Source of the DNA: Thermoplasmatota archaeon
GTDB lineage: Archaea; Thermoplasmatota; Thermoplasmata; UBA10834
Assembly (NCBI GenBank): GCA_018814355.1
Contig: JAHIZT010000037.1
Location: 5,989-69,988 of the forward strand
Direction of reading: 5' to 3'
DNA length: 64,000 nucleotides
Shown: positions 1-64,000 of the stretch, one piece after another
Numbering within the stretch: the stretch's first letter is position 1
How the letters are laid out: each line of letters opens with the position of its first letter
The notes under the pieces: generated by a model
Told to the model about the DNA's origin: nothing
Databases searched by the model: none
What the model saw: the letters and a program-made list of their open reading frames with translations, nothing else
Translations under genes and position numbers: made by a program

Positions 1-3
1 GGT

Positions 4-642
4 ATGGTTCACACGAAAGCGGATCCATACTGGATGAACTGCTTCAGGATATTGAGATGCAGGAACCGCGAATTCGAGGGCAAGACAGTCGGGCAGATAG
101 CCGCCGCCAGGGATCAGGATCCGATCGACGCGACTCTCGATATTCTTGCAGAAGACATCGACACGATTTGGGTACAGTTTCTCGACGACAGAGGGACCGA
201 GACGGCCAACTCTGTTTTTCTCTCCCATCCCTCAGCCATGCCCTGCACCGATGCAGAAGTATACGGAGAGTTTAGGACAACGGACTCGATGCATCGGCCG
301 CCGCCAACTGCCTATGGCATGTTTCCTCACTACATCAGGACCATGGTTCGGGAGAAGGGGATGCTGAGCATCGAGCATGCATTGATGAAGGCAACATACC
401 TTCCGGCACGCAGGTTCGGATTGATGGACAGGGGGATTATCGAACCTGGTGCATACGCTGATATCGTTCTTCTTGACCCCAACTCCATCCGAGAGGTGAG
501 CGACTTCATGGAACCTGTGAGACACCCGGAAGGGATCGAGCTTGTCGTAGTGAACGGCAAACTCGTGTCTCGACGACAGAGGCAAACAGAGGAGAGGCCA
601 GGGAAGGTATTGAGATACAGAACAATCCGTCAGCGGAGTTGA
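4..642 (+). CDS. Amidohydrolase-family protein, C-terminal part (N-acyl-D-amino-acid deacylase / D-aminoacylase-like); 5' end lies outside the window
   Basis: The ORF runs from the window edge. The C-terminal segment ...GIIEPGAYADIVLLDPNSI...VVVNGKLV is typical of the metal-dependent amidohydrolase (D-aminoacylase) C-terminal beta-sandwich. Confidence 0.55.
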   Translation: MVHTKADPYWMNCFRILRCRNREFEGKTVGQIAAARDQDPIDATLDILAEDIDTIWVQFLDDRGTETANSVFLSHPSAMPCTDAEVYGEFRTTDSMHRPPPTAYGMFPHYIRTMVREKGMLSIEHALMKATYLPARRFGLMDRGIIEPGAYADIVLLDPNSIREVSDFMEPVRHPEGIELVVVNGKLVSRRQRQTEERPGKVLRYRTIRQRS

Positions 643-1195
643 GTATTCTCGAGGCAGGCCCAGCATCGGCTTGCAGAGTAGCCAAGTCGGTCTCGATTTG
701 ATTGATCGGAAGAGGGGATTTGAAATGAAGTTGGGCCAGACATTCCTTTCTTGACATCAATTAGCAGGGGATTGAGATGCCCAATGTTGGGCTTTGCGCC
801 AAGTCTAATTCCTTACTAGTAGTATATGTGCCAGTTTTAGTCACCGTCAGATTCCGAGCCATAATCCGGGCCCTCGCGCATTGCTACTTCTCCTGACATA
901 CTAGCTCCAAAACCGTTCTTCACGCTGAACTCGAATGAGGAGCGTGACCGCACAGGGAGTCGTGTGTGAGTGCGAATCTTTCGTCAATCTTCACCTATGT
1001 AGTTCATGGTTCTCCCGCCTTGGGCCAGTTGTGCAACGGGCACATGGGCGGGGAGCCTCTTTTAGCATGCCATCAATCATAGGATCATTGCACCCAGTCA
1101 GAGTCCATTCCGTTTTTCGTCTCACCGTTATTTTCATCAAATGAGCAGTCCGGTTTGAGCCTGCAGGTTCGAGTCAACGCAATCAGGATGTTCTC

Positions 1196-2227
1196 TCAAG
1201 GGATGGGTTTGTGGTACCAAGTGAAATGCTTCACGACTCTGAACCCCATGCCCTCGTAGAGCCTCAGTGGGTCGTGAGGATTCTCGACTTCCATGCCCAA
1301 CATAGCTTCTCTCATCCCCTTGTCCTTGAGGATCTTGAAGCTTCTCGCAAGCAGTGCGCGGGCCAGTCCTCTGCCCCTGTAATGCTCCCGGACGAAGACG
1401 TGTTCAGTATGCCCGCGCTTTCTTTCGAACTGCTGATTTTCCTCTTCTGCGATATAATTCAGGACCATTCCTGCAAGTGTGTCCCCGTCCCATGCTACCT
1501 GCCATAGATCAGGCTGGAAGCTGCTCGATTTCTTAAAAGCCTCAAAGTGCTCATCATCCCATTCGTTCTCGGAGAAGTCCCAGTCTTGCAGGCCGGCTTC
1601 CTTGTTCGCCTCCCATATCTTGCTGTATTGCCCGGGCACGACAGGGCGTATTTCGAAGCCAGCGGGGAGTGGCATCTGGGGGATCTCGTCTAGGCTTCGA
1701 ACCATGTCAAGCTCGTGCTGGACGGGTCGATAGCCGTTGGCCAAGACAATTGACTTCCACTCGTTTTCTGAGTCGTTGGCCCAGAGCTCGAAGAAGCTCA
1801 CACCCTGTTTGCCATCCTTTTTCGCTCTTCCCCGAATGTGTCTCTCATTGTACAGGAACAGCTCTTCACGGATCCCTCTGTCACGCCATTCCAGCAGAAG
1901 CTCCACTGAGTGGGCATACATCCTCTTGTCGTCTTCTCGATCTTCCCACCAAACCCTGGCGAGGGCGATCATCTTTCCCTCTGCCTCGGCAACGAGAATA
2001 TCCGCTTGGGGGTCGAAGTCGAGAGGATTGTCGAATTGAGCTGTCAAATCCTCCTCTGTCGTTACATAATCGACGCCGTCGGCCTCTCTGCTGCTAGTCA
2101 TAAGTGCAGCCATCGCAGGGAGCTCCTCCTTTCCTCGGTATCGGCGAAGCGTCAGTCCTTGGATTATGGGGAAGCCCGCGTCCTCAGTCCTATCAGAGAG
2201 TCTCTCTCCGTTTGTCATTTCATTCAC
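1196..2227 (-). CDS. Tandem-GNAT N-acetyltransferase (MshD/Eis-like two-domain architecture)
   Basis: 343 aa with two GNAT cores. The C-terminal acetyl-CoA motif reads HYRGRGLARALLARSF...GMEVENPHDPLRLYEGMGF. An N-terminal second GNAT-like domain is also present. Confidence 0.75.
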   Translation of the reverse strand: MNEMTNGERLSDRTEDAGFPIIQGLTLRRYRGKEELPAMAALMTSSREADGVDYVTTEEDLTAQFDNPLDFDPQADILVAEAEGKMIALARVWWEDREDDKRMYAHSVELLLEWRDRGIREELFLYNERHIRGRAKKDGKQGVSFFELWANDSENEWKSIVLANGYRPVQHELDMVRSLDEIPQMPLPAGFEIRPVVPGQYSKIWEANKEAGLQDWDFSENEWDDEHFEAFKKSSSFQPDLWQVAWDGDTLAGMVLNYIAEEENQQFERKRGHTEHVFVREHYRGRGLARALLARSFKILKDKGMREAMLGMEVENPHDPLRLYEGMGFRVVKHFTWYHKPIP

Positions 2228-2659
2228 AACGTGGTCGGATGCTCAGAGTGACCAGTCGTCTCCTGCCTGAACAAGGAATTGACAAGCTGTTCGGAGTTTT
2301 TGAAACTTCTGGGTTTCCCTCCAATCAGCAGCCCGATTTTGCGGGCAGCTTTGTGCATGCCACACGCATTAGGTCTTTTTCCATCCGAGGGCTATTGCAG
2401 CGCACGAGACCCTGTCCAAGTCTCTCTCTCAATATAGCGATATTGCTCTCTCCGGAGATCAACGATTTGAACGAGACAAGTCTTGTCCGTAGACCGAAGG
2501 AAGTAGTAGGCCCCTTGCCCTAGACAGCTCTGAGGACGTACATTCTTGTCAGGAACTGCCCTCTTCTGCTCTCTCTAACTTCTTTCATGCGACACTCATT
2601 CCCTCGGACGGTCCTCATATCCGAATTTTCATGGATGTTGAGAGTCAGGATCAAGCGGA

Positions 2660-3763
2660 TTGTATGGATCTAGGGGCTTCATCGTTATGAGGGAATCGCC
2701 AGGCACGCCGTCGGTAGACACCAGCAGATGGCTATCTTATCAGGAGTCTGCATTCTCTCGTAGACTCCGTGAAGGCAAATGCTATATCTCTGTTGGCGGC
2801 TCACCTTCCGCGATGGGCCAGATACGGTACAGACACCCAACTGAAGCAGACGTTGGCTCGATTGTCCGGGCGTGGAACCTGTCTCGACGCGGGATTCCGC
2901 TAGAACGAGATTTCACAATCGGGGAGCTTCGCGCCGAAATATTCGATGACGAGGACTATGACATCAACGGGAGCTGGGTTGCCGAGGCGAAAGGCGAGAT
3001 CGTCGGGTTTGGGTGCGGTACCGTTGAAAGGAGAAGAGTTGAATCTGGTCTGTTAGAAGGATTTGTTACGGTCGAGGTTGTCCCCGAGCACAGAGGACGT
3101 GGGATAGAGAAAGAGATAATGAACCGGGTGCTGGCTTATTTGCGGTCAAGACGCCTGGAGCGCGCTGAGCAATTCTGTCCAACGCTCACGGGATGGAGGA
3201 ACACGCTTTCTGAAGAATATGGATTCAGAGGCGTAAGACATTTCTTCAGGATGGTGCGCAAGGGAGGCAATCCTCCGAAGGACATCAGGATTCCAGCGGG
3301 TGTGCGTTTTGAGAGGAAGATGTTCAAGGACGCAGATGAGGGGGATGTCTCTCTACTGGTAGCGACCTTTAACGACACATTTTCGGAGCACTTCGGTTTC
3401 TCACCCGTATCGGCGAAGAGGTGGCTTCGGCTAAGGGATGCGTATGAGGATGTCGGCATGATCACATTTGCTGTGCGAGAAGGTCGGACTGTCGGGATAT
3501 GCTTCAGTGATGAGAGCGTCCTCTACAACAAGGAGCACGCCTCTGACGTCGGCTGGGTGTGGATGATCGGAGTGACGAAGTCGGAGAGAGGAAAGGGCAT
3601 AGGACGCGCGCTACTTGCAGATTCCGTCGCATGGCTTGCTGGAAGAGGAATTGGCACGGTCTACCTGGGACTCGACGCTGAAAACAGGAAGGCTTTGATT
3701 CTCTACACCTCACTGGGTTTTGACGTAATCCATGAGAGTGTTTACTACAGACTTGTTCTATGA
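2660..3763 (+). CDS. Tandem-GNAT N-acetyltransferase, paralog of the 1196-2227 gene; exact start uncertain
   Basis: 367 aa with two GNAT motifs (VPEHRGRGIEKEIMNRVLAYL and SERGKGIGRALLADSVAWLAG...LGLDAENRKALILYTSLGF). It is divergent from the other tandem-GNAT gene. Confidence 0.7.
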   Translation: MYGSRGFIVMRESPGTPSVDTSRWLSYQESAFSRRLREGKCYISVGGSPSAMGQIRYRHPTEADVGSIVRAWNLSRRGIPLERDFTIGELRAEIFDDEDYDINGSWVAEAKGEIVGFGCGTVERRRVESGLLEGFVTVEVVPEHRGRGIEKEIMNRVLAYLRSRRLERAEQFCPTLTGWRNTLSEEYGFRGVRHFFRMVRKGGNPPKDIRIPAGVRFERKMFKDADEGDVSLLVATFNDTFSEHFGFSPVSAKRWLRLRDAYEDVGMITFAVREGRTVGICFSDESVLYNKEHASDVGWVWMIGVTKSERGKGIGRALLADSVAWLAGRGIGTVYLGLDAENRKALILYTSLGFDVIHESVYYRLVL

Positions 3764-4120
3764 CTGCGCAGTCTTTTCTTGCCGGAGGCAAACCTTCTGG
3801 AAGAAGCGTTTCCGCTGGGGCAGATTCCTACACTCGAAATCGTCGAGAGTTGATATTGATTGCCTGGGCAAACAAGATCCTGGCTGCTTACAGGCACTTG
3901 CAGCACAAGAGGCCTCGTCCGAGTCTCTTACTTAACATTTCCGGGATATCGGTCAGCGATTCTGCTCGGTCTAGAAACCTCTCTTCATCCCGAAGCCGGC
4001 GTGCACATCAACAAGAAGAGCAACCTCGATAGGCTGGTGAAGTAAGTGGAAGCAGGTTTCATGTTGTTCGGATTTGCAGTAGTGGTCATCGGAATGGATT
4101 CAGCGCTATCATGTGGTGCT

Positions 4121-4618
4121 CTAGATTCTCCGCTTAGTATTGAGCGTTAGTAGATGGATAGTCACTCCGATAGCTACGGCGAGCATGCCGATTCGAACGA
4201 TTACGCTTTCGGTAGCGAACACAGCTGAGAACACAATGACGCCCCAGAGCACTGAAAGGGTTACGACCTTGGTCTTGATTGCCAGACCCTTTCCTTCCAG
4301 GTAGTCTCTCAGATAAGCGCCAAAGTACCTGTTCATCATCATCCAGTTGTACATCCGCATGGAGCCTCTGAGATAACACGCTGCTGCGATCAAGAGGAAG
4401 GGCGTCGTAGGCAGGAGGGGCAGGGGAATCCCAATCAGTCCTAGCGCGAGAAAGAGAGTTCCAACTGCATTCCAGAGAAGCCTGACGAGCTTGCTCTGGG
4501 CAACCGATATCCCTGGTGAGGGAGCGTCGGTCTGCGGCTCAGAAGAATCTCCTTCAATCATCAGTGACCTTGTCAGGACTGATTCACGAGGTATGATAAG
4601 TGTTTTTCTTGCATCCAC
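4121..4618 (-). CDS. YbaN/DUF454-family small inner-membrane protein
   Basis: It carries the DUF454 signature GIPLPLLPTTPFLLIAAACY and predicted TM helices, at about 165 aa. Confidence 0.65.
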   Translation of the reverse strand: MDARKTLIIPRESVLTRSLMIEGDSSEPQTDAPSPGISVAQSKLVRLLWNAVGTLFLALGLIGIPLPLLPTTPFLLIAAACYLRGSMRMYNWMMMNRYFGAYLRDYLEGKGLAIKTKVVTLSVLWGVIVFSAVFATESVIVRIGMLAVAIGVTIHLLTLNTKRRI

Positions 4619-4689
4619 TCGATTGGAATGATTCCTAGACCTAGTGCCGGAGAGATGCTATCCCAATCTCAGTGAGGAGTCTGCTCATG

Positions 4690-5790
4690 TCAACGTTCCT
4701 TCCATGACATTAGTCTGCTAGAGAGTACGAAGAAGACTGCACCCAGCACCATCAGTATCCCAAGGTTCGCCATTGCGCTCGCGGTGTTATCGAATACCAT
4801 CGTGTCTCTGAGCCCGTTGTTGAAGTAGGTCAGGGGCATGAAGGCCGCTATCGCTCTGATGAAGGTCGGCATCGCCTCCAACTGGAAGAACGCACCAGAG
4901 AGGAACATCATTGGGAACCCAATCACGTTCGCAAGCGCCACACTCGACTCCGGGTCCTTCACTACTACGCCGATGAGCATCCCGAGGGACACGAATAGGA
5001 ACGCCCCAGCTGGAATGAGGACAAGCGCCATCGGTGTCATGTTGGATCTCATGTCAAAGGCGATTCTGCCGACCGCGAAGGTGGCGAAAAGTGATACATA
5101 CAACAAAGCGGAGTAGAACATGAATTTCGAGATCAGCCATTCGTGCTTCCTCAGTTTGGTCGTTGCCAGGAGCTTGAAGTATCCTCGTTCTCTATATGAC
5201 GCGCAGATCGAGGACATCGAATATAGCGATGTGGTCATGACCGTGATGCCAACCACGCCTGGCAGGAAGAAGTCCATGTATGACATGCGCTCCTTAACAG
5301 GTTGAATGTCGAACGAGACCGTGGGCTGGGCTTCCTCCAGCACGTAGTTCAGGCCAGTAGTCGCCGCACCAAGTACCGCTTGTGCGGTCCCGAATGTCGA
5401 TCCGGAGCTATCTCCGAAAAGTGTTACATTGACCAATCGACTGTGGTTCTGAGCCATTGCCCTCGCGACATCCTCGGTGAAATTGCGCGGTATGAGGAGC
5501 GCTAACGAGAGCGACTTGTCGCTGATGTACTTCGTCAGATTCTCATGCGGGGATATCATCTGAATCTTCACCACGCCTGTGTTGTTGAGCGACTGCAGCA
5601 AGGCCACCGAGTACGGACCGTCGTCCAGATTCTGAACCGGCATGGTCAATTCCGTACCTTCTGACGATGTGAAAATCGCCCCGAAGAGCAGTATCAGAAG
5701 TACTGGGAATGCAAAGGTGAAGAACGCGCCTATCTTGGACCTGAGATACTGCGTCGCAAACCCTTTCAGATCAGCGATTATCCTGCTCAT
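4690..5790 (-). CDS. ABC-2 type transporter permease
   Basis: 366 aa polytopic membrane protein with an ABC-2 membrane-domain pattern. It overlaps the upstream ATPase gene by 4 nt (operonic). Confidence 0.8.
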   Translation of the reverse strand: MSRIIADLKGFATQYLRSKIGAFFTFAFPVLLILLFGAIFTSSEGTELTMPVQNLDDGPYSVALLQSLNNTGVVKIQMISPHENLTKYISDKSLSLALLIPRNFTEDVARAMAQNHSRLVNVTLFGDSSGSTFGTAQAVLGAATTGLNYVLEEAQPTVSFDIQPVKERMSYMDFFLPGVVGITVMTTSLYSMSSICASYRERGYFKLLATTKLRKHEWLISKFMFYSALLYVSLFATFAVGRIAFDMRSNMTPMALVLIPAGAFLFVSLGMLIGVVVKDPESSVALANVIGFPMMFLSGAFFQLEAMPTFIRAIAAFMPLTYFNNGLRDTMVFDNTASAMANLGILMVLGAVFFVLSSRLMSWKER

Positions 5791-6725
5791 TCCTTCAGCA
5801 CCCCCTCTTCCATCTTTGCTCCTACAAGCCCAAGGAACACGTCCTCGAGGGTCTGCCTCCTGGTGTACATGTCCTTGACGTTCAGTTGAAGCGCCGAAAG
5901 CTTGGCGAAGACGGTCCTCATCTCAGAAGGATCTCTCACTGGAACCATCACGTCCCCTTCTTCCTCGGTCGCAGTGATCCCTCTCCGAGAGATCTCCCTC
6001 AGACCATCCTTGCCCACCCCGACCAGCACGACCACCGTCACCTTGCTGTATTTCGCTATGAGCTCCTCTGGGCTCCCTCGTGCGATGATCTTCCCTTTGT
6101 GCATGATGGCCACATCATCCGAGAGCTTCTCAGCTTCGTCGAGATAGTGAGTAGTAAGGAATACCGTGGTTCCTTTCTTCCTGATATCCTCCACCAATCG
6201 CCATAGGTCTCTACGCGCCTTCGGATCGAGACCAGTCGTGGGTTCATCGAGAAAGAGCAGCTCAGGGTTGTTGATGAGCGACAATGCAATCCCCAGCTTC
6301 CTCTTCTCTCCTCCGGAGAGCTTCTTGGAAATCAGGTTCTTTCTGTCGGCCAAGCTAACGCTCTCTAGGAGGTCGTTCACCTCCTTCTTGGACATCCTTA
6401 TGTCGAAAAGCCCCGCCCAATACCTAACCGCCTCCGGCGGTTTGAGCTCGTCGAACGGTTCGAAGTTCTGAGGCAGGACACCGACTCTGCTTCGGATCTT
6501 GGTGTAGTCGCGAGTCACATCGACTCCGAAGATAGAGGCAGTTCCCGATGTCGGGCTCCTGAGCCCTTCGAGGATCTCCACGGTCGTTGTCTTGCCAGCG
6601 CCATTCGGGCCTAGCATGGAGAATATCTGCTTAGGTTTGATCATAGAAGAGATGTCATCGACTGCTTTCACATCTGGTGGATAGTGCTTAGAAAGATTCT
6701 CTACCTGGATGATCACTTCACTCAA
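5787..6725 (-). CDS. ABC transporter ATP-binding protein
   Basis: Walker A (GPNGAGKTT), ABC signature (LSGGEKRKLGIALSL), and Walker B (LLFLDEPTTGLD). Confidence 0.9.
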   Translation of the reverse strand: MSEVIIQVENLSKHYPPDVKAVDDISSMIKPKQIFSMLGPNGAGKTTTVEILEGLRSPTSGTASIFGVDVTRDYTKIRSRVGVLPQNFEPFDELKPPEAVRYWAGLFDIRMSKKEVNDLLESVSLADRKNLISKKLSGGEKRKLGIALSLINNPELLFLDEPTTGLDPKARRDLWRLVEDIRKKGTTVFLTTHYLDEAEKLSDDVAIMHKGKIIARGSPEELIAKYSKVTVVVLVGVGKDGLREISRRGITATEEEGDVMVPVRDPSEMRTVFAKLSALQLNVKDMYTRRQTLEDVFLGLVGAKMEEGVLKE

Positions 6726-6834
6726 GAGCGGTCACCGTTCTGGAGGAACCACATTGCATAACGAGTATAACTCATCTAGTGAGAACCCCCAGAGCTCCGC
6801 TGGCATTGTTCGTCATGTGCCAGATGAGAAGAAA

Positions 6835-7593
6835 TCAAGCAACGGTTCTATCCTTTTCATTCGGAGACCTCCCAAGGTCCATCACCAGCCGAATCCCCAT
6901 CGATCGATTCTTGTTGAAGTATGAAGACCAGTTGTCGTAGAAGACACCCGCCCGTTTGAAACCATAGTTCTCATAGAAGCGCCAATTGCTTGCCTGATCG
7001 TCAGCGTACACCGAAATCCTGGTAGATCCTTTCTGTTTGACGACGTCCACGAACCTGTCCATCAGGACGCTGCCTATTCCTTTGCCCCTGTACTTCGAAT
7101 CGACGAGGAATAGCATGACCTCGGCATCCGCATCGGGCCGGTTTACCAACAACTTCATCTCGACCATCAGGAAGTTCCAGAGCACGGTGGGAAGCCTTTT
7201 GATCCTGCCATACCTGCCCAGGACGAGTTTGGCGCCTGCTTTCATCTCGGAATGGACTATCCTTGTAGGAAATCCCTTGACGTGTCGTCCCCTAATCTCC
7301 CCGAATATGAGCCCAACCAGTTCCCCGTTGTCGAGACACGCGACATCCGTCAAGTTGGACCACGAAACTGCGATTTCGACATACGCTTCCATGATGCGCC
7401 ACCTCTCGAATCCTCCAAGGATGTGATCTTTGACCGGCCATGCTTCGGCTGCAAGCTTCGCGCATCTGATTAGGTCATTGGATGTGTACTCTCTGAAGTG
7501 CAGGTCCTTCAATGTATCGTTCGGGATGAATGCCCGATTCGGGCTTAAGCGTTCGCCAATATATGAGCAAAAAGCACCGAAAAGCGAGGCCAC
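6835..7593 (-). CDS. GNAT-family N-acetyltransferase
   Basis: It carries the motif SKYRGKGIGSVLMDRFVDVVKQKG...YENYGF. Its start codon abuts the stop of the upstream MvhD-HdrD gene, so co-transcription is likely. Confidence 0.7.
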   Translation of the reverse strand: MASLFGAFCSYIGERLSPNRAFIPNDTLKDLHFREYTSNDLIRCAKLAAEAWPVKDHILGGFERWRIMEAYVEIAVSWSNLTDVACLDNGELVGLIFGEIRGRHVKGFPTRIVHSEMKAGAKLVLGRYGRIKRLPTVLWNFLMVEMKLLVNRPDADAEVMLFLVDSKYRGKGIGSVLMDRFVDVVKQKGSTRISVYADDQASNWRFYENYGFKRAGVFYDNWSSYFNKNRSMGIRLVMDLGRSPNEKDRTVA

Positions 7594-9228
7594 CTATTCC
7601 TCTTCAGGCATGAGGTCGAGCAACTTGGCGAGAGCTACAGTGTAATCCTCTAGTTTCACGTCAATCATGGATGGGTCAACGGGCACTTTGTCCTGTATCG
7701 CACACATCATGTGTATCAGACACTTAGGGCAGAACATGAGAAGTCTCTGCGCCCCAACTCTCTTCGCTTCGACCACACGGTCCACCTGGATTCTTTTCGC
7801 GTTCGCGTTGCAGTTGGACCACGCACTCACACCGCAGCATACGGCTTTGTCTCTCGTGTTCTCCATCTCGACGAACTTCGCTCCAGAGAAAGCCTTGGCG
7901 AGTTCCCTCGGCGAGTCATAGACACCAGAATGCCTTCCGAGCCTGCATGAGTCGTGATAGCTGAATGTGAACGAGGGCTTCCTGACCGCATCCAGCTTCA
8001 GGGCTCCTGAATCCGCGAGCTGCTTGACGTAGTCCGCCATATGAACAAGTTCGAACTCCAGGTCGCCTGACAAGTCCTGGTAGTCGCTCTTGAAGGTCCT
8101 GTAGCATTCAGGACATGTGAAGACCACCTTCTTTGCTCCCGACTTTCGGATGAGCGCGATGTTTTGCTCCATGAGTCTCTCAAAGTTTGCCTCGTCACCG
8201 GTCCAGTTCAGGTCATGACCGCAACATTTCTCTTCGTTGCTCACCACAGGGACTACTCCAGCTTTGTTCATTATTCTGACTGCGCTCTCGCAGATCCTCT
8301 GCAGTCCGAGGTCCTTTCTATCATAGAAGATCGCGTCGTAGTGCGGCAGGCAACCTACGAAGTAGAACACATCGCCTTTCTCTGCTACCTTCAGATCCCT
8401 ACCAACCCAAGCGAGCCTATTCTGCTTCTGATCTCCCCTTGCCATCATCCTCTGGACGGAGTGGATCAGCCCTCCTTGGGAGCAGAGAGGCGCGGCGCCG
8501 AAACGTATCGCCTCCTCTCGCATTCCTCGGATGAATCCGGAATAGTCCACCTTGTACGGGCACATCGAGTTGCACTGTTCACATGTAGTGCATGTCCAGA
8601 TGTCCTTGTCCTTGGCTATGTTGTCGACTATCCCCTCCATGGCCCTCATGACTACGGTCCTGGGCGCAAAGTTGGTATCGAGCGTCGCAATTGGGCAGAC
8701 GGTCGTGCACTTCCCGCATTCGACACAATCGAAAGCGCCAGTGTCCTCGATCAGCTGCTTCACCATTGTTACGGTCTGCTCCTTGGTCCTGGTCTTCTTG
8801 ACCTTCGTCTCCTTCAGAAGGGGCGACGGTCCCAGAGCCCTCACTTCCTCGACGAACTCCTTGACGGCCTTGGCGAACCTCACCCTCTCAGAGGCGTTTA
8901 TCCACTCAGTCCTGAGCCTTCTAGAATCCAGTCCCATGATGTCGAAGAGTTTCTTCAGTGCGTCGATCCGTTCCTGCGCCCTCTTGTTCCCGGATACGTA
9001 GTGGCAGTTGTCCATCAGGCATCCTATCACCATGACCCCGTCAATGCCGTGTTCGAATGCGTCCATTATCGCTGCGGGCTCGACGCTTCCGCTGCACATG
9101 ACCCTGACAACGGTCACATTCGGAGGATATTCGATCTTGTTGACACCGGCCAAGCTGGCCGATGGATAACCGCACCAGGTGCAAGCGAACGCGATGATCC
9201 TAGGCTCGAACTTCTCACTCATTGACAT
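7594..9228 (-). CDS. hdrD: Fusion protein: MvhD/FlpD-like domain + HdrC-like 2x[4Fe-4S] ferredoxin + HdrB-like CCG domains (MvhD-HdrD fusion)
   Basis: The N-terminus (IIAFACTWCGYPSA...VRVMCSG...IGCLMDNCHYVSGN) matches MvhD/FlpD. It is followed by CVECGKCTTVCP and CTTCEQCNSMCP clusters and two CCG-type cysteine-rich domains (CCGHD... and CCGVSAW...). The start overlaps hdrA by 14 nt. Confidence 0.8.
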   Translation of the reverse strand: MSMSEKFEPRIIAFACTWCGYPSASLAGVNKIEYPPNVTVVRVMCSGSVEPAAIMDAFEHGIDGVMVIGCLMDNCHYVSGNKRAQERIDALKKLFDIMGLDSRRLRTEWINASERVRFAKAVKEFVEEVRALGPSPLLKETKVKKTRTKEQTVTMVKQLIEDTGAFDCVECGKCTTVCPIATLDTNFAPRTVVMRAMEGIVDNIAKDKDIWTCTTCEQCNSMCPYKVDYSGFIRGMREEAIRFGAAPLCSQGGLIHSVQRMMARGDQKQNRLAWVGRDLKVAEKGDVFYFVGCLPHYDAIFYDRKDLGLQRICESAVRIMNKAGVVPVVSNEEKCCGHDLNWTGDEANFERLMEQNIALIRKSGAKKVVFTCPECYRTFKSDYQDLSGDLEFELVHMADYVKQLADSGALKLDAVRKPSFTFSYHDSCRLGRHSGVYDSPRELAKAFSGAKFVEMENTRDKAVCCGVSAWSNCNANAKRIQVDRVVEAKRVGAQRLLMFCPKCLIHMMCAIQDKVPVDPSMIDVKLEDYTVALAKLLDLMPEEE

Positions 9229-10996
9229 CCGCCTCCTCCGCGATAGCGCGAATCATCGCCTCGACCTGCTCAGGTCTGAAGTTGTTGACAGTGATTGCCT
9301 TGTTGCAGCAAGCGACGGCGCATGCCCCGCAGCCCTCGCACCTGATCTCATCGATCTTTGAAACGAGGATGCCACGTTTTGCGTCTTCGGTGACCTGGAT
9401 GGCCTCGTACTCACAGGCCTTCTCGCACCTTCCACAGCCTCTGCATCTCTCCTCATCCACGAATGCAACGATTCTCGGGAACTTCGTCTTGCCCCTCTTC
9501 ATGAGATCGATTGCGTTCGCGGCAGCCGCCTTCGCGTCTTCGATCGAATACCTAATCCCCTTCGGACCCTGCGCTGTCCCAGCGACATAGATCCCCCTTC
9601 TGAACTCCGACGGGAACATCGGGTTTATGTCCTTCAAGAATCTGTCGATGTCCGTCTGGATGTGCAGCATCTTGGCGAGCTTGTCGCTGCCATCCGCAGG
9701 TTCCTGGCCGACGGACAGCACCACGAGGTCGGAATCGATATTCAGAAGGGTGTCTGAATCGGTGTCAGCAGCCCTGACGAACAGCTTGTTCATGTCCTCA
9801 ACCACCTCAGACACTCGTCCTCTGACGAAGTTGATGCCCTCCTCCTTGGCAGCCTGATAGAACTCCTCGAAGCCTCTGTACGGTCCTCTGAGATCGATAT
9901 AGTGGATGTACACATTCGCATCCGGGTTCAGCTTCTTGATCTCCCTTGCTTGGCCTATGGCATATGTGCAGCAGACAAGTGAGCAGTGGAGATTGCCCTT
10001 GGTCTTGTCTCTGGATCCCACACACTGGATGAAGTTGACGGTCTTGGGGACTTTACCGTCGGATGGCCTTACCAGTCCCTCACCTTTCTCGCGCTGTGCC
10101 ACGAGGATCTGCTCCAGTTCCACTGTCGTGATGACGTTCGGGTTCCCGTAGCGCAGCTCGGGTATGCGTTTCGGGTCGAAGATATTTGAACCAGTCGCGA
10201 CGATTACCGTCCCGACATCGATCTCCTTCAGTCCTGACGGAGTCTTGATCTTCACATGCCTGTTTCCGAATCCTCCGCTCATCTCTTCGATTTCAGAGTT
10301 GAGCATGACCTCTATGTTCCGGGTCTGGAGCACATCCTCGATCTTCGGCGTGAACACACATTCCTTGCAGTACTGGATGCAGCAGATCCCGCAGTTGTGT
10401 GTCGGGAAGGTCATGCTCAGCTTGTAGGTCCTGCCTCCAAGCTCTCCGGTCCTCTCAACCAGATGGACCTTGTACCCTGCGCTGGCGATGTCAAGCGCAG
10501 CCTGCATGCCGGTCACCCCACCGCCGATGACAATGGCGGAGTCCCTGATAGGTATCTCGATGTCCTCGAGAGGAACAAGCTTCTCTACCCTTGCAACGGC
10601 TCCCTTGACAAGGCTCTTTGCCTTGTTGGTGGCAGCCTTTTTGTCGTGATGCACCCAGGCACAGAGCTCGCGTATGTTGACCTGTTCGAACAGGTACTTG
10701 TTCATGCCCATGTCCTCAAGGGACCTGCTCACTATGACTCCCAGAATGTTGGGGGAACATGCACCAACTGCCGCACGCTCGAAGTTCACTTTCTTGAACT
10801 GGTCCTGGAGGAACTTCTGCCCCTCCCGCGAGCAGAGAGCCTCGTGAACGCTGACTGAGACCACTCGAGGGTCCTTCCCAATCCCATCCGCGATCGCCTG
10901 GAGGTCCACGTGCCTTCCAATCTCGTTCCTGCACGAGCACAGGAAGACGGCGATCCCCTTTCGTTCCACAACCTTTTCCTCTGAGCGTTCAGCCAT
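9215..10996 (-). CDS. hdrA: Heterodisulfide reductase subunit A-like flavoprotein (HdrA)
   Basis: FAD-binding GxGxxG (VIGGGVTGMQAALDIASAGYKVHLVER), an N-terminal Cys-rich domain, and a C-terminal 2x[4Fe-4S] ferredoxin (CRGCGRCEKACE...CEGCGACAVAC). Confidence 0.85.
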   Translation of the reverse strand: MAERSEEKVVERKGIAVFLCSCRNEIGRHVDLQAIADGIGKDPRVVSVSVHEALCSREGQKFLQDQFKKVNFERAAVGACSPNILGVIVSRSLEDMGMNKYLFEQVNIRELCAWVHHDKKAATNKAKSLVKGAVARVEKLVPLEDIEIPIRDSAIVIGGGVTGMQAALDIASAGYKVHLVERTGELGGRTYKLSMTFPTHNCGICCIQYCKECVFTPKIEDVLQTRNIEVMLNSEIEEMSGGFGNRHVKIKTPSGLKEIDVGTVIVATGSNIFDPKRIPELRYGNPNVITTVELEQILVAQREKGEGLVRPSDGKVPKTVNFIQCVGSRDKTKGNLHCSLVCCTYAIGQAREIKKLNPDANVYIHYIDLRGPYRGFEEFYQAAKEEGINFVRGRVSEVVEDMNKLFVRAADTDSDTLLNIDSDLVVLSVGQEPADGSDKLAKMLHIQTDIDRFLKDINPMFPSEFRRGIYVAGTAQGPKGIRYSIEDAKAAAANAIDLMKRGKTKFPRIVAFVDEERCRGCGRCEKACEYEAIQVTEDAKRGILVSKIDEIRCEGCGACAVACCNKAITVNNFRPEQVEAMIRAIAEEADVNE

Positions 10997-11465
10997 TGTG
11001 ATCGGTCCCCGTTGATTGATATCGGCGTACCCTAGCAGATCATGATGTTGTCTTCGTAGTTGTCGGGTCAGTCATTCGTTAGGGAATGCACTAGCGACCG
11101 GTCATCAGATTCTTGTCGTATGCTTCGATTCCCCTGAAGTGCTCCCTTCCGGGCGACGCGAGAAATGGGCCAACAGACTCGTTCACCTCTTGCGAGCATA
11201 AACGTCCTCGTCTCCCCCGATGCACTGAGGGATATTGCTGTCACAATATAACACGATTATGATACATGGGTGTGTGGTCGCTGGCGCTAGAGTGCATCGA
11301 GTTTCCGAGTGGAAACCCCTGAGGTGAACATGCTGAGAGACCGCCATCTAGTATCGTGTTGACTAAGTCGATGCGCACCATGCTATGGGTAGTGCTAAGA
11401 CGGCTCGACTGGTCTAAAGGTAATGGCGAACGCTTAATGTACGAAAATGTACGTTTACTTGACTG

Positions 11466-12590
11466 ATGTTCCCAGAGCGCGTCTCTTCTCTGAAAGTGTC
11501 CGGGATTCGGAAGCTGTTCGAAGCAGCACCGCCCGGTTCAATCAACCTGGGCCTTGGAGAGCCGGACATACAACCTCCAAATGAGATGATCAAGGCATTC
11601 TGCGACGCGCTCCATAAAGGATACAACAAGTATGGTCCAAGCGCGGGCATCAAAGAGCTCAGGGAGGCGATTGCAGCTTATCTGAGGCAGTATCGGCGGG
11701 ACGTATCCTATGAGAACATCATCGTGACTGCGGGAGCTACCGAGGGCATGAGGATTGCGTGCGAGACCATCCTCGGCGACGGTGACGAAGCCCTGGTGCC
11801 AAACCCAGGGTTCATCATCTACGGTCCGGATGTCCGTCTCGCTGGGGCTAAGCCGGTCGAGTACTCACTCCTACAGCGGAACGGGTATCTGCCGGACATA
11901 GAAGAGATCAAGTCGCTGATCACGCCGCGCACGAAGGCGATCATCGTCAACAGCCCGTCCAACCCGCTGGGGACGGTCTTTCCGAAAGAGACAGTGAAGG
12001 CGCTTAGCGAGTTGGCAAAGGACAACAAGTTGTACATCCTCTCAGACGAGGTCTACGACAACTACGTCTACGAAGGCGAGCATCTATCGTTTGCTCGTTT
12101 CCACAACGATACAATAATCGTTCAATCATTCTCCAAGTCCTTAGCAGCAACAGGATGGAGGATCGGATATGTCGCCACCTCCAAGGAGATCGTGCAGCAG
12201 CTCTCCAAGGTCCAGTACTACACACTCGCGTGTCCCCCGACGGCCACGCAGTACGGTGTCCTCGAGGGTCTGAAGATCCTCGACAGGTTCCAGGAGACCG
12301 TGCTCCAAGAGTTCAGGATGAGGCGGGAGATCGCCATGGAGAAGTTATCGGAGATCCCGAGTTTCACGACCGCGCCCGTGAACGGCGCGTTCTATGTCTT
12401 CCCCAGGTTCTCCCAGAAGATCAGCTCGGAGAAGTTCGCGTTGAAGATACTCGATAGGGGCGTCATATGCGCCCCGGGTTCGTCTTTTGGCTCCCACGGC
12501 GAGGGACACATGCGGTTCTCCTACGCGAATTCTCGAGACAACATCGCAAAAGGACTGGAAGTCGTGAAGGATGTCGCAGCCCAGCTGTGA
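11466..12590 (+). CDS. Class I/II pyridoxal-phosphate aminotransferase (aspartate aminotransferase family)
   Basis: NSPSNPLGTVF, the PLP-lysine region SFSKSLAATGWRIGY, and a C-terminal fold-type-I pattern. Confidence 0.85.
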   Translation: MFPERVSSLKVSGIRKLFEAAPPGSINLGLGEPDIQPPNEMIKAFCDALHKGYNKYGPSAGIKELREAIAAYLRQYRRDVSYENIIVTAGATEGMRIACETILGDGDEALVPNPGFIIYGPDVRLAGAKPVEYSLLQRNGYLPDIEEIKSLITPRTKAIIVNSPSNPLGTVFPKETVKALSELAKDNKLYILSDEVYDNYVYEGEHLSFARFHNDTIIVQSFSKSLAATGWRIGYVATSKEIVQQLSKVQYYTLACPPTATQYGVLEGLKILDRFQETVLQEFRMRREIAMEKLSEIPSFTTAPVNGAFYVFPRFSQKISSEKFALKILDRGVICAPGSSFGSHGEGHMRFSYANSRDNIAKGLEVVKDVAAQL

Positions 12591-12638
12591 TTCGTCCTGA
12601 CCAGCAGATTCATATTGCGTGCTATATGATAAGGGACT

Positions 12639-14222
12639 ATGCCCGATGAGGGCTCTCGGGGAGCTTCCGGAAACCACAAGCTCATGAGCCCGAAGGCCGC
12701 GATTTCTGTTGTAAACAGCGTGGTCGGAGCGATACTGAGCACGGCCGCTCTGGTGTTCATTGCGAAGAACATGGGGCCGTCGGTCCTGGGCGTACTCGGA
12801 TACGCGATGGCCACCGTCGGCATCCTGAGCTTCCTCTCAGACTTCGGAGTGGGCTCGGTCCACAAAAACCACATCAGGAGCGGGGAGGACCCTGCGAAGT
12901 GCGTCGGGGCTTATGCTGCCATCAAGCTGATCCTAGTCGCGATCTTCGCCGCAGTGGCGTTTGCTCTGATCGTGCTCTGGCGGAACGGCATGCTCGGGGG
13001 AGCTATGCCAGAGAGCTACTTCTTGATCGACTCTCTGCAAGTATTCCTCGTCTACTACGTATTGCTGGGGATAAGCCAGATCGCAACTCACACCTTCGAC
13101 GCGCAGGGGGCCGCGGCAAAGGCCCAGATCCCGACTCTGCTCGAGCTGGTCGTCAGGGTCTCGTTCATCATCTATGTGGCGACCTCATCCTTCGGGGACT
13201 CCCCAGAGGGCCCGGCGCTGCTCGCGGCGTCGTATGCAGCCGGCATCATAGCCGCAACTCTTCTGGTGGCCATCCTCATGAGCCAGGTCAAGATATCAAG
13301 ACCTGACCGCGGAATCCTGATGAAGTACATCAATTCCCTGACTCCAGTCTTTGTCGTGTCCATGATTATCATTCTCGACCTGTATCTCGACAAGGCCCTA
13401 GTGGGTTACTTCTGGGGCGAGACCGAGGTCGGTCTCTACTTTGGAGTTCAGAGAATGGCCATCTTCGTGGGCGTGTTCTCCCTTTCGGTCGCGACGCTCA
13501 TCCTTCCGTCCGTTACAACATACTTCACGAGGAAGGACATCGCTGCGAGCTGGGATGTTGTGAACCAGGCTGAGAGGTATGTATCGCTGGTCGTCGTGCC
13601 AACTGCCGCCTTCTACCTCACATTCGGCTCTGACATCCTCACTGTCTTCCTGACACCCGAGTTCGCCAACAGCGTGAGCACGATGGACGTGCTTGTGATA
13701 GGAAGCGCCATCGTCGCCCTGGCGCTCCCCCTGAGGTCTGCCATAGCTGGTGTTGGAAGGCACAGGACTTTGTTCTATGTGGGTCTCGGAGGGATACTGC
13801 TCCAGCTCGGGACGATGCTTGTTCTTGTGCCCGATCAACTGCTTGGGATCAAGATGCTGGGCCTCAAGGGTTTTGGTGCCGCCTCTGCACTCCTCGTATC
13901 GTCCATATACTACTTCTTCATCCTCAGATACATGGCGTGGAGGACTGCCAAGATTGTCCCCAACTCACGTTCGTTCAGACACGTTGTAAGCGCGATCTTC
14001 ATGGTCGGCGTAATCTACTCCATCGATTGGCTCCTCATTCCAACGGTCGATTGGCTGGCACTGATCACACTGGCAATCATAGGAGCCGTGACCTACGGAA
14101 TCGCTGCATACATGATCGGAGAGCTGGAGTCTTCCGATTACAGATACTTCAGGTCCCTGTTGAATCCCCAGGACACATTCCAGTACGTCGTGAACGAGCT
14201 GCTCGGTAAGCGCGGCCATTGA
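12639..14222 (+). CDS. Polysaccharide/oligosaccharide flippase (Wzx/MOP superfamily); real start possibly at 12684 (MSPKAAI...)
   Basis: About 510-527 aa with 12-14 predicted TM helices and the PST (polysaccharide biosynthesis protein) family pattern. Confidence 0.75.
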   Translation: MPDEGSRGASGNHKLMSPKAAISVVNSVVGAILSTAALVFIAKNMGPSVLGVLGYAMATVGILSFLSDFGVGSVHKNHIRSGEDPAKCVGAYAAIKLILVAIFAAVAFALIVLWRNGMLGGAMPESYFLIDSLQVFLVYYVLLGISQIATHTFDAQGAAAKAQIPTLLELVVRVSFIIYVATSSFGDSPEGPALLAASYAAGIIAATLLVAILMSQVKISRPDRGILMKYINSLTPVFVVSMIIILDLYLDKALVGYFWGETEVGLYFGVQRMAIFVGVFSLSVATLILPSVTTYFTRKDIAASWDVVNQAERYVSLVVVPTAAFYLTFGSDILTVFLTPEFANSVSTMDVLVIGSAIVALALPLRSAIAGVGRHRTLFYVGLGGILLQLGTMLVLVPDQLLGIKMLGLKGFGAASALLVSSIYYFFILRYMAWRTAKIVPNSRSFRHVVSAIFMVGVIYSIDWLLIPTVDWLALITLAIIGAVTYGIAAYMIGELESSDYRYFRSLLNPQDTFQYVVNELLGKRGH

Positions 14223-14269
14223 GTTGGCTCGATTTGGTTATAAGCCCAAAGGCGGATTACAGAGTTATC

Positions 14270-15532
14270 ATGACAGGCGACCTTCTGATACTCCACGCTT
14301 CAGAGCTTGTCACGCTGAAGGGGCCCAGGCGAGCGCGCGCCAAGGCGGAGATGTCCGACCTCGCAATCATCAGGGACGGCGCTGTGGTCATCTCGGGCGG
14401 GGTGATCCTGGACGTTGGGAGGACGGAATCGATCCGGAAGGAACACGAAGCTACGGGCATCGAGACGGTCGACGCCTCAGGCAAGGTCGTCATGCCTGGT
14501 TTTGTTGACCCGCACACACATCTCGTCTATGCAGGTTCGAGGGAGTTCGAGATCGAGTTGAAGGCCAAGGGAAAGAGCTACCTCGATATACTTCAGGAGG
14601 GAGGGGGCATACTGAGGACTGTGAAGGACACGCGAGCCGCCTCGCCAGAGGATCTCTTCCACGAATCCTCGCGCCGGCTGGAATCCATGATCTCTCACGG
14701 GTCCACCACGGTCGAGGCAAAGTCCGGATACGGCTTGGACAAGCAGGTCGAGCTGAGGATGCTTGAGACTATCAGGAAGCTGGGGAACGATTATCCTGTG
14801 ACCCTGATCCCGACCTATCTAGGCGCTCACGCGGTTCCTCCCGAGCTCAAAGAAAACCCCGATCAGTATGTCGATTTCATGGTGAGCGAGGTCATCCCTG
14901 AGGTGGCCAAGCACAGGTTGGCCGAGTTCTGCGATGTGTTCTGCGAGAAGGGAGTCTTCGACGTCGAACAATCTAGAAAGGTGCTCATGGCCGCGAAGAC
15001 GTTTGGAATGAAGCTCAAGGTCCACGCAGACGAGATTCATTCATCCGGAGGGGCCGAGCTCGCAGCTGAGGTGGGGGCGCTGTCGGCAGACCATCTTGCG
15101 AAGCCGACGGATGACGGGATAATGGCGATGGCCAGGAAGGACGTGGTCGGCGTCCTGCTTCCCGGAACCCCGTACTCATCGATGTCCAGAGAGTATGCCG
15201 ATGGACGTCGGCTGATAGACCTAGGGGTCCCGGTCGCCCTCGGGAGCGACCTTAACCCGAACTGCTGGAACGTTTCCATGCAGTTCACGATAAGCCTCGC
15301 ATGCCACAAGATGCGTATGACCCCGGCCGAGGCGATAACCGCAGGGACTATGAATGCAGCAGCCGCCCTCGGCCTGGAGAAGAAGATCGGCTCGATCGAA
15401 CGCGGGAAGCACGCTGACTTGATCGTCCTGGACGTGCCCTCACACGGGCACCTGCCCTATCAGTTCGGAACGAACCTCTGCTCCCTCGTCCTCAAGGACG
15501 GCAAGACGGTCTGGGAGAAGCAGCCCTTCTGA
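14270..15532 (+). CDS. hutI: Imidazolonepropionase-like amidohydrolase (HutI family)
   Basis: GFVDPHTHLVYAGSREFE...ILQEGGGILRTVKDTRAAS...EAKSGYGLD...HADEI...GSDLNPN, collinear with imidazolonepropionase. The longer ORF from 14219 overlaps the flippase stop. Confidence 0.8.
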   Translation: MTGDLLILHASELVTLKGPRRARAKAEMSDLAIIRDGAVVISGGVILDVGRTESIRKEHEATGIETVDASGKVVMPGFVDPHTHLVYAGSREFEIELKAKGKSYLDILQEGGGILRTVKDTRAASPEDLFHESSRRLESMISHGSTTVEAKSGYGLDKQVELRMLETIRKLGNDYPVTLIPTYLGAHAVPPELKENPDQYVDFMVSEVIPEVAKHRLAEFCDVFCEKGVFDVEQSRKVLMAAKTFGMKLKVHADEIHSSGGAELAAEVGALSADHLAKPTDDGIMAMARKDVVGVLLPGTPYSSMSREYADGRRLIDLGVPVALGSDLNPNCWNVSMQFTISLACHKMRMTPAEAITAGTMNAAAALGLEKKIGSIERGKHADLIVLDVPSHGHLPYQFGTNLCSLVLKDGKTVWEKQPF

Positions 15533-15717
15533 ACCTTTGGCAGAACGATACCCTGCGCGTCAGCGCCTATGCCAGCCCGCGTCTGGCGGATTCTTGTGAC
15601 CTTCTGGCGGACCGAACCTCGGCCTTCATCTGGGTTACATATATATGCGCGGATTCGCATGGTCGCGCGAGCGTTTGACGGCCTTCAACAAGGCCTGGAC
15701 TACGGGCATCGTGGCGC

Positions 15718-16776
15718 GTGATTGTTATGGTCTCGGTTTGCATGTTGACGGAGCTCGAGAGGTACCGGGCCATCATCCCGTTCAAGAACCCTGGCGGCAT
15801 GGGGACCAATGTGCCGATGGTCGCGCGAGAGCTGGAGAAGGTGGGCGTTCGCGTGCTGCTCAACCAGCCGAAGGGCGAGTACGATGTCCTGCATGTCCAC
15901 AGCCCTTTGCCTGATTCGTTTCTGTGGGCTTTGCGGCGTAGGAAGGAGGGCAAGCCTCTTGTCGTCCATGGGCGGCATCTCCCAGAACTCGTTAAGGGCG
16001 GCTTCAAGGGTGGTTCGTGGATCTATCCGTTCGTTCGCTCCTACTCGGTGAAGTTCTACAACCTTGGCGACGTCGTGGTTGGGGCGACGCCATACGTCGC
16101 GAAGTCCCTGGCTAGGGACGGAGTGCGGGGTCCGTTCAGGGTCATCCCCAACGGGGTCAGCAAGGAAGTGTTCAAGAGGAACGAAACGCTCCGCATTAAG
16201 TTCAGGGAACGCTGGGGCCTCTCAGAATCCGACAAGCTGGTGCTCAGCGTCGGCCTCCGCATCCCGAGGAAAGGCGTCGACACCTTCGTGAACATGTCCT
16301 CCAAGTTCAAGGACAGGAAGGATGTGAAGTTCGTCTGGGTGGGGGCCTCCGAGGCTCTGCTCAAGGACGCACTTGACCGGACGTCACCGGGCAATGTGAT
16401 GTTCCCGGGCCATGTGCCGTTCGAGGAGATAGTGGGTGTGTACTCTGCCGCGGACGTATTCGTGTTCCCGACGAGAGCAGAGAGCTATGGAAACGTCATG
16501 CTCGAGGCTGCGAGCTGCGGTTGCCCGCTGCTCATCAGGGATATACCGGTCTACGAGGAATGGGTCCGTGACGGCCAGCACTGCCTGAAGGCTAAGGACG
16601 ACGAGGATTTCTCCAAGAAGCTCGGTGCCATCATCGACGATGCCGGTCTCCGCAGGAGGCTGGTCGATGGGGCTGGTCAGCTGGCCAGTGAGCACGACAT
16701 CAGGAAGACGGCATTGATGCTGAAGGAGCTCTACGAGTCGCTGTCGGCGGGAGGTGGAGCTGCACGTTCGACCTGA
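15718..16776 (+). CDS. Glycosyltransferase family 4 (GT-B, group 1)
   Basis: C-terminal GT4 motif region (...FVFPTRAESYGNVMLEAASCGCPLLIRD...) and an EX7E-like pattern. The start codon is uncertain. Confidence 0.8.
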   Translation: MIVMVSVCMLTELERYRAIIPFKNPGGMGTNVPMVARELEKVGVRVLLNQPKGEYDVLHVHSPLPDSFLWALRRRKEGKPLVVHGRHLPELVKGGFKGGSWIYPFVRSYSVKFYNLGDVVVGATPYVAKSLARDGVRGPFRVIPNGVSKEVFKRNETLRIKFRERWGLSESDKLVLSVGLRIPRKGVDTFVNMSSKFKDRKDVKFVWVGASEALLKDALDRTSPGNVMFPGHVPFEEIVGVYSAADVFVFPTRAESYGNVMLEAASCGCPLLIRDIPVYEEWVRDGQHCLKAKDDEDFSKKLGAIIDDAGLRRRLVDGAGQLASEHDIRKTALMLKELYESLSAGGGAARST

Positions 16777-17375
16777 TGACGGTGGGAAGAGACATCATCG
16801 ACCTGTTCTCCGACCTGGGCGATGCCGGAATGCTACTTGCCATGATAGTGATCATCTGGATCGATGGCACCGCGTTCCCCACATTGCCCGAGGTCTGGAT
16901 GGTGTTCATCTTCGGCGCGCACCCCGATTCCTTCATGTGGGGGTTCAGTCTCGTCCTGGTCGCGACCGTTGCCAGCCTCGCCGGCAACTTCACGCTGTAC
17001 TCGCTCGTGAAGGTGGCGAGACTTCCCGGTTGGATCCAGAAGGGCATGAGGAAGTACACGGACTTCCTGATACTGAAGGACGAGAGGCTGTTGATTCTAA
17101 ACAGATTCGCCCCGCTCGTCCCTTACACGGGAGCGTTCATAGCGGTGTGCAACTGGAACGTGAAGAAGTCCGCCATCTATCTCTTCGTGAGCGCATTGGC
17201 GAAGTTCTCGGCCTACACTATCATCTTCTGGCTGAGCTACGGCAACCTCAAGGACGAGGTCGCCCCCTGGGTATCCCTCGGGATAGTGGTGACCGTGATC
17301 ACGGCCAGCCTAATAGCATCGGTCATCTACAAGAGGCGAGGCAAGACAAGGGGTGAGCCAGCACGATCTCCGTAG
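16776..17375 (+). CDS. DedA/VTT (SNARE-associated) family membrane protein
   Basis: 199 aa, 4-5 TM, with a DedA-like core (LNRFAPLVPYTGAFIAVCNW). Its stop overlaps the GTG start of the next gene by 1 nt. Confidence 0.6.
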   Translation: MTVGRDIIDLFSDLGDAGMLLAMIVIIWIDGTAFPTLPEVWMVFIFGAHPDSFMWGFSLVLVATVASLAGNFTLYSLVKVARLPGWIQKGMRKYTDFLILKDERLLILNRFAPLVPYTGAFIAVCNWNVKKSAIYLFVSALAKFSAYTIIFWLSYGNLKDEVAPWVSLGIVVTVITASLIASVIYKRRGKTRGEPARSP

Positions 17376-18478
17376 TGGTCCCGACCTACAATGAGAAGGA
17401 CAATCTCGATGACCTCGTCCGGAGGATCACCGATGCCTGCTCAGGCGCTGGCATCGACCCCGAGATCGTCATCGTTGATGACAACAGCCCAGATGGGACT
17501 GGGAACCGCGCTGAGGAATTGGCTAAGACCCACAGAATGAAGGTCATCCACAGGACTGGGAAGATGGGCCTTTCCTCCGCAGTCATAGAAGGGTTCAGGG
17601 TCTCGTCTGGTTCCATCTTCGTCGTAATGGACGCTGACCTGAGCCATCCGCCGGAGAAGATACCGGATATGGTCAAGATGATACAGTCTGGAGAGGCGGA
17701 GGTCGTGGTGGGCAGCCGGTACGTCGAAGGTGGCAGTGTCGAGAACTGGCCATTCTATCGGAAGGCCATCTCCAAAGGCGCCACGTTTATTGCCAGAGGA
17801 CTCACCAAGGTAAAGGACCCGATGTCCGGCTTCTTCGCTTTGAAAAAGGAGGTCCTAGGCGGCGTGGAGCTAAACCCTGTGGGCTACAAGATCGGTCTCG
17901 AGATACTGGTCAAGGGCAAGTACTCCAAGGTCGTCGAGGTGCCGATACGCTTCGCGGACAGGAAAGCGGGGAGTAGCAAGCTCGGAGGCCAGGAGATGCT
18001 GAGGTACGTCGACCATGTCTCGATGCTCTACGAGCATCGCAGGTTCTGGCTCGGGAAGTATCTCAAGTTCGCCTTCATCGGCGGCATAGGCGCCATCATA
18101 AACCTGGCGGTATTCTGGACGGCCCATGAGATATTCTTCTTAGTCCCGTTCTGGGCCATCGCGATAGCATTCGTCGTCGCGGACACCAACAACTACATCT
18201 GGAACAGGCTCTGGACCTTCAAATCGAAGAGTCAGATCAAGTTCCAGTATCCTCAGTTCCTCATCGTGAGCTTCATCGGCCTTGCCCTCAACGAGCTGCT
18301 CTTCGATGTGATCGTATACGACCTCTTCCCGGAACTGAACATCACCACGGACAAGGCCAGCGCACTTCTGGTGGTCGTGCAGGCGCTCTGCATCTTCGTT
18401 GTCAGCATATTCAATTTCCTGGCGAATTCGGCGTGGACCTTCAGGCACGACATAAGGCGCAGCAAGAAGCTACAGTAG
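17375..18478 (+). CDS. Dolichyl-phosphate mannose synthase-like GT2 with C-terminal GtrA-like membrane domain
   Basis: VPTYNEKDNL...IVIVDDNSPDGT...VVMDADLSHPPE (the Dpm1 DAD motif) plus a C-terminal 4-TM GtrA-like region. The start is GTG, the first in-frame start after an upstream stop. Confidence 0.8.
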   Translation: MVPTYNEKDNLDDLVRRITDACSGAGIDPEIVIVDDNSPDGTGNRAEELAKTHRMKVIHRTGKMGLSSAVIEGFRVSSGSIFVVMDADLSHPPEKIPDMVKMIQSGEAEVVVGSRYVEGGSVENWPFYRKAISKGATFIARGLTKVKDPMSGFFALKKEVLGGVELNPVGYKIGLEILVKGKYSKVVEVPIRFADRKAGSSKLGGQEMLRYVDHVSMLYEHRRFWLGKYLKFAFIGGIGAIINLAVFWTAHEIFFLVPFWAIAIAFVVADTNNYIWNRLWTFKSKSQIKFQYPQFLIVSFIGLALNELLFDVIVYDLFPELNITTDKASALLVVVQALCIFVVSIFNFLANSAWTFRHDIRRSKKLQ

Positions 18479-18480
18479 CT

Positions 18481-20022
18481 TCAGATGCTCCAGCCCTCGG
18501 TCGGGAGATTGAAGGCTTCGATAATGTCGTCCCTCACGAAGACCATCGGCGCATCCACATTCTCGAAGGCCCCGAATGCGGATTCAGACCACACACCCAT
18601 GAAGTCAGATGAGACCTTGCTGTACCCGAGGCCCTCCAGGAAGATGGCAACGTGAAACAAATCGTTCTCGACGAACCGGTAACTGAACAAGAAGACTGCC
18701 GGACGGTATTCAAAGACGGCAGCGTAGATATCATCGCCGGTCAGCTCGGGGTACACACGGGTGCCCACGTTGACCATGCTCGGAGGTGTGAGTCTCTTGG
18801 CGTAAGAGGTGATGAGCGGGTCTCCACTGATGATCCAATCGTTGGGTGTGGTCCACGCTGCTATCTTCTCTCCGTAGGCCAGTTGACCCGGCTTCTCTTG
18901 TGCTGCGAGTCCGTACGATGCCAACCCCGCGGACACGAGGATCCCAACCAGCAGAACGGCCATAACGGCCTTGGATTCATATGTCCTCTTTTTCCTATCA
19001 ATCATCTCAATCTTCTCTATGAACAGCCCCTTTTTAGTTTCATATCCATGCGCTATGAACATTCCGGAGAGTATGGCCAACCCGGGGCTCATCAACACCA
19101 TGTGATGAAGGAATACCAGAGGCTGCAGGACGAAGTCTGCGAGTAGCACCACGGTCAGGATGAGCAGGAACCTCGCCTCCTTCGAATGCGACCATACTCT
19201 GCGGGCGTACACGAGGGGGAGCGCGTACGCGAGGTTCAATCCGAAGAAGACGGGTATCGAGAGCTTCATTGCGAGGTCGAATTCCCGGTGCCCCTGGTCG
19301 AACAGCATACCGTTCAACATGTCAGAGGGGCCTAGGGCCAGAATCAAGACGGCCAGTGGCACCGCCGCTGCCCCTAGTAGAATGACAAGGTCGATGATCG
19401 TCCTTGTGGCTTTCTTGTTCTCCTTGTCGCCCTGCCAGAACTGAAGTAGCATGAACAGGAGCATCCCCAGGAGGGCGACTCCACCGAACAGCTTCGAGGC
19501 TGTCGACAGTCCCACGAGCAGCCCGGCCAAGATGAGCGCGGCCCTGGAACCTTTCCTCAGATAATGCAGGAACAGCGGCAGCGAGATCGCGAGGAAGGAG
19601 GTTGAGATGCCATCGAGCGAGAAGAGCCTCGACTCACGGAGCAGGGCGAAATCGATCGCTAGCAGAACGCCAGTCACCAGCATCGCAACATTGCCATGCT
19701 GCTTCTTTGATGCGAGCATGCAGGCAGCGATGGCCACAAGACTCAGGGCGGCGGTCAGGGCCCGCAGGACAACGACATCGCCGTCGAACACGGAGCCGAT
19801 CAGGAACACCAGGGGTGCCTGGTCGCACGGAAGCTCTGTGTAGAGCCCGTACCCTTGGCTGACCATCCTGGCCCTCTCCAGCATTATGCCTTCGTCGACA
19901 CCGTTGTTCGAGAAGCTCCAGTTGATGTTGTAGAACCTAAGGAATGCTGCAGCCGCCAGAATCAGCACCACCGCAATGAGAACCTTCCTCTTGTCGGTGG
20001 TCAGGTTCTCCAGCAGCTTCAT
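18481..20022 (-). CDS. GT-C glycosyltransferase of the GT39/GT83 (PMT/ArnT-like, Dol-P-sugar dependent) family
   Basis: 513 aa polytopic membrane protein with an early luminal-loop DE motif (NNGVDEGIM) and a PMT_2-like topology. It converges on the Dol-P-Man synthase gene. Confidence 0.7.
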   Translation of the reverse strand: MKLLENLTTDKRKVLIAVVLILAAAAFLRFYNINWSFSNNGVDEGIMLERARMVSQGYGLYTELPCDQAPLVFLIGSVFDGDVVVLRALTAALSLVAIAACMLASKKQHGNVAMLVTGVLLAIDFALLRESRLFSLDGISTSFLAISLPLFLHYLRKGSRAALILAGLLVGLSTASKLFGGVALLGMLLFMLLQFWQGDKENKKATRTIIDLVILLGAAAVPLAVLILALGPSDMLNGMLFDQGHREFDLAMKLSIPVFFGLNLAYALPLVYARRVWSHSKEARFLLILTVVLLADFVLQPLVFLHHMVLMSPGLAILSGMFIAHGYETKKGLFIEKIEMIDRKKRTYESKAVMAVLLVGILVSAGLASYGLAAQEKPGQLAYGEKIAAWTTPNDWIISGDPLITSYAKRLTPPSMVNVGTRVYPELTGDDIYAAVFEYRPAVFLFSYRFVENDLFHVAIFLEGLGYSKVSSDFMGVWSESAFGAFENVDAPMVFVRDDIIEAFNLPTEGWSI

Positions 20023-20078
20023 GGGTCCCGCTTCCCTAGTCGGGAACAGCGACGGGGCTTATTGATTCTGCCGGAAGG

Positions 20079-21263
20079 TCATAGGAATTCCTGGAACTCC
20101 TTGACCAATTCGGGGTGCTTCGTCTGGATGGCCTTGAGTATTGCGAATGTGGACATCTTCTCCACACCCACCTGGTTGAGGGTCATGATGATCTTGTTGA
20201 ATGCATCGTCCGTCAGCGTCACGAGCTTCTCCTTGGCCATCCAGTTCCTGTACAGGTTGTTCTCCAGGAGGTCTCTCCAGCCCTTCTCATAGCGCTGGAG
20301 CGACTGGGCGCTGAAGTTCTTCTCCGTGGTGGCCTTGGCCAAAACCTCTCCCGCGACCTTGCCAGCCTTGCAGCTGTTAGAGATTCCTCCACCGGTGATG
20401 GGGTCTATCTGCCTGGCAGCGTCCCCTACCAGTAGCACGCCGTCCCCGACGGTCTTGTCGATGGGGGCACATATGGACACTGCCCCGCTCACTAGTTCAA
20501 GAGGTTTGCCCTTCTTCAGCCTGGGGTCCGCCAGTACGAACCTGTCCAGGTGTTTCTTGACGTCCGCCGGGTCCTTGAGCTTCGTCAGTTGCATGCCTAT
20601 GCCGACATTCGCCGTGTCCTCGTTCTTTGGGAATATCCAGATGTACCCGCCTGGGGCTTTGCTGCCGAGAACGAACTCGCAGTAGTCAGGATCGTAGTTG
20701 ATGTTGGTGAGCCTGTACTGGAAACAGGTCGTGATGTCCCTCGGCGCGAGGTTGGTGTTTATGCCTGCCCATCTTCCGACCTGGGACTCGTATCCGTCAG
20801 CACCGACCACGCATCCGCATTTGATGTCCTTCGTCTCACCGAAGGATTTGATCTTGACGCCGGTGACCTTGTTGCCGGACTTGAGAAGCTTGATGGCAGA
20901 GGTCTTCAGCACCAAATCGGCGCCGGCCTTCGCGGCGTCGTGGGCCAAGAGCTTGTCGAAGAAGACGCGGTCGAGCACGATCCCAACCTCGTTCCCGGCC
21001 ATCTTCTCGGAAAGGTAGAACGACGTTCCGTTCGGGGCCACGATATTCGCGCCCTTGACTTCCCTGGCCACGCTCTTGGAATCCAGTTTGACCCCTACCG
21101 AGTCAAGCCAGGGGCGGGATATGCCCTCTCCGCATCTCACAGGAGAACCGATCTCCTGTCTCTTCTCTATCATGAGAACGCGGGCGCCGCCCTTGGCCGC
21201 CCACTTGGCGGTCATCGAGCCGGCTGGTCCCGCCCCGACCACAACGACATCGTAGTCTGGCAT
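20079..21263 (-). CDS. Geranylgeranyl reductase (digeranylgeranylglycerophospholipid reductase)
   Basis: The N-terminal FAD motif is YDVVVVGAGPAGSMTAKWAA and the GGR family is collinear throughout (394 aa). Confidence 0.9.
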   Translation of the reverse strand: MPDYDVVVVGAGPAGSMTAKWAAKGGARVLMIEKRQEIGSPVRCGEGISRPWLDSVGVKLDSKSVAREVKGANIVAPNGTSFYLSEKMAGNEVGIVLDRVFFDKLLAHDAAKAGADLVLKTSAIKLLKSGNKVTGVKIKSFGETKDIKCGCVVGADGYESQVGRWAGINTNLAPRDITTCFQYRLTNINYDPDYCEFVLGSKAPGGYIWIFPKNEDTANVGIGMQLTKLKDPADVKKHLDRFVLADPRLKKGKPLELVSGAVSICAPIDKTVGDGVLLVGDAARQIDPITGGGISNSCKAGKVAGEVLAKATTEKNFSAQSLQRYEKGWRDLLENNLYRNWMAKEKLVTLTDDAFNKIIMTLNQVGVEKMSTFAILKAIQTKHPELVKEFQEFL

Positions 21264-21458
21264 CTACTTCTCCCCCGCGATCTTGATGGCGCCCACAGGG
21301 CAGACCTTGATGCAGCGCATGCACATCGTGCAGTCGTCGTTGAACTCCAGCACGACCTCGTTCAGGTATATGGCATTCACGGGGCACGAGCCCACGCACG
21401 CACCGCAGTGCATGCATCTGGGTATGTCCACATCGAACTCGTCCAATTCCTTGTCCAT
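21264..21458 (-). CDS. Small 2x[4Fe-4S] ferredoxin (GGR-associated)
   Basis: CMHCGACVGSCP and CTMCMRCIKVCP. The start was trimmed to MDKELDEF because the longer ORF would overlap the upstream gene. The gene immediately precedes GGR on the same strand. Confidence 0.7.
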   Translation of the reverse strand: MDKELDEFDVDIPRCMHCGACVGSCPVNAIYLNEVVLEFNDDCTMCMRCIKVCPVGAIKIAGEK

Positions 21459-21468
21459 GATTATCAAC

Positions 21469-23022
21469 TCATGTGTACTCTTCGCCGTGCTTCTTTCTCC
21501 ACTCGGCCAGCGGCACCGAGAACTTCTTCTCGACCTCGGTCCTGTAGACCGGGCCGGAGTTGTATGCGCAGAACGGGATGATCTTCCCATCCGGCGTTGT
21601 GTAGTGTATCATGCACCTTTTGACCCGCTCGATATCGTAGTTGTACGAGTCCATGAAGTGCATCGCGCCGACGTACATCATCTTCCAGCTGAACCTGGCT
21701 AGCTCGCTCTTGGTATCCTCGGAGATGATCCCTTTCAGGGACCTCAGGAAGTCCATCTTGCTCATGCCCTCGGGGAGCTCGTTCTCCCTGACGTACTTCT
21801 TCAGCAGGTTGTACGCCTTCACCTTGGACAGCAGCTTGACCTTCTTCCCCTCGGTCTTCTTGGCAAGCTCGTAGACCTCGGTGAACAGGTTCTCGACATC
21901 CACGAACCTCGTCACGGGTACCACGTGGTCCGCATCCTTGACGAACATGTAGGTGGCCATGCCGCAGTGGACGTGCGTGGTCAGCGTGACCTTCGGGTCA
22001 CAGTACAGAGCCGCCCATAGCTCCGAGACGGAGGCAACGGTCGGGACGGGGTACCAGTCGGTCGTCTTGATCATCCCTTTCGACTGCTTCTCTATGTCCT
22101 TCGCGAGGTCGGGGATCGTGTACCTACCCTTCTCCAACTCCTCGTTGCTGATCCTGCCGGTGAACGCCACGGGTTGGAAGTTCACACCCCTGACGACGTC
22201 CATGTTCTCAAGGGCGTAGTGCAGTATCGGCCAGACCTGGTCGTCGTTCAACCCCTTCACGATGGTCGGGACGAAGACGATCGACGGATGCCTCTTGACC
22301 TTCCTGCAGTTCTCGATGACCTTCTTCTTCGTGTCGAGCAGGTCCGCGCCCCTGGCGCGCTTGTAGATCTCCGGTCTGAGGCCGTCGAACTGCAAGTAGA
22401 CCGTGTTCAGGCCAGCATCGCTCGCCTTCTGGAAGAAATCCACATCCTTGGCGAACAGGATGCCGTTCGTGGCCACCTGGACTTGTGCGAACCCCAGGTC
22501 ATGGGCCGCCTTGATGATGTCGATGAACCTCGGATGGATGGTCGGCTCGCCCCCGGAGAACTGCACGGCAGGCGTTGGGACAGGCCTCTGGGCCCTGAGG
22601 ACCTTCAGCATGCCGACGACCGTGTCGTAGTCCGGTTCGAACACATATCCTGCCTGGTTCGCGTTCGCAAAGCAGATCGGGCACTTCAGGTTGCATCTGT
22701 TGGTGAGGTCGACATTCGCGAGTCCAGTGTGAGAGAGATGGAGGTTGCACAGGCCGCAGTCGAAGGGGCATTGCCTCGCATTCGGTATCAGGGGCTCGCG
22801 GACACCTACACCATCCTTGGCCCACTTCTCGGCCCTCAGATACATGTCCACATCGGACCATACTATGTCCCTGAAGTTGCCGTGTTTGGGGCAGTTCTTC
22901 TCCATAACCACCTTGCCCTTGTCCTCTCGTATGGTGGCGGGTATGATCATCAAACATTCCGGACACAGGCTCTCCGTCTTCTTCGGAAGCCCCAGCGGAA
23001 TAGCGGATTCCCTGGTCAGCAT
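21469..23022 (-). CDS. tes: Radical SAM enzyme, probable tetraether lipid synthase (Tes/GDGT-MAS) homolog
   Basis: 517 aa with the radical SAM CxxxCxxC (CNLKCPICF), a second Cx3Cx2C (CPFDCGLC), an N-terminal rubredoxin-like CPEC...CPKHG, and C-terminal cysteines. It sits in an operon with a ferredoxin and GGR. Confidence 0.55.
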   Translation of the reverse strand: MLTRESAIPLGLPKKTESLCPECLMIIPATIREDKGKVVMEKNCPKHGNFRDIVWSDVDMYLRAEKWAKDGVGVREPLIPNARQCPFDCGLCNLHLSHTGLANVDLTNRCNLKCPICFANANQAGYVFEPDYDTVVGMLKVLRAQRPVPTPAVQFSGGEPTIHPRFIDIIKAAHDLGFAQVQVATNGILFAKDVDFFQKASDAGLNTVYLQFDGLRPEIYKRARGADLLDTKKKVIENCRKVKRHPSIVFVPTIVKGLNDDQVWPILHYALENMDVVRGVNFQPVAFTGRISNEELEKGRYTIPDLAKDIEKQSKGMIKTTDWYPVPTVASVSELWAALYCDPKVTLTTHVHCGMATYMFVKDADHVVPVTRFVDVENLFTEVYELAKKTEGKKVKLLSKVKAYNLLKKYVRENELPEGMSKMDFLRSLKGIISEDTKSELARFSWKMMYVGAMHFMDSYNYDIERVKRCMIHYTTPDGKIIPFCAYNSGPVYRTEVEKKFSVPLAEWRKKHGEEYT

Positions 23023-23090
23023 TCTATCGCGTCCTTGGTATACGAATCCGTGCGAATCATTTAAACCTTGTGTAGCTCATACAGCTACAT

Positions 23091-23837
23091 ATGGACATGA
23101 AGAAGGCCGTAGAGATGCTCGGGGGCGACTATGAGAGGCTGGCGCAGGACTATGCTCAGGTATCCAGTGTGTTGGTTGGGATGGGGCTCTCCGACTACGA
23201 GTCGCGCGCCTACATCGCGCTCGTCGCCTTGGGACCAGCATCTGCTAATCCTGTAGCTGACATCGCGAACATACCGAGGACATCTGCATACAAGGCGTTG
23301 AGAGCTCTGGAGAAGAAGGGGTTCGCGATTGAGAAACCCGGACGGCCAAGGTCCTTCGCCCCAGAGGACCCTTCCGTGCTCTCGAAGCAACTCGTCTCGC
23401 GGGTGGAAGAGGCCTTCGCCAAGTTGTCCAAGCTCAAAGACCTGCTCTCGCAGAAGGGAGTCCCACAGCTCATCTACACCATCATGGGGAAGGAACGCGT
23501 CGTGGACAAGATCGGCGAGATGCTCGACAGGTCAGAACACACATTCGTGATGTCCTCTCCGACCCTTTCGGAGATAAGGAGAAGGCTGGGCAAGCGCTTC
23601 TCGAATGCGGCTGCCAGGGGAGTGTCGGTCTCGATCATGACGAGCCCGTTCGTGAAGGCGCCAAAGGGCGTTGCCGTGGTAAGAAGAAAGGCGCTGATAG
23701 CAACCGATGTGATCAGCGACGGAAAGACGGCGCTAATTGCCGCGCCCGACCTCTCGGCCTGCGGATACACGGACAACGAGGCACTGTCCAAGCATCTCGA
23801 GGATTTCCTGAACATAATGTCCGAGAGGCGTGACTAG
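23091..23837 (+). CDS. TrmB-family transcriptional regulator
   Basis: N-terminal wHTH (YESRAYIALVALGPASANPVADIANIPRTSAYKALRALEKKG) plus a TrmB-like C-terminal domain. Confidence 0.7.
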   Translation: MDMKKAVEMLGGDYERLAQDYAQVSSVLVGMGLSDYESRAYIALVALGPASANPVADIANIPRTSAYKALRALEKKGFAIEKPGRPRSFAPEDPSVLSKQLVSRVEEAFAKLSKLKDLLSQKGVPQLIYTIMGKERVVDKIGEMLDRSEHTFVMSSPTLSEIRRRLGKRFSNAAARGVSVSIMTSPFVKAPKGVAVVRRKALIATDVISDGKTALIAAPDLSACGYTDNEALSKHLEDFLNIMSERRD

Positions 23838-23840
23838 GCT

Positions 23841-25121
23841 CTAGATTATCAGCACGAAAATGAGGACGTTGGTCACAATCATCGTGACGATCGTCGCCGG
23901 TATGGCTACCTTGCAGTACTGCGCCCAGGTGAACTTGATGCCGTGCTTCTCGGCGACGGCCAGCCCGACCACGTTCGCTGAGGCCCCGATGGGCGTGGCG
24001 TTTCCTCCCACATCGCACCCCAACGCCAGCGTATACGCAAGCGAATTGAGCGGTATGCCTGTGTCCGCGGAGATTGTCTGTATCACTGGGATCATGGCCG
24101 CAGAGAGCGCGACGTTGTCCAGCAGGGCCGAGAGCAGGGCCGAAATCCATAGGACGACTAGGATCACGAGAACGACGCTGTCCCCGGTGAAACCCACGAG
24201 AGAGTGCGCGAAGCTAGAGAGCACACCGCTGCTATCTAGTCCCCCCACCATCACGAACAACCCGCCAAGGAAGACGATTGTGTGCCAATCGATCTTGTCT
24301 ATCAGGTGGTCCATCTTCCTCCCGCCGAGGAACAGGACCAGCGTTGCCCCGAGAATCGCTGCGTAGGCCACGAACATGTCGATCGCGCTGTGCAGGGTCA
24401 GGAGAGTTACCGTGAAGATGAAGACTATGAGCGCAATCCTCATCAGCCTGAGGTCCTCGATTGCACTGAAGGGGTCCAAGTCCTTGTGCTCCTCCATTAT
24501 GTCCTTGACGTCGTGGTGCTTTCTGTTGAGAAGCTTCTCGTAGATTAGCCCAAAGACAAGGATGTTGACTGCGAAGGCAATCATCGCGATCGGGCCCGTG
24601 TTACTGGCGAAGTCGGAGAAGGTGAGGTTGAGCGCGGTCCCGATTATCACGTTGGGAGGGTCGCCAACCATGGTCGCGCTGCCTCCTATGTTCGCCGAGC
24701 AGATCTCGGCGATGAGGAACGGTATCGGCGGCACCCGGAGGATGGTGCAGACCTCGATAGTGAGCGATGCCATGAACACCATCACGGTTATGCTGTCCAT
24801 GAATGCTGCCAGGAACGCCGACAGCCCGCAGAATATGATGAAGACCTTCAGGGTCTGGAACTTGGTCGCCTGGAGCGCCAAGAGCCCAATCCATCTGAAG
24901 AAACCGCTTTCTTTTAGGGCAGCCACGAGCACGAACATGCCGAAGATGAGCCCGAGTGCCTCCCAATGGATGTATTGGATGACCTCTTTCTCGCTCAGGA
25001 TTCCCAGGCCGACCATCGTGAGCGCCCCGAACAGGACCGCGACGGTCCTGTCGACAAGGTCGAAGACCATTGCGACATACACCGCCGCGAATATGAGTAT
25101 GGCTAACGAGCCCTGCTCCAC
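23841..25121 (-). CDS. ArsB/NhaD-superfamily anion permease (CitMHS-like)
   Basis: 426 aa with about 11-12 TM and the ArsB/NhaD duplicated-repeat pattern. The annotated start is GTG, and a downstream ATG is possible. Confidence 0.7.
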   Translation of the reverse strand: MEQGSLAILIFAAVYVAMVFDLVDRTVAVLFGALTMVGLGILSEKEVIQYIHWEALGLIFGMFVLVAALKESGFFRWIGLLALQATKFQTLKVFIIFCGLSAFLAAFMDSITVMVFMASLTIEVCTILRVPPIPFLIAEICSANIGGSATMVGDPPNVIIGTALNLTFSDFASNTGPIAMIAFAVNILVFGLIYEKLLNRKHHDVKDIMEEHKDLDPFSAIEDLRLMRIALIVFIFTVTLLTLHSAIDMFVAYAAILGATLVLFLGGRKMDHLIDKIDWHTIVFLGGLFVMVGGLDSSGVLSSFAHSLVGFTGDSVVLVILVVLWISALLSALLDNVALSAAMIPVIQTISADTGIPLNSLAYTLALGCDVGGNATPIGASANVVGLAVAEKHGIKFTWAQYCKVAIPATIVTMIVTNVLIFVLII

Positions 25122-25277
25122 GAGTGCATCCCGAAGGGTCTAATGCCAATGCGGTCTAAGAACATTTCTACGTGCTCTGCTCGGCGCCGGCGGTTCTTTG
25201 AAGAATCTCGTTCGGCCAGATGTACGCTGCATGTAGCTGATACCATTTACCCTCTGGAGGCCGGTCGCGAAGCTGGT

Positions 25278-28200
25278 ATGGCTATGAGTATCAGGACCGT
25301 CGGGCTGGGAAGCAGTCTTTCGAAGCTCAGAAGCATGAATAGGGACAGGGCGGGACAGGTCTCATTCGCTGTCATCGCGGTCGTTCTGCTGACCGCCTCT
25401 GCGATAACCGGAACATACATGGCAAAGAGCCAGCTGGATCGGGCCCAGGATGAGAGGCGACAGAAGCTTCTGGACGCCATGGAGGACGCCGCTGGGGATG
25501 TCATCCAGGAGCTGAGCTTGTGCGGTGCATCAAAGGCCCACGAGACAGTCTCCTCATGGACCAGGTTTCCGGTGAACGAGTCCGATATCTCGGACGCTTA
25601 CTCGGACAAGGTGTCGATGTACATAGGCACGAGCTATCCGCGATCCGAGGGGAAGTTCGCGGTCGAGGTCTCCAACTGGACGGGGGGACTATTCTTCATC
25701 GAGCGAAAGACGCTGGACCTCGTCCCTCAGGAGGCCAACGGCACAGAGGAATTGGAAATCGACGGTATCAAGATGGACTACGAGAAGCTTCCATCGCCGT
25801 CCGCAGAAGTGATGGGCGAGACGACCGCGAACCCGTACTACGTGGCTCTTGGCAACTTCTCAATCAGGGTGTCGGTCAAGAACGTCGCGCTCGTCAAGCA
25901 ATCGTCGTTCCAGAGACCGATTGTGTCCGCCCTCCCATTTCTGGAGTCCAAGCTTAGGGCGTTCGAGGGGGCATCCGATGGCGAGCTTTCCGACCTGGGT
26001 CGACTGCTCGGGTACATGCTGAGCACTCTCTGCGAACTGAGGGTGCTCGAGGGCTATGGCCAGCCGATGTACTCTGGCAGGGAGACCTCTCAAGTGCTCA
26101 CGGAGGACGATGTGTACCGCGCGGTCGCCGTCGGGCTGCTCCTCGAGCAAGCTAGGGTCTTCAGGACTGTGGACCATGGATTCGCGGCCCAGGTCGCGGA
26201 TGCCTGCGGAGGCGGGTATCCCGGCATCGACGCCTTCCTAAGTCCCAAGGAGCGAACGCTCGACGCAGCCGAACTCTTCCTGTGGTTCTTGGGAATCACC
26301 AAGCCTCAGATCGATTCTCGGATGATCATCGCCCAAGCGGTCTTCGGCTTGTCCGATGCGCTCGCGCTAAGGATCATGGACTACATGGGCTGGCTAGGTC
26401 AGCTGGACTTGGCTAAGGGCCTGTTGGACTCCATGCACAGCACGATCGATTCGTTCGTCTCGTTCCTAACGGGCGTCGACAAATCCTGGATCGCCGTCGT
26501 GTCATGGATAGGCAAGACGCTGAAGATGACTGGGGCCGACCCAAGGGCGTACTCGGAGTTGTTCTCCTCGCCCGAGGACTTCTCAGTACTCGTGCCGGAG
26601 AGGCAGTACTTCGTGGAGGACGCCTCTGGGAACCTGTATCCTGTCTGGGTCGGGAACATGTCGTGCCCTGTGAACGTCCCGCAGTACGACCTCCTTTCTT
26701 CAGCCAAATGGAAGGACTTCTATGCTTCCTACAAGGAATGCCAGGCGAGTTTCAGAACGCAGCTGGCGGACGGCATCACAAGACTGGCGTTCGACATCGC
26801 CGACCTCGCTCAGCTCGACATGAATGAGACCGTCGTCGACCCCACTGACGGCCGGGACATTTTCGAGTCGCTGGTTCACGGTTCGGGGGAGGTCGACCTT
26901 AGATTGGAGCGGACATCACTTGCCCAAAGAGGGAAGAATCTTCCTATGTTCTCGTCGAACTATCAGCTGGCCACGAGGTTCGGCCAGTTCGTGAATGCGA
27001 ACGGCCTTTCGCTCGTGAACCGGACAGGCCTGCTCCAGGCGACCTATTCCGACCTGGCAACCTCCGTGGCCGCCTCCGCAAGGTACGCCTACATACCCGA
27101 CCTTGTCGTTCCAGTCGAGCAGCAGATCGAGGACATTGTGAGGCACGACGTCGAGCTGGACGCGGGCTGGGGCGTGGGCGCGGCGACCGCCTCATTTCTG
27201 GATGGCATCTCTGCAAGGGACCTCGAACGGCTTGTGGCCCTTGTCAACATGTCCATCGTGAAGGCTGATGACGGCTTCATGGGTCCGTTGGTGGATTCGG
27301 TCGCAAACATGATAGCCTGGGGCACGGACACGCTCCCCGGCCTGGAGCAGCTGGTGGAGATGCAGCTCTCTGCATTTGCGCGGCAGGTTCTGGAACAGAA
27401 GGAGTTCTCCGCCCACAAACGGCATGTCCAGGTAGGGTTGGGCGGAACCTTCGAGTTCTGGGAGGGCGACAAGACCTCCGCCGCAGGAAATGCCCGGGTC
27501 ATGAACGAGTCGTTGAACGTGTCCGTCCAGTCCGGGCTGCCGCCCATGCAAACGGTGCCTTTCGACGCATCCGCAGGATACGATTCTCTGGAAAACCTGT
27601 TCCCAACGGACAACATGCTGGTCCAGGTCAAGGGACCTTGGGACTTCGATTCAAGCATCGCCTCATATCCCAACCTCCATTTGACATCGGCCGACAATGA
27701 GACTCTGAAACCGTACTCGACCCAGTGGACTGTCTCCGTCCTAGGAGTCCTGAGCCTGGCGCTTTCGACGCACAACTCCGCTATGCAGTCGATCCTATCC
27801 GATGGAGGAACGGAATCGAGGAGGAGCATACGGATAGAAGTATGCGTCCCAGTTGTTGTGCATTCCGCATGGCCTCTCCAGGGTGTGGTCTACAATCCCA
27901 CCAACACCGCGCTCGCTGACGGGCTGGCTGCAGCGAGGGTGTGCTACGATATCCTCTGGGACAAGCTCGGGCCGGTGCTTGGGTGGGTCAAGGACGGCAT
28001 GGAGATGATCTACAAGTTCGTCTCCGATGCGTTCGATGTCCTTGCGCGTTTCGCAAATCGCATGATAAAGTACATCACAGAGGCCATGCAGACATTGATC
28101 GAGAACCTCCAGGAGTACATACAGAAAGTGGCGGACTCCGCGCTCGGAAAAGCCATCAGATGGTTCATCGACATCACTGGACGGGTCGAGTTCAGGTTCT

Positions 28201-29717
28201 CCATGTACGGCTTCCTGATAATCGTTCAAACGAACCTTCCGGACCTGATCTACCGGAACGGGAACGACATGCTGAGGATAATCGTCTGCACTGATAGGTT
28301 CGGTCCAGGCATCGCTTTCGGCGTGCGAATCGCGAGGCTCACGGACGGCAGCTATGACATACTCGCGAACGCCACACTGGTGCTGAAGAACGGTGTGGTC
28401 AACGTGCTCATCGACCCGCTCATGCACATAATGAGGCGCCTGGTGGAGGTGCATTGCACCGCCAAGACATGGGGCATGGACATCGTCATGCCGGAGGTCG
28501 AGCCGTACGATCTCGCAAGCGTGAGCACGTCCCAGATCCCTGGTGTAGGGACTTTCCTCTCCAACATACCTATTCCAATCCTTGGGCTCTCGGCATCCAT
28601 CGAAGCTGGTATGGAACTCAAGTACTCGCCGCCATTCCCGACCGATGTCGTCGTCAACGAGTTCGAGTCGAACCCGCACGGGGACGATTCAGGAAAGGAA
28701 TGGGTGGAGCTCTACAACCCTCTAGGGGTGCCCAAATGCGTCGACGGCTGGATGGTCTCCACGGTCCACGGCAGGAACAGCGCCATGAGGATATCGGGCA
28801 CGATAGCTCCAAACGGGCTCCTGACCTTCGCGTTCCCCGAGACATCGGTGGACAACGGCGAACCTGGGGATCCGTTCAACAACGGTGACTCGATAGTCCT
28901 CACGGACCCAGCCGGGGTGCCCGTCGATTCAACGCCAATGCTGAGAGACGGGGGCAATGACGAGAAGACGAACCAGCGCAGTTGGGACGGCGGCCCCAAG
29001 TGGGTTTTCAGGCAAGGGAGCAAGGGCGGCTCCAACGGAGTGCCCGTCCTTCTGGCCAGCGAGGACTTCATCGTCAAGGCGTTGTTCGAGGCGTTCAAGG
29101 AGGCCTTTATACAGACACAGCTGCAGGAGGTCTCCGCCTCCCTGGACTTCGTCTTGCTGTTCGCGAAGCGCGTGCTGAACAACTTCATAGAGAACCTGCT
29201 CTCCCTGGTCAAGGAGATCATCCACGCGGTGATCTTCTATGTCAAAGTAGTACTGAGCGACGCCTCGGGGACGGCAGGGGTCGGGATGAGGCAGTCCTTT
29301 GTCGTCACGGGCGAGGCCATCGTCGATCTGCTCCGATGGCTCGTACATACGCTCGCCACCTTCATAGTGAACCTTGGCAGGCCGAGCAACCCGATCGTCT
29401 ATCCGACCTTCCCGAAGAGCATCTTCTCTGAGCTGTACCTCTCCTTCGAGGTGCTGTTCACGGTGGGCATGCCAAAGATGGTCCGCGTCCTGGGCGCGGT
29501 TGGGGACTTGGGCCACGACTTCACGATGGCGGTGTCGATCTCCCCCAACATCCCAGCGCTGGGCAAGGTGATGGGAAGGAACTGGGGCAACTGGAGCGTC
29601 GAGTTCGGAGCTTACCTAGAAGGAGTGCCCGCAGGGTTCGCAATGGGGTTCCTCGTTGTCGAGGCTGGGAAGTACATCGATTTTTGGCTTTTCAAGGGGA
29701 GAGTGTATGGTCTCTGA
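25278..29717 (+). CDS. Giant predicted surface (glyco)protein with N-terminal signal anchor/TM, many N-x-S/T sequons and a lamin-tail domain (LTD); the ORF could extend to 25143
   Basis: A single uninterrupted ORF of about 1480-1524 aa. It has an N-terminal hydrophobic helix (VSFAVIAVVLLTASAITGTYMA) and an LTD signature (VVVNEFESNPHGDDSGKEWVELYNP...VDGWMVS...). The C-terminal end is hydrophobic. GGAGG lies 17 nt upstream of the ATG at 25278. Confidence 0.7.
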   Translation: MAMSIRTVGLGSSLSKLRSMNRDRAGQVSFAVIAVVLLTASAITGTYMAKSQLDRAQDERRQKLLDAMEDAAGDVIQELSLCGASKAHETVSSWTRFPVNESDISDAYSDKVSMYIGTSYPRSEGKFAVEVSNWTGGLFFIERKTLDLVPQEANGTEELEIDGIKMDYEKLPSPSAEVMGETTANPYYVALGNFSIRVSVKNVALVKQSSFQRPIVSALPFLESKLRAFEGASDGELSDLGRLLGYMLSTLCELRVLEGYGQPMYSGRETSQVLTEDDVYRAVAVGLLLEQARVFRTVDHGFAAQVADACGGGYPGIDAFLSPKERTLDAAELFLWFLGITKPQIDSRMIIAQAVFGLSDALALRIMDYMGWLGQLDLAKGLLDSMHSTIDSFVSFLTGVDKSWIAVVSWIGKTLKMTGADPRAYSELFSSPEDFSVLVPERQYFVEDASGNLYPVWVGNMSCPVNVPQYDLLSSAKWKDFYASYKECQASFRTQLADGITRLAFDIADLAQLDMNETVVDPTDGRDIFESLVHGSGEVDLRLERTSLAQRGKNLPMFSSNYQLATRFGQFVNANGLSLVNRTGLLQATYSDLATSVAASARYAYIPDLVVPVEQQIEDIVRHDVELDAGWGVGAATASFLDGISARDLERLVALVNMSIVKADDGFMGPLVDSVANMIAWGTDTLPGLEQLVEMQLSAFARQVLEQKEFSAHKRHVQVGLGGTFEFWEGDKTSAAGNARVMNESLNVSVQSGLPPMQTVPFDASAGYDSLENLFPTDNMLVQVKGPWDFDSSIASYPNLHLTSADNETLKPYSTQWTVSVLGVLSLALSTHNSAMQSILSDGGTESRRSIRIEVCVPVVVHSAWPLQGVVYNPTNTALADGLAAARVCYDILWDKLGPVLGWVKDGMEMIYKFVSDAFDVLARFANRMIKYITEAMQTLIENLQEYIQKVADSALGKAIRWFIDITGRVEFRFSMYGFLIIVQTNLPDLIYRNGNDMLRIIVCTDRFGPGIAFGVRIARLTDGSYDILANATLVLKNGVVNVLIDPLMHIMRRLVEVHCTAKTWGMDIVMPEVEPYDLASVSTSQIPGVGTFLSNIPIPILGLSASIEAGMELKYSPPFPTDVVVNEFESNPHGDDSGKEWVELYNPLGVPKCVDGWMVSTVHGRNSAMRISGTIAPNGLLTFAFPETSVDNGEPGDPFNNGDSIVLTDPAGVPVDSTPMLRDGGNDEKTNQRSWDGGPKWVFRQGSKGGSNGVPVLLASEDFIVKALFEAFKEAFIQTQLQEVSASLDFVLLFAKRVLNNFIENLLSLVKEIIHAVIFYVKVVLSDASGTAGVGMRQSFVVTGEAIVDLLRWLVHTLATFIVNLGRPSNPIVYPTFPKSIFSELYLSFEVLFTVGMPKMVRVLGAVGDLGHDFTMAVSISPNIPALGKVMGRNWGNWSVEFGAYLEGVPAGFAMGFLVVEAGKYIDFWLFKGRVYGL

Positions 29718-29723
29718 TGTCCC

Positions 29724-29740
29724 ACAAAAAAAATAAATGT
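29724..29740 (+). promoter_or_regulatory. A-rich BRE/TATA-like element (caaaaaaaataaatg) about 30 nt upstream of the antiporter ATG
   Basis: It is the only AT-rich patch in a 52-bp spacer. Its position fits a short-leader archaeal promoter. Confidence 0.3.
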
Positions 29741-29768
29741 CCAAGATGTATCCGCTGACTGGTCATCC

Positions 29769-30995
29769 ATGGACATATCACTGGCATCGATATTGGACAA
29801 CATGCTCTCGGATGTCTGGTTCCAGCTCACGTTCCTCCTAGTGGTATCGCTGTTCGCGAGCTTGATCTTCGCACGGTTCGGCCAGCCCAAGGTTATCGGA
29901 TACATCGTTGTGGGCGTGGTCATCGGACCGAGCGTTCTGGGCATAATAACGCCCGCTGCGGGCGAGGTCTCGGGCCTCCCCGAGGTCATTCAGATGCTCG
30001 CGCTGCTCGGGTCGATCATCCTGCTGTTCATGATAGGGCTCGAGTGCGACCTGAAGGAGGTGTACACGAAGCGCTCGATAGCGATCGCCGTCGGTGGTGT
30101 CCTCCTTCCGTGGTTGGGCGGATTCCTCGTCGCGGGCCTGTTCGGATACGACACGATTGATGCGGTCTTCATCGGCACGGCGCTCGTGGCCACAAGCGTG
30201 GCCGTCACCGCGGGCGTGACTTCTGAACTTGGCATGATCGGCACCCCCGTGGCCTACGCCATCATCGGGGCGGCAGTGGTGGACGATGTTCTCGGCATGG
30301 TCGCCCTCTCGATCTCGAAGAACTTCCCCGAGGGTGCGATCGACCCGTTGAGCATACTGCTGTTGGTCGGAGGCGCGGTCCTGTTCATCGTGCTGGGCTC
30401 CTGGATAGGCTCCAGGTTCCTCACGAAACTCGTGTTCAACGTCCAGGTCTCAGGATATCGCCGAAAGCTCCCCATGAGCGGGTTCGTCCTCGCCCTTTCG
30501 ATCGCGTTCCTCTATTCCTTCATCGCTGAGACCATCCAGATATCTGCAGTCGTTGGGGCGTTCGTGGCCGGGACGGCCTTCTCTGGATCCGTTCTCAGGG
30601 ACGGGTTCAGGAAGGGAACGCAGTACCTCGAGGCGCTTTTCGTGCCCATATTCTTCGTCTCGCTCGGGGTCGTAGTGGATATCAGCGGCATGCTGGATGC
30701 CATATTGTTCGGTGTGGTCCTCACAGTCGTCGCCGTGCTCACCAAGATCGTTGGATGCGGCCTTCCGGCCAGGTTGACGGGCATGAAGTTCTGGGACTCG
30801 ATGGCGGTCGGCGTGGGAATGACTCCCAGGCTCGAGATCGCATTCATCATTGCGTACGTGGGGCTGTCAAGCGGGATGATCGGACCCGACGTCTATTCCG
30901 TAGTTGTCTTCATGGGACTCGTGACCGCCCTCTTCGCCCCGTTCCTGCTCAGGAAATCTCTTGAGCGGGGAGGGCACGTAATGCTTCCATCGTGA
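29769..30995 (+). CDS. Monovalent cation:proton antiporter (CPA2 / Kef-type Na+/H+ exchanger family)
   Basis: 408 aa with 11-13 TM and the Na_H_Exchanger family pattern. Confidence 0.85.
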   Translation: MDISLASILDNMLSDVWFQLTFLLVVSLFASLIFARFGQPKVIGYIVVGVVIGPSVLGIITPAAGEVSGLPEVIQMLALLGSIILLFMIGLECDLKEVYTKRSIAIAVGGVLLPWLGGFLVAGLFGYDTIDAVFIGTALVATSVAVTAGVTSELGMIGTPVAYAIIGAAVVDDVLGMVALSISKNFPEGAIDPLSILLLVGGAVLFIVLGSWIGSRFLTKLVFNVQVSGYRRKLPMSGFVLALSIAFLYSFIAETIQISAVVGAFVAGTAFSGSVLRDGFRKGTQYLEALFVPIFFVSLGVVVDISGMLDAILFGVVLTVVAVLTKIVGCGLPARLTGMKFWDSMAVGVGMTPRLEIAFIIAYVGLSSGMIGPDVYSVVVFMGLVTALFAPFLLRKSLERGGHVMLPS

Positions 30996-31024
30996 CGTTG
31001 GCAATTGAACCGATGGGAGTCAAG

Positions 31025-31234
31025 TCAGTTCTCTGCGGTCGCATAGCTCTCGCCGTAGGGTCTGCCCTTGGCAAGGTTCTGCCCGTTCTCCGGCTCGGGT
31101 CCATCCATGCCTAGCGCGAGTAGAAAAGCTCGGCCGAACGCGACCGCTGAGTCTCTATTCCCGATGCTCGTCTCGTACAGGAACGCCCTGCCCACGAGCA
31201 CTGCGAAATCCTTGTTCTTCATCATACTGACCAT
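31025..31234 (-). CDS. Hypothetical small protein (69 aa); weak call
   Basis: An ORF lying alone in the spacer between the antiporter and serS, with no recognisable motif. Confidence 0.25.
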   Translation of the reverse strand: MVSMMKNKDFAVLVGRAFLYETSIGNRDSAVAFGRAFLLALGMDGPEPENGQNLAKGRPYGESYATAEN

Positions 31235-31308
31235 TTCGACATGATGACTATCCTCTTGCAGAGGTTATATAGAGGTCAGTGGTGGCAATCACGGCTGATT
31301 CTCAGTAG

Positions 31309-31317
31309 TGAAAAACG
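31309..31317 (-). terminator. Oligo-T tract (T5 on minus strand) about 22 nt downstream of the serS stop, archaeal-type intrinsic terminator
   Basis: The minus-strand reading is ...caatgtcgTTTTTcac immediately after the TGA. Confidence 0.4.
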
Positions 31318-31336
31318 ACATTGGTCATGGTCTACG

Positions 31337-32599
31337 TCACCCGATGGTCTGTTGTCCTTTCATGTACGGCTTGAGGACTTCTGGTATCGTCACCGTGCCG
31401 TCCTTGTTCTGGTAGTTGTCGAGGACGGCTATCATAGTCCTAGGGAGCGCGATCCCCGAACCGTTCAGCGTGTGCACGAACTCGCTCTTGAGATGCGGCT
31501 CCCTCCTGAACTTGATCATCGCCCTCCGTGCCTGGAACTCCTTGAAATCGCTGCACGAAGAGACTTCCAGCCATTGGTCCATGGCAGGGGCGTACGCCTC
31601 GATGTCGTATGTCTTCGAAGAGTGGAACCCTGTGTCTGCCGTGCACAGGAGCCTGACCCTGTAGGGCAGCTTCAGCCCTTGTACGACGGCCTCAGCATCT
31701 GCGAGAAGTGTCTCCAGTTCCTGCTGCGAGGTCTCAGGGAGGACGAACTTGACGAGCTCGACCTTGTTGAACTGATGGACACGAGCGATACCCTTCGTCT
31801 CGATATGCTTCCCCGCCTCCCGTCTGAACGAAGGCAGATAGGCCGTGTGGTAGATCGGCAGTTGCTCCCTCTTGAGTATCTCGTCCGCGTAGAGGTTCGT
31901 GACCGGGACCTCCGCAGTCGGGTTGAGGTACATGTCGTCTCTCTCGATCCAGTACATGTCGTCGTGCATCTTCGGCAGCTGTCCCGTGCCGACGCACGCC
32001 TTCCTGTTGATCACGATTGGCGGGAAGAGTTCCTCGTATCCTTGGTCGTGGTGAAGATCGAGCATGAACTGTATCAGCGCCCTCTCCAGCCTCGCACCGT
32101 CTCCCTTCAGTAAGTAGAATCCAGTGCCGGCGACCTTGGCCCCTCTCTCGAAGTCCAGGATGTCCAGCTTCTCCCCTATCTCCCAGTGGGAGAGCGGTTT
32201 GAAATCGAACTTCCTGAGGTTCCCCCATGTCTTGACTATCTTACTGTCGTTAGCGCTCGTGCCGACCGGGACGCTCGGGTCTGGTATGTTCGGCATGTTG
32301 AGGAGCGTGTCGTCCCTGTCGGCCTCCAAACCCTTTACAGAACTCTCGATGATTCGAATCCTGTCCGCTATGGCCCTCATCTCGGTTATCACAGTCTGCT
32401 TCTGCTCTGTGCTCAGCTTAGGGACCTGCTCGGAGACCTCGTTGCGCTTCTTCCTGAGGGCGTTCCCCTCCTCTGTGAGGGCTCTCCACTTCGTGTCAAG
32501 CTCCAAGAACTTCTCGAGAACGGAGAGGTCGTAGTTCCTGTTCTTCAGTGATTGTCGGACCAACTCCTCGTTGTCCCGGATGAACTTGGCGTCGAGCAA
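31337..32599 (-). CDS. serS: Seryl-tRNA synthetase
   Basis: N-terminal coiled coil (MLDAKFIRDNEELV...) and a class II core collinear with canonical SerRS (420 aa). Confidence 0.95.
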   Translation of the reverse strand: MLDAKFIRDNEELVRQSLKNRNYDLSVLEKFLELDTKWRALTEEGNALRKKRNEVSEQVPKLSTEQKQTVITEMRAIADRIRIIESSVKGLEADRDDTLLNMPNIPDPSVPVGTSANDSKIVKTWGNLRKFDFKPLSHWEIGEKLDILDFERGAKVAGTGFYLLKGDGARLERALIQFMLDLHHDQGYEELFPPIVINRKACVGTGQLPKMHDDMYWIERDDMYLNPTAEVPVTNLYADEILKREQLPIYHTAYLPSFRREAGKHIETKGIARVHQFNKVELVKFVLPETSQQELETLLADAEAVVQGLKLPYRVRLLCTADTGFHSSKTYDIEAYAPAMDQWLEVSSCSDFKEFQARRAMIKFRREPHLKSEFVHTLNGSGIALPRTMIAVLDNYQNKDGTVTIPEVLKPYMKGQQTIG

Positions 32600-32671
32600 T
32601 CCCTACCACTCTCTTCGTTTTGACAATAATCTAGTCGATATTTAAAGTGTGGTCACGGCATGGCCAGGGGA

Positions 32672-32938
32672 TCATTCCTTGGCGAGCACGACCGTCCGGC
32701 CTCTCACTTCCACCATCGTGGAGGATGTGGCCTCTGCTAGCTCCTGACCCGAAGCCTTCCTGTCGCCTTCCACGGCCGGCAGCAGCCTCACTTTCACGAG
32801 CTTGTTCTTCTTGAGCTGCATGGACAGTTCCTCCAGAACCGTGTCGGTGACGCCTTCCTTTCCGATATGGACCGTGCAGGGCAAGGACTGCGCCTTGCCT
32901 CGGAGCTCGATTATCGTCTTCTTGTCCGTCGCCATCAT
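32672..32938 (-). CDS. YhbY/CRS1 (CRM-domain) RNA-binding protein
   Basis: KKTIIELRGKAQSLPCTVHIGKEGVTDTVLEELSMQLKKNKLVKV matches the CRS1_YhbY fold. The start was trimmed to MMATDKK and overlaps the Rpp21 stop by 4 nt. Confidence 0.65.
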   Translation of the reverse strand: MMATDKKTIIELRGKAQSLPCTVHIGKEGVTDTVLEELSMQLKKNKLVKVRLLPAVEGDRKASGQELAEATSSTMVEVRGRTVVLAKE

Positions 32939-33252
32939 CTCCTGCCCTGGCTCAACGGGTACCTGAGGACATTGCCACAGCCGAGACACGTCATGGCTAT
33001 CCTCCCAGACCGGGTCCTGACTCGGACGTTCTTTGGCGGCAGGAAGAATACGTGGCAGGCCGGACAATAAGTGCGCTTGTGACCCGTGCGGACCTTGTGC
33101 CTTTCTCCCATCCTCAGGGCAAGTGATACATATCTCTTGGCCCTCTCATCGTGTCCCGAGGCCGTTTCCTGCTGCGCGAGCTCGAACAACCGATCGATTC
33201 GCTCGCGGGCGATGTCCTTTGCATCTCGCTTGGCAACGTGTCTTCGTCCCAT
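32935..33252 (-). CDS. rnp4: RNase P protein subunit Rpp21 (Rpr2)
   Basis: Zn-ribbon YCPACHVFF...CLGCGNV, a basic N-terminal helix region, and about 105 aa. Confidence 0.8.
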   Translation of the reverse strand: MGRRHVAKRDAKDIARERIDRLFELAQQETASGHDERAKRYVSLALRMGERHKVRTGHKRTYCPACHVFFLPPKNVRVRTRSGRIAMTCLGCGNVLRYPLSQGRR

Positions 33253-33403
33253 TCTTTGTCCTAATCATGCTGAGCGTAGATAATGATTGGCGGGAGGTTG
33301 GTGCATGGCCAGCTCGGAAACCAACGCCTAGCGCTCCTCAGTGAGGTTTAAATACAGCCACAATTATCTCCGCAAACCTGAGATAGGTACCTCTGGTGTT
33401 CAT

Positions 33404-33919
33404 ATGTCCCGCAAACCTGGAAGCATGTACAGGGAGATCAAGGGGCAGGCCTACTCCCGAAGGGAGTACATGGGTGGAGTCCCTGCAAGTCGGATTACCC
33501 AATTCGAGCACGGCCAGAAGGGGGACTACGCAGTACGCATGACGCTCCGAGTCGTTGAGCAGTGCCAGATCCGGCACATTGCTCTAGAGTCCGCACGCAT
33601 ATCGGCCAATAGATATCTAGCCAAGAAGATCCCTCAGAATTCGTATCACCTCAAGATCCGCGTCTATCCGCACAATGTTCTAAGGGAGAATAAGATCGCC
33701 ACGGGCGCTGGTGCAGACCGCATATCGAGTGGAATGAGACATGCATTCGGCAAGGCCATCGGAACTGCCGCCAGGGTGAGCCACGACCAAGAGGTCATCT
33801 CCATCGAGACTACGCAGGCTTATTTCGCTGATGCCAAGATGGCATTGAAGAGGGCATCTATCAAGTTGCCGTCCCCGTGCTACATCGAGATCGAGCGCGG
33901 CCGACCGACCGCCGCTTGA
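33404..33919 (+). CDS. rpl10e: 50S ribosomal protein L10e (uL16)
   Basis: MSRKPGSMYREIKGQAYSRREYMGGVP...RVYPH..., a conserved L10e sequence. The start was chosen at MSRKPG to give about 171 aa. Confidence 0.9.
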   Translation: MSRKPGSMYREIKGQAYSRREYMGGVPASRITQFEHGQKGDYAVRMTLRVVEQCQIRHIALESARISANRYLAKKIPQNSYHLKIRVYPHNVLRENKIATGAGADRISSGMRHAFGKAIGTAARVSHDQEVISIETTQAYFADAKMALKRASIKLPSPCYIEIERGRPTAA

Positions 33920-33951
33920 GACGACTTTGGACCCCTAGGTGCCGCACAACG

Positions 33952-33980
33952 TTCTTTATCATTGTTCTCTTTACTCTTAT
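33952..33980 (+). terminator. T-rich tract downstream of rpl10e, enclosed by an 8-bp inverted repeat
   Basis: ttctttatcattgttctctttactcttat lies about 33 nt after the stop. It is flanked by cctaggtg (33934-33941) and cacctagg (34001-34008). Confidence 0.35.
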
Positions 33981-34040
33981 AGCCCCGCTGAACGGTGTCA
34001 CACCTAGGATGCCGGGGAGCGCAAGGTTGGCCTTTGGAGA

Positions 34041-35036
34041 ATGTACGACATAGATCTCACCAGCGCGATATCCGAAATCAAGCGGCTGAAGGCGAGGATA
34101 GTGGCTCTTCAGGTGCCTGAAGGACTCAAGAAGCGCGCCTATCAGCTTGCTGAGGACCTCGAGAACAAGTCCGGGGCTGAAGTCCTGGTTGTCGCAGAAC
34201 CGTGCTTCGGGGCTTGTGATGTCCCGAGCTCGCTGTTCGACATGGTGGATGCTATTGTCAATGTCGGCCATTCACCCATCCCCTGTTTGAAGTTCTCCAA
34301 ACCTCTCATATTCGTCCCCGCGCGTTCCAAAGTGCCGCTTGGCGATCAGTTGAAGAAGTCTGTCGGGATGCTCCAGGAACCTGTCGGAGTGCTCGCTACA
34401 TCGCAGCATTTGACAGAGCTCGATGATGTCATCGATGGTCTTGAGAGCATGGGCATCAAGACCAGGATAGGCGAGGGGGACAGCAGGATATCCCATGCCG
34501 GCGAGGTCCTTGGATGCAACTACACATCCGCGATTTCTGTCGCGAAGAACGTGGGGAGCTATCTTCTCATAGGCAGCGGAACTTTCCACGCACTGGGCGT
34601 GCACCTTGCCACGGGCAAGAAGGTCGTAGTGCTCGACCCCAACTTGGAGGAACCTAGGGAGATAGATCAGGCCATGGACAAAATACTCAGGCAGAGACAT
34701 GCCGTGATAGAGAAGGCCGAGAAGGCCCGGACCTTCGGGATAATCGTGGGAGAGAAGATTGGGCAGAGGAGGATGAGGCGGGCAAAGGAGCTGCGGAAAC
34801 TGCTTAGATGGAAGAAGAAGGATGCCGCTCTTATCCTCATGGACAAGTTCGACCCGGAGAAGCTGAAGTCGCTCGGGTTCGACGCGTACGTCTCGACCGC
34901 ATGCCCGAGAATCGCGATAGATGACATGGCTATTTATGACAGGCCCCTACTGACCCCCCAGGAGCTGGAGATAGTGCTTGGTGTTAGGAAGTGGGAGAAT
35001 TACTCATTTGACCAGATGACCGAGGATGAGCTCTGA
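34041..35036 (+). CDS. dph2: Diphthamide biosynthesis enzyme Dph2 (2-(3-amino-3-carboxypropyl)histidine synthase)
   Basis: Three-domain archaeal Dph2 pattern with conserved Cys (CFGACD..., SISHAGEVLGCN, VSTACPRIAIDD), at 331 aa. Confidence 0.85.
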   Translation: MYDIDLTSAISEIKRLKARIVALQVPEGLKKRAYQLAEDLENKSGAEVLVVAEPCFGACDVPSSLFDMVDAIVNVGHSPIPCLKFSKPLIFVPARSKVPLGDQLKKSVGMLQEPVGVLATSQHLTELDDVIDGLESMGIKTRIGEGDSRISHAGEVLGCNYTSAISVAKNVGSYLLIGSGTFHALGVHLATGKKVVVLDPNLEEPREIDQAMDKILRQRHAVIEKAEKARTFGIIVGEKIGQRRMRRAKELRKLLRWKKKDAALILMDKFDPEKLKSLGFDAYVSTACPRIAIDDMAIYDRPLLTPQELEIVLGVRKWENYSFDQMTEDEL

Positions 35037-35051
35037 GGGTGGCGGTTCGGA

Positions 35052-35828
35052 ATGATAGATGTGAACGCCCTGCTATCTGTCGGTTGTCGCTCCAGGATCG
35101 CAGTCGGCATAGGGCTTCAAGAGGCACAGTTGTCACTCACCCAGCAGAAGCTCTCGTCCCTCGGATGCAAGGTTCGCCTGAAGCGGTTCAACGACTCGCA
35201 TGAGCTGGTGATGTCGTTGCGGGACGGCGACATAGATGCGGCCGTTAGAGGGACTCTTGGCTCCTCGAGAACCATCCAGGAGCTGAAAGCCTCGTTCGGC
35301 GTGAGAGAGATCATGCGCACGGCGGTCCTCGAAGATGCCAATGGGAAGCAGTTCCTGCTAACCCCGGTCGGGATCGATGAAGGGACTGACAGACAGTCGA
35401 GGATAGCGCTGGCCCTAGCATCGGTTACGTACTTCTCATCATCAGGCTGGTCGATGAAATGCGGGGTGCTTTCAAAGGGCCGAACGGAGGACTCCGGAAG
35501 AGGGTCGGATATCAGAACGAGCATCGAGGACGGTGACAGAATAGTCGACTCCCTGAGGGCGAAAGGACATGCAGCAGAACAGTACGCGATCCTGGTCGAG
35601 GATGCCGTCAGGGACTCGGATCTGGTGATAGCTCCGGATGGAGTCTCGGGAAACCTGATTTTCAGGACCCTCCATTTCGTAGGTGGGTGCAAAGCCTATG
35701 GCGCTCCGGTGGTGAACCTTTCGAGGGTCTTCGTCGACACTTCGCGATCGAAGTCGGACTTCTCGGATTCGGTCTTGTTGGCTGCGGGGTTGGTTGAGAC
35801 AAGGAGCAAGACCGTCAATCGCCCCTGA
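35052..35828 (+). CDS. Short PTA_PTB (phosphate acetyl/butyryl-transferase fold) family protein, MtxX-like
   Basis: The C-terminal IAPDGVSGNLIFRTLHFVGGCKAYGAPVVNLSR resembles the Pta C-terminal motif. At 258 aa it is much shorter than Pta. Confidence 0.45.
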   Translation: MIDVNALLSVGCRSRIAVGIGLQEAQLSLTQQKLSSLGCKVRLKRFNDSHELVMSLRDGDIDAAVRGTLGSSRTIQELKASFGVREIMRTAVLEDANGKQFLLTPVGIDEGTDRQSRIALALASVTYFSSSGWSMKCGVLSKGRTEDSGRGSDIRTSIEDGDRIVDSLRAKGHAAEQYAILVEDAVRDSDLVIAPDGVSGNLIFRTLHFVGGCKAYGAPVVNLSRVFVDTSRSKSDFSDSVLLAAGLVETRSKTVNRP

Positions 35829-35860
35829 AACTATTATAGTGACCTTGTCTTATCCCTTGG

Positions 35861-36331
35861 ATGATGAGGCTGCAGATCAATGGCTGGACTTCAAAGATAA
35901 CATTCTCCGCGACGCACATCATTCCGGGCCACTCCAAGTGTGGCAGGCTTCACGGACACGACTACGCGATTAACGCCAGCATCGAGGGCGAAATGGGTCC
36001 CGACGGTGTGATAATGGACTTCATTAGCGTGAAGGAGTTCCTCAGAGAGGTGGCCAATGAGCTGGATCACCGTGTCCTGATTCCGGCCAAGGACAAGGGT
36101 GTGCGAGTGGGAAAGGATTATGTTGAGTACAAGCTCGGCGACAAGGAGCTCAGATTGCCGAGATCGGACTGCATACTGCTCGAGATCAAGGTCGCTTCAG
36201 CGGAGACGCTTGCCAATTTTGTGCTTCAGAGGATGCTGGACAAGGTCAAGTTCCCCAAGAACGTCACGCGGATCGAGATCGGCGTGGACGAGGGCAGAGG
36301 CCAGGGAGCTTGGACAGGCGCCGATCTCTAG
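35861..36331 (+). CDS. queD: 6-carboxy-5,6,7,8-tetrahydropterin synthase (QueD / PTPS family)
   Basis: CGRLHGHDY zinc/catalytic motif, 156 aa. Confidence 0.85.
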   Translation: MMRLQINGWTSKITFSATHIIPGHSKCGRLHGHDYAINASIEGEMGPDGVIMDFISVKEFLREVANELDHRVLIPAKDKGVRVGKDYVEYKLGDKELRLPRSDCILLEIKVASAETLANFVLQRMLDKVKFPKNVTRIEIGVDEGRGQGAWTGADL

Positions 36332-36348
36332 GCCGATGGTGCATACAC

Positions 36349-37032
36349 ATGGCAGAGGCGGTCGTCCTTCTTTCTGGCGGTTTGGATTCATCGACGGTCC
36401 TTGCGATGGCACTTGAGCGAGGATTCGAGGTAGTCGCCCTGACCTTCGACTACGGACAGAAGCATCGGAGAGAGCTTGACTCCGCGACAAGAATCGCCAA
36501 GCATTATGGCGCGAAGGAACACATCGTTGTGCCGCTAGATCTCGGTCGATATCTGAACAGTTCCTTGACCCAGGATTCGATCTCGATACCTTCCGGGCGG
36601 AGCAAAGCGGAGATTGGTGCAGAGATTCCCAGCACATACGTCCCAGCAAGGAATATCGTTTTCCTCAGTATCGCTTCATCGATCGCCGAGAGCAGAGGCG
36701 CGGCCTCCGTTTTCATCGCGGCCAACGCAATCGACTTTAGCGGGTACCCAGATTGCACGCCGGAGTTCATGGACGCCTTCCAGAAGATGCTTGATGTGGG
36801 AACCAAGGCTGGAAGAGACGGACATGGTATCAAGATTGAAGCGCCGCTCCTCAGAAAGTCGAAGTCCCAGATCGTCAGAGATGCGATCCGGCTAAGAGTG
36901 CCTCTGGGGCTCACTTGGAGCTGCTACAGGGGAGGCGCAAAGGCGTGCGGCGAGTGCGATTCGTGCCGTTTGCGGCTTGAGGGGTTCGAAGCCGCTGGCG
37001 TCAAGGATCCGCTCGAATACGAGGTGAAGTGA
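36349..37032 (+). CDS. queC: 7-cyano-7-deazaguanine synthase
   Basis: PP-loop LLSGGLDSST and C-terminal Zn cluster CGECDSCRLR. The ATG lies 17 nt after the queD stop. Confidence 0.9.
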   Translation: MAEAVVLLSGGLDSSTVLAMALERGFEVVALTFDYGQKHRRELDSATRIAKHYGAKEHIVVPLDLGRYLNSSLTQDSISIPSGRSKAEIGAEIPSTYVPARNIVFLSIASSIAESRGAASVFIAANAIDFSGYPDCTPEFMDAFQKMLDVGTKAGRDGHGIKIEAPLLRKSKSQIVRDAIRLRVPLGLTWSCYRGGAKACGECDSCRLRLEGFEAAGVKDPLEYEVK

Positions 37033-37661
37033 TGAAGATATACTCGATATTCAAGTCCCTCCAGGGAGAGGGCCTGACCATAGGAGCTCCGACGGCATTC
37101 GTCAGAATGTCTGGATGTCCGCTAAGATGCACCTACTGCGACACACCCCAGGCTTTCGACAAGGGCGAGCAGATGACCATAGACGAAGTGATGGGCAGGA
37201 TCGCGAAGCTCAAGTGTGCTCATGTGTGCCTCACGGGAGGCGAGCCTCTTGCTCAGAAGGATGCGCCGAAGCTGCTCAAGAGGTTGCTCGACGAAGGATA
37301 CCAGGTCGTACTTGAGACGAATGGGGCAATGCCATTGGACGATATGCCATGCTTCGAGAACCTGACCATAAGCATGGACATCAAGTGCCCGTCCTCGGGT
37401 GAAGCCGACAAGATGCTCTTCGAGAACATCGAACTACTCGGCCCTACGGACCAGCTCAAGTTCATAATCTCCGATGACACGGACTACGAGTATGCAAAAG
37501 AAATGATCGAGAAGCACTCGCCAAAGTGCGAGATCATCCTCACGCCCGTGGGGGGGAAAGATCTGAAGGCGCTTGCGGAGAAGGTCCTGAAGCAGGGCCT
37601 GAACGTCCGTGTCCTGCCACAACTGCACAAGTTCATTTGGGGAGACGAGGACAACCGCTGA
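37029..37661 (+). CDS. queE: 7-carboxy-7-deazaguanine synthase (radical SAM)
   Basis: MSGCPLRCTYCDTP radical SAM cluster, 210 aa. It overlaps queC by 4 nt. Confidence 0.9.
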   Translation: MMKIYSIFKSLQGEGLTIGAPTAFVRMSGCPLRCTYCDTPQAFDKGEQMTIDEVMGRIAKLKCAHVCLTGGEPLAQKDAPKLLKRLLDEGYQVVLETNGAMPLDDMPCFENLTISMDIKCPSSGEADKMLFENIELLGPTDQLKFIISDDTDYEYAKEMIEKHSPKCEIILTPVGGKDLKALAEKVLKQGLNVRVLPQLHKFIWGDEDNR

Positions 37662-37670
37662 CCGAATTGC

Positions 37671-39509
37671 TCATCCTCTGAACGCCGGCCGCTTGGACAG
37701 AAGTTTGGGCAAGGGCAACCTTGCCTTTGGATATCCCTTCGAGAGCTTCGCAATCTCCTCATTCAGCTGCTCCAAGGTCATGAGAATCTGCTCCCCGCTG
37801 CGCATCCTCACAGGCAACTTGCCTGAGCCCTTCTCTTTCTCGCCGACGACGATGATCATGTTGATCCACTCCATCTCGGCGTTTCGGATCTTCTTGCCCA
37901 CCTTGTCGTCCATGTCGTCGACGTCGACTCTGGCATCCACCCCGTCCGCTATCTTGAGGCAGTCTTCCACGAACTCCTGGCCCACCGGTATCATCCTAAT
38001 CTGAGTCGGAGAGAGCCAGAACGGGAGCGCAGGTTTGTCGTGTTTGAGCGCCTCCTCGAGAAGGACGTAAATCCACCTCTCTATCGATCCTATGGATGAG
38101 TGGCAGATGATGCATCCTTTCTTCTTGCCGTCGGTGTAGGTGTAGACTATCCCATATCTCTCTGCATCATCGACGTCAAGCTGTACAGTACTGAGCTGCA
38201 CAGCACCTCCAACCGAGTCGATCCCCTGGAACTCGTGCTTCACCGCCCAGTAATGCTTCATCTCGGACAGGACCTCAATGAGCGCGGGTCTCTTCGAGTA
38301 TCTTAGAAGCTCAATGAGGTTGCTCTTGTACTTGTTGTAGAACTCCTTCACAATCCTGAATGCGACTGCATACTCGACGCCTGTGGCGTCCGCAAGATCG
38401 GAGTAGTTCCTGTAGAGCATCATGTACTCCTTCCAGCCGTCCTCGATGTCCTTTGTGAAGCAGTGGACGTCGGGCATGTGGAAAGCTCTCAGTCTCTTCA
38501 GTCCAGTCAGCTCACCGCGCTGTTCTAGCCTGAAGCTCTTAGAGAACTCGTAAACCCTGAGGGGCAGATTCCTGTAGCTGAGCGTCGCCCCCTTCATCAT
38601 CCTGAACAGTCCGAAATCCCCAGCGAAGCGCAAGACAAATTCGCGGTTCTCTTCAGTCTTGAGTGTGTAGTGTCTCTCGTGGAAGGACATTCCCTGGCTC
38701 CTGATGTCCGGGAATGACCAGTCGTACAAGATCGGCGTGTCTATCTGGATGGCGCCAATCCGGTCCACCGCTATTGCCTGCGCCCAAGCCTCAAGAAGGC
38801 TGAAGACCAGATGTCCCTTCGGGAACATCCTGAAATGCCCTCTGTCGCTGGCCTCCTCGTAATCCACCAGCTCCAGTTTCTGCATGGCCTTGATCGATGG
38901 TGGCTCTTTGCCTTTGCCACGTCCAATCTCCTCTGAGAATATGAAAGTCTTTAGCGACGGATACTTCTCCAGGACCGCAAGGGAGTCGATGTCCCCCATG
39001 TCAATGGGGTATTCCTCACCCTCGGGAGTCAGTATGTAGAAATCGTGGGAGATCTTCTCCACGACTTCCTCCCTGGTCATCTTCTTTTCCGCTGTGAACT
39101 CCCTGGATAGCTCGGAGAGTGGGTGCCCCTTGCACTTGATTTCGAAACCCTTGTACCATCCGAAGGGCGACCTGTGGACCTCGATTCCCTTTGCCTTGAT
39201 CGCCTCCTCTGTCGCCTTCAGCACGTCAACTGCCAATTTGGGGGATGCAAGGCTCCGACTCAAGTGGGCATACGGATAGAGAACCATCCTCTCTGCTCTG
39301 ACCTTTGTGAACACGTCCTGGAAATCCGCGGCCGCAGCCTCCGCTATTGCGACCATGTCATTGTCTGAAGACTCGATTGTGGAGAACGCCACCAGTACTT
39401 CCTTGAACGAATGCACTTTCGGGTGATTCTCAGGCAGCGGCTCAGCCATTTTGGTGGGTTCTTTGATCTCGTATTCGAACTTGTCAGCATGTATGAGGAG
39501 TACCCTCAT
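37671..39509 (-). CDS. thrS: Threonyl-tRNA synthetase, archaeal type with N-terminal editing domain
   Basis: An archaeal ThrRS editing-domain N-terminus (MRVLLIHADKFEYEI...) followed by a class II core and anticodon-binding domain. The start was trimmed to MRVLLIH. Confidence 0.95.
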   Translation of the reverse strand: MRVLLIHADKFEYEIKEPTKMAEPLPENHPKVHSFKEVLVAFSTIESSDNDMVAIAEAAAADFQDVFTKVRAERMVLYPYAHLSRSLASPKLAVDVLKATEEAIKAKGIEVHRSPFGWYKGFEIKCKGHPLSELSREFTAEKKMTREEVVEKISHDFYILTPEGEEYPIDMGDIDSLAVLEKYPSLKTFIFSEEIGRGKGKEPPSIKAMQKLELVDYEEASDRGHFRMFPKGHLVFSLLEAWAQAIAVDRIGAIQIDTPILYDWSFPDIRSQGMSFHERHYTLKTEENREFVLRFAGDFGLFRMMKGATLSYRNLPLRVYEFSKSFRLEQRGELTGLKRLRAFHMPDVHCFTKDIEDGWKEYMMLYRNYSDLADATGVEYAVAFRIVKEFYNKYKSNLIELLRYSKRPALIEVLSEMKHYWAVKHEFQGIDSVGGAVQLSTVQLDVDDAERYGIVYTYTDGKKKGCIICHSSIGSIERWIYVLLEEALKHDKPALPFWLSPTQIRMIPVGQEFVEDCLKIADGVDARVDVDDMDDKVGKKIRNAEMEWINMIIVVGEKEKGSGKLPVRMRSGEQILMTLEQLNEEIAKLSKGYPKARLPLPKLLSKRPAFRG

Positions 39510-39660
39510 GGGACATCGCCGTCGAAATGGATGGAAGAGTATTAAAAGGGTGCACAGAATGGCCAATGGCTTGTCATCCTAGGCCCACCGCGAAATAATA
39601 AGGTCGACTGGTTCATACGGGTCAGGATAGAACAGAGATGTAGGAATAGGAGGGACCCCA

Positions 39661-40800
39661 ATGGAGCAGAGGGAGAGGAAGCTGGCTGTGAAGGACCAGC
39701 CGCCGATTCAAGAGTCAGCGGCAAGATCAGTGCCCAACAAGACCGCAGAGAGCTGTGATCTCAAATCTCCGCGAGCCGTGTGCGTTGCCCTTCCACATTC
39801 CGGAAAACCGGTCAGGGTCCTCGGGGACTCCCCGACCGAGTTCATTTCCACGCTCCAGAAGTCGACCCTCGCCTGGATTAACTTCACTGTCACGGACCTC
39901 GGCAAGGATGGCTCTGAGATAGCGACCATGCTGGGGTTCAGTGCATCTTTGGTGCCCGAGGTGCTCAAGGGTTACCACGCGGACTACGTTGACAGAGAGA
40001 CTGAGATCGGCATAATGGTCCCAGTTGTGAAGATTCAGAAACTCGATCTCAAATCGTACCCCCTCCTGATATTGGTCAGGAAAGATCTCATAGTGACGAT
40101 ACACAGCCAGGAGGTCATAAGACTCGTCCAGTTCTCCAGGTATGCCGACGTCTACATGAGGAAGCTGCCAGAGAGCATGCCCCTCGAGGACAAGCTCACA
40201 AGGATGCTCGTCCGGATACTGGACGAAAACAATTCGAGGAACTTCGAGTACCTTAGGGAGATTGAGGAGCAAGGGGACGGCATGAGCCAGCTTCTCCTTG
40301 ATCCTGCCACCCCAAGGTTGGAGATCGGGAAGAAGATCTACGAACTCAAGCACACTCTGATCACGTACCTGAACACTCTCTGGCGGACCTTGGATGTCCT
40401 TCACTCATTGAGATACGGTGATGCCGCCCTGGTCTCAGACAATCCCAAGACCCTGGCTCAGATCACGCTATTGGTCGAAGATCTCAACAGACAGATATCC
40501 TTGAGCGAGCACATGTCTGAGGTGCTCGCTTCTGGGCTGGAAGTGCTTCAGGCCTTGTACAACAATCAGCTCCAGATCCTGAACAACAGGATGGCGCTGA
40601 CAATAACCTGGCTGACGGTTCTGGGCACCGCTGTGCTCGTTCCCAACACGCTAGCAACAATATTCGGTTACGTGTTCAACCTAGAAGGGAGGTGGCAGAT
40701 ATGGACGCTCTCCGTGTTGGCGTTCGCCACGGTCGGCTCCACATTCCTTGCGTACTGGTGGGTCAAGCGCTGGGTACAGCTGCCCAGAAGCCAGGAGTAG
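39661..40800 (+). CDS. CorA-family divalent cation transporter with non-canonical pore motif
   Basis: A cytoplasmic alpha/beta domain and two C-terminal TM helices. The canonical YGMNF loop is replaced by GYVFN. GGAGG lies 7 nt upstream. Confidence 0.6.
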   Translation: MEQRERKLAVKDQPPIQESAARSVPNKTAESCDLKSPRAVCVALPHSGKPVRVLGDSPTEFISTLQKSTLAWINFTVTDLGKDGSEIATMLGFSASLVPEVLKGYHADYVDRETEIGIMVPVVKIQKLDLKSYPLLILVRKDLIVTIHSQEVIRLVQFSRYADVYMRKLPESMPLEDKLTRMLVRILDENNSRNFEYLREIEEQGDGMSQLLLDPATPRLEIGKKIYELKHTLITYLNTLWRTLDVLHSLRYGDAALVSDNPKTLAQITLLVEDLNRQISLSEHMSEVLASGLEVLQALYNNQLQILNNRMALTITWLTVLGTAVLVPNTLATIFGYVFNLEGRWQIWTLSVLAFATVGSTFLAYWWVKRWVQLPRSQE

Positions 40801-40874
40801 TCTTGCAGGTAGCTGGCCCGAACCACACATCGAAACTCTTTTTATTCTAGTCCCTTCATAGGGGAGTAGAGTGT

Positions 40875-41258
40875 GTGACTTTGAAGGAATTCGATGTCTA
40901 CGTCCAGAACAAGCCAGGAGAGCTGGCAAAGGTCTGTGAAATGCTCGGCAACCACGGAGTGAACATCAAGGCAATCGCGAGTGAGCGTGGCAACGCCCGG
41001 CCTATGATACGCATCGTCACAGACGATGAGACGACTGCAAAGTCGACGCTGGTGCGCTCAGGGCTCTCCTACGACCTGAGGGACGTCATAGCCGTCAAGA
41101 TGACCGACAGGCCGGGGGAACTGGGGAAGATTGCCAGGAAGCTCGCCAAGGCGATGGTCAATGTTGACTCGATCTACATCATTGGAAAGGATGGTGGCAC
41201 GACCGACATCGCTTTCACAGTCGACAACATCCAGAAGGCTGAGAATGCCCTGAAATGA
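40875..41258 (+). CDS. Tandem ACT-domain protein
   Basis: Two ACT-like beta-alpha-beta-beta-alpha-beta repeats (VYVQNKPGELAKV... and VKMTDRPGELGKI...). Confidence 0.65.
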   Translation: MTLKEFDVYVQNKPGELAKVCEMLGNHGVNIKAIASERGNARPMIRIVTDDETTAKSTLVRSGLSYDLRDVIAVKMTDRPGELGKIARKLAKAMVNVDSIYIIGKDGGTTDIAFTVDNIQKAENALK

Positions 41259-41285
41259 GGTTTCTGTTCCTGGGGAACTGCCTCG

Positions 41286-41663
41286 TCAATCCAAGCTCTT
41301 TACTCGTCTGACCAGGATCTCCTCTAGGATGTTCCGGGCATCTCTCACTTTTGCCAGTTCCTCGTGAGTAAGGTCTAGCCTAAGGAGATGTGACCAGATC
41401 TTTGAGAGCGCGTGGTATGACTCCATTATCAATTCGATGTCCTCATCGGACTCCTTTGGAGTTTCCGGTTTCTCATCCTCGATTGGACGGTAGAAGACGT
41501 TCCTCCCGATCTTCGTTCTGGTCACTGCGGCTTTCTTCTCAAGCTTCTGCAATGCCTGGGTGGCGCCCGATTGGGTGATTCCAAGCTCAGCGGCCAGCAA
41601 CGTTGGCGAATGGATGCCCTTGCGGAGGACATCTAGTATCTCCATCTCTCTCGGAGTGAGCAT
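41286..41663 (-). CDS. Winged-helix transcriptional regulator (MarR/ArsR/TrmB-like)
   Basis: An HTH (TLLAAELGITQSGATQALQKLEKK) within a 125 aa protein. Confidence 0.55.
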   Translation of the reverse strand: MLTPREMEILDVLRKGIHSPTLLAAELGITQSGATQALQKLEKKAAVTRTKIGRNVFYRPIEDEKPETPKESDEDIELIMESYHALSKIWSHLLRLDLTHEELAKVRDARNILEEILVRRVKSLD

Positions 41664-41864
41664 GCTCTACATCCATAAGTCATGTATTAGTATGTGCTAA
41701 TGTACGCTTATGTTTCCTTATTGGTCAACTTAGAGGTTGTTAAAGTCTTCAATCATAATATACCTTCGCACATCTCACTGGCCTTGTGAATCCATACACC
41801 TGAACCTTTATGTCAGCGATACTAATGTGTCCCATGCAAAGGATAGCTGCCAAGATGCGGCCTA

Positions 41865-42419
41865 TTGTCGACCTCCCTTGTCCCGGAAAAACCAAGTCTA
41901 TTCGTTCACCATACGTTTGTCTATCCCTATGTGGAACGCATCCTTCGGAAATCCGTTGTTGTCAATGCAAGCCTGAGCGATGTCTGGAGGTCTTGGACTA
42001 CGTCCAAGGGCGCGGAGACGTTTCTTGCACCCAAGGCCAGGATATTGCTGAACATGGGCGGAGAATACGAGATACTCTTCGATCCAGACGCCCAACCTGG
42101 GTCCCGAGGAGCTGAGGACCTTAAGATCCTCAGCTATGTCCCGGAAGAGATGCTTTCCTTCGAATGGAGGGCCCCTCCGGAGTTCTCGGAGATCCGAAAG
42201 GAGAAGAGCTGGGTTGTGGTGCAGCTGGATGAGGTTGGCAGGAAGAAGGTACGAGTCACGCTCTCGCATCTCGGTTGGAAAGAAGGCGGCGATTGGAATG
42301 CGGCTTACAAGTACTTCGATCGTGCGTGGGACTTGGTCCTTGCTCGTCTGAAGTACTCGTTCCCGCACGGCCCGTTGGATTGGAGAGATCCCTACAGGCC
42401 TCGCAAACAAAGAAAGTAA
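41865..42419 (+). CDS. SRPBCC-superfamily protein (AHSA1/Aha1-like)
   Basis: Size and pattern resemble the Activator-of-Hsp90-ATPase homolog fold. The start is uncertain. Confidence 0.5.
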   Translation: MSTSLVPEKPSLFVHHTFVYPYVERILRKSVVVNASLSDVWRSWTTSKGAETFLAPKARILLNMGGEYEILFDPDAQPGSRGAEDLKILSYVPEEMLSFEWRAPPEFSEIRKEKSWVVVQLDEVGRKKVRVTLSHLGWKEGGDWNAAYKYFDRAWDLVLARLKYSFPHGPLDWRDPYRPRKQRK

Positions 42420-42422
42420 TCG

Positions 42423-43031
42423 CTAGTCGAGGAGGACTAGTCCGGTCCACCTGACCTTCGCTTTCGATGACAACTTGACCGGTATTCCCGCCTTCTCGCA
42501 GGTCTTGATCACGTCTATCCCCATTGCTTGCATCGATGGTCTGGCTTCAAACGGGTGCCTACACGGTCGGGTTCCTTTCTGTGATACGCACTCCTGGCAG
42601 AGCAGGCATTCACTTCCAATGAAGCCAGCTGCCAGGTAGCAACCCTCTTTGAACGCCGCAGCCTCAGCTCGATTGACAATTTCATGAAGGCGAAGCTCAC
42701 ATCTGTCGGTGCTAGTCCCGCTCTTCAACTCCTTGATAAGGTCCTTTCCAAGGGGCTTCTTGGATTTGTCAGTTGAATCAATCTCAGATTCCAGCTGGAT
42801 CAAGAGCGCGCGCTTGTACCGACTCAAGGCATCCTGGAATTCCTCGACTGACATGAGGTTTGGGGGACAGAGCAAGTGTTTGCCGAAGTTCTCGCAGATT
42901 GGGACCATGCACTTCAATCTCACTCTCCTGTCCACCACTATGTCCTTCGATGGAATGATCTTGGCATTCGTGGCTCCGCGGTCCCTCACGATTCTGACAA
43001 GACGGTCCAATTCTCGGTCTGCCTTCCTCAA
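42423..43031 (-). CDS. DUF2284-family predicted metal-binding protein
   Basis: Cys-rich (CMVPICENFGKHLLCPP..., CLLCQECV...CRHP), 202 aa. Confidence 0.5.
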   Translation of the reverse strand: MRKADRELDRLVRIVRDRGATNAKIIPSKDIVVDRRVRLKCMVPICENFGKHLLCPPNLMSVEEFQDALSRYKRALLIQLESEIDSTDKSKKPLGKDLIKELKSGTSTDRCELRLHEIVNRAEAAAFKEGCYLAAGFIGSECLLCQECVSQKGTRPCRHPFEARPSMQAMGIDVIKTCEKAGIPVKLSSKAKVRWTGLVLLD

Positions 43032-43078
43032 CAGCCATCACCATCCATCAGGTCAGAGTGGTCGCTCTGGACTACAAC

Positions 43079-44572
43079 TCATTCAGTTTCCTTGGGCTTG
43101 TCCTCGGATGCCTCTTCTTTTGCTGGTTGCTCTGCTGGCCCGCTGATAGCTGCAAGAAGCTCCTCGGTCTCCATCCTCTTCTTCTTCGGGATCGAGCCTG
43201 GTACGAGGATGTCCATGAACTTCTCGAAGTAATTCTTCTCTGTGAGTATCTCTTCTCTAGTGAGCTCCAGGCCGGCCACTGCTGCTATCGATTCAGTGCC
43301 GAGCCCGAATGACTGCGCTCTTAGGTTGACCAGATCCTTGCCGAGGCGCTTCTCGTGCTCATCGAGGATGTTCCCTATCCTCTCGAATGCGAGGTCCTTC
43401 AGCATCTTCTCTAGGAACACTATCTGCTCTTCCTTGCTCTTCTTCGAGAGAAGCATCAAGGCCGCTTCGTGTTTGAAATCCAGCCTCGCACCAGCGTGGT
43501 CTTCATCCGTCCTTGATATCCAGAGGAGCGGGTGCTCAGGCGCGTTGAATATCACCTTCTCGGGAACCAGTGAGTCGGCTGATATCTTGACTGCTGGATC
43601 GCCCGAGGAGTGGTAGACCGCATAGAAGCTCATCCTCTCCAGGAAGTTGATCTCCAGGAAGTCCTTCCTGTTCTTCTCCACGATCGTCGGGTTCTCCTTT
43701 GCGACCTGCTCCAGGATGGAGGCCGGAGATGCGTCAGGTTTCTTGTCGCCCAGGTAGCGCGAGATTCCCATGACGCATCTTAGCGGTTCGTATGTGCGCG
43801 TCATCCAGAAAGAGGGCGGAAAGCTCATCCAAGACTTCTTCTTGCCTGGTTCCTCTTTCGTCAACTTAAGTTTCGAGAACGAGAAAGTGGAGAACTGATA
43901 CCTGATCAGCTCCTTGTCCTTCTCGAGCACCCCGGCAGGAATGCCCTCCTTAGCTACGATCCTGTCGGCCCAGAAGCCGAGTTCAGACCTCAGCTTGGGC
44001 CTGCTCGTGGAGCCCTCCACGCCGATGTGACTCAGGATCTCCCTCCTTGTAGGAGTGATTAGCCAGCTGAGCCACAAAACAAGCGATTTCGGGGTGTCGA
44101 TGTAAGGCACCGGCAAGATGGTGTGGTCCGCCGCCGTCCCCCAGCCAGGCAGGACTGCCTGCCCGGGGGTGTGAGAGTATGATCTGTCCAGATAGGCGAT
44201 CAGGGCGACATCTTCCGTCTTCTCGAATGGTTCCCTAATTGGCGCCGGTTCGATCCTGAGATCCGAGTTGAGGAAGTAGTAGTTCTGTCTCTTTGAGTTA
44301 ATTGGGATGAGGACTCCGCAATCAACTCCCTTACCGAGGAGGGTCCGCATCTGGACGCTGCTCTTGTCTTTCAACTGTCTTGTCTGAGCGCTCAGAGACA
44401 ATCTCCTCATGGAATCTGTCAGCGGGCTCTTCTCAATCTCCCGTCTTGTGAGCGGCTGCTTGTGCAGCAGAGCGTATACGACCGCTCTCGAGACGTTGTT
44501 CGTCAAGAACTCACCGATCTCTATTGTCTTCTCTTTCTGAAGAGGTGTAATTTGCTGAGTCATCCCATCCAC
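43079..44572 (-). CDS. Uncharacterised 497-aa cytoplasmic protein with an N-terminal wHTH-like segment and acidic/lysine-rich C-terminus
   Basis: A long clean ORF with no recognisable catalytic motif, and G+C lower than its neighbours. Confidence 0.55.
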   Translation of the reverse strand: MDGMTQQITPLQKEKTIEIGEFLTNNVSRAVVYALLHKQPLTRREIEKSPLTDSMRRLSLSAQTRQLKDKSSVQMRTLLGKGVDCGVLIPINSKRQNYYFLNSDLRIEPAPIREPFEKTEDVALIAYLDRSYSHTPGQAVLPGWGTAADHTILPVPYIDTPKSLVLWLSWLITPTRREILSHIGVEGSTSRPKLRSELGFWADRIVAKEGIPAGVLEKDKELIRYQFSTFSFSKLKLTKEEPGKKKSWMSFPPSFWMTRTYEPLRCVMGISRYLGDKKPDASPASILEQVAKENPTIVEKNRKDFLEINFLERMSFYAVYHSSGDPAVKISADSLVPEKVIFNAPEHPLLWISRTDEDHAGARLDFKHEAALMLLSKKSKEEQIVFLEKMLKDLAFERIGNILDEHEKRLGKDLVNLRAQSFGLGTESIAAVAGLELTREEILTEKNYFEKFMDILVPGSIPKKKRMETEELLAAISGPAEQPAKEEASEDKPKETE

Positions 44573-44851
44573 CCGGCTGTCCCTATTTGGTTCAAATCAC
44601 TTTATGTCTACTTATAACTATGCTCAAAAAGCGACTTGGATGTCTGCATGTGCTTTCTTTGCTCCGTCCCTCATCCCAGCATTGATCGAATCAGATCCAA
44701 GAGCAACGGCCAACCCAGTCCGTGTGACCTTGGTACTCATCATAGCATGTGCGGCCTGTAGCTCAGCCGTTGGGTTGATTGGAGCCTGCCAGATCGACGC
44801 GAAGCTACCGGGTTGATGCTGGTCGCCAATGAACTGAACGACGAGCCGAGA

Positions 44852-45973
44852 TCAACCTGAGGCGACAACGTCCGCGACTGCATTCCCGACCTTGGACGTA
44901 GGTGTCTTCCCACCGATGTCCGGGGTCTTGAACTTCCCGGTCTTGAGCACGGTCTGAACGGCCGTCTCGACATCCTTCGCGGCCTCCTTATGGCCGAGCG
45001 TCTCAAGCATCAGACCAGATGCCAGTATGGCGCCGACCGGGTTGGCCATTTGTTTTCCCGCTATGTCAGGGGCTGAACCATGCACGGGCTCGAACATGCT
45101 CACACCCGAGGGGTTTATGTTCCCCGAGGGCGCAAACCCGAGCCCTCCCTGGAGTGCGGCACCGAGGTCCGTCAATATGTCGCCGAACAGATTGGGCGCG
45201 ACTATGAGCTTGAACCTTTCTGGGTTCCTCACCATGTGGAGAGCAACGGCATCGACGTACTGGAACTCCTTGTCGATGCCATGTTTCTTCGATGCCTCAT
45301 CTGCGGCCTCTCGCCACAGGCCATAGATCTCTGTCAGGACATTCGCCTTGTCGACGGAGGTCACGAGGTTGAATCCCTTGCTCTTCGCCAGCTGGAATGC
45401 GTACTCCATGATCCTCCTGGCGCCCTGCCCAGTGATTACACCTATCTGGAACGCGAGCTCTTCCTCGTCCTTCAGGTCGATGCCAACATCGAACCTGGCC
45501 TCGTACGCCCGCCTGATCATTGACAGCGAGGTCTTGGACAATCCCTTCTGGACTCTTCCTCCTATGCCGACGTAGAAATCCTCGGTGTTCTCGCGGACGA
45601 ATTGGATGTCGATTCTCTGCTTCTGATTTGCGAGAGGTGATGGTACCCCCTCGAGCAGTTTGATTGGTCTTAGGTTGACATACTGGTCGAAGTGGAACCT
45701 GAGCCGGAGAAGGATCCCTTTCTCCAGGATACCTGGTCTGACCCTCGGGTCGCCCATGGCGCCGAGAAGGATCGCGTCCTTCCTCGAGAGCCTCTGGATG
45801 GTTTCATCCGAAAGGATCTCCCCGGTCTTGAGATAGTGGCCTGCGCCCAGCGGGAACTCCTCGAACTCGAGATCGAGGCGCCTCTTCTCAGACACAGCGT
45901 CCAGGACTTTCCTCGCCTCCCCGATCACTTCCGGGCCGACGCCGTCGCCCGGGATGACCCCTATTCTCTGCAA
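44852..45973 (-). CDS. leuB: 3-isopropylmalate dehydrogenase (isocitrate/isopropylmalate dehydrogenase family)
   Basis: [16 protein letters not shown]..., Mg/NAD-binding motifs, and a leuCD-adjacent context. Confidence 0.85.
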
Positions 45974-46458
45974 CCCAACATCTCCTTCGTGTACGGGACC
46001 AGGCCACCCTTCTCTATTAGCATCATGACGAAGGGTGGGTACTTCGCGAACACAGCACTGTTTCCAGTGGTGAGGTTGTCCACGGACCCGTTCTTCAGGT
46101 CCACAGCGATGATGTCTCCATCCGAGGCATGGATTGATGCCTCTATGACTGGCAAGCCTATGTTGATAGCGTTCCTGAAGAAGATTCTGGCGAACGATTC
46201 GGCGACGACGCAGGATATCCCGACACCGATGAGCGCCCTCGGGGCATGCTCCCTGCTGGATCCACAGCCGAAGTTCCTTCCCGCGACCAGGACGTCTCCT
46301 CGATTGACTCTTTTCACGAACTGAGGCCGCGCATCCTCGAACGCATGCTTCGCGAGCTCAGCATTGTTCATTGTGACCAGGTACTTGGCAGGGATTATCT
46401 GATCCGTGTCCACATTGTGGTCGAAGACCCAAGCCTTCCCCTTGAAGGAATCGTTCAT
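45961..46458 (-). CDS. leuD: 3-isopropylmalate dehydratase small subunit
   Basis: Aconitase swivel-domain pattern, 165 aa, overlapping leuB and leuC. Confidence 0.9.
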   Translation of the reverse strand: MNDSFKGKAWVFDHNVDTDQIIPAKYLVTMNNAELAKHAFEDARPQFVKRVNRGDVLVAGRNFGCGSSREHAPRALIGVGISCVVAESFARIFFRNAINIGLPVIEASIHASDGDIIAVDLKNGSVDNLTTGNSAVFAKYPPFVMMLIEKGGLVPYTKEMLGCRE

Positions 46459-47717
46459 CGGGCCACCTCCGACGGATCTGCGATTCGGCCCTTGATCGCG
46501 CTAGCAGCGACGACAGCTGGGCTCGCAAGGTAGACCTCCGATTCCTTGTCTCCCATCCTTCCAACGAAGTTCCTGTTGGTGCTGCTCACGCACCTCTCGC
46601 CGGGCGCGAGGACTCCCATATAGCCTCCAAGGCACGCACCGCAGGTTGGTCCGGAGACGAACGCTCCAGCGTCCGAAAAGACCTTGACAAGCCCCTCCTT
46701 GATTGCGAGGTCGAACACCTCTTTCGTCGCCGGTACAACGATCATCCTGACTCCGTTGTGCACCTTCTTGCCCTTCATGATTCTCGCGGCGATCCTGAGA
46801 TCCTCGATTCGCCCATTGGTGCAAGATCCAAGATACGCCTGGTCTATCTGGACCGTGACTTCGCTCGCAGGCGCCACGTTGCTGGGTAGGTATGGTTTCG
46901 CCACTACAGGAACGATATCGGAACCGTCGTACTCTCTTACGGCCGAGTACATTGCGTCCTCGTCCGCAAGCACGCTTCTGTACTTGCCCTTCACGCGTCC
47001 TCTCAGATACTCGTCGACCTTCTTATCAGGAGGGACAATGCATGCCTTCGCCCCAGCCTCGATTCCCATGTTGGATATCGTGATCCTGTCCGAGACTGGA
47101 AGTGATGAGATGGAACCTCCCTGGACCTCCATAGACGCATAACGGGCGCCTTCGACTCCGATGTCGCCGATGATCGTGAGTATGATGTCCTTGCCGGAGA
47201 CGTGCTTTCCAAGCTTCCCGTCGATTGTGAACTTCATGGACTCTGGCGCCTTGAACCAGAGCACCCCCCTGGCGAAGACCGTGGCAGCCTCGGTGCTCCC
47301 GATTCCGGTCGCGAACGCACCAAGCGCCCCGTACGAGCAGGTGTGAGAATCCGCTCCTACGATCAGCCGTCCAGGCGCCACGAAGCCTTGTTCGATCATG
47401 AGCTGATGGCACACGCCTCCGCAGCCTACCTCGAAGTAGTTCTTGATGCGATGTTTCTTCGCGAAGTCCCGCATCTTCTTGGCCTGTTTGGCCGACGCGA
47501 TGTCCTTGTTGGGGACATAGTGGTCCGGTATCAGAACGACCTTTTTCCGGAGAATCGGCGCGCAGAGTCCTTCGAATTCATCGAACGCGGCCGGTCCAGT
47601 TATGTCATTGACCATTACATAGTCTACTTCGGCTTCGACAATCTCTCCAGAATGGACATCTTTCCCGGACTTCGCGGACAGCACCTTCTCGGCTATGGTC
47701 TTCCCCACTTGATTCAC
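46455..47717 (-). CDS. leuC: 3-isopropylmalate dehydratase large subunit
   Basis: Aconitase-family large subunit with the Fe-S ligand region (GSCTNGRIED), 420 aa. Confidence 0.9.
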   Translation of the reverse strand: MNQVGKTIAEKVLSAKSGKDVHSGEIVEAEVDYVMVNDITGPAAFDEFEGLCAPILRKKVVLIPDHYVPNKDIASAKQAKKMRDFAKKHRIKNYFEVGCGGVCHQLMIEQGFVAPGRLIVGADSHTCSYGALGAFATGIGSTEAATVFARGVLWFKAPESMKFTIDGKLGKHVSGKDIILTIIGDIGVEGARYASMEVQGGSISSLPVSDRITISNMGIEAGAKACIVPPDKKVDEYLRGRVKGKYRSVLADEDAMYSAVREYDGSDIVPVVAKPYLPSNVAPASEVTVQIDQAYLGSCTNGRIEDLRIAARIMKGKKVHNGVRMIVVPATKEVFDLAIKEGLVKVFSDAGAFVSGPTCGACLGGYMGVLAPGERCVSSTNRNFVGRMGDKESEVYLASPAVVAASAIKGRIADPSEVAR

Positions 47718-47738
47718 CCCGTCAAGTCCCGAGCGGGC

Positions 47739-49394
47739 TCAGTACGCCCGCTTCTTCTCCACGCCGTTGCTCACGCTGAGCTTCCGAACCCACAGTCTGT
47801 TCAGGCCTTCGATCATGGCATCCACGCTCGTAGTAACGATATCCGAACCGACGCTCTTCCCCAGCGATAGCAATTGTGCGTCCTCGCAGTCCCCAAGCTT
47901 CACTGTCACCTCGCAAAGGGCGTTCGATCCGCCCGTTATGGCTTCTAGCCTGTACTCATTGAGAACGATGTTCTTCGATACTGCCGCCTTGATGGCACAC
48001 ACGCTCGCGTCAATCGGGCCGACACCCGTTTCTGAAGCCCTGCGGGTCTCTCCATCTATGTTCAGCACGACAGTTGCAGTTGGCGTGAAGTTTAGTCCTG
48101 TGAAGACGGTGAACTCCTCGAGCTTGATGGCGGGCTCTGCCTCTTGACCCATGACGTCGTATGCGACCGCGAGCAGCTCCGCATCGTCCAGCTTCTTTCC
48201 GGATTCGGCCCATTTCTTCACCCTCGTCACGACCTCTTTCATCTGGTCCTTGTCAAGTTCGAGCCCGTACTCCCTGAGCTTGTTGTCGACTGAGTGAGCG
48301 CCAGAGTGCTTGCCGATGACGAACTTGCGCTCTTTGCCCACTATCTCCGGCCTCATCGGCTCATATGTCGAGCACTCGCTCATCACACCGTGAACGTGAA
48401 TGCCTGCTTCGTGCGAGAAGGCGTTCTCTCCAACGATGGCCTTGTTCGGTTGGACCGCTACACCTGTCAGTTGAGAGACCAGCCTCGAAACGAACGCCAT
48501 CTTCCTTGTATTGATGTTCGTCCTGACGTTGTAGAACGCCTGGAGTCCCATCACGACTTCCTCAAGGGCAGCATTGCCTGCGCGTTCCCCGAGACCGTTG
48601 ATTGTGCAGTGAACCTCCTCAGCTCCACCGAGGACTCCGGCAAGTGAGTTCGCGACTGACATGCCGAAGTCGTCGTGACAGTGGACAGCCAATGGGACTT
48701 TCACGCTCTTCTTGATCTCCGCGACGAACTGGGTCATGGCAGTCGGTGTCATGACTCCTACCGTGTCCGCGATGTCTATTCTATCAACGCCCACTTCCTG
48801 GATCGCCTTGTGAACCACGTCGAGGAACCCAAGCTCGGTCCTGGTGCCATCCTCGCAGCTGAACTCGGCGATCAATCCATGGTCCTTGGCGTACTGAACG
48901 GCCGCGACCGCTTTGTCCCTTGCTTCCTCTTGTGTGATCTTGAGCTTCTTCTCCAGGTGGGTTTTCGAGGTCGCCAGGAAAATGTGGACCGAATCGACAT
49001 CGCATGCGAGTGCGGCGTCTATGTCCCCTGGGCTGGCCCTGCAGAGTGCGCATATTTCGGCCTTCAGGCCAGCACCTGCGATCCTGCTCACTGCATCGGC
49101 CTCGCCCTCAGAATTGATAGGGAATCCCGCTTCAATGATGTCCACGCCGAGCTCGTCCAGCGCCTGCGCGATTTTCACCTTGTCCTCGCTGGATAGGGCC
49201 ACGTTTGGCGTCTGCTCCCCGTCTCTCAGAGTGGTGTCCAGGATCTTGACCCTCTCAGGCATCCTTGTGGCCGAGAAGATCTGTTTGTTGTATTCACTGA
49301 CGAACACTCCCGTATCGGGTATCCTGAGCGCGGGTTCCGCTGTCTGTTTAGCATTCTCACTCGGAGCTTGTGTTGGCATCAATACACTCTCCAA
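47739..49394 (-). CDS. leuA: 2-isopropylmalate synthase / (R)-citramalate synthase family; canonical start may be at 49262 ([17 protein letters not shown])
   Basis: [11 protein letters not shown], a HMGL-like TIM barrel, and a C-terminal LeuA dimerisation/regulatory domain. The longer ORF adds a 44-aa N-terminal extension preceded by GGAG. Confidence 0.85.
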
Positions 49395-49666
49395 AAATCC
49401 TTCACTGCAGCCCTCAGGCTAGAATACGCAGCCCCAAGGGCAGAATAGGCAGACCGTTGCTCATGTGCGTCATTCCTCGCCTCTGTTCGCAGTGGAGTCA
49501 TACCTTGATAAGGCGTGACAAGTCTCCTCATGGCCTGGACCGATATAAATCTTTGCTGAGCCATTGTTATTGGTCCGGTAGGATTTCATCTGGACACATC
49601 TGTACAATATGGACTCCCTGAACATGCTCTTGGAAGGTTAGAAATACGTCAATCAAGGTACTGCGC

Positions 49667-50506
49667 GTGATACTCTTGAGCAAGGAGCCGCTTGTGGCAT
49701 TCCAAGGTGAGAAGGGGGCGTACTCCGAAGACGCTTGCTTCAAGTACTTCGGGTCTAGCGTTAAGACGAGACCCTTCCTCGATTTCCTGTCTGTGTTCGA
49801 GGCGGCGGAGCAGGACAAGGCAACGCATGCAGTGGTCCCTGTCGAGAATTCCATCGAAGGGAGCGTGGCTCAAGTGAACGATCTTCTCCTCGACCATGAC
49901 CTCGCCATCTCGGGCGAGATCATCGTGCCTGTGAAGCATTACCTCATGGCCTACGATGACGCGACTATTGATTCGATAAAGGAGGTCCTGAGCCATCCGC
50001 AAGCTCTAGGGCAGTGCCGCAAGTTCTTGGCCAATCATGAGGACTGGAAGGTCATTCCATCTTACGACACGGCCGGCAGCGCGCGGATGGTCGCGGAGCG
50101 GAAGCGGAAGGATGTCGCAGCCATCGCCAGCAAGCGTGCAGCTACCGTATACGGTCTGAAGATACTCAAGGAGGACATCCAGAGCGAGGTCGTCAACTAC
50201 ACGCGATTCTTCGTCCTCGAGAAGAACCCAGGCCCTATCCAAGGAGTCAACAAGACCTCGATCGTGTTCGCCACCAAGAACGCTCCGGGGGCGTTGCACA
50301 AGTGCCTGGACGAGTTCGCGTCGAGGAACGTCAATCTGAGCAAGCTCGAGTCGAGACCAAGAAAGAACAAACCTTGGGTTTACGTCTTCTACACGGATTT
50401 CGATGGTAGCATGGACGATCCCAACTGCCACGCCGCCATAGGGGGCTTGCTGAAGACAGGGGCTTTTGTCAAGATACTCGGGTCCTACAAGAAGGCAGAG
50501 ATCTGA
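49667..50506 (+). CDS. pheA: Prephenate dehydratase with C-terminal ACT domain
   Basis: PDT domain (VAFQGEKGAYSE...TRF) and a C-terminal ACT domain, at 279 aa. Confidence 0.85.
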   Translation: MILLSKEPLVAFQGEKGAYSEDACFKYFGSSVKTRPFLDFLSVFEAAEQDKATHAVVPVENSIEGSVAQVNDLLLDHDLAISGEIIVPVKHYLMAYDDATIDSIKEVLSHPQALGQCRKFLANHEDWKVIPSYDTAGSARMVAERKRKDVAAIASKRAATVYGLKILKEDIQSEVVNYTRFFVLEKNPGPIQGVNKTSIVFATKNAPGALHKCLDEFASRNVNLSKLESRPRKNKPWVYVFYTDFDGSMDDPNCHAAIGGLLKTGAFVKILGSYKKAEI

Positions 50507-50679
50507 GGACCTATTCGTCCGTCCAGGCACTGACCATTGAATTCATGGCCACCACTGCCCTGGGGCTGTAGATTATGATCTTCCATAGACCGTCAGGAAG
50601 GACACTTGTCGTGGAACCATAGAGAACGAACAGCTTCGAAGAAGTCCGGAGGTCTACTGGATGAGAGTGATTCAAGCCA

Positions 50680-52032
50680 TCATGCAGGAATCCCGGCTAT
50701 TCTGGACTCCTTCTTGAGCTCATCTACGGCGCCGGTGCCACTAAGGACCTTTCTGTCTCGCTCTAGGAGTGCCAGATCCCTCTCCTCGAACGCCTTCGGG
50801 TTGACTGCCAAGAGCAGGCGCCCTTTCGTGACCCAAGCAGTCTCGTTGAGGGAGTCTAGCGATCTCAGCACCTTCCTGAAGTCGTTGTACGTGACAATGT
50901 ATTCGATCCCCTCGACAACGACTATGCTGTTCGGATTGGATTCCATGAAGCGGATGATTGTATCTGTGAGGACTGCGAGGCTGGTCGGTGCGATCCTTCT
51001 CTCTCCCGGAGATTCGGTCAGCCAGATTATAGGAGTCACCTGGAGGTTGTGCCTCTTTCTGATGCCTTCCGGGAACTCCCTAGTAACGACTAGTCCGCTA
51101 GGAATGAGGAACTGCAGGGTCGCGGCCGCGGACTCCTCTCTTCCAGGGATCTCAGCATCAGGCCTAAGGGGCATTGTGACGAGCTCCGAGAAGAGGCTCA
51201 AAGCAGCGTCTGCCTTCTCATCATAAACCAGGTACACTCCCCTGGGGATGTCGTACGATCTGAATCCACCCATCTTGGCGGTTTCCACTTCTGGATCGAC
51301 GACGATCGCCATGAGCTGAGATGTGAATGTGGCCCTCATCAGGGTTGCGAAGAGTAACACGAGGATCCAGTTGTGCGGGTTGAGATTTTCCCAGCTTCTT
51401 CCTACTCCTAGGACGAGGTCGAATACGAACTCAACAGCCGGAGTTCCAAGCCATGCGACTGTGAACAAGGCCAGGCTGATCCTTGTCTCCCTGGTGATTC
51501 CAGATACACTCCCCCTTGTCATCCATTTCGCCGAAAGGAGGAGGTTGCTTGCGATCATTGCGAGAATGTAGATCGACACCAGAACCATCAGCCAAAGCTG
51601 ACTCTCCAGTATGGTTTCTGGGCTCAGGTCCGATGCCCATGTCATCGCCACAAGCACAATGCCGAGTATCCCCCATGCGCTAATCAGATTAAGGGGGTTC
51701 TTCTTGAACCACGGCACGAACATATCAACGTCGTTGTACCTTCCGTGCGTAGTCCACAGGAGGACCACGCAGACGGACAGCCATGACGAGAAAATGACAA
51801 AAGTCATACCCATCTTGATGTGCAGGTCGTCGAACGAGTTGCCCATTGTATCCGTGATGAGTTCCACGGACCACAGGCCTGCGAGCGAGACCACGAATAG
51901 TAATACGATCCAGCTTCTGACCACCTCAAAGAAGTGCTCCATCCTGCTGATTCGGTAGAAGACGTGAAGAACGATGGCGAGACCTAACAGCGCTGGCAGA
52001 GCTTCGAATGCTATCTCGGTCCAGTCAATCAT
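50680..52032 (-). CDS. Membrane protein: N-terminal about 7-TM domain plus C-terminal DUF835-like cytoplasmic domain
   Basis: Seven N-terminal hydrophobic helices and a soluble C-terminal half resembling DUF835, at 450 aa. Confidence 0.55.
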   Translation of the reverse strand: MIDWTEIAFEALPALLGLAIVLHVFYRISRMEHFFEVVRSWIVLLFVVSLAGLWSVELITDTMGNSFDDLHIKMGMTFVIFSSWLSVCVVLLWTTHGRYNDVDMFVPWFKKNPLNLISAWGILGIVLVAMTWASDLSPETILESQLWLMVLVSIYILAMIASNLLLSAKWMTRGSVSGITRETRISLALFTVAWLGTPAVEFVFDLVLGVGRSWENLNPHNWILVLLFATLMRATFTSQLMAIVVDPEVETAKMGGFRSYDIPRGVYLVYDEKADAALSLFSELVTMPLRPDAEIPGREESAAATLQFLIPSGLVVTREFPEGIRKRHNLQVTPIIWLTESPGERRIAPTSLAVLTDTIIRFMESNPNSIVVVEGIEYIVTYNDFRKVLRSLDSLNETAWVTKGRLLLAVNPKAFEERDLALLERDRKVLSGTGAVDELKKESRIAGIPA

Positions 52033-52143
52033 TTGTGGCCTCCGCGAATGTGCTCTCTTGCCATATCAGGTCAAGTGCCTCGAAGGTCAATAATCTTTGC
52101 GCGATCCAAAAGCGCTGATCAAGGGGGAGTCAGTACTCTCCAA

Positions 52144-53823
52144 TCATTCCAGTAGGGCGCCTAGGCTCGCTGAGGATACTCCGTCTCTGTAGCGTTTCAG
52201 ATAGCCAGACATATTCGTCTTGGGAGGTTTCTTGTCCTTCAGCCTGGATCTCATCTCCTTCTGGGAAATCAAGACTTCTATCTCTCGAGTATCGAGGCTT
52301 ATTCTGATGATGTCTTTGTCCATGACCGACGCGAGAGCTCCTCCCACGAATGCCTCCGGGGAAACGTGTCCAACAGAGAGTCCTCTGCTTCCGCCTGAGA
52401 ACCTTCCATCAGTGACAAGGGCGACAGACTCACCCAGACCCATTCCCGCAAGGATGGCGGTCAGGCTCAGCATCTCAGGCATGCCAGGAGCACCTTTTGG
52501 ACCTTGGTACCTGACGATGACTGCATCGCCGGGCTTGATTCTGCCTGCGAGCATCGCATCCGTTGCGGCTTTCTCGGTGTCGAACACCTTGGCTGAACCT
52601 TCGAATCTCCTCATGGCTGGCACGACTGCCGACTGCTTGACGACGCACCCCTCCTCGGCCAGGTTGCCCCAGAGTATCGCGATTCCGCCCTCCTCGTGGT
52701 ACGCCTTGTCCAGTTCTCGAACCACATCGTGATCCTTGACTATGGCATTCTTGGCGATTGCCAAGATGCTGTCGCCTCGAACGGTTCCCTCGTCTCTCAG
52801 CTTGGGAGCGAGCCTCGAAAGCACTGCCGGGATTCCCCCTGCTCTGTCCAGGTCTATCATGAAGTGGTCACCACCGGGTTTCAGCGCGACGATGTGCTTG
52901 GTCTCCCTGGATATCTGGTCGAAGAGATTCAGCTCTAGCGTTATCCCGAACTCCTTCGCGATCGCTATCATGTGGAGGCAGGTATTCGTAGACCCACCGA
53001 TGGCGTTGTCGACTCTGAGAGCATTCTCAAAACTCCCCCTGGTTACGAAGTCCCTTGGTTTGACATTCTTCATGGCCAGTTCGACCGCCAGCGCGCCAGT
53101 CTCGCGAGCAATCTCCAGTTTCTCGTCTGAGATGGCGTGAGAAGTCGCGCAACCGGGCAGGCTCAGTCCTAGCGCTTCGGTTAGGCAAGCCATTGTATTG
53201 GCAGTGAACAGGCCGGAGCACGATCCCGGCCCGGGGCATGCCCGCTTTTCGATCTCGACGAAATCTTCCTGTGTGATCTTCCCGGCCGCGAGTTCACCCA
53301 CTGCTTCAAAGATTGAGATGACGTCCAGTTTCCTGTTCTTGTACAGTCCAGGCATCATTGGGCCGCCGGTCAAGATGACAGAAGGCACGTTGATTCTCCC
53401 GCAAGCCATCAACATTCCAGGAGTGATCTTGTCGCAGTTCGTGACTCCAACCCAGCCGTCTGCGACATGTGCCTCCACCATCGCTTCGACGCTGTCGGCT
53501 ATGATCTCTCTGGATGGCAACGAGTAGCGCATCCCGTCCAATCCCATGGCTATGCCATCGCATATTCCCGGGACTCCGAACTCGTATGCGACACCGCCCG
53601 CCTCCTCAATCCCCTTCTTAACCTCGGTCACGAGCTTATTCAGGTGCATGTGTCCAGGAATGATCGTGTTGAACGAGTTGGCGATGGCTACTAGTGGCTT
53701 TTCCATGTCATTGTCCTTCATGCCGAGCGCTCGCAGCAGTCCTCTCGCCGGGGCTCTGGACATTCCTTTCTTGAGCGCGTCGCTCCTGAGCGGTGCATTG
53801 GGCTGATGTCTCGCCATGTTCAC
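52144..53823 (-). CDS. ilvD: Dihydroxy-acid dehydratase
   Basis: The IlvD/EDD family is collinear, with Fe-S Cys ligands (CDKITPG, CPGPGSC), at 559 aa. Confidence 0.9.
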
Positions 53824-55223
53824 TCACCCAATCTGAAGTCACTGTGAAGAGCCTCTACGGCCTTCTTCGCGTCGACCTTCTTGATGATGAACGATATGTT
53901 CAATTCTGAGGAACCCTGAGCGATGGCCCTTATGTTAACCTCGTTTTCCGCCATCGTGCCAAAGACCCTCGCTGCTACTCCAGGGGTGCCTCTCATACCA
54001 GCCCCGACCACAGCGACGATGCTGAGCCCGTCCTCGATTGAGACCTCTCTTACCTGCTTCGAGCCCAGCAGCGAGAGCTCGAGCGCATTCTGCGCCTTCG
54101 ATCCGCTGACTTTAGGTATCGCAAGGGTTATGCTCTCCTCTGAGGAACTCTGAGAAATCATGAGCACATCGATGTCTTCATCTGTGAGTATCTGAAGGAC
54201 CTTCGCCGCGAGCCTCGGCGTCCCGACCATGCTCGCTCCGCTGACTGTTATCAGACTGACATCATTGATGTTCGTGATTGCTTTTACAACGTCGCCGGTC
54301 TTCACCTTGACCGCGCTCTCGATTGCAGTGCCCTTCGCATCAGGGTCGTTTAGGCTCTTGATTCTGAATGGTATCTGATACCTGGCTGCGCACTCGAGCG
54401 CCTTGGGGTGGATCACTTCAGCGCCGAAGTGCGCCAGCTCCATCGCCTCAGCGAACGATATCGTTTGAATCATTTTTGCATTCTTGACGATCTTCGGGTT
54501 GGCAGTCATAAGGCCGTCAACGTCCTTCCAGACCCATACTTCATCGGCTTCTATCCCGGAACCGATGATGGATGCTGTGTAGTCGGACCCACCTCGTCCA
54601 AGGGTCGTCTGGACGCCGTCCTGGGTCGACGCAATATAGCCGCCGATGACAGGGACAGTGCGCTCTTCGAGCAACGGATCGAGGTTCTGTCTTATCTGGT
54701 GAATGGACACATTCATCAGAGGATTGGCGTCCCCGAAATGGTCATCAGTGACTATCCCTGCCTCCCCTCCGGTGAGTGCCTTCGATTTGATGCCGAGATC
54801 TTCGAGCACGCCCTGCAGGATGGGCGCAGAGAGTTTCTCACCATATCCAGCCACGTAATCCTTCGACCTGGGCGTCAGTTCACCGATGTGCGCAATGCCA
54901 TTGAGGATGTTCCTTAGCTCGTCCAGCCGCGAGTTAACGACATCCATCGTCCGGCCCAGGATGTGCTCGTCCATGATTGCCCCTTCCGCCGCCTTTCTGT
55001 GCTTCGAGGCAGTTGTCTCCATGAACTCATGGACGGCCTTCTTGTCCCCCTTGCTTGAGCGCTTCGCAATGTCGGCCAGGGAATCCGTTACCCCGTACAT
55101 GGCGGAAGTGATGACCACCAGCTGCTGGTCCTTCTTGTGGAAGTTGCGAACTATCGTTCCCACTTTCCTCAGCTTGTCGCCGTCCGCGACACCAGCACCG
55201 CCGAACTTCATGACGAGTTTCAT
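53820..55223 (-). CDS. lysC: Aspartate kinase with C-terminal ACT domains
   Basis: Amino-acid kinase fold ([14 protein letters not shown]...) plus tandem ACT domains, at 467 aa. It overlaps the ilvD start by 4 nt. Confidence 0.9.
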
Positions 55224-55261
55224 GATTGGACTCCTCTAGAATCGATACCCGACAAAAATAC

Positions 55262-56278
55262 CTATCGGGCGAAGGTCCTCCTGATCTCTATCAGGTCCCT
55301 GAGGACCGAGCTAGCAGTCTCCTTGCCTCCAGCTCCTTTTCCAACGAGGGTTATCTCGCCAGCGGGATAAGTGTCGAATGATACCGCGTTGAATGTGCCG
55401 CTCACATTGAGAGGGTGAGTTGCGGGGATTTCCTCTGGCGAGACCCGCGCTCCCTTCTCAACCTTGCCGATGAGCTTGACCACGCTACCATTGGACTTCG
55501 CCATGTTGATGTCTTTGTTCGAGACCTTAGTTATTCCCTCTATCTCCACATCTTTGATTGACAAGCTTGTCCCGAGTACGTAGTTGGATGTGATTACCAG
55601 TTTGCAGGCGGTATCGAACCCGCCGATATCATAGGTCGGGTCTGCTTCAGCATATCCGAGCCTTTGTGCCTCGGCGAGCGCATCCTTCATGGCGACGCCG
55701 TCAGCAGACATCCTGCTGAGGATGTAATTCGATGTGCCGTTCAGGATCCCGCTTATGGACTTGATCTTGCTACCCTCGAGGCATTTCTTCGCGAAATCCA
55801 GGACTGGAGTGCCGCCGCCTACAGTGCCGCTGAACTTGAATATGACCTGGTTGTGATGAGCCAGCTCGATCAAAGCAGGCATGGCGATGGCCAGCGGACC
55901 CTTGTTTACGCATATTACGTTCCTCCCCTCCTTCATGGCGGCCTTCACGTGGCTCAATCCAGGCTCTCCCTTCTTGAGCTCAGTTGGAGTGCTCTCGATC
56001 ACGACCTCGCACTCCAGCTCGTTGATGACATCCAGGCCGGATTTCCCTTCCTGATAAACCTCCGCTCCGAGACCTTCAAGCGTCTTGGACACCCTCTTTG
56101 ACGACAACGCCTTGCCGATGTCTATACCCTCAGGCGAGATGGCAGCTCCTAGGTGGTCAACCACTCCAACTATCTTCGGCCTCAGGCCGTAGTCGCGTTC
56201 GAGCTTTCTCGCTTCCTGATCCACGAGGTCTACGAAACTCTGGCCGACTGCGCCAAAACCTACCAAGAGAACTCTCAT
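55262..56278 (-). CDS. hom: Homoserine dehydrogenase
   Basis: N-terminal NAD-binding MRVLLVGFGAVGQ and a homoserine-DH catalytic domain, at 338 aa. Confidence 0.85.
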   Translation of the reverse strand: MRVLLVGFGAVGQSFVDLVDQEARKLERDYGLRPKIVGVVDHLGAAISPEGIDIGKALSSKRVSKTLEGLGAEVYQEGKSGLDVINELECEVVIESTPTELKKGEPGLSHVKAAMKEGRNVICVNKGPLAIAMPALIELAHHNQVIFKFSGTVGGGTPVLDFAKKCLEGSKIKSISGILNGTSNYILSRMSADGVAMKDALAEAQRLGYAEADPTYDIGGFDTACKLVITSNYVLGTSLSIKDVEIEGITKVSNKDINMAKSNGSVVKLIGKVEKGARVSPEEIPATHPLNVSGTFNAVSFDTYPAGEITLVGKGAGGKETASSVLRDLIEIRRTFAR

Positions 56279-56279
56279 T

Positions 56280-57521
56280 TCAGCTCGCCTCCAGGAGCTT
56301 CTGAAGAGCCTCTATCGTCGCATCGATAACCATCGGCTTGACGCTCTGAGATATCGCCACATCTGGATCCTTGAGCCCGTGACCAGTGGAGACGCAGACT
56401 ACAATCGATGATTTGTCAAGCATGCCAAGTTCGACGTCCTTGACAAGACCCGCAACCGCTGCCGCTCCTGCAGGTTCTGCGAATACTCCTGCAAGCGTGG
56501 CCATGGACTTCTGGGCATTGAGTATCTCTTGATCGGACACGGTCGTGACCGAACCACCGGATTCCTTGATAGCCCTGACGGTCTTCTTCCAGTTGGCTGG
56601 TTTTCCGATCCTTATGGCAGTGGCAACGGTCTCGGGTTTCCTGACGGGCGTGAGCTCGCTGCTTCCCGACCTGAACATGTTCGCGATGGGCGCTGCTCCT
56701 TCCGCCTGGATCCCTCTGATGACTGGGTGACCAGGAACGAACCCCATGGACTCGTACTCTTCGAACCCTTTCCAATAGGCAGCAGAGTTGCCCCCGTTTC
56801 CTACCGGAATGTAGAGGTATTCGGGGTTGAGGCCGCCGAGCTGATCACAGATCTCGTACGCAGCGGTCTTCTGCCCTTCGATCCTGAACGGGTTGACCGA
56901 GTTCAGGACGTACATGCCGAGTCTATCAGACGACTCCATGACTATGTCCAATGCTTGATCGAAATTGCCTCTTACGGTGACCACAGTAGCTCCATGCATC
57001 ATTGCTTGAGCGAGTTTTCCCAAGGCTACCTTCCCCTCGGGGATGAGCACGACGCATTTGAGGCCAGCAAGCCCAGCATACGCTGCAAGTGATGCCGACG
57101 TGTTACCCGTGGAGGCGCATGTGACGGTCTTCATCTTGAGTTCGACAGCCTTGGTTATCCCGACCGTCATGCCCCGGTCTTTGAAAGATCCTGTAGGGTT
57201 TGTCCCGTCGAACTTGATTCTGAGGCTCTTGATCCCAATCTCCTGCGCGAGCCTCCGACACTCGATCATCTGCGTGCCACCCTCATCGAGAGAAAACACC
57301 TGTGCCTTCGGTCCTACCGGGATGAATTCTCGGTACTTCCACACCGAGATCGGCCTCTTCTTGAAATCCCCGATCGAGGCCCTCTTGAGCGCGGCTTCCG
57401 TGTCCATCCTGATCTCAAGGAGGTTGCCGCAGGAAGAACATGCATAGGCCGGCCTAGCAATGTCATGTGCTTTGCCGCACTCGATGCACTTCAACTCGAA
57501 CGAGACCATGGGGTGCCCCAC
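56280..57521 (-). CDS. thrC: Threonine synthase (archaeal type with N-terminal Zn-ribbon)
   Basis: PLP-lysine region (NPTGSFKDRG), an N-terminal CIECG...CSSCG ribbon, and 413 aa. Confidence 0.9.
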   Translation of the reverse strand: MGHPMVSFELKCIECGKAHDIARPAYACSSCGNLLEIRMDTEAALKRASIGDFKKRPISVWKYREFIPVGPKAQVFSLDEGGTQMIECRRLAQEIGIKSLRIKFDGTNPTGSFKDRGMTVGITKAVELKMKTVTCASTGNTSASLAAYAGLAGLKCVVLIPEGKVALGKLAQAMMHGATVVTVRGNFDQALDIVMESSDRLGMYVLNSVNPFRIEGQKTAAYEICDQLGGLNPEYLYIPVGNGGNSAAYWKGFEEYESMGFVPGHPVIRGIQAEGAAPIANMFRSGSSELTPVRKPETVATAIRIGKPANWKKTVRAIKESGGSVTTVSDQEILNAQKSMATLAGVFAEPAGAAAVAGLVKDVELGMLDKSSIVVCVSTGHGLKDPDVAISQSVKPMVIDATIEALQKLLEAS

Positions 57522-57678
57522 CGGATGAGTCCTCTATGGTAAGTGGAAATATAATCTCTTCGCAGGTCTGGATATTGCCTTTGCGGACTGCTGGCCGGAT
57601 GCGTGGTGCACAATTCTGTCCATGAGCCGGAGGACGCGCGCATCTTAATATCCGAGCACGACATGCACATGTGGCCAG

Positions 57679-58614
57679 GTGTCTCGGATGAGGTGCGAGC
57701 GAGCGATAGTATCTTCTCCTGCAACCATCGCGAATTTTGGCCCAGGCTTTGACTCGTTCGGGCTCTGTCTGGGTTCGCCGAGGGACAGGATATCCATCAG
57801 AAGGTTGCCACGGGGTAGATACGAGGTAAGGGTCGTCGGCAAACACAAGGTCCCGACCGACCCATCGGAGAACACAGCTTCGTATGCCGCAATCAAGTTG
57901 GCCGGGCTGTGCGGCTGTGAGGATACCGGATTCTCCATGACTGTCAGGAAGGGCATGAAACCTGGAAGTGGTCTTGGGAGCAGCGCAGCCTCGTCAGCAG
58001 GCGGTGCCGTCGCGATGGCAACGATTCTGGGGTTGCGGAACAAGGAGATGATCCTCGAGGCAGCGGCTATGGGTGAGGAGCTTGTGGCTGGGTCGCGGCA
58101 CTTCGATAACGTATCCGCAGCGATTTACGGAGGATTCACGGTCGTCTCTGATCTGAAGACCAGGACTGTCCTTCAGATACGGCCTCCAAAATTCCAGATC
58201 GTCGTCGCACTTCCAGAGATATCGGTCGAGACGAGGAACGCTCGGGAGATCCTCCCTAATTCGGTCTCAATCGCTGATGCAGTGTGCAATGTCGGATGGG
58301 CGTCTGGAATGCTGCACGCCATGATGAAGCGAAACGTGCGCATGATCGGATCCTATCTTGATGACAAGCTAGCGCTGCCGTACAGAATTGCACTCATACC
58401 AGGTTACCAGGCGGTCCGCCTCGCGGCCTTGAGCGCAGGGGCATATGGCGTCTCAGTTGGCGGATCAGGCCCAGCTGTCTTCGCCATCACACAAGGCAAT
58501 GCCGTACGGATCAAGAATGCCATGGTGGATGCGTTCCGGAGCTCCTCAAACCTCAAGGCGAGTTCGTTCATCACTGTGCCTGGGACGGGAGCAAAGGTAG
58601 AGGATTCGAGCTGA
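57679..58614 (+). CDS. thrB: Homoserine kinase (GHMP kinase)
   Basis: PATIANFGPGFD and the GHMP motif GSGLGSSAASSAGGAVA. Confidence 0.85.
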   Translation: MSRMRCERAIVSSPATIANFGPGFDSFGLCLGSPRDRISIRRLPRGRYEVRVVGKHKVPTDPSENTASYAAIKLAGLCGCEDTGFSMTVRKGMKPGSGLGSSAASSAGGAVAMATILGLRNKEMILEAAAMGEELVAGSRHFDNVSAAIYGGFTVVSDLKTRTVLQIRPPKFQIVVALPEISVETRNAREILPNSVSIADAVCNVGWASGMLHAMMKRNVRMIGSYLDDKLALPYRIALIPGYQAVRLAALSAGAYGVSVGGSGPAVFAITQGNAVRIKNAMVDAFRSSSNLKASSFITVPGTGAKVEDSS

Positions 58615-58625
58615 TCCAGCATCCT

Positions 58626-59633
58626 CTAGAAGACGATTCGCTCCCCAGGTACCCTGGGGAACAACGTGACGTCCCTTATGTGCTTCTGACCTGTCAGGAA
58701 TCGAACCATCCTCTCGATCCCGAGGCCGCCACCGACCGTTCGCGGAATCAGGCCCTGGCTAGAGACCGTCAGGTATGTATCGAAGGCCCTGAGATCCGTC
58801 TTTCTCTCTTTCATCTTGCGGAGTATCTCTTGATGCTCCCACTCCCTCTCACCGCCGGAGAGGGCCTCGCCATAACCTTCGGGCCAGAAGACATCGTAGT
58901 TGTGGTAGTAGCCTCTCTTCTCTTTGTCCTCTCGGTCGTAGAACTCCCTTCTGAAGTTCATTATCCAGAACGGGTCCTTTGCCTGTTCGGAGGCTATCCT
59001 CTCGAAATGCTCGCCATGCAGTCTGATCAGGTCCTCTGATTCGTAGACTTTCAGTGGGAGCCTCGGCACGATGAGTTCCCTATCGAGTGCTCTCAGGTCG
59101 TCAGAACACTCCCTCTTCACGAACTTGAATACGTCGACTATCATGCCATCGATGAATCGGATGAAATCCTTCTTCGTCTTGTCCTTCAACTCTATGTCCA
59201 CTTGAGTGAATTCGAAGAGATGCCTTCCGCTCTCCTTCAGCGCGCCCTCTTCAAGCCTGACATTCGGCGACATGAAGTAGATCTTGTCTATGCCGTCGTT
59301 GAGGAGCGAGAGTTGCTTGTGAAGGATCATACTCTTCGTCAAGTGCAACTTCTGTCCATAGTACTCCACTGTCGCCGCGAAGTGTGGATGGTTCAGAGGA
59401 TCTGTCTCAGGCGAAAGGATAATGGGCATCGCCTGAACCACCCCGCGCTTGTACATGTAGTCGTGAATGGCTTTCAGCGCTGCCGACTGCACGCTCAATA
59501 TATGTTTGCGCTTCTCCCCTCTTATGTGCGACACCGCTTCCTTCATGCTAATCCTTGACGGAAGGACGGACATCCCAGCAAGGTATATCACCATTTCGCC
59601 AACATATCCGACTATTGTCCGATATTCAGGCAA
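58626..59633 (-). CDS. asnA: Asparagine synthetase A, archaeal AsnRS-like type (class IIb aaRS catalytic-core paralog without anticodon-binding domain)
   Basis: Class II motif 3 GGGLGIERMVRFLTG...RDVTLFPR and motif 2-like FEFTQVDIE. At only about 305-335 aa it has no OB-fold. Confidence 0.65.
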   Translation of the reverse strand: MPEYRTIVGYVGEMVIYLAGMSVLPSRISMKEAVSHIRGEKRKHILSVQSAALKAIHDYMYKRGVVQAMPIILSPETDPLNHPHFAATVEYYGQKLHLTKSMILHKQLSLLNDGIDKIYFMSPNVRLEEGALKESGRHLFEFTQVDIELKDKTKKDFIRFIDGMIVDVFKFVKRECSDDLRALDRELIVPRLPLKVYESEDLIRLHGEHFERIASEQAKDPFWIMNFRREFYDREDKEKRGYYHNYDVFWPEGYGEALSGGEREWEHQEILRKMKERKTDLRAFDTYLTVSSQGLIPRTVGGGLGIERMVRFLTGQKHIRDVTLFPRVPGERIVF

Positions 59634-59667
59634 TATTCATATATACAGTCCGTCATTATGACGAAAC

Positions 59668-60105
59668 ATGTTGGACGAAAAGGATTCGTCTATCCTCGAA
59701 GAACTGATGATGGACTCTCGAAAGACGACAAAAGCCATCGCAAGAGAGCTTGGAATCCCGAGAGCCACAGTGCACGACCGCATCGTGAAGATGGAGCAAA
59801 AACACATCATCAAGAAATACACGGCAGTGCCAGACTACTCCCAGCTTGGTCTTGGGGTCATAGCTTTCATACTCGTCCAGTTCGAGTCCGAGAAGGGGCT
59901 TTCTCAGCGCGACACCGCCGATGACATCGCCTCGATATCAGGGATATTCGAGGTCCACATGATCTCCGGCGAATACGACATGTTGCTCAAGGTCCGCGGC
60001 TCGAGCATGGAGGAGATCGGCAAGCTCGTGATAGACCGCCTCCGCGAGGTGAAAGGCGTAGCCAGGACTCTGACATGCGCTTGCTTCACGACCGTGAAGG
60101 AATGA
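59668..60105 (+). CDS. Lrp/AsnC-family transcriptional regulator
   Basis: N-terminal HTH (LDEKDSSILEELMMDSRKTTKAIARELGIPRATVHDRI) plus a C-terminal RAM domain, at 145 aa. Confidence 0.85.
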   Translation: MLDEKDSSILEELMMDSRKTTKAIARELGIPRATVHDRIVKMEQKHIIKKYTAVPDYSQLGLGVIAFILVQFESEKGLSQRDTADDIASISGIFEVHMISGEYDMLLKVRGSSMEEIGKLVIDRLREVKGVARTLTCACFTTVKE

Positions 60106-60115
60106 GGACTGACCG

Positions 60116-61558
60116 TCACTTCATCCGTTTCCGAACCAGCCTCTGAGCGGTCTCCGCGACCTCGCCCCTGACGGGATCGACATTGTGCTCCTTGAAGATC
60201 CTCTTGACCTCTTCTCCGGCTCTTTGCATCAGAGTCTTCGAACCCTTGGCGACCCAGGTGTCGAAGGAGGATCTGTCTGAGACAATCGGGATGAAATGCT
60301 CCGTCCTGAAGTGTTCCATGGTGTGTCTCTGGCCGAGATAGTCCTTGGCGATGCCCACCTTGTTGATGACTTCGAGTGCGAGCGTGTCCTCGTTGACATC
60401 GATTCCGCGCGCCATCCTCTCGATTATCTTGGACATCTCGCTGTCGATCACCAGTTGCTCGAGCCAGAGCGTCCTGCAATCCTCTATCAGCCCAATGCCG
60501 GCTATCATGTCCGCGCCTGCGAGGATTGGCGTCACCGCGCTCGCGAACTTCTCGTATGCAGCTTGCTCGTCAGGTTCCTTGGCCGTCGTTACAAACCCAC
60601 CTACCAGCGAAGGGAATCCCATGCTGTGGGCCATTTGAGAATAGGCTGCAGATGTGAGGCCGTGCTCAGGCCCTCCTCCAGCGCGAGTCGAGGTCTTCAT
60701 GTCCAGGTTCGCCATTCCGCATGAGAACACGAATGCCGTCCCGGGGGTCTGGACCTGCATGATCGTGTTGCCGGCCAGCGCCTCCGCAACCCCGAGCGCC
60801 ACTGATCCCGCCAATGTTGCGGGGCCAGTCGACCCAGGGCCTGGCATTACGTAGAAACAGATCGGAATGCCTGCCTCCGCCATGAACAGACCGGCGTCCA
60901 GGCTCCCTCCCTCTATCTGGAGAGGCGAGAAGCTGGTGTGTATGGATGATATGATCGGTCTTCTCCTGAGTTCCTCGTGACTGCCGGCGGCCGCAGCTGC
61001 GAGCTCGAGGACGTCCTGAGATTCCCAGACCGATGTATTTGTTGCGATAGTGATATGTTTCTCGGTGTTCTCGAGCGATGCCTGGAGATCGTGAATGTGC
61101 CTCGTTCCCGTGGGAACGTCCTGTGAAGTCACGGACGGCCAGTTCACGCCGTGGCCAGCGAGTGCATCTGTGACGAAGGCGCTCTTGGCGACATCGGATT
61201 TCTTCGAGGGCCTCCTCTGCCTCGATTCGAAGTCAATCGCATCAGTGCCGTTCCCGTCGCTGCAGATGTGCACGTGCTCGAAGTCAAGCCTCGCATCGTG
61301 CTTCCTCGTCCTTCCGTAGAGCGTGACCGTCCTGTCGTTCTTCTTGGTGCACTCCAATACGAGTGACTGGGGAAACTTCACGACTGCGCTTTTCTTGTCA
61401 ATCTCGCAGCCCGCCTCGCGAAGCAACTCCTGCGCTTTTTCGCTTCGAACCGCAACCCCCGTCTGTTCGAGTATCTCCAGGGCTGCGTGCCGTATCTTCG
61501 CGACCCCGTTCTTGTCCAGCAATTCCCGCCTGCATCGGACGGGTATTGAGTTCGCCAT
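60116..61558 (-). CDS. MttB-superfamily (trimethylamine methyltransferase family) corrinoid methyltransferase, non-pyrrolysine type
   Basis: A TIM-barrel MttB family collinear over about 480 aa with no in-frame amber. The start was trimmed to MANSIPVR. Confidence 0.85.
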   Translation of the reverse strand: MANSIPVRCRRELLDKNGVAKIRHAALEILEQTGVAVRSEKAQELLREAGCEIDKKSAVVKFPQSLVLECTKKNDRTVTLYGRTRKHDARLDFEHVHICSDGNGTDAIDFESRQRRPSKKSDVAKSAFVTDALAGHGVNWPSVTSQDVPTGTRHIHDLQASLENTEKHITIATNTSVWESQDVLELAAAAAGSHEELRRRPIISSIHTSFSPLQIEGGSLDAGLFMAEAGIPICFYVMPGPGSTGPATLAGSVALGVAEALAGNTIMQVQTPGTAFVFSCGMANLDMKTSTRAGGGPEHGLTSAAYSQMAHSMGFPSLVGGFVTTAKEPDEQAAYEKFASAVTPILAGADMIAGIGLIEDCRTLWLEQLVIDSEMSKIIERMARGIDVNEDTLALEVINKVGIAKDYLGQRHTMEHFRTEHFIPIVSDRSSFDTWVAKGSKTLMQRAGEEVKRIFKEHNVDPVRGEVAETAQRLVRKRMK

Positions 61559-61672
61559 TGCTTGCCCCCAATTCTTCTCTGACTCTCCCGTGTTACCGTA
61601 GTTGTGTCCGGAGAAATGGTGAAAGGTGTAGTTGTGACCGGAACGCATCTCTGCGTCCGGCCAGCGAAATGT

Positions 61673-63142
61673 CTAGTGGGTCTTCGACTCCCCGCCCCAC
61701 ATCGGCTTCTTTGCCTTCTCGATGATGGCGTCCAGCTTCTTCTGGGCGTTGGCATCGAGCGGCGGAACCTTGTGGTTCGCGAGAATTTCCTTGACTTTCT
61801 CCCTTGCCCTGTCCCTCATGGACTTCGAGCCGGTCTGCGACCACGCATCGAACGAGCGCCTGTCGACGAGGTTCGGCATGAAGAACTCGGTCCTCATGTG
61901 AGTCAACGTGTGCCTCTGGGCCAGGAAGTTCTTGCCCGGACCCACCTTCTCGATGACGTCCAGTGCCATCGTCTCGTCGTCCGCCCATTCGCCCCTGATG
62001 AGCCTAGCGATCGCGCCGACGATCTCGTCGTCGATCACAATCTCCTCGTAGAAGAGGCAGCTCGAATCCTCTAGCAGGCCAACGCCGCACATCAAGTCAG
62101 CTCCAGCCAGCAATGGACCGACGCAACCAGTGTAGTACTCCATCACCGCCTGGTCTCCCGGCTCTTTAGCTGTCGCCGAAACGCCGACGCATGACGGCAT
62201 TCCATAGTGGTGCGCGAGCTCGGTCGCAATCGCAGATGAGATCGCGTGCTCTGGGCTCCCACCCGCTCTTATGGTTGTCCTCATGTCCAATGGTGCGTTG
62301 CCCATCCCGTAGATGACAGCCGCTCCTGGCGTGGACAGTTGGATCATTGTCAGTGCGCTGAGCACCTCAGCGTTGCCGACAACGAGCGAGCCGACCAAGG
62401 TCGCTGGTCCAGTTGCGCCAGGTTGCGGCATCCCAAAGAATACCAGTGGGACTCCGGCTTTGGCGAACTCTAGGCTCGCGTCCATGACGCCCGCATCATG
62501 CTGAAGAGGAGCATATGTGCACTGCAGGCATGAAGACAGCGGCCTTCTCCTGTATTCCTTCTCGCCGCCAGCGGCTGCGTACCCCATCTCCGTCAGGGTC
62601 CTCGCATCGGAGACCGTCACGCCCGTCTCGTACATGACGTGCTTCTCGGTGTTGTTGAGAGAAGCGTCGAAGTCGTGCAGGTGCACGGTGGACGGGTGTT
62701 GGTCAGTGGAGCTTACCATCGGCCAGTGGATATGCACGTTCTCGAGCGTATCGATGATCCTCGAGGAGTTCGCGACATCCTTCTTCATCGACGGCCTTCT
62801 CTTTCCGCTCTCGAAGTCCACCGTCACGGCGCCGTTACCGTTAGCGGTCATGTAGCTGTGGTTCATATCCAGCTTCGCATCGAACTTCGGGTTCCTGCCG
62901 GCAAGCGTTATGGATGCTTTCTTCTTCGCCAGCGCCTCCTCGACCAAATGCGATGGGATCCTAGCTATTCTCGTCTTCTCGTCGACTTCACAACCATTGT
63001 CTTTCAGTAGCTTCCTACAGGCGACGCTGTCAACCTGGACACCTACCTTCTCGAGTATATGGAGTGTGCCCCAGTGGATCCTGTTCAAATCGCCGTCGCC
63101 AAGGATTTGGAAGCGGACGCCCCGCTTAATGCCAAAGGCCAT
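61673..63142 (-). CDS. MttB-superfamily corrinoid methyltransferase, non-pyrrolysine type (paralog of the 60116-61558 gene)
   Basis: 489 aa and about 45% identical by eye to its neighbour across aligned blocks. The reading frame is continuous. Confidence 0.85.
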   Translation of the reverse strand: MAFGIKRGVRFQILGDGDLNRIHWGTLHILEKVGVQVDSVACRKLLKDNGCEVDEKTRIARIPSHLVEEALAKKKASITLAGRNPKFDAKLDMNHSYMTANGNGAVTVDFESGKRRPSMKKDVANSSRIIDTLENVHIHWPMVSSTDQHPSTVHLHDFDASLNNTEKHVMYETGVTVSDARTLTEMGYAAAGGEKEYRRRPLSSCLQCTYAPLQHDAGVMDASLEFAKAGVPLVFFGMPQPGATGPATLVGSLVVGNAEVLSALTMIQLSTPGAAVIYGMGNAPLDMRTTIRAGGSPEHAISSAIATELAHHYGMPSCVGVSATAKEPGDQAVMEYYTGCVGPLLAGADLMCGVGLLEDSSCLFYEEIVIDDEIVGAIARLIRGEWADDETMALDVIEKVGPGKNFLAQRHTLTHMRTEFFMPNLVDRRSFDAWSQTGSKSMRDRAREKVKEILANHKVPPLDANAQKKLDAIIEKAKKPMWGGESKTH

Positions 63143-63148
63143 TGGTGC

Positions 63149-63781
63149 TCACCTGACCAGTTTCTTCGCCACATCAACTGCGCCAGATGCGTCGCCACTG
63201 TAGCCGTCAGCGCCGATCTCTTTTGCATACGTGTCTGTAACCGGTGCCCCGCCTACAAGGACCTTGACGGCCTTGCTCTTCTCCTTAAGTGGGGTTATGA
63301 TCTCTGCCATCCTTGGCATGGTCGTCGTCATGAGTGCGGACATGGCCACCATCTGCGGCTTCGCCTCGTCTGCCTTCTTCAGGAAGTCCGCGGCCTGGAC
63401 GTTGACTCCAAGGTCTAGGACCTCGAATCCATTCGCGGACAGCATCGTCGCAACTAGGTTCTTGCCGATCTCGTGGATGTCGTCCTGGACCGTTCCGATG
63501 AGTACCTTGCCAGCGCTTGCCCTGTGCTTTCCCGCTGGAACGGCAGGCTCGAGCACGGCCAATGCGGCCTTCATCGCTTCGGCGCCCATGACTAGCTCGG
63601 GTAGGTAAATCTCTCCCTTTCCGAACCTTTCACCGACAGTCTTGATACCTTCCGCCAATCCCTTCTCGATGGCGACGAGCGGATCAACGCCGTCCTTCAG
63701 TGATTGCTTTGCGAGGTCGGCGATTGTTTCCATCTCGTAGTTTATCACAGCATTCTTTAGCCGTGTTACTGCATCTTCCAT
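63149..63781 (-). CDS. Cobalamin-binding corrinoid protein (MtbC/MttC/MtgC-like)
   Basis: A B12-binding_2 helical cap plus a Rossmann B12 domain with DxHxxG (DDIHEIG). It is 210 aa and lies 6 nt upstream of the mttB paralog. Confidence 0.85.
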   Translation of the reverse strand: MEDAVTRLKNAVINYEMETIADLAKQSLKDGVDPLVAIEKGLAEGIKTVGERFGKGEIYLPELVMGAEAMKAALAVLEPAVPAGKHRASAGKVLIGTVQDDIHEIGKNLVATMLSANGFEVLDLGVNVQAADFLKKADEAKPQMVAMSALMTTTMPRMAEIITPLKEKSKAVKVLVGGAPVTDTYAKEIGADGYSGDASGAVDVAKKLVR

Positions 63782-63960
63782 TGGTTATACCCCCAGTAGC
63801 TTTCCTTCGGGATTTCGTCCCTCTGGATCTGTTTCGGAATCCAAAGTCGTCCATCCAAAGGATGGCCGCTCTGTCCCGCTTCAGATTGAAACGGCATATG
63901 CACCTTCCTAATTAAGGTTTCGTTCATATGATTATCTCCGCCCTCTAAGAATGTCCTCAA
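63766..63960 (-). CDS. Small hypothetical ORF (64 aa) upstream of and overlapping the corrinoid protein gene; weak
   Basis: An ORF with no recognisable motif, near the window edge. Confidence 0.2.
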   Translation of the reverse strand: MRTFLEGGDNHMNETLIRKVHMPFQSEAGQSGHPLDGRLWIPKQIQRDEIPKESYWGYNQWKMQ

Positions 63961-64000
63961 AGACTCAAACGGTCCTTGCTTGAATTCAATTGATGAAGAC

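Follow-up and report, generated by a model that had tools for sequence, protein, structure and literature searches.

A conserved gene pair encoding a short HdrA and an MvhD-HdrC-HdrB fusion protein in the archaeal order UBA10834

INTRODUCTION

In anaerobes, flavin-based electron bifurcation is carried out mainly by HdrA-based modules. The 64-kb stretch of DNA analysed here (64,000 nucleotides, hereafter the window, to which all coordinates refer) comes from an uncultured non-methanogenic Thermoplasmata archaeon of the order UBA10834 ('Ca. Gimiplasmatales') and encodes an HdrA-like protein next to a protein in which MvhD, HdrC and HdrB are fused. The locus raises the question of what such a complex would do, with which electron partner, and whether the genes that follow belong to it. 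UBA10834 is a widespread uncultured order, the non-methanogenic sister of Methanomassiliicoccales, and methylotrophic acetogenesis has been proposed as its lifestyle. The order lacks Mcr (bioRxiv 10.1101/2020.03.09.984617), and therefore CoM-S-S-CoB is not an obvious substrate of an HdrA/fusion complex.

RESULTS AND DISCUSSION

A conserved pair of overlapping genes

Five minus-strand ORFs were confirmed at the locus, encoding an HdrA-like protein, the fusion protein, a GNAT acetyltransferase, an ABC ATPase and an ABC-2 permease. The fusion gene and its parts are as follows.

7594..9228, minus strand: mvhD-hdrC-hdrB (MvhD-HdrD-like) fusion gene, 544 aa, or 542 aa as publicly annotated
9215..9228, minus strand: overlap of the hdrA stop and the fusion start, ATGTCAATGAGTGA, with GGAGGAGG just before
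8809..9213, minus strand: MvhD/FlpD domain, aa 6-140, five conserved Cys (C16, C19, C45, C70, C75)
8494..8730, minus strand: HdrC-like 2x[4Fe-4S] ferredoxin, aa 167-245, ligands C168/171/174/178 and C213/216/219/223
8089..8370, minus strand: CCG domain 1, aa 287-380, C293-X41-C335C336-X35-C372xxC375
7699..7965, minus strand: CCG domain 2, aa ~422-510, C428-X35-C464C465-X34-C500xxC503

An earlier, sequence-only reading of this DNA had assigned to the fusion protein an MvhD domain, an HdrC-like ferredoxin and two CCG domains, and this proved correct by Pfam, cysteine conservation and fold. PF02662 (FlpD/MvhD) matches residues 11-133 over profile positions 1-123 of 123 (E 5e-48, Pfam), residues 3-137 align with full-length 5ODC_D (E 1e-40), the domain matches in fold with TM 0.80-0.85 and an rmsd of 2.9 Å, and its five Cys are invariant in orthologs. 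After a Lys-rich linker of variable sequence (aa ~134-166) comes the HdrC-like domain, with a Pfam 4Fe-4S dicluster match at residues 167-228 and two CX2CX2CX3C ferredoxin motifs, followed by two CCG domains (two PF02754 stretches in Pfam) with the C..CC..CXXC pattern. Both CCG motifs are complete, with all ligands present, and 97-100% conserved (n=33 orthologs), so that refutation by absent HdrB cysteines, which the sequence-only reading had itself put forward, fails. The ligands of the HdrC-like clusters are conserved as well. The C-terminal half of the protein matches HdrB chains in fold (TM 0.62-0.67), the overall fold being MvhD plus an HdrB/LutA/EtfD-like part, and Pfam predicts no membrane domain in it.

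The hdrA gene and the overlapping fusion gene form a two-gene module that is conserved within 'Ca. Gimiplasmatales' (UBA10834): every one of the 38 orthologous loci has the pair, even where identity falls to 61-67%, and a hot-spring MAG is among their sources. The overlap, which is accompanied by a Shine-Dalgarno-like motif, had been given as 14 nt; this holds from the first ATG (9228), whereas from the second ATG, the public start (9222), it is 8 nt. The NCBIfam HdrA2 (HdrA-MvhD) profile is matched by the two products in succession, HdrA 258-590 falling on positions 315-645 and fusion residues 5-134 on 644-773. The soluble HdrA-[MvhD-HdrCB] unit that had been predicted is supported by this colinearity and because the genes overlap and the pair is retained throughout. 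MvhD-HdrD fusions are also present in many divergent protein clusters, one of them bacterial.

As a separate observation, two CBS-pair proteins are encoded just upstream of the hdr pair in most members of the order.

A short and unusual HdrA

The other gene of the pair has these features.

9215..10996, minus strand: hdrA, short subclass, 593 aa (HdrA2 profile, alignments with 5ODC_A and 8RVU_a, conserved Cys set)
10343..10408, minus strand: Cys-rich loop FPTHNCGICCIQYCKECVFTPK, aa 197-218, a gap in the PDB alignments
10223..10246, minus strand: junction where the canonical inserted ferredoxin domain is missing, aa 251-258 (in 8RVU, query 251 falls on target 243 and query 258 on target 326)
9953..9955, minus strand: Gly348 at the Lys409 position of M. 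thermolithotrophicus HdrA (CCTYAIGQ aligned with CCMYAMKN)

The protein consists of an N-terminal [4Fe-4S] domain, an FAD-binding thioredoxin-reductase-like core and a C-terminal 2x[4Fe-4S] ferredoxin domain. Its FAD-binding core contains the GxGxxG motif, with matches to Pyr_redox_2 and FAD-family Pfam models at residues 149-194, and aligns with 5ODC_A and 8RVU_a. [quoted passage not shown] However, while residues 1-251 (8RVU_a; 11-251 for 5ODC_A) and 257/258-588 align, an inserted domain of ~80 aa is skipped. This is the inserted ferredoxin domain, with two [4Fe-4S] clusters forming the exit to ferredoxin, and it is absent from this HdrA and from all orthologs aligned.

Two further differences concern the flavin site and the Cys197 loop. 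A lysine next to the flavin N5 (Lys409) together with Glu356 has been described as the marker of bifurcating HdrA, with ~15% of HdrAs from methane-metabolising archaea also lacking K409 (PMC12054007). Glu356 has its equivalent in Glu295, but Gly occupies the Lys409 position in 31 of 32 aligned rows; the sole exception is another HdrA paralog picked from locus L035, whose true ortholog also has Gly, so that Gly is found in every ortholog. Other HdrA copies at the same loci retain the Lys. The Cys-rich loop corresponds to the canonical FPTxDCxxCILxPK loop, which contains Cys194/Cys197 in 5ODC, enlarged by eight inserted residues that are invariant in orthologs and add C206, C210 and C213. Thirty-four short HdrAs carry this insertion and 104 other HdrA domains of the same loci have the canonical loop, from which the short subclass is thus distinct. 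The scores of the protein are below the NCBIfam equivalog cutoffs (HdrA2 535/1100 bits, HdrA 406/1400, HdrA_Methbact 396/1300), and its AF2 model, with pLDDT 63 overall and <50 in the Cys-rich loop, is too low in confidence to inform on the loop.

Taken together, the lack of the inserted ferredoxin domain, the Gly in place of Lys409 and the Cys-rich insertion suggest a non-bifurcating reductase of the disulfide type. These three anomalies had been missed in the sequence-only reading and are more informative than the points that it raised.

The hydrogenase question

The window has 55 ORFs of ≥90 aa, and the ~53 scanned (all but one of 90 and one of 103 aa) include no hydrogenase, Frh or Fdh gene, which bears out the earlier observation that mvhAG and frh are not nearby. 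The further claim that a different electron partner is implied is weaker, since MvhD beside hdr genes without a hydrogenase has long been documented (PMC2702500), MvhAGD has been reported for the order (PMC11264602), and some related genomes hold a [NiFe]-hydrogenase small-subunit gene at a second locus. There, in at least 30 related genomes, a paralogous fusion of 54-57% identity sits in a large cluster containing hdrACB and several copies of hdrA and mvhD, a long-HdrA arrangement usually preceded by hydrogenase-maturation genes, with hypD in the flanks. At about nine loci this cluster ends in a [NiFe]-hydrogenase small-subunit gene. This gene was found in related genomes, at the paralogous locus alone, and not in the window. 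A hydrogenase partner acting in trans on the HdrA/fusion complex is therefore possible.

Comparison with known systems

The HdrABC-MvhAGD complexes of M. thermolithotrophicus (5ODC) and Methanothermobacter marburgensis (8RVU) share with the present pair the full-length MvhD match, the HdrC-like dicluster and the two HdrB-type CCG sites. They differ in that here a single polypeptide contains MvhD, HdrC and HdrB, HdrA has neither the inserted ferredoxin domain nor Lys409 and carries the 8-residue Cys-rich insertion, no mvhAG adjoins, and the host has no Mcr.

HdrA2B2C2 of Methanosarcina acetivorans, an HdrA-MvhD fusion that is F420H2- and ferredoxin-dependent (PMC5296606), resembles the pair in having an MvhD domain without a hydrogenase and in being a soluble complex, as is predicted here, and HdrA2 is the best NCBIfam profile for both products, although their scores (535 and 167 bits) are far under the family cutoff of 1100. 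In contrast to HdrA2, HdrA ends here at a TGA (9215-9217) and MvhD opens the next, overlapping ORF, so that it stands at the N-terminus of the HdrCB protein and not at the C-terminus of HdrA; the inserted ferredoxin domain is missing, and HdrB and HdrC are fused rather than separate as HdrB2 and HdrC2.

In BamDEF of class II benzoyl-CoA reductase (preprint 10.64898/2026.04.10.717634) and in the multi-HdrA clusters of ANME, Asgard and sulfate reducers (PMC9012536, PMC11237513, PMC2702500), an HdrA-type flavoprotein, an MvhD-type adaptor and an HdrD-like (HdrBC-fused) subunit are likewise encoded together, and MvhD serves as an adaptor to non-hydrogenase partners. In these systems too, Lys versus non-Lys at the flavin N5 separates bifurcating from non-bifurcating FAD, BamE having Lys and Gln at its two flavins (same preprint). 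Their HdrA, however, is a double protein of ~1000 aa with separate MvhD and HdrD, while here a single short HdrA goes with a fused MvhD-HdrD.

An HdrC-like ferredoxin fused to two CCG domains is also found in HdrD (of HdrDE), TfrB and EtfD (9OJN). Among full-length NCBIfam matches to fusion residues 142-514, TfrB ranks first (136 bits against a cutoff of 385), and M. smegmatis EtfD (9OJN) is the best whole-chain fold match (E 4e-13; sequence match 208-513). Unlike these proteins, the fusion has an N-terminal MvhD domain and no membrane anchor or haem subunit, nor a TfrA-type flavoprotein; no hdrE-like gene adjoins the pair.

Proposed function

The reading that best accounts for the locus as a whole, with a probability of roughly 0.55, is that the conserved HdrA/fusion module would be a soluble FAD/iron-sulfur oxidoreductase that does not bifurcate, and that the GNAT and ABC-2 genes are unrelated to it. 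The canonical Hdr input path has all its cofactor sites (MvhD [2Fe-2S], HdrA C-terminal ferredoxin domain, FAD), and so has the high-potential output (FAD, thioredoxin-reductase-domain cluster, two HdrC-like cubanes, two five-cysteine HdrB-type sites). The ferredoxin-reducing branch has been lost with the inserted ferredoxin domain, and Gly replaces the bifurcation-marker Lys. The complex would most likely act as a non-bifurcating reductase, or as an oxidase in reverse, of a putative disulfide/thiol substrate. Electrons could come in by way of a partner that docks on the MvhD domain, a candidate being the Mvh-type hydrogenase encoded beside the paralogous supercluster of related genomes; alternatively, a hydride donor might act directly at the FAD, as has been proposed for HdrA2B2C2. 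An additional metal centre may sit at the invariant Cys-rich insertion, beside the Cys197 equivalent.

Against the preferred reading it must be said that a missing Lys409 and a missing inserted domain are signs taken from a published rule of thumb that does not prove non-bifurcation, and that the extra cysteines could provide a replacement low-potential exit. It is conceivable, though unlikely, that the complex still bifurcates, with the CGICCxQYCxEC insertion ligating a new Fe-S cluster that takes the place of the inserted ferredoxin domain as the exit to ferredoxin, and with MvhD receiving electrons from H2 (through Mvh in trans) or another donor. The three extra Cys are the same in all orthologs and adjoin a Cys that in the methanogen enzyme helps to ligate the cluster toward the inserted ferredoxin domain (PMC9012536); retention of Glu356 and the Mvh-type genes of the lineage (PMC11264602) agree with such an enzyme. 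Yet every ortholog has Gly at the Lys409 position while other HdrA copies of the same genomes keep the Lys, and the low pLDDT of the loop leaves the putative cluster without backing from the model. A broader version of this idea, which we regard as rather speculative, is that the short HdrA represents a distinct, undescribed subclass in which the 8-residue Cys insertion replaces the two-cluster ferredoxin domain and, at the Cys197 loop of the dimer interface, forms a new metal centre, so that the compact enzyme would have a new exit for electrons, might still bifurcate, and would be regulated in most members of the order by the two upstream CBS-pair proteins.

HdrD-like modules can also serve as protein-to-protein electron endpoints, a second point against the preferred reading by analogy with BamD and its ETF and with EtfD as the top fold match. 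The HdrD-like half might accordingly be an electron-transfer terminus to or from a protein or membrane partner (ETF, an Fpo-like complex) and not a disulfide reductase. BamD does hand electrons to ETF (preprint 10.64898/2026.04.10.717634), mycobacterial EtfD is a further precedent, and schemes joining an Fpo-like complex to HdrD have been proposed for relatives; but no ETF, Fpo or membrane-anchor gene adjoins the pair in the window or in the 38 orthologous loci and the fusion has no Pfam-predicted membrane domain, which makes this role doubtful.

Under the preferred, non-bifurcating reading, the pair is a natural 'minimal' version of the Hdr system, in which the input and disulfide branches are kept and the ferredoxin branch and the flavin Lys are gone. 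It could serve as a test case for the features that make HdrA bifurcating, and for the role of an Hdr enzyme without CoM-S-S-CoB. Nothing is overturned, as databases contain many proteins of this architecture and the literature already offers its generic interpretation; what was less expected is HdrA itself, and not an MvhD without Mvh.

The genes downstream

7558..7583, minus strand: T4 and T5 runs, then ATATATT, directly 3' of the fusion stop (sequence inspection)
6835..7593, minus strand: GNAT acetyltransferase, a neighbour outside the module; longest ORF 252 aa, GTG start
4690..6725, minus strand: DrrA/DrrB-type ABC-2 exporter, a neighbour outside the module; ATPase 5787-6725, permease 4690-5790

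It had been stated that the GNAT gene starts at the very next nucleotide after the fusion gene. This is true for the longest ORF (GTG at 7593) but not for the NCBI call of 225 aa, which starts from a TTG at 7512 and leaves a gap of 81 nt past the fusion stop. The T-runs and ATATATT may represent a putative archaeal terminator and a TATA-like element ahead of the GNAT gene. Synteny contradicts the view that GNAT and ABC-2 travel as passengers in an hdr operon: neither gene has a homolog within 3 kb downstream of the pair in any of the 32 orthologous loci with a downstream flank (0/32), including L001, whose fusion is 93% identical, and they are therefore not operon passengers. At L030 a homologous ABC pair lies upstream of the hdr pair on the opposite strand. 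A five-gene hdr-GNAT-ABC operon in which acetylation and export are tied to the Hdr module is thus strongly disfavoured and highly improbable, in spite of the common strand, the short gaps and the abutting GTG start, given this synteny, the public GNAT start and the elements past the fusion stop. We infer that the GNAT and ABC-2 genes are probably chance neighbours in a strain-variable stretch.

Gene layout and conservation of the hdrA-fusion pair

The minus strand carries five head-to-tail ORFs, all recognized by Pfam and NCBIfam.

Head-to-tail ORFs of the window
9215-10996, minus strand: HdrA-family flavoprotein, 593 aa
7594-9228, minus strand: fusion of MvhD, a 4Fe-4S dicluster domain and two CCG domains, 544 aa
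6835-7593, minus strand: GNAT, 252 aa with a GTG start
5787-6725, minus strand: DrrA-like ABC ATPase, 312 aa
4690-5790, minus strand: ABC-2 permease, 366 aa

The hdrA stop and the fusion start overlap inside ATGTCAATGAGTGA, with GGAGGAGG just before. Counted from the first ATG the overlap is 14 nt; the public record P0001 ('hydrogenase iron-sulfur subunit [Thermoplasmatota archaeon]', 542 aa) starts at the second ATG, giving 8 nt. Among loci of other genomes whose fusion is 61-93% identical to the window's and which have enough upstream flank, the short hdrA ends no more than 120 nt from the fusion start in every case (38/38), and the two genes are a conserved and probably translationally coupled pair. 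Rfam gave no matches anywhere in the window.

The fusion protein

Pfam places a full FlpD/MvhD domain (PF02662) at fusion residues 11-133 (E 5e-48) and a 4Fe-4S dicluster at residues 167-228, in addition to the two CCG domains. By sequence alignment, residues 6-140 correspond to the whole MvhD of the Methanothermococcus thermolithotrophicus complex (5ODC_D, E 1e-40) and residues 167-245 to HdrC chains. The sequence-only reading had taken the CCG domains to be HdrB-like, and the cysteines bear this out: both CCG sets are present, and the cluster cysteines of the fusion are 97-100% conserved.

Cluster cysteines of the fusion (alignment of 33 orthologs)
MvhD: C16, C19, C45, C70, C75
Ferredoxin part: C168/171/174/178 and C213/216/219/223
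CCG1: C293, C335-C336, C372xxC375
CCG2: C428, C464-C465, C500xxC503

An AlphaFold2 model of the fusion (mean pLDDT 72, pTM 0.76) matched MvhD chains in the PDB with TM 0.80-0.85 (rmsd 2.9 Å) and HdrB chains with TM 0.62-0.67; LutA was matched too.

The first description was largely correct and its core interpretation reasonable, but the fusion is less notable than it had seemed, being a common architecture that is already annotated. More than 2000 homologs were found at E <= 1e-10 in a collection clustered at 90%, with such unspecific names as 'heterodisulfide reductase subunit D' and 'Fe-S oxidoreductase/F420-reducing hydrogenase delta subunit'. Representatives at 50% identity gave 12,114 matches to the fusion, and among the best 150 the alignment spans the MvhD as well as the HdrD part in about 20, down to 31% identity. 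Both of the two such representatives inspected lie 3' of an HdrA of 958-1136 aa, one of them on a contig of bacterial origin, next to an operon for a 2-oxoacid:ferredoxin oxidoreductase. ANME archaea have multi-hdrA clusters with HdrD-like genes (PMC9012536). Two Desulfobacteraceae loci that tblastn had returned as fusions (L079 and L080, 44% identity) were rejected as separate mvhD and hdrD genes; in L080:9995-11570 the two are adjacent in one frame with TAA TAG between them, and at the Cys70 position the mvhD reading frame has a TGA, which probably encodes selenocysteine.

A short HdrA subclass

The unusual part of the module, and the one that merits specialist attention, is the HdrA, which belongs to a subclass marked by domain loss, a K409G replacement, an invariant Cys insertion and frequent CBS-pair partners. 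It aligns with HdrA of the methanogen HdrABC-MvhAGD structures 5ODC_A and 8RVU_a (E 6e-120 to 7e-120) over residues 1-251 (8RVU; 11-251 for 5ODC) and 257/258-588, and the alignment omits target residues ~244-325, which are the inserted ferredoxin domain. In methanogen HdrA this domain holds two clusters leading to ferredoxin (PMC9012536). At the Cys194/Cys197 loop (5ODC numbering) the window's HdrA reads FPTHNCGICCIQYCKECVFTPK and the target FPTNDCSIC--------ILAPK, the 8-residue insertion bringing C206, C210 and C213. The Glu356 equivalent is retained as E295, and the Lys409 position is occupied by Gly348 (CCTYAIGQ vs CCMYAMKN); K409 and E356 are the proposed divider of bifurcating from non-bifurcating HdrA (PMC12054007).

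The missing domain, the glycine and the Cys insertion are all invariant across the orthologs, including the most divergent, L033 and L035. These loci also encode 104 further HdrA thioredoxin-reductase domains, in which the loop is the canonical one of 14 residues; at the Lys409 position, HdrA paralogs that do not belong to the short subclass have Lys in all but two cases. Clustering at 90% identity divides the short family, whose members are about 593 aa long, into over 120 clusters. For HdrA, AlphaFold2 had a shallow alignment of 43 sequences to work from, and its model has a mean pLDDT of 63, falling below 50 in the Cys-rich loop. In two papers on the classification of HdrA diversity (one of them PMC12054007), covered by a text search that was not exhaustive, no such Thermoplasmata subclass is described.

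In 28 orthologous loci (L020:7292-8181 and 27 others) two tandem CBS-pair genes (PF00571) lie directly 5' of hdrA on the same strand, encoding proteins of ~138-148 aa that end in ...VSC and might regulate the module by sensing nucleotides. CBS-pair genes are absent from the window, from its nearest relatives and from the locus of a paralogous fusion in related genomes. A subclade without them (L030:7414-8145, L017, L063, L074) has 5' of hdrA a gene for a 232-243-aa protein ending in ...IAGC, whose sole match is a weak one to an Lrp/AsnC ligand-binding domain. In the window, the 470-bp gap 5' of hdrA contains neither kind of gene and no credible small ORF.

Proposed activity of the pair

The best NCBIfam profile for HdrA and fusion alike is HdrA2, which in Methanosarcina is an HdrA-MvhD fusion; the window's pair is split before MvhD instead of after it. 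Since both products are colinear with this profile (HdrA residues 258-590 on profile positions 315-645, fusion residues 5-134 on 644-773), the pair has an HdrA2-then-HdrC-HdrB domain order, and since the scores are far under the curated cutoffs, neither protein is a member of the HdrA2 equivalog.

The canonical input path is complete in the pair (MvhD [2Fe-2S], C-terminal ferredoxin domain and FAD sites), and so is the disulfide branch, with sites for the cluster in the thioredoxin-reductase domain and for two cubanes and with two CCG sites of five cysteines each. What the pair lacks is the flavin lysine and the ferredoxin branch. We give a probability of roughly 55% to the reading that the pair is a soluble, non-bifurcating oxidoreductase of the thiol/disulfide type, fed through an MvhD partner or by a hydride donor at FAD. 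Electrons would enter through a partner docking on the MvhD domain or, alternatively, a hydride donor might feed the FAD, as proposed for HdrA2B2C2 (PMC5296606; PMC12054007). CoM-S-S-CoB is no obvious substrate because the order to which this archaeon belongs lacks Mcr.

It is unlikely that the Cys insertion restores a low-potential exit, as its three invariant cysteines might suggest. Slightly more doubtful again is an exchange of electrons between the HdrD-like end and a protein or membrane partner, in the manner of BamD and EtfD; taken as a whole chain, the fusion model matches in the PDB M. smegmatis EtfD, itself HdrD-like (9OJN, E 4e-13).

A genuine five-gene hdr-GNAT-ABC operon, as the head-to-tail layout could be read, is very improbable, and because of the synteny we reject the GNAT and ABC-2 products as functional partners. 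Downstream flank of 1.5 kb or more is available for 32 orthologous loci, and in none of them does a GNAT or ABC homolog lie within 3 kb downstream. In L001, whose fusion is 93% identical, three other genes replace the window's GNAT, two ABC genes and DUF454, and in L030 a homologous ABC pair lies upstream on the opposite strand. The GNAT had been said to begin at the very next nucleotide after the fusion, which applies to the GTG ORF only; the public call begins at a TTG 81 nt past the fusion stop. This gap contains two T runs (T4 and T5) and an ATATATT element, which to the eye weakly resemble terminator and promoter elements. Given the synteny, the layouts of L001 and L030 and this gap, we regard GNAT and ABC-2 as chance neighbours in a strain-variable stretch; the atypical operon passengers of the sequence-only reading are an accident of the strain's gene order. 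In the stretch 1196-7593, where the ABC-2 exporter and three GNAT genes lie (1196-2227; 2660-3763, which has two GNAT domains; and 6835-7593), G+C is slightly lower (0.525, vs 0.55-0.59 over 8-38 kb) and the gene content differs from that of L001.

Electron partners and lineage

No hydrogenase, Frh or Fdh subunit was found among ~53 of the 55 non-overlapping ORFs of at least 90 aa across the 64 kb, the other two being small (90 and 103 aa). The earlier observation that no hydrogenase is nearby holds for the window, but the different electron partner it was taken to imply is weakened, because an MvhD that lacks a neighbouring hydrogenase is nothing new: Desulfobacterium autotrophicum, Methanosarcina and Archaeoglobus have been noted to carry mvhD beside hdr with no complete Mvh (PMC2702500). 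The paralogous fusion, 54-57% identical, is present in at least 30 of the related MAGs, within a conserved hdr supercluster of ~18 kb (L052:1323-21081, in the same genome as L002, and L037-L078). The supercluster amounts to four to five consecutive HdrA units.

Gene order of the hdr supercluster
1: hypD (~25 of 38 loci), often directly preceded by other small genes
2: hdrA (~700 aa), hdrC, hdrB, mvhD
3: hdrA (~1010 aa)
4: paralogous fusion, then a ~125-aa gene
5: split hdrA (431 + 625 aa), then a long mvhD
6: hdrA (~1013 aa), then mvhD
7: ArsR-type regulator and [NiFe]-hydrogenase small-subunit gene (Oxidored_q6), terminal in about nine loci

The small-subunit gene at its end indicates that the lineage encodes an Mvh-like hydrogenase, at this other hdr locus. 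Such an enzyme is a possible in-trans partner of the window's pair, and the absence of a local mvhAG is no bar to it.

The closest loci in a collection of species-representative genomes are all from uncultured Thermoplasmata MAGs, including RBG_19FT_COMBO_56_21, RBG_13_57_23 and UBA9653, and RBG_16_62_10 is also among the fusion homologs in the 90%-clustered collection. These MAGs define the GTDB order UBA10834 (bioRxiv 10.1101/2020.03.09.984617), or 'Ca. Gimiplasmatales' (PMC11264602), which is described as non-methanogenic, basal to Methanomassiliicoccales and without Mcr, and which has genes for acetyl-CoA synthase/CO dehydrogenase, non-pyrrolysine MttB homologs and hdrA-D, with mvhAGD and sulfhydrogenase genes in some MAGs (bioRxiv 10.1101/2020.03.09.984617; PMC11264602). 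At 60116-63781 (minus strand) the window has two full-length MttB-superfamily genes (510 and 489 aa) adjoining a gene for a 210-aa B12-binding corrinoid protein. The MttB genes have no in-frame stop and so are without pyrrolysine, and the set agrees with the methylotrophy without methanogenesis that has been proposed for the order. An AsnC-type regulator gene adjoins it.

Other ORFs of the window

Four ORFs of 125-497 aa, at 43079-44572 (minus), 35052-35828 (plus), 16754-17356 (plus) and 41286-41663 (minus), gave no Pfam match at E <= 1e-3 (E <= 1e-6 for the 125-aa ORF). The 1524-aa ORF at 25143-29717 (plus), whose sole Pfam match is a weak, sub-threshold one to the Lamin Tail Domain at residues 1167-1263, may encode a surface protein. 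At 21469-23022 (minus) lies a radical-SAM protein with an N-terminal HMPTM zinc ribbon (PF23545), which we take to be part of the pterin methyltransferase of methanopterin biosynthesis.

Follow-up and report, generated by a model that had tools for sequence, protein, structure and literature searches.

Predicted Tetraether Lipid Synthesis Operon of an Uncultured Thermoplasmatota Lineage, with a Divergent TrmB-Like Gene and a Conserved Palindrome at Its Promoter

This locus raises the question of whether a radical SAM protein, a ferredoxin (Fd) and a geranylgeranyl reductase (GGR) encoded side by side in a Thermoplasmatota archaeon constitute a unit for the synthesis of membrane-spanning tetraether lipids, and what might control such a unit. 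The coordination and regulation of GDGT formation are not yet understood (Zeng et al., 2022, PMC8941075). The window, that is, the whole 64-kb stretch of DNA that was analyzed, was examined for gene identity, gene order and promoter elements.

Gene Layout at the Locus

The tes, fd and ggr genes were all encoded on the minus strand (Table 1), in agreement with the common direction given by the sequence-only reading. That reading had put the spacers between them at 5–10 nt; the measured gap was 10 nt from the TGA of tes to the ATG of fd and 0 nt from the TAG of fd to the ATG of ggr, the latter two genes abutting. The start of fd was placed at the ATG at position 21458, and the public NCBI gene call for the same contig concurs. 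A 108-aa open reading frame overlapping the 3′ end of tes, taken from a mechanical ORF list, was replaced by this shorter call. Tight or abutting junctions imply co-transcription from one promoter, and we infer that tes-fd-ggr form a single transcript (operon).

Table 1. Features of the tes locus, in window coordinates, with the basis of each call.
Feature	Position	Strand	Basis
PMT/ArnT-like membrane glycosyltransferase, 513 aa	18481..20022	-	Pfam PMT and PMT_2
ggr, digeranylgeranylglycerophospholipid (geranylgeranyl) reductase, 394 aa	20079..21263	-	Pfam GGR_cat and FAD_binding_3; TIGR02032; 3OZ2 match
fd, 2x[4Fe-4S] ferredoxin, 64 aa	21264..21458	-	Pfam Fer4 family matches; two CX2CX2CX3CP motifs
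tes, tetraether lipid synthase Tes/GDGT-MAS (radical SAM), 517 aa	21469..23022	-	NCBIfam, Pfam, PDB match, ligand alignment
TATA-like box TTTAAAT	23059..23065	.	Sequence reading; putative function
Palindrome TGTAGC-N7-GCTACA, candidate operator	23071..23089	.	Perfect inverted repeat
TrmB-family regulator (TrmBL2-like architecture), 248 aa	23091..23837	+	Pfam TrmB HTH; AF2 fold matches

Identity of the Radical SAM Protein

By sequence, the radical SAM protein was identified as an orthologue of the tetraether lipid synthase Tes/GDGT-MAS. It scored 654.3 bits against NCBIfam NF045702 (cutoff 450), covering profile positions 1–485 of 486, and carried the Pfam domains Zn_ribbon_HMPTM (E 1e-19) and Radical_SAM. 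The match to MJ0619 of Methanocaldococcus jannaschii (PDB 7TOL/7TOM; E 1.1e-156) ran from query residues 12–512 to residues 21–515 of 7TOL_A, with 49% identity over the full length and a four-domain layout common to both proteins. The family assignment proposed from sequence alone was thereby upheld by profile and structure matches, and no other radical SAM subfamily gave a better match: MoaA, PqqE, SPASM maturases and viperin scored at most 76 bits against cutoffs above 180, and TrsS, the sister family, scored 375 bits, below its cutoff of 490.

The metal ligands reported for MJ0619 by Lloyd et al. (2022, PMC9433317) served for comparison, and the alignment kept every one of them, including all three cluster-ligand sets. 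The rubredoxin-like site, seen earlier as CPEC...CPKHG, was C20-X2-C23-X20-C44-X2-H47 (MJ C9/C12/C33/H36). The extra Cx3Cx2C of the sequence-only reading corresponded to the N-terminal auxiliary [4Fe-4S] cluster, with C85/C89/C92 (in CPFDCGLC) and H95 at the positions of MJ C73/C77/C80 and H83; H95 is thus the probable His ligand of this cluster. The radical SAM CX3CX2C, within CNLKCPICF (110–118), comprised C110/C114/C117 (MJ C98/C102/C105). At the C-terminal auxiliary cluster, M454 and Y474 took the places of the labile Met439 and of Tyr459 in MJ0619, and C353/C470/C485, shared with MJ0619 and invariant in 12 homologues, are predicted to be its three Cys ligands. MJ C456, which adjoins the candidate ligand C455 and is itself not conserved, was replaced by M471 in the window protein.

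Ferredoxin and Geranylgeranyl Reductase

The fd product contained two canonical CX2CX2CX3CP motifs (C15/18/21/25 and C43/46/49/53) in its 64 aa, which agrees with its earlier description as a 2x[4Fe-4S] ferredoxin; its score against NCBIfam FdxA_fam was 57.5, slightly under the cutoff of 65.

The ggr product scored 231 bits against TIGR02032 (cutoff 158.8), matched Pfam GGR_cat (E 4.5e-28) together with FAD_binding_3, and aligned over its full length with the structure of the DGGGPL reductase Ta0516 of Thermoplasma acidophilum (3OZ2; E 3e-114). FAD and catalytic motifs were the same in both: GAGPAG at 10–15 (GxGxxG), C44, PGGYIWIFP at 204–212 (PxxYxWxFP), LxGD at 277–280 and VGDAA at 279–283. 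The Thermoplasmatales-specific equivalog NF041160 was missed (422 vs. a cutoff of 780 bits), as is to be expected for a different order; the shortfall is no argument against GGR function. In T. acidophilum a gene for a 4Fe-4S protein is also reported in the GGR locus, and the GGR is reported to use NADPH in vitro (PMC10821996).

Conservation of the Gene Order

Conservation was counted in a sample of 80 Thermoplasmata/Methanomassiliicoccales genomes. The gene fd lay immediately 3′ of tes in 75 of the 80, and the complete order Tes-Fd-GGR was found in 70 of the 73 related loci with at least 1.5 kb of downstream sequence. Among the metagenome matches listed, all 23 tes loci followed by 3.4 kb or more of sequence had the same order. 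Since the order recurs across related genomes and metagenome loci, the arrangement is not due to chance; it is the rule across Thermoplasmata/Methanomassiliicoccales. Beyond these lineages, none of eight loci from other archaea (M. jannaschii, Methanohalobium, Methanothermus, Methanofastidiosum, Methanotrichaceae, ANME-1, Hydrothermarchaeota, and Methanohalophilus) had Fd-GGR beside Tes; MJ0619, unlike the window tes, adjoins neither gene.

In Methanosarcina acetivorans, MA_1486 (Tes) adjoins the ferredoxin MA_1485, which is needed to activate the GGR MA_1484, and this adjacency was one of three arguments that nominated Tes (Zeng et al., 2022, PMC8941075). Compared from its literature description alone, that cluster has the same three functions in consecutive genes, with the ferredoxin between GGR and Tes, as in the window, and differs in its host, which belongs to the Halobacteriota rather than the Thermoplasmatota. 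Isobe et al. (2014) is a further reference for the MA_1484-MA_1485-MA_1486 cluster. Two other Methanosarcinales Tes loci (L082 and L088) were without the Fd-GGR linkage. The suggestion that this linkage is not the usual context of Tes was therefore correct only insofar as some archaea lack it; the linkage had been published for Methanosarcina (PMC8941075) and is nearly constant in Thermoplasmata/Methanomassiliicoccales. The three-gene module is an arrangement already known from Methanosarcina and holds no new biology in itself; the counts show that an entire class has conserved the published adjacency.

Predicted Role of the Operon and Alternative Readings

The tes-fd-ggr operon very probably supplies the enzymes for the final two steps in the synthesis of membrane-spanning tetraether lipids, with enzyme activities and Fd-to-GGR electron transfer assigned by analogy with characterized homologues. 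A single TATA promoter, located 36 nt ahead of the tes ATG, would drive all three genes. GGR, an FAD enzyme, would be supplied with electrons by the small 2x[4Fe-4S] ferredoxin and would saturate the geranylgeranyl chains of a diether phospholipid, yielding an archaeol-type lipid. Tes would next use radical SAM chemistry to link two saturated phytanyl chains through their terminal methyl carbons: a 5′-deoxyadenosyl radical would abstract hydrogen, a sulfur in the C-terminal auxiliary [4Fe-4S] cluster would hold the substrate radical, and a second SAM-derived radical would lead to closure of the C–C bond. The expected products are GTGT followed by GDGT, or macrocyclic archaeol. Such an order of steps has been obtained in E. 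coli carrying ma1484-1485 and mj0619, in which DGGGOH was converted to archaeol and then to GDGT (PMC12042123), and fully saturated lipids are the Tes substrates (PMC9433317). GDGT-type lipids are accordingly predicted for this uncultured Thermoplasmatota lineage.

A radical SAM enzyme depends on a donor that delivers single electrons at low potential, and the sequence-only reading had suggested a shared electron-supply unit, in which Fd would be the dedicated reductant of both GGR and the radical SAM cluster of Tes. The position of fd, sandwiched between tes and ggr, fits this suggestion, as do three loci in which Fd stays with tes while ggr does not: in L056 Fd lay directly behind tes with no GGR within 3 kb, and in L059 and L078 ggr was displaced by 600–800 nt. 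Against these stand the sufficiency of Tes alone for GDGT synthesis in M. maripaludis, where it works without this Fd (PMC8941075), the lack of an adjacent Fd at MJ0619 and seven other Tes loci, and the fact that GGR is the sole partner of the homologous Fd shown by experiment (PMC10821996, PMC8941075). As Fd was not needed for Tes in the heterologous methanogen, a dedicated Fd-to-Tes link is putative, and a shared role of Fd, though plausible, appears somewhat doubtful.

Two further readings concern the radical SAM protein itself. It could be a paralogue of Tes whose product is different or minor (macrocyclic archaeol only, or another lipid C–C coupling) instead of the main GDGT synthase, given that the product of a Tes is not predictable from sequence and that paralogues exist: MA_1114 of M. 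acetivorans makes macrocyclic archaeol only, in traces (PMC8941075), and one Methanomassiliicoccaceae MAG held two tes copies (L022 and L027). The gene context makes this very unlikely, as the window tes is orthologous to the operon-linked copy with Fd, GGR, TrmB and palindrome (as in L022), whereas the unlinked L027 is without all four. The NF045702 equivalog cutoff, moreover, was exceeded by 200 bits, and it is MA_1486, the Fd/GGR-linked copy, that makes GDGT in M. acetivorans (PMC8941075). It is scarcely credible that the protein is a 7,8-dihydro-6-hydroxymethylpterin dimethyltransferase (HMPTM) of methanopterin biosynthesis, an older annotation of MJ0619 that survives in the Pfam name of the N-terminal domain and on some homologues in JGI records; the conserved gene context is one of lipid saturation, not pterin synthesis, and Lloyd et al. 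(2022, PMC9433317) could not corroborate HMPTM activity and identified MJ0619 as GDGT-MAS by structure and assay.

A TrmB-Like Gene and a Conserved Palindrome Upstream of tes

With the three-gene module read as a tetraether synthesis operon, the only new lead at the locus is the pair formed by a divergent regulator gene and a palindrome at the tes promoter. The regulator matched the Pfam TrmB HTH PF01978 (68.7 bits, cutoff 25.6, E 4e-19), scored 21.3 against PF11495 (cutoff 22.2), the model used for the coiled coil plus effector-binding-domain N-subdomain, and was far under the equivalog cutoffs for TrmB, TrmBL1 and TrmBL2. Its AF2 model (pLDDT 85) had TrmBL2 5BPD (E 3e-15) and TrmB 3QPH (E 1e-10) as top fold matches, and the C-terminal domain of the model also matched PLD-fold proteins. 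A winged helix-turn-helix, a long coiled-coil helix and a PLD-like C-terminal domain were shared with these two Pyrococcus proteins, although identity in structural alignments was only 18–24%. At 248 aa, compared with 335–342 for TrmB, the protein was without the sugar-binding C-terminal subdomain of TrmB/TrmBL1, and the modelled architecture resembles that of TrmBL2: HTH, coiled coil, and PLD-like effector domain. TrmB acts on sugar metabolism genes, whereas the window regulator adjoins lipid synthesis genes. A TrmB-like gene lay beside tes in divergent orientation in 60 of the 80 genomes and, among the metagenome matches listed, in 57 of 114.

The divergent intergenic region between tes and the TrmB-like gene was 68 bp long and contained the palindrome between the start codon of the TrmB-like gene and the TATA box of tes. 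This box probably serves tes and may be bidirectional. No other exact copy of the palindrome occurred in the 64-kb window, where two copies with two mismatches occurred at chance level. A single exact copy was present in 40 of the 80 related loci, in every case a short distance upstream of tes; with up to two mismatches it was present in most of 79 related loci, and in about 64 of the 79 a TATA-like box began exactly 5 nt after it. No second copies were found in approximately 1 Mb of related loci.

Metagenome scanning gave a similar distribution: among the matches listed, 65 of 120 lay immediately upstream of tes. The 54 listed matches away from tes were on unrelated, AT-rich contigs with a mean GC content of 35%, vs. 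57% for tes loci, and look like chance occurrences. L177 was the only GC-rich non-tes contig among the matches listed, and nothing related was found on it. The palindrome resembles TrmB/TrmBL1 operators in being an inverted repeat of hexamers with a short spacer beside BRE/TATA elements, and differs from them in half-site sequence, the Thermococcales TGM operator being TATCAC-N5-GTGATA.

Putative Regulation of the Operon

The balance tips slightly toward a proposal in which the conserved palindrome is the binding site of the divergent TrmBL2-like protein, which would thereby control tes-fd-ggr and its own gene. The protein would bind TGTAGC-N7-GCTACA as a dimer. Placed between the presumably shared TATA box and the regulator's own, probably leaderless, start, the occupied palindrome would bring about autorepression; placed just upstream of the BRE/TATA of tes-fd-ggr, it would allow activation or repression of the operon. 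The PLD-like domain might respond to a lipid or to some other metabolic cue. The chances are about even that tetraether lipid synthesis has a dedicated local regulator in this protein. Conservation of regulator and palindrome extended across Thermoplasmata and took in Methanomassiliicoccus MAGs. The literature searched contained nothing relevant on a connection of TrmB with tetraether lipids or on the regulation and operon structure of tetraether synthase genes.

If true, archaeal GDGT synthesis would gain its first described cis/trans regulatory element, and the finding would bear on the control of the archaeol/GDGT balance, a matter of relevance to membrane adaptation and to GDGT-based palaeoclimate proxies. 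The conserved regulator gene and the phylogenetically footprinted candidate operator at the tes promoter offer a direct experimental target.

Downstream Flank of the Operon

Rfam and tRNA scans of the 64-kb window returned no RNA gene and no riboswitch. On the same strand as ggr and 56 nt downstream of it lay the gene for the PMT/ArnT-like membrane glycosyltransferase, and inspection of this spacer found neither a T-run terminator nor a clear TATA box. The gene followed ggr in 13 of the 80 loci, all among the closest relatives (L001–L014), and it is possibly a fourth, presumably co-transcribed, member of the operon in this subclade only.

Identity of the Radical SAM, Ferredoxin, and Reductase Genes

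The radical SAM protein encoded by tes scored 654 bits on the NCBIfam equivalog NF045702, "tetraether lipid synthase Tes" (cutoff 450 bits), and contained the Pfam domains Radical_SAM and N-terminal Zn_ribbon_HMPTM. Its sole strong match to a solved structure was the M. jannaschii GDGT-MAS, MJ0619 (7TOL/7TOM; E 1e-156; residues 12-512; 49% identity). Each metal ligand listed by Lloyd et al. (2022; PMC9433317) was mapped by alignment from MJ0619 onto the window protein: rubredoxin-like iron (C9-X2-C12-X20-C33-X2-H36; window C20/C23/C44/H47); [4Fe-4S]N (C73/C77/C80 and a conserved His; window C85/C89/C92/H95); radical SAM cluster (C98/C102/C105; window C110/C114/C117); and [4Fe-4S]C (labile Met439 and conserved Tyr459; window M454 and Y474). 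Residues C353, C470, and C485 were invariant among 12 homologues and are putative C-terminal cluster ligands. TrsS was the second-ranking family yet fell under its own NCBIfam cutoff, and the MoaA, PqqE, SPASM, and viperin models gave at most 76 bits each.

Every motif quoted in the sequence-only reading was found: CNLKCPICF (residues 110-118), the additional Cx3Cx2C (C85/C89/C92), CPEC...CPKHG (C20/C23 and C44..H47), and the two ferredoxin cluster motifs. Its placement of the protein in the Tes/GDGT-MAS family was likewise borne out. Because of the Tes family score, the full-length MJ0619 match, and the conserved cluster ligands, the best match lay within Tes and not in another radical SAM subfamily, with the auxiliary cysteines present. 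The protein is thus predicted with high confidence to be a Tes/GDGT-MAS orthologue. The nearest homologues were from uncultured Thermoplasmata (top match Euryarchaeota archaeon RBG_13_57_23, 92% identity), followed by Methanomassiliicoccales Tes at ~60-65% identity.

The fd product contained two CX2CX2CX3CP motifs and is a minimal clostridial-type 2x[4Fe-4S] protein. The FAD reductase matched Pfam GGR_cat, scored over the TIGR02032 cutoff, was homologous over its full length to T. acidophilum Ta0516 (3OZ2; E 3e-114), and contained the motifs GxGxxG, Cys44, PGGYIWIFP, and LxGD, which together point to a geranylgeranyl reductase (GGR). Its score under the Thermoplasmatales-specific NCBIfam equivalog cutoff fits a host from a different order.

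The ORF listing and junction reading confirmed the three genes on the minus strand at 20079..23022. The claimed spacers of 5-10 nt held for the first junction (10 nt from tes TGA to fd ATG) but not for the second, which was 0 nt since the ggr ATG directly follows the fd TAG. A 108-aa ferredoxin ORF in the mechanical list was an artefact running over the tes 3' end. The identical public contig (GCA_018824625.1/JAHJFY010000157.1) carried the same calls of 517, 64, and 394 aa.

Features of the tes locus and other genes in the window
Feature	Position	Strand	Remarks
tes, radical SAM protein, 517 aa	23022..21469	minus	
fd, ferredoxin, 64 aa	start ATG at 21458	minus	junction read from sequence
ggr, FAD reductase, 394 aa	21263..20079	minus	
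TATA-like box TTTAAAT	23059..23065		
Perfect palindrome TGTAGC-N7-GCTACA	23071..23089		found by aligning tes-trmB spacers
TrmB-family gene, 248 aa	23091..23837	plus	divergent from tes, 68-bp spacer
PMT/ArnT-like membrane glycosyltransferase	18481-20022	minus	56 nt downstream of ggr
GT2 protein with GtrA domain, resembles dolichol-phosphate sugar synthase	17375-18478	plus	convergent, beside PMT-like gene
Fusion protein, MvhD/FlpD domain and HdrB-like CCG domains	7594-9228	minus	
HdrA-like FAD/Fer4 protein	9215-10996	minus	adjoins fusion protein
1524-aa ORF	25143-29717	plus	single Pfam match, weak Lamin Tail Domain

Prevalence and Proposed Role of the tes-fd-ggr Linkage

The sequence-only reading held that this linkage was not the usual context, a claim overturned by the literature and by a survey of 80 Thermoplasmata/Methanomassiliicoccales genome loci. 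In M. acetivorans, Tes (MA_1486) adjoins the ferredoxin MA_1485, needed to activate the GGR MA_1484, and this adjacency, with two other arguments, led to the nomination of Tes (Zeng et al., 2022; PMC8941075). E. coli carrying ma1484-1485 and mj0619 converted DGGGOH to archaeol and then GDGT (PMC12042123), which makes these three genes a module of demonstrated function. Among the surveyed loci, fd was directly downstream of tes in 75/80 and GGR came next in 74/80; of the 73 loci whose downstream sequence extended 1.5 kb or more, 70 had both, the exceptions being L027, L069, and L056 (Fd only). Among the metagenome matches listed, all 23 tes loci followed by 3.4 kb of sequence or more had both. 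Fd-GGR adjoined Tes in none of eight loci sampled outside these groups: M. jannaschii, Methanohalobium, Methanothermus, Methanofastidiosum, Methanotrichaceae, ANME-1, Hydrothermarchaeota, and Methanohalophilus. The linkage, a published arrangement, is the norm in this class and the conserved state of the clade, but not universal. The module itself is of low interest.

One Methanomassiliicoccaceae MAG (CAYHAO01) contained two Tes copies, L022 with TrmB, palindrome, Fd, and GGR, and L027 with none of these and unrelated neighbours (AIRC, GNAT, Nre, and a small radical SAM protein), a pair paralleling MA_1486 and its paralogue MA_1114 in M. acetivorans. L069 (2040-6179) had tes with palindrome and TATA box, without fd-ggr; downstream lay a convergent 475-aa B12-binding radical SAM protein, a possible GDGT ring synthase or lipid methylase. 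In Methanothermus fervidus (L083, 3411-6452), the gene on one side of tes was divergent and CarS-like (CDP-archaeol synthase), and a GHMP kinase lay downstream; this lipid-pathway linkage is different from that with Fd and GGR in the window.

By analogy with characterized homologues, the ferredoxin would reduce GGR, which would saturate isoprenoid chains; a passage in Lloyd et al. (2022; PMC9433317) gives the Tes substrate as a fully saturated lipid. Tes would then join two terminal carbons by means of radicals derived from SAM and a C-S intermediate at the C-terminal cluster, and co-transcription would supply substrate-making and substrate-consuming enzymes together. A second role for this ferredoxin, as reductant of the Tes radical SAM cluster, is a tentative proposal, somewhat less likely than not. 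The position of fd between tes and ggr speaks for it, as does its retention beside tes in three loci where ggr is displaced (L056, L059, and L078); however, Tes works alone in M. maripaludis (PMC8941075), and outside Thermoplasmata/Methanomassiliicoccales most Tes loci are without an adjoining ferredoxin.

Divergent Regulator and Palindrome at the tes Promoter

A TrmB-family gene was divergent from and adjacent to tes in 60/80 genomes. The structural model of the window protein (pLDDT 85) matched TrmBL2 (E 3e-15) and TrmB (E 1e-10) and comprised a winged helix, long coiled coil, and PLD-like C-terminal domain; fold comparison with both indicated that it is without the sugar-binding subdomain. 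The palindrome was separated by 1 nt from the trmB start codon and by 5 nt from TTTAAAT, with one exact copy in the 64-kb window. It was exact and single in 40/80 loci, always at the tes promoter, and ~64 of 79 testable loci had a copy (≤2 mismatches) with a TATA-like box beginning exactly 5 nt beyond it. Some lineages had both half-sites altered symmetrically (TGTAGT...ACTACA), as expected of a dimer site. The palindrome was kept in L054, where an lpd-like gene instead of trmB is divergent from tes, and in L069 although fd and ggr are missing.

A metagenome scan with palindrome plus TATA box returned at least 120 matches. Among the matches listed, at least 65 were immediately upstream of tes (contigs averaging 57% GC), and at least 54 others, on unrelated contigs rich in AT (mean 35% GC), were read as chance matches; one further match had trmB with downstream sequence too short to judge. 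No second regulon member appeared among the matches listed. Since the site overlaps the region between TATA box and start of a probably leaderless trmB, its placement suggests autorepression; lying also just upstream of the tes BRE/TATA, it suggests regulation of tes, whether activation or repression. No paper among those searched tied a TrmB regulator to tetraether genes. The TrmBL2-like regulator with its conserved candidate operator is the one lead deserving experiment.

In a Methanotrichaceae MAG far from Thermoplasmata (L085, 3143-7164), a TrmB gene was also divergent from tes, with a UbiA prenyltransferase and a GT2 after tes. The Thermoplasmata palindrome was absent from its tes-trmB spacer, which nevertheless had the same layout with a TATA box.

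Other Genes in the Window

The PMT-like gene followed ggr in 13/80 loci and the GT2 gene occurred in 11/80, all within the closest relatives (L001-L014); glycolipid or protein glycosylation may be coupled to the lipid operon. The pair at 7594-10996 comprises heterodisulfide-reductase-like genes in a Thermoplasmatota MAG. The 1524-aa ORF, 1479 aa in the public gene call, may encode a large surface protein.

Follow-up and report, generated by a model that had tools for sequence, protein, structure and literature searches.

A conserved operon of a corrinoid protein and two non-pyrrolysine MttB-superfamily methyltransferases, with a candidate folate-linked MT2, in Ca. Gimiplasmatales

A 64,000-nt stretch of DNA (hereafter, the window) from an uncultured sediment archaeon of the non-methanogenic Thermoplasmata, Ca. 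Gimiplasmatales (UBA10834), carries near one end a real, conserved operon that encodes a corrinoid protein and two MttB-superfamily methyltransferases devoid of pyrrolysine (Pyl). All three genes lie on the minus strand, so that the corrinoid gene is the first in the operon and not the last. It specifies a 210-aa corrinoid (cobalamin-binding) carrier protein (63149..63781), and its stop is separated by exactly 6 nt from the start of methyltransferase (MT1) paralog A (489 aa; 61673..63142; PF06253 E=1.5e-93), which is followed after 114 nt by paralog B (480 aa; 60116..61558; PF06253 E=6.9e-86). The original prediction had put the corrinoid protein behind the MttB pair; the cognate DxHxxG protein and the 6-nt gap are as described, whereas the gene order is the reverse. 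The paralog B frame is open over 60116-61648(-), or 510 aa, and its start was set at Met31 by alignment, since that is where all 27 orthologs begin, as does the public gene call. A neighboring pterin-binding gene, the corrinoid gene, A, and B keep this order in ~30 species-level genomes, including RBG_19FT_COMBO_56_21, RBG_13_57_23, UBA9653, and UBA10834. Given this conserved order and dN/dS values against orthologs of 0.02-0.14 over the three genes (0.06-0.09 for the corrinoid gene, 0.02-0.08 for A, and 0.05-0.14 for B), the ORFs are genes under selection and not chance ORFs.

The corrinoid gene is preceded by a structured, noncoding 5′ leader (63779..63897, minus strand) composed of a long hairpin P1, a hairpin P2, a Shine-Dalgarno-like GGGGGT, and the corrinoid ATG. 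A covariance model built on 9 sequences finds 31 matches, exactly one per locus and all directly upstream of the corrinoid gene, and none elsewhere in 600 kb. Covariation is strong. Paired cells amount to 87.2% in the leader, whereas shuffles give 72.2% (0/500) and slid controls 35-56%, and substitutions on both sides are seen in 25 of the 29 pairs. MFE z-scores average about -2.5. The leader is restricted to a single Thermoplasmata lineage, has no Rfam match at E<=1, and contains no conserved ATG-initiated uORF. Farther upstream, a putative archaeal BRE/TATA-like block, cGAAAC(C/A)TTAATTAGG, and then an invariant ATGCCGnTTCAAT (63905..63922, minus strand), are invariant or almost so across 29 aligned loci, whose flanks cannot be aligned. 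Judged by the archaeal BRE/TATA consensus, this block would be the operon promoter.

The carrier protein matches Pfam B12-binding_2 (4e-20) and B12-binding (5e-29), and displays DxHxxG (DIHEIG) at 101, SxL (SAL) at 148, and GG at 177. Its NCBIfam scores, 201 bits with pyl_corrinoid and 178-191 bits with MtgC/MtbC-like models, all remain under the respective cutoffs. Paralogs A and B are 43.8% identical and contain no in-frame TAG, as anticipated for two divergent, non-Pyl ORFs. Paralog A itself terminates in TAG, an ordinary stop for 10 of the 46 window genes; TAG accounts for 11% of stops at most in Pyl-using Methanomassiliicoccales (PMC3941956). Both proteins fall under the TIGR02369 cutoff of 525 bits (A, 454; B, 427). 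Paralog A aligns over its full length with Methanosarcina barkeri MttB (7xcl; 9e-83, 282 bits) and with MtgB (3e-65, 224 bits); the corresponding values for B are 2e-66 (228 bits) and 2e-54 (188 bits). In a neighbor-joining tree lacking MtcB, MtpB, MtyB, and MthB, A and B group with a third paralog in a clade confined to Thermoplasmata (198 of 200 bootstraps); this clade is never sister to Pyl-MttB and lies far from both Pyl-MttB and MtgB. The expected placement outside the Pyl-MttB clade is thus borne out.

Pocket positions, assigned by sequence alignment to two crystal structures, set the two paralogs apart. Paralog A bears N103, C208, C318, S322, and C352, invariant in 41 orthologs, and paralog B bears N103, T208, L318, V323, A353, and C361, invariant in 27. 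Thirty-six columns are fixed within both orthogroups yet differ between A and B, several of them equivalent to MtgB Arg312 and MttB Pyl334 and Tyr364. The Pyl334 position is Ser in A and Val in B; that of Tyr364, a residue important for MttB catalysis, is Cys and Ala, respectively. At the position of Arg312, which is conserved across every characterized acidic quaternary-amine enzyme (PMC13080624, PMC12155760), A has Cys (41/41) and B has Leu (27/27). His348, Tyr97, and Phe356 have no counterpart in either paralog; Gly110 and Met249 of the MttB pocket are kept. That each orthogroup possesses its own invariant pocket supports a difference in specificity between A and B, in keeping with the two specificities proposed originally. 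Without Pyl and Tyr364, the pockets would not support Pyl-type trimethylamine activation. Considering that the Arg312/His348/aromatic set is missing as well, the methyl donors probably belong to a chemical class distinct from all six characterized ones.

A methyl-acceptor enzyme is indeed present beside the operon, in the form of a Pterin_bind/methyl-THF:corrinoid methyltransferase gene 106 nt past the window end, where an MtbA-like MT2 had been forecast. It is divergently oriented, a separate transcription unit 324 bp upstream of the operon. The protein exceeds the NF005719 cutoff (275.9 vs. 259 bits), its best PDB match is MeTr 2yck, and its closest solved relatives are MeTr, the MetH folate domain, and the D. 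hafniense MT2. In RBG-16-type genomes (L035, L031), an MTHFR gene, a paralog of this neighbor, and an MttB gene follow one another in a single gene string, which provides an independent link of such MT2 proteins to MttB paralogs and folate metabolism. The reductive activase RamA, also predicted near the edge, did not materialize: neither RamA nor RamQ occurs in 74 kb (the 64-kb window and the 10 kb beyond).

These features are likely explained by a corrinoid-dependent, three-component methyl-transfer system in which MT2 passes methyl groups to THF in a non-methanogenic host. A single promoter and the structured leader would drive expression of the corrinoid protein, then MT1-A, then MT1-B. As TIM-barrel enzymes, A and B would each bind a different small methylated substrate and pass its methyl group to the carrier-bound Co(I) corrinoid. 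The pterin-binding MT2, presumably coupled functionally to the operon, would then move the methyl group from methyl-Co(III) to tetrahydrofolate. The methyl groups most likely pass to folate; we infer both THF as the acceptor and the direction of methyl flow. Methyl-THF could in turn enter the folate C1 pathway (MTHFR/FolD/Fhs) and/or CODH/ACS, which would lead to methyl oxidation or acetyl-CoA formation and not methane. The lineage has neither mcr nor pyl genes but possesses Fhs, FolD, MTHFR, acsA-E, and acdAB (bioRxiv 10.1101/2020.03.09.984617; PMC11264602).

The same three-component logic is employed by MtgB/MtgC/MtgA, the glycine betaine:THF system of Desulfitobacterium hafniense, and by MthBCA, MtcB, MtpB, and MtyB of Eubacterium limosum. 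Like MtgBCA, the present system combines an MttB-superfamily MT1 devoid of Pyl with a corrinoid protein of the DxHxxG type and a Pterin_bind MT2 that would deliver methyl to THF. In contrast, A and B are only ~33% identical to MtgB and lack its glycine betaine-binding residues, a single carrier serves two MT1 genes, the system resides in an archaeon, and the cluster includes no activase or BCCT transporter. Pyl-MttB/MttC of M. barkeri and the Methanomassiliicoccales, a sister order of the host order, offers the closest solved structure by sequence and a similar length, domain layout, and corrinoid partner. However, it differs in its UAG codon, its pocket residues, and its clade, and it passes methyl to CoM via MtbA, whereas a pterin is the presumed acceptor here.

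The original prediction envisaged A and B as demethylases of quaternary-amine osmolytes (glycine betaine, proline betaine, carnitine, butyrobetaine), with an adjoining MtbA-like MT2 and RamA and a methyl-reducing or methyl-oxidizing fate; in the version weighed here, the methyl groups feed a CoM-based, methyl-reducing pathway. Every characterized non-Pyl member does use quaternary amines (PMC13080624, PMC12155760), and KEGG-style annotation names some paralogs in related MAGs mtgB (PMC11264602). Yet betaine-type substrates gain no backing from pockets in which the Arg312/His348/aromatic site is gone, the neighboring MT2 is pterin-binding and not of the UroD family of MtbA, and no BCCT or ProX-type betaine transporter lies near the operon, which is instead flanked by an Opp-type ABC system or, in relatives, MFS genes. 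The HdrA-like (9215-10996) and MvhD/HdrC/CCG-fusion (7594-9228) genes invoked in its favor are present in the window but ~50 kb from the operon, and a methyl-reducing fate is unlikely in a lineage without mcr (Zinke et al.; Rasmussen et al.). On balance, we regard this scheme as unlikely. Pyrrolysine-independent methylamine (e.g., trimethylamine) transfer by A and/or B is improbable to a similar degree. It would account for Pyl-MttB being the top solved relative of both, for the retained Gly110 and Met249, and for the small, hydrophobic pocket of B (L, V, A, C), and trimethylamine use by Ca. Gimiplasmatales has been proposed (PMC11264602, citing Hu et al. 2021). Nevertheless, no mechanism is known that would activate a tertiary amine toward Co(I) without pyrrolysine, Pyl334 and Tyr364 are both substituted (Y364F alone cuts Vmax ~28-fold; PMC9842639), and both proteins score and branch outside the Pyl group.

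A further alternative concerns the pterin-binding neighbor, which may be the AcsE of the Wood-Ljungdahl pathway, unrelated to the operon and not the true MT2 of the system. In both NCBIfam and the PDB it matches methyl-THF:CFeSP methyltransferases best, acsA-E are reported for related MAGs (PMC11264602), and adjacency by itself is weak evidence, because synteny is generally high in the lineage and housekeeping neighbors are likewise conserved. We consider this possible but doubtful: the CODH/ACS methyltransferase-subunit model yields 130 bits against a cutoff of 370, no cdh/acs genes are found nearby, a paralog 42% identical to it shares one gene string with MTHFR and further MttB paralogs in a sister order, and the MT2s of bacterial MttB systems (MtgA, MthA) are of the same family. 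Very unlikely, finally, is a biosynthetic or reverse flow, in which methyl-corrinoid serves methionine synthesis or methyl-THF supplies the corrinoid protein and A/B for transfer to an acceptor. Corrinoid methyl transfers are reversible, a MetE-like Meth_synt_2 gene adjoins an A-like gene in L035 and L031, and PMC12478193 describes marine bacteria that couple MtgB-type demethylation to methionine synthesis. However, the window lineage has no MetE-like gene beside the operon, and a diversification of methyl donors better explains why one carrier is shared by two to three paralogs whose pockets differ.

Non-Pyl mttB/mttC genes in UBA10834 are already known, and non-Pyl MttB/MtbC genes are reported from UBA10834, RBG-16-68-12, Asgard, Brockarchaeia, and Culexarchaeia (Zinke 2020/21; Rasmussen 2024; PMC11291895). 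The genes treated in these studies are the ones described here, from the same lineage (MAGs L017, L044, L018, L030, and L009), and the role proposed for them is likewise non-methanogenic methylotrophy that feeds THF and the Wood-Ljungdahl pathway. On the basis of annotation alone, the studies suggested that trimethylamine or glycine betaine is used, and they gave MT2 as missing or "an undescribed protein," a component for which the pterin-binding neighbor is now a candidate. The adjacent MT2 candidate, the pocket signatures and clade of the paralogs, and the leader RNA are new here.

Methyltransferase and CODH/ACS operons of methanogens, such as Methanosarcina mtaCB and cdh (cited in PMC5112694), have long 5′ leaders. 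In the window as well, a noncoding stretch of ~100 nt or longer separates the putative promoter from the first gene of an operon for corrinoid methyl transfer. The likeness is positional, with no sequence similarity expected, and the window leader differs in its defined two-hairpin fold with covariation, confined to one lineage.

Sediments of anoxic aquifers, floodplains, and wetlands harbour abundant Ca. Gimiplasmatales and relatives of this group, which have been proposed as competitors of methanogens for methylated compounds. The order UBA10834 is this same group, defined by the MAGs RBG_19FT_COMBO_56_21, RBG_13_57_23, UBA9653, and UBA10834. In UBA10834 and RBG-16-68-12, MttB-superfamily genes without pyrrolysine have been reported together with MtbC/MttC genes; MtaA, the pyl genes, and mcr were absent, and the role of the non-Pyl MttB genes was termed "unclear" (Zinke et al., bioRxiv 10.1101/2020.03.09.984617). 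For the genus COMBO-56-21, methylotrophic acetogenesis has been proposed, with a gene list comprising Fhs, FolD, MTHFR, acsA–E, and acdAB (Rasmussen et al., PMC11264602). With non-Pyl mttB and mttC genes already on record for this lineage, the tandem genes are not themselves new. There is, nevertheless, a gap in the published reconstructions, in which "the second methyltransferase is lacking" and substrates are guessed from the gene name. Beyond this literature, the present analysis contributes a candidate second methyltransferase (MT2), evidence from the active-site pockets that speaks against both substrate guesses, and a covarying leader RNA.

The operon occupies the minus strand in the final 3.9 kb of the window and begins with the gene of a 210-aa corrinoid protein (63149–63781), which carries both B12-binding domains and the motifs DIHEIG (DxHxxG) at residue 101, SAL (SxL) at 148, and GG at 177. 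After 6 nt follows paralog A, an MttB-family protein of 489 aa (61673–63142, minus strand; PF06253, E = 1.5e-93), and after a further 114 nt paralog B of the same family, 480 aa from Met31 (60116–61558, minus strand; E = 6.9e-86); without a stop, the reading frame of B extends back to 61648 (510 aa), and the Met31 start is used in all orthologs and in the public gene call. The two are 43.8% identical, and neither contains an in-frame TAG, which serves as the stop codon of A. The original prediction of tandem, divergent MttB paralogs free of amber codons, accompanied by a DxHxxG corrinoid protein at 6-nt spacing, is thus borne out, except that it placed the corrinoid gene last, a position that transcription of the minus strand turns into the first. 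Scores against PF06253/COG5598 reach 313.9 bits for A and 288.7 bits for B (cutoff 25), covering profile positions 30–497 of 500. By sequence alignment, residues 3–483 of A pair with residues 10–494 of 7xcl (E = 9e-83) and residues 19–477 of B with residues 26–487 (E = 2e-66), and both paralogs also match MtgB (9yce/2qne) and 4yyc. These alignments place A and B as homologs of the solved MttB members across the whole TIM barrel and the C-terminal dimerisation loop.

The operon proteins are also present on NCBI contigs of Thermoplasmatota MAGs, one of which differs from the window at 6 of 10,852 bases. A scan of one genome per species located paralog A in 49 loci, all except one from uncultured Thermoplasmata, the carriers including RBG_19FT_COMBO_56_21, RBG_13_57_23, UBA9653, and UBA10834 at 78–84% identity. 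The arrangement of an inverted MT2 gene followed by corrinoid gene, A, and B is kept in about 30 species-level genomes, with identities to the window proteins of 77–97% for A, 72–91% for B, 82–96% for the corrinoid protein, and 77–94% for MT2; the housekeeping genes flanking the operon are likewise kept across relatives. Six loci (L027:3025–9464, L026, L033, L036, L037, and L040) carry a different string, in which a corrinoid gene is followed by a third paralog type, P3, and an A-like gene; P3 occurs in this setting in RBG-16-type genomes. The corrinoid protein of these operons is 57–63% identical, the P3 pocket reads T, L, D, V, A, and in L027 two divergent MFS transporter genes stand ahead of the operon. 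Paralog A is the constant partner, with which B and P3 alternate.

The relationship of these enzymes to pyrrolysine-containing MttB was assessed by profile, phylogeny, and codon usage. Both paralogs fall below the cutoff of 525 for the TIGR02369 equivalog, at 453.8 bits (A) and 427 bits (B). An exhaustive profile-free search related 8,423 clusters (50% identity) to A, the best relative outside its own cluster reaching only 44% identity; in the protein database, true Pyl-MttB genes are represented by 333-aa fragments cut off at the UAG and by two full-length read-throughs. As only six substrates are known across the more than 8,000 clusters (50% identity) of this superfamily, a further specificity found here would be informative. 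In a distance-based neighbour-joining tree (178 sequences, 200 bootstraps), from which MtcB, MtpB, MtyB, and MthB were left out, A, B, and P3 form a clade of Thermoplasmata sequences only (198/200), and Pyl-MttB forms another (200/200); the smallest clade uniting A with Pyl-MttB always held at least 47 sequences. A, B, and P3 are thus a lineage-specific expansion, neither degenerate Pyl enzymes nor MtgB orthologs, and their predicted position outside the true Pyl-MttB clade stands. Within the window there are no tRNA genes, and TAG is the stop of 10 of its 46 genes; in Pyl-using Methanomassiliicoccales, TAG stops amount to 11% at most (PMC3941956). A sub-threshold match to the Rfam family PYLIS_3 inside B (60493–60603, minus strand; 27.2 bits against 38) was not accepted as an insertion element for Pyl: the "UAG" it contains lies out of frame at codons V319–G320, two of its pairs are non-canonical, and the remainder is coding homology to the "AKxPDxQA" region of mttB, downstream of the former Pyl position.

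The architecture of the pockets bears directly on substrate. In Pyl-MttB the site consists of Gly110–Thr111, Met249, Pyl334, and Tyr364, the last fully conserved and required for full activity (Li et al., PMC9842639). In MtgB, glycine betaine is held by Tyr97, Arg312, His348, and Phe356; Arg312, which binds the acid group, is common to all characterised quaternary-amine members, and the aromatic pair Tyr97/Phe356 is not conserved beyond MtgB (Picking et al., PMC13080624). All known non-Pyl substrates are acidic quaternary amines, and choline needs phosphorylation first (Jiang et al., PMC12155760). Equivalent positions were derived by aligning the paralogs to both structures with HMMER and 83 ORFs of the family, taken from the Thermoplasmata loci, to one another with MAFFT. 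Tyr97/Thr111 corresponds to Asn103 in A (41/41 orthologs) and to Asn103 in B (27/27); Arg312/Tyr329 to Cys318 (41/41) and Leu318 (27/27); Pyl334 to Ser322 (41/41) and Val323 (26/27), in keeping with the predicted lack of pyrrolysine; Tyr364, which adjoins His348, to Cys352 (41/41) and Ala353 (27/27); and Phe356 to Ser (39/41) and Cys361 (27/27). Neither A nor B has an aromatic residue at either position of the Tyr97/Phe356 cation–π cage, and the one-residue insertion that supplies His348 in MtgB is absent from both, its flanking residue being Cys in A and Ala in B. None of the 83 MttB-family ORFs has Arg at the Arg312 column, and among the 147 nearest cluster representatives only nine do; the absence of this arginine is therefore common in the uncharacterised region of the superfamily around A.

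Given these residues, A and B each miss the defining features of both the Pyl and the acidic quaternary-amine enzymes, while each, as judged from the alignments, retains an invariant pocket of its own. Among the alignment columns fixed in both orthogroups, 108 are identical and 36 are fixed yet different between A and B, and dN/dS of the operon paralogs against their orthologs is 0.02–0.14. The fixed contrast in the pocket columns and this strong constraint support the proposal of two specificities but not that of betaine-type substrates, for which Arg312, His348, Tyr97, and Phe356 are all replaced. The pocket evidence argues against both published guesses, trimethylamine and betaines, and flux assumptions taken from those annotations are consequently unsafe. 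For enzymology, the system offers two or three paralog types with fixed, contrasting pockets and one common carrier protein. In paralog A, cysteine is invariant at three sites, C208, C318, and C352, which occupy the positions of C219, Y329, and Y364 in MttB and of R312 and H348 in MtgB. In MtgB, R312 and H348 both contact the substrate carboxylate, and since two of the A cysteines match or adjoin these positions, these two probably lie side by side on the floor of the pocket. Recurrence of the triad was considered as support for a metal site and rejected, as the full set of cysteines occurs in no representative among the 147 nearest clusters and independent support is thereby absent.

The public contig reaches 10 kb past the window end, and the gene adjoining the operon there encodes a candidate MT2. 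It starts 106 nt past the end, is divergent from the operon, and specifies a 296-aa Pterin_bind protein (PF00809, 102 bits) that scores 275.9 bits against NF005719, the methyl-THF:corrinoid/iron–sulfur protein methyltransferase (cutoff 259). Its best PDB match is the MeTr of Carboxydothermus (2yck, 1e-38), other solved relatives being the MetH folate domain and the MT2 of a Desulfitobacterium O-demethylase. Bacterial systems of the MttB family use an MT2 of this type, MtgA and MthA among them. The original prediction had expected an MtbA-like, UroD-type partner and RamA just beyond the edge; neither expectation held, the actual neighbour being this Pterin_bind protein, and no RamA/RamQ-type activase was found among window ORFs of at least 180 aa or the genes called in the upstream 10 kb. 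The activase may lie elsewhere in the genome. Further upstream of MT2 stand an Opp-type ABC transporter, a DUF362 ferredoxin-like protein, IS605 genes, and a sensor kinase. The transporter was rejected as a clue to the substrate, housekeeping neighbours being equally conserved and its family too broad. The IS605-type pair, at about 8–9.6 kb past the window end and seen on a compared contig (L001:213–1815), joins a gene for TnpB/OrfB, whose TNB domain is Cas12f-like, to the Y1 transposase TnpA.

Taken as a whole, the observations behind the original prediction are confirmed and its interpretation is supported in part, with no support for the betaine substrates and MtbA. We favor a three-component mechanism as the likely account of the operon: A and B would each supply their shared corrinoid protein, in its Co(I) state, with a methyl donor of their own, the neighbouring pterin-binding MT2 would carry the methyl group to tetrahydrofolate, and its oxidation or use for acetyl-CoA would then fall to the CODH/ACS and folate C1 enzymes that have been reported in the genus. 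The sequence comparisons establish the family membership, gene order, and selection on the operon, its pocket residues and clade, and the family of MT2, whereas which way the methyl group flows, THF as its acceptor, the coupling to this MT2, and the substrate class are inferred. As the housekeeping neighbours are conserved too, adjacency of MT2 alone is weak evidence for coupling, and the similarity to the methyl-THF:corrinoid/iron–sulfur protein methyltransferase family, together with the acs genes listed for the genus, leaves room for the neighbour being AcsE instead of the MT2 of the operon system, which we regard as unlikely. Stronger support for coupling comes from the sister order, where two RBG-16-type genomes, L035 and L031, place an MT2 paralog (42% identical) between an MTHFR gene and other MttB paralogs, so that MT2, MTHFR, and MttB genes are directly linked. 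There the string (L035:2703–10758, and L031) runs from an A-like MttB gene through a MetE-like Meth_synt_2 gene on the opposite strand, MTHFR, and the PT-like (MT2-like) gene to a distant MttB paralog, and ends with a second, convergent distant MttB paralog. The gap in the published reconstructions would accordingly be addressed by a candidate that adjoins the operon and whose paralog is tied to MTHFR in a sister order.

Other accounts would assign the operon a different substrate, sink, or direction. Demethylation of betaines or other osmolytes with CoM as the methyl sink would agree with the characterised non-Pyl members of the superfamily; the pockets of A and B lack the corresponding ligands, and URO-D family proteins of the MtbA/MtaA kind gave no match in the window or its flank, which makes this very improbable. 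Against methylamine use independent of pyrrolysine speak the replaced pocket residues, and we hold it to be just as improbable. For a biosynthetic or reverse role, in which methyl groups would go to methionine synthesis or pass from methyl-THF by way of the corrinoid protein and A/B to an acceptor, the probability seems slightly lower still; contrasting invariant pockets facing one carrier suit a range of methyl donors better. The three-component mechanism thus remains the reading we prefer.

Upstream of the operon, the MT2–corrinoid intergenic region spans 324 bp and contains an invariant BRE/TATA-like block, cGAAAC(C/A)TTAATTAGG (63905–63922, minus strand), followed by an invariant ATGCCGnTTCAAT and a leader of about 105–119 nt. 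In the window this two-hairpin 5′ leader lies at 63779–63897 (minus strand), behind the BRE/TATA-like box and upstream of the corrinoid gene. Single-sequence folds return the same two hairpins in every lineage, with a mean MFE z-score of about −2.5 over 18 leaders. RNAalifold found nothing on a plain MAFFT alignment, in which the helices were misaligned, so that alignment by a covariance model was needed. Such a model, built from nine sequences of one subgroup, gave 31 matches, one per locus and each directly 5′ of the corrinoid gene, and nothing elsewhere in 600 kb or in RBG-16-type loci. Paired cells make up 87.2%, against 72.2% in shuffles (0/500) and 35–56% with partners slid; 25 of 29 pairs show both-sided changes, and compensatory cells number 137, against 51 (shuffles) and 13–43 (partners slid), a margin that is large even though the alignment was fitted to the model and so biased toward structure. 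Rfam holds no family matching the leader at E ≤ 1, an ATG-initiated upstream ORF in the leader is not conserved, and a sigma-70 promoter/terminator scan, inapplicable to archaea, gave chance-level counts.

The apical loops of the leader are variable and its conserved bases cluster at the base of the long hairpin P1 and in the linkers, a pattern that, read from the aligned sequences, does not resemble a typical ligand-binding aptamer. A role in stability or protein binding is at least as likely as a riboswitch, and leaders of that kind are known for the methyltransferase and cdh operons of Methanosarcina. A more ambitious joint reading takes A as a new MttB catalytic or specificity class defined by its lineage-specific Cys triad and the leader as a new sensing archaeal cis-regulatory RNA: through a metal or thiol site made up of the triad, A would activate a methyl donor that is not acidic, for instance methanol, a methyl-sulfur compound, or, without pyrrolysine, a methylamine, and the leader would sense that donor or the cofactor. 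We consider this combination quite unlikely. The covarying RNA remains a small additional lead for archaeal gene regulation.

Several other genes of the window merit mention. An Lrp/AsnC-family regulator (59668–60105), convergent with B and separated from it by 10 nt between stops, was rejected as a regulator of the operon: it forms a divergent asnC–asnA pair with archaeal asparagine synthetase A (58626–59633), and given this classic arrangement it probably regulates asnA. An HdrA2-like flavoprotein gene (535 bits, cutoff 1100) and a following fusion of MvhD, a 2x[4Fe-4S] HdrC-like part, and two CCG domains lie at 7594–10996 (minus strand), 50 kb from the operon, with no MTHFR or methyltransferase gene beside them. 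The gene at 21469–23022, whose misleading Pfam label "Zn_ribbon_HMPTM" would have implied an H4MPT acceptor, was rejected as a methanopterin methylase, since NCBIfam assigns it to Tes, the tetraether lipid synthase (NF045702, 654 bits, cutoff 450); it adjoins a geranylgeranyl reductase (20079–23022, minus strand), an archaeal GDGT lipid gene pair. A 1524-aa ORF (25143–29717, plus strand) with a Lamin-tail-domain match below the Pfam cutoff is probably a large surface or secreted protein. The gene at 42423–43031 (minus strand) encodes a putative metal-binding protein of family DUF2284, similar to the C-terminal portion of the selenoprotein models ArsM/DUF2284 and MbdU, and adjoins a 497-aa ORF without a family match (43079–44572, minus strand). 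Finally, a dense amino-acid biosynthesis block (44852–58614) encodes an Iso_dh protein (isopropylmalate/isocitrate dehydrogenase family), an aconitase-family large subunit, a LeuA-like synthase, prephenate dehydratase, IlvD, aspartate kinase, homoserine dehydrogenase, threonine synthase, and homoserine kinase.
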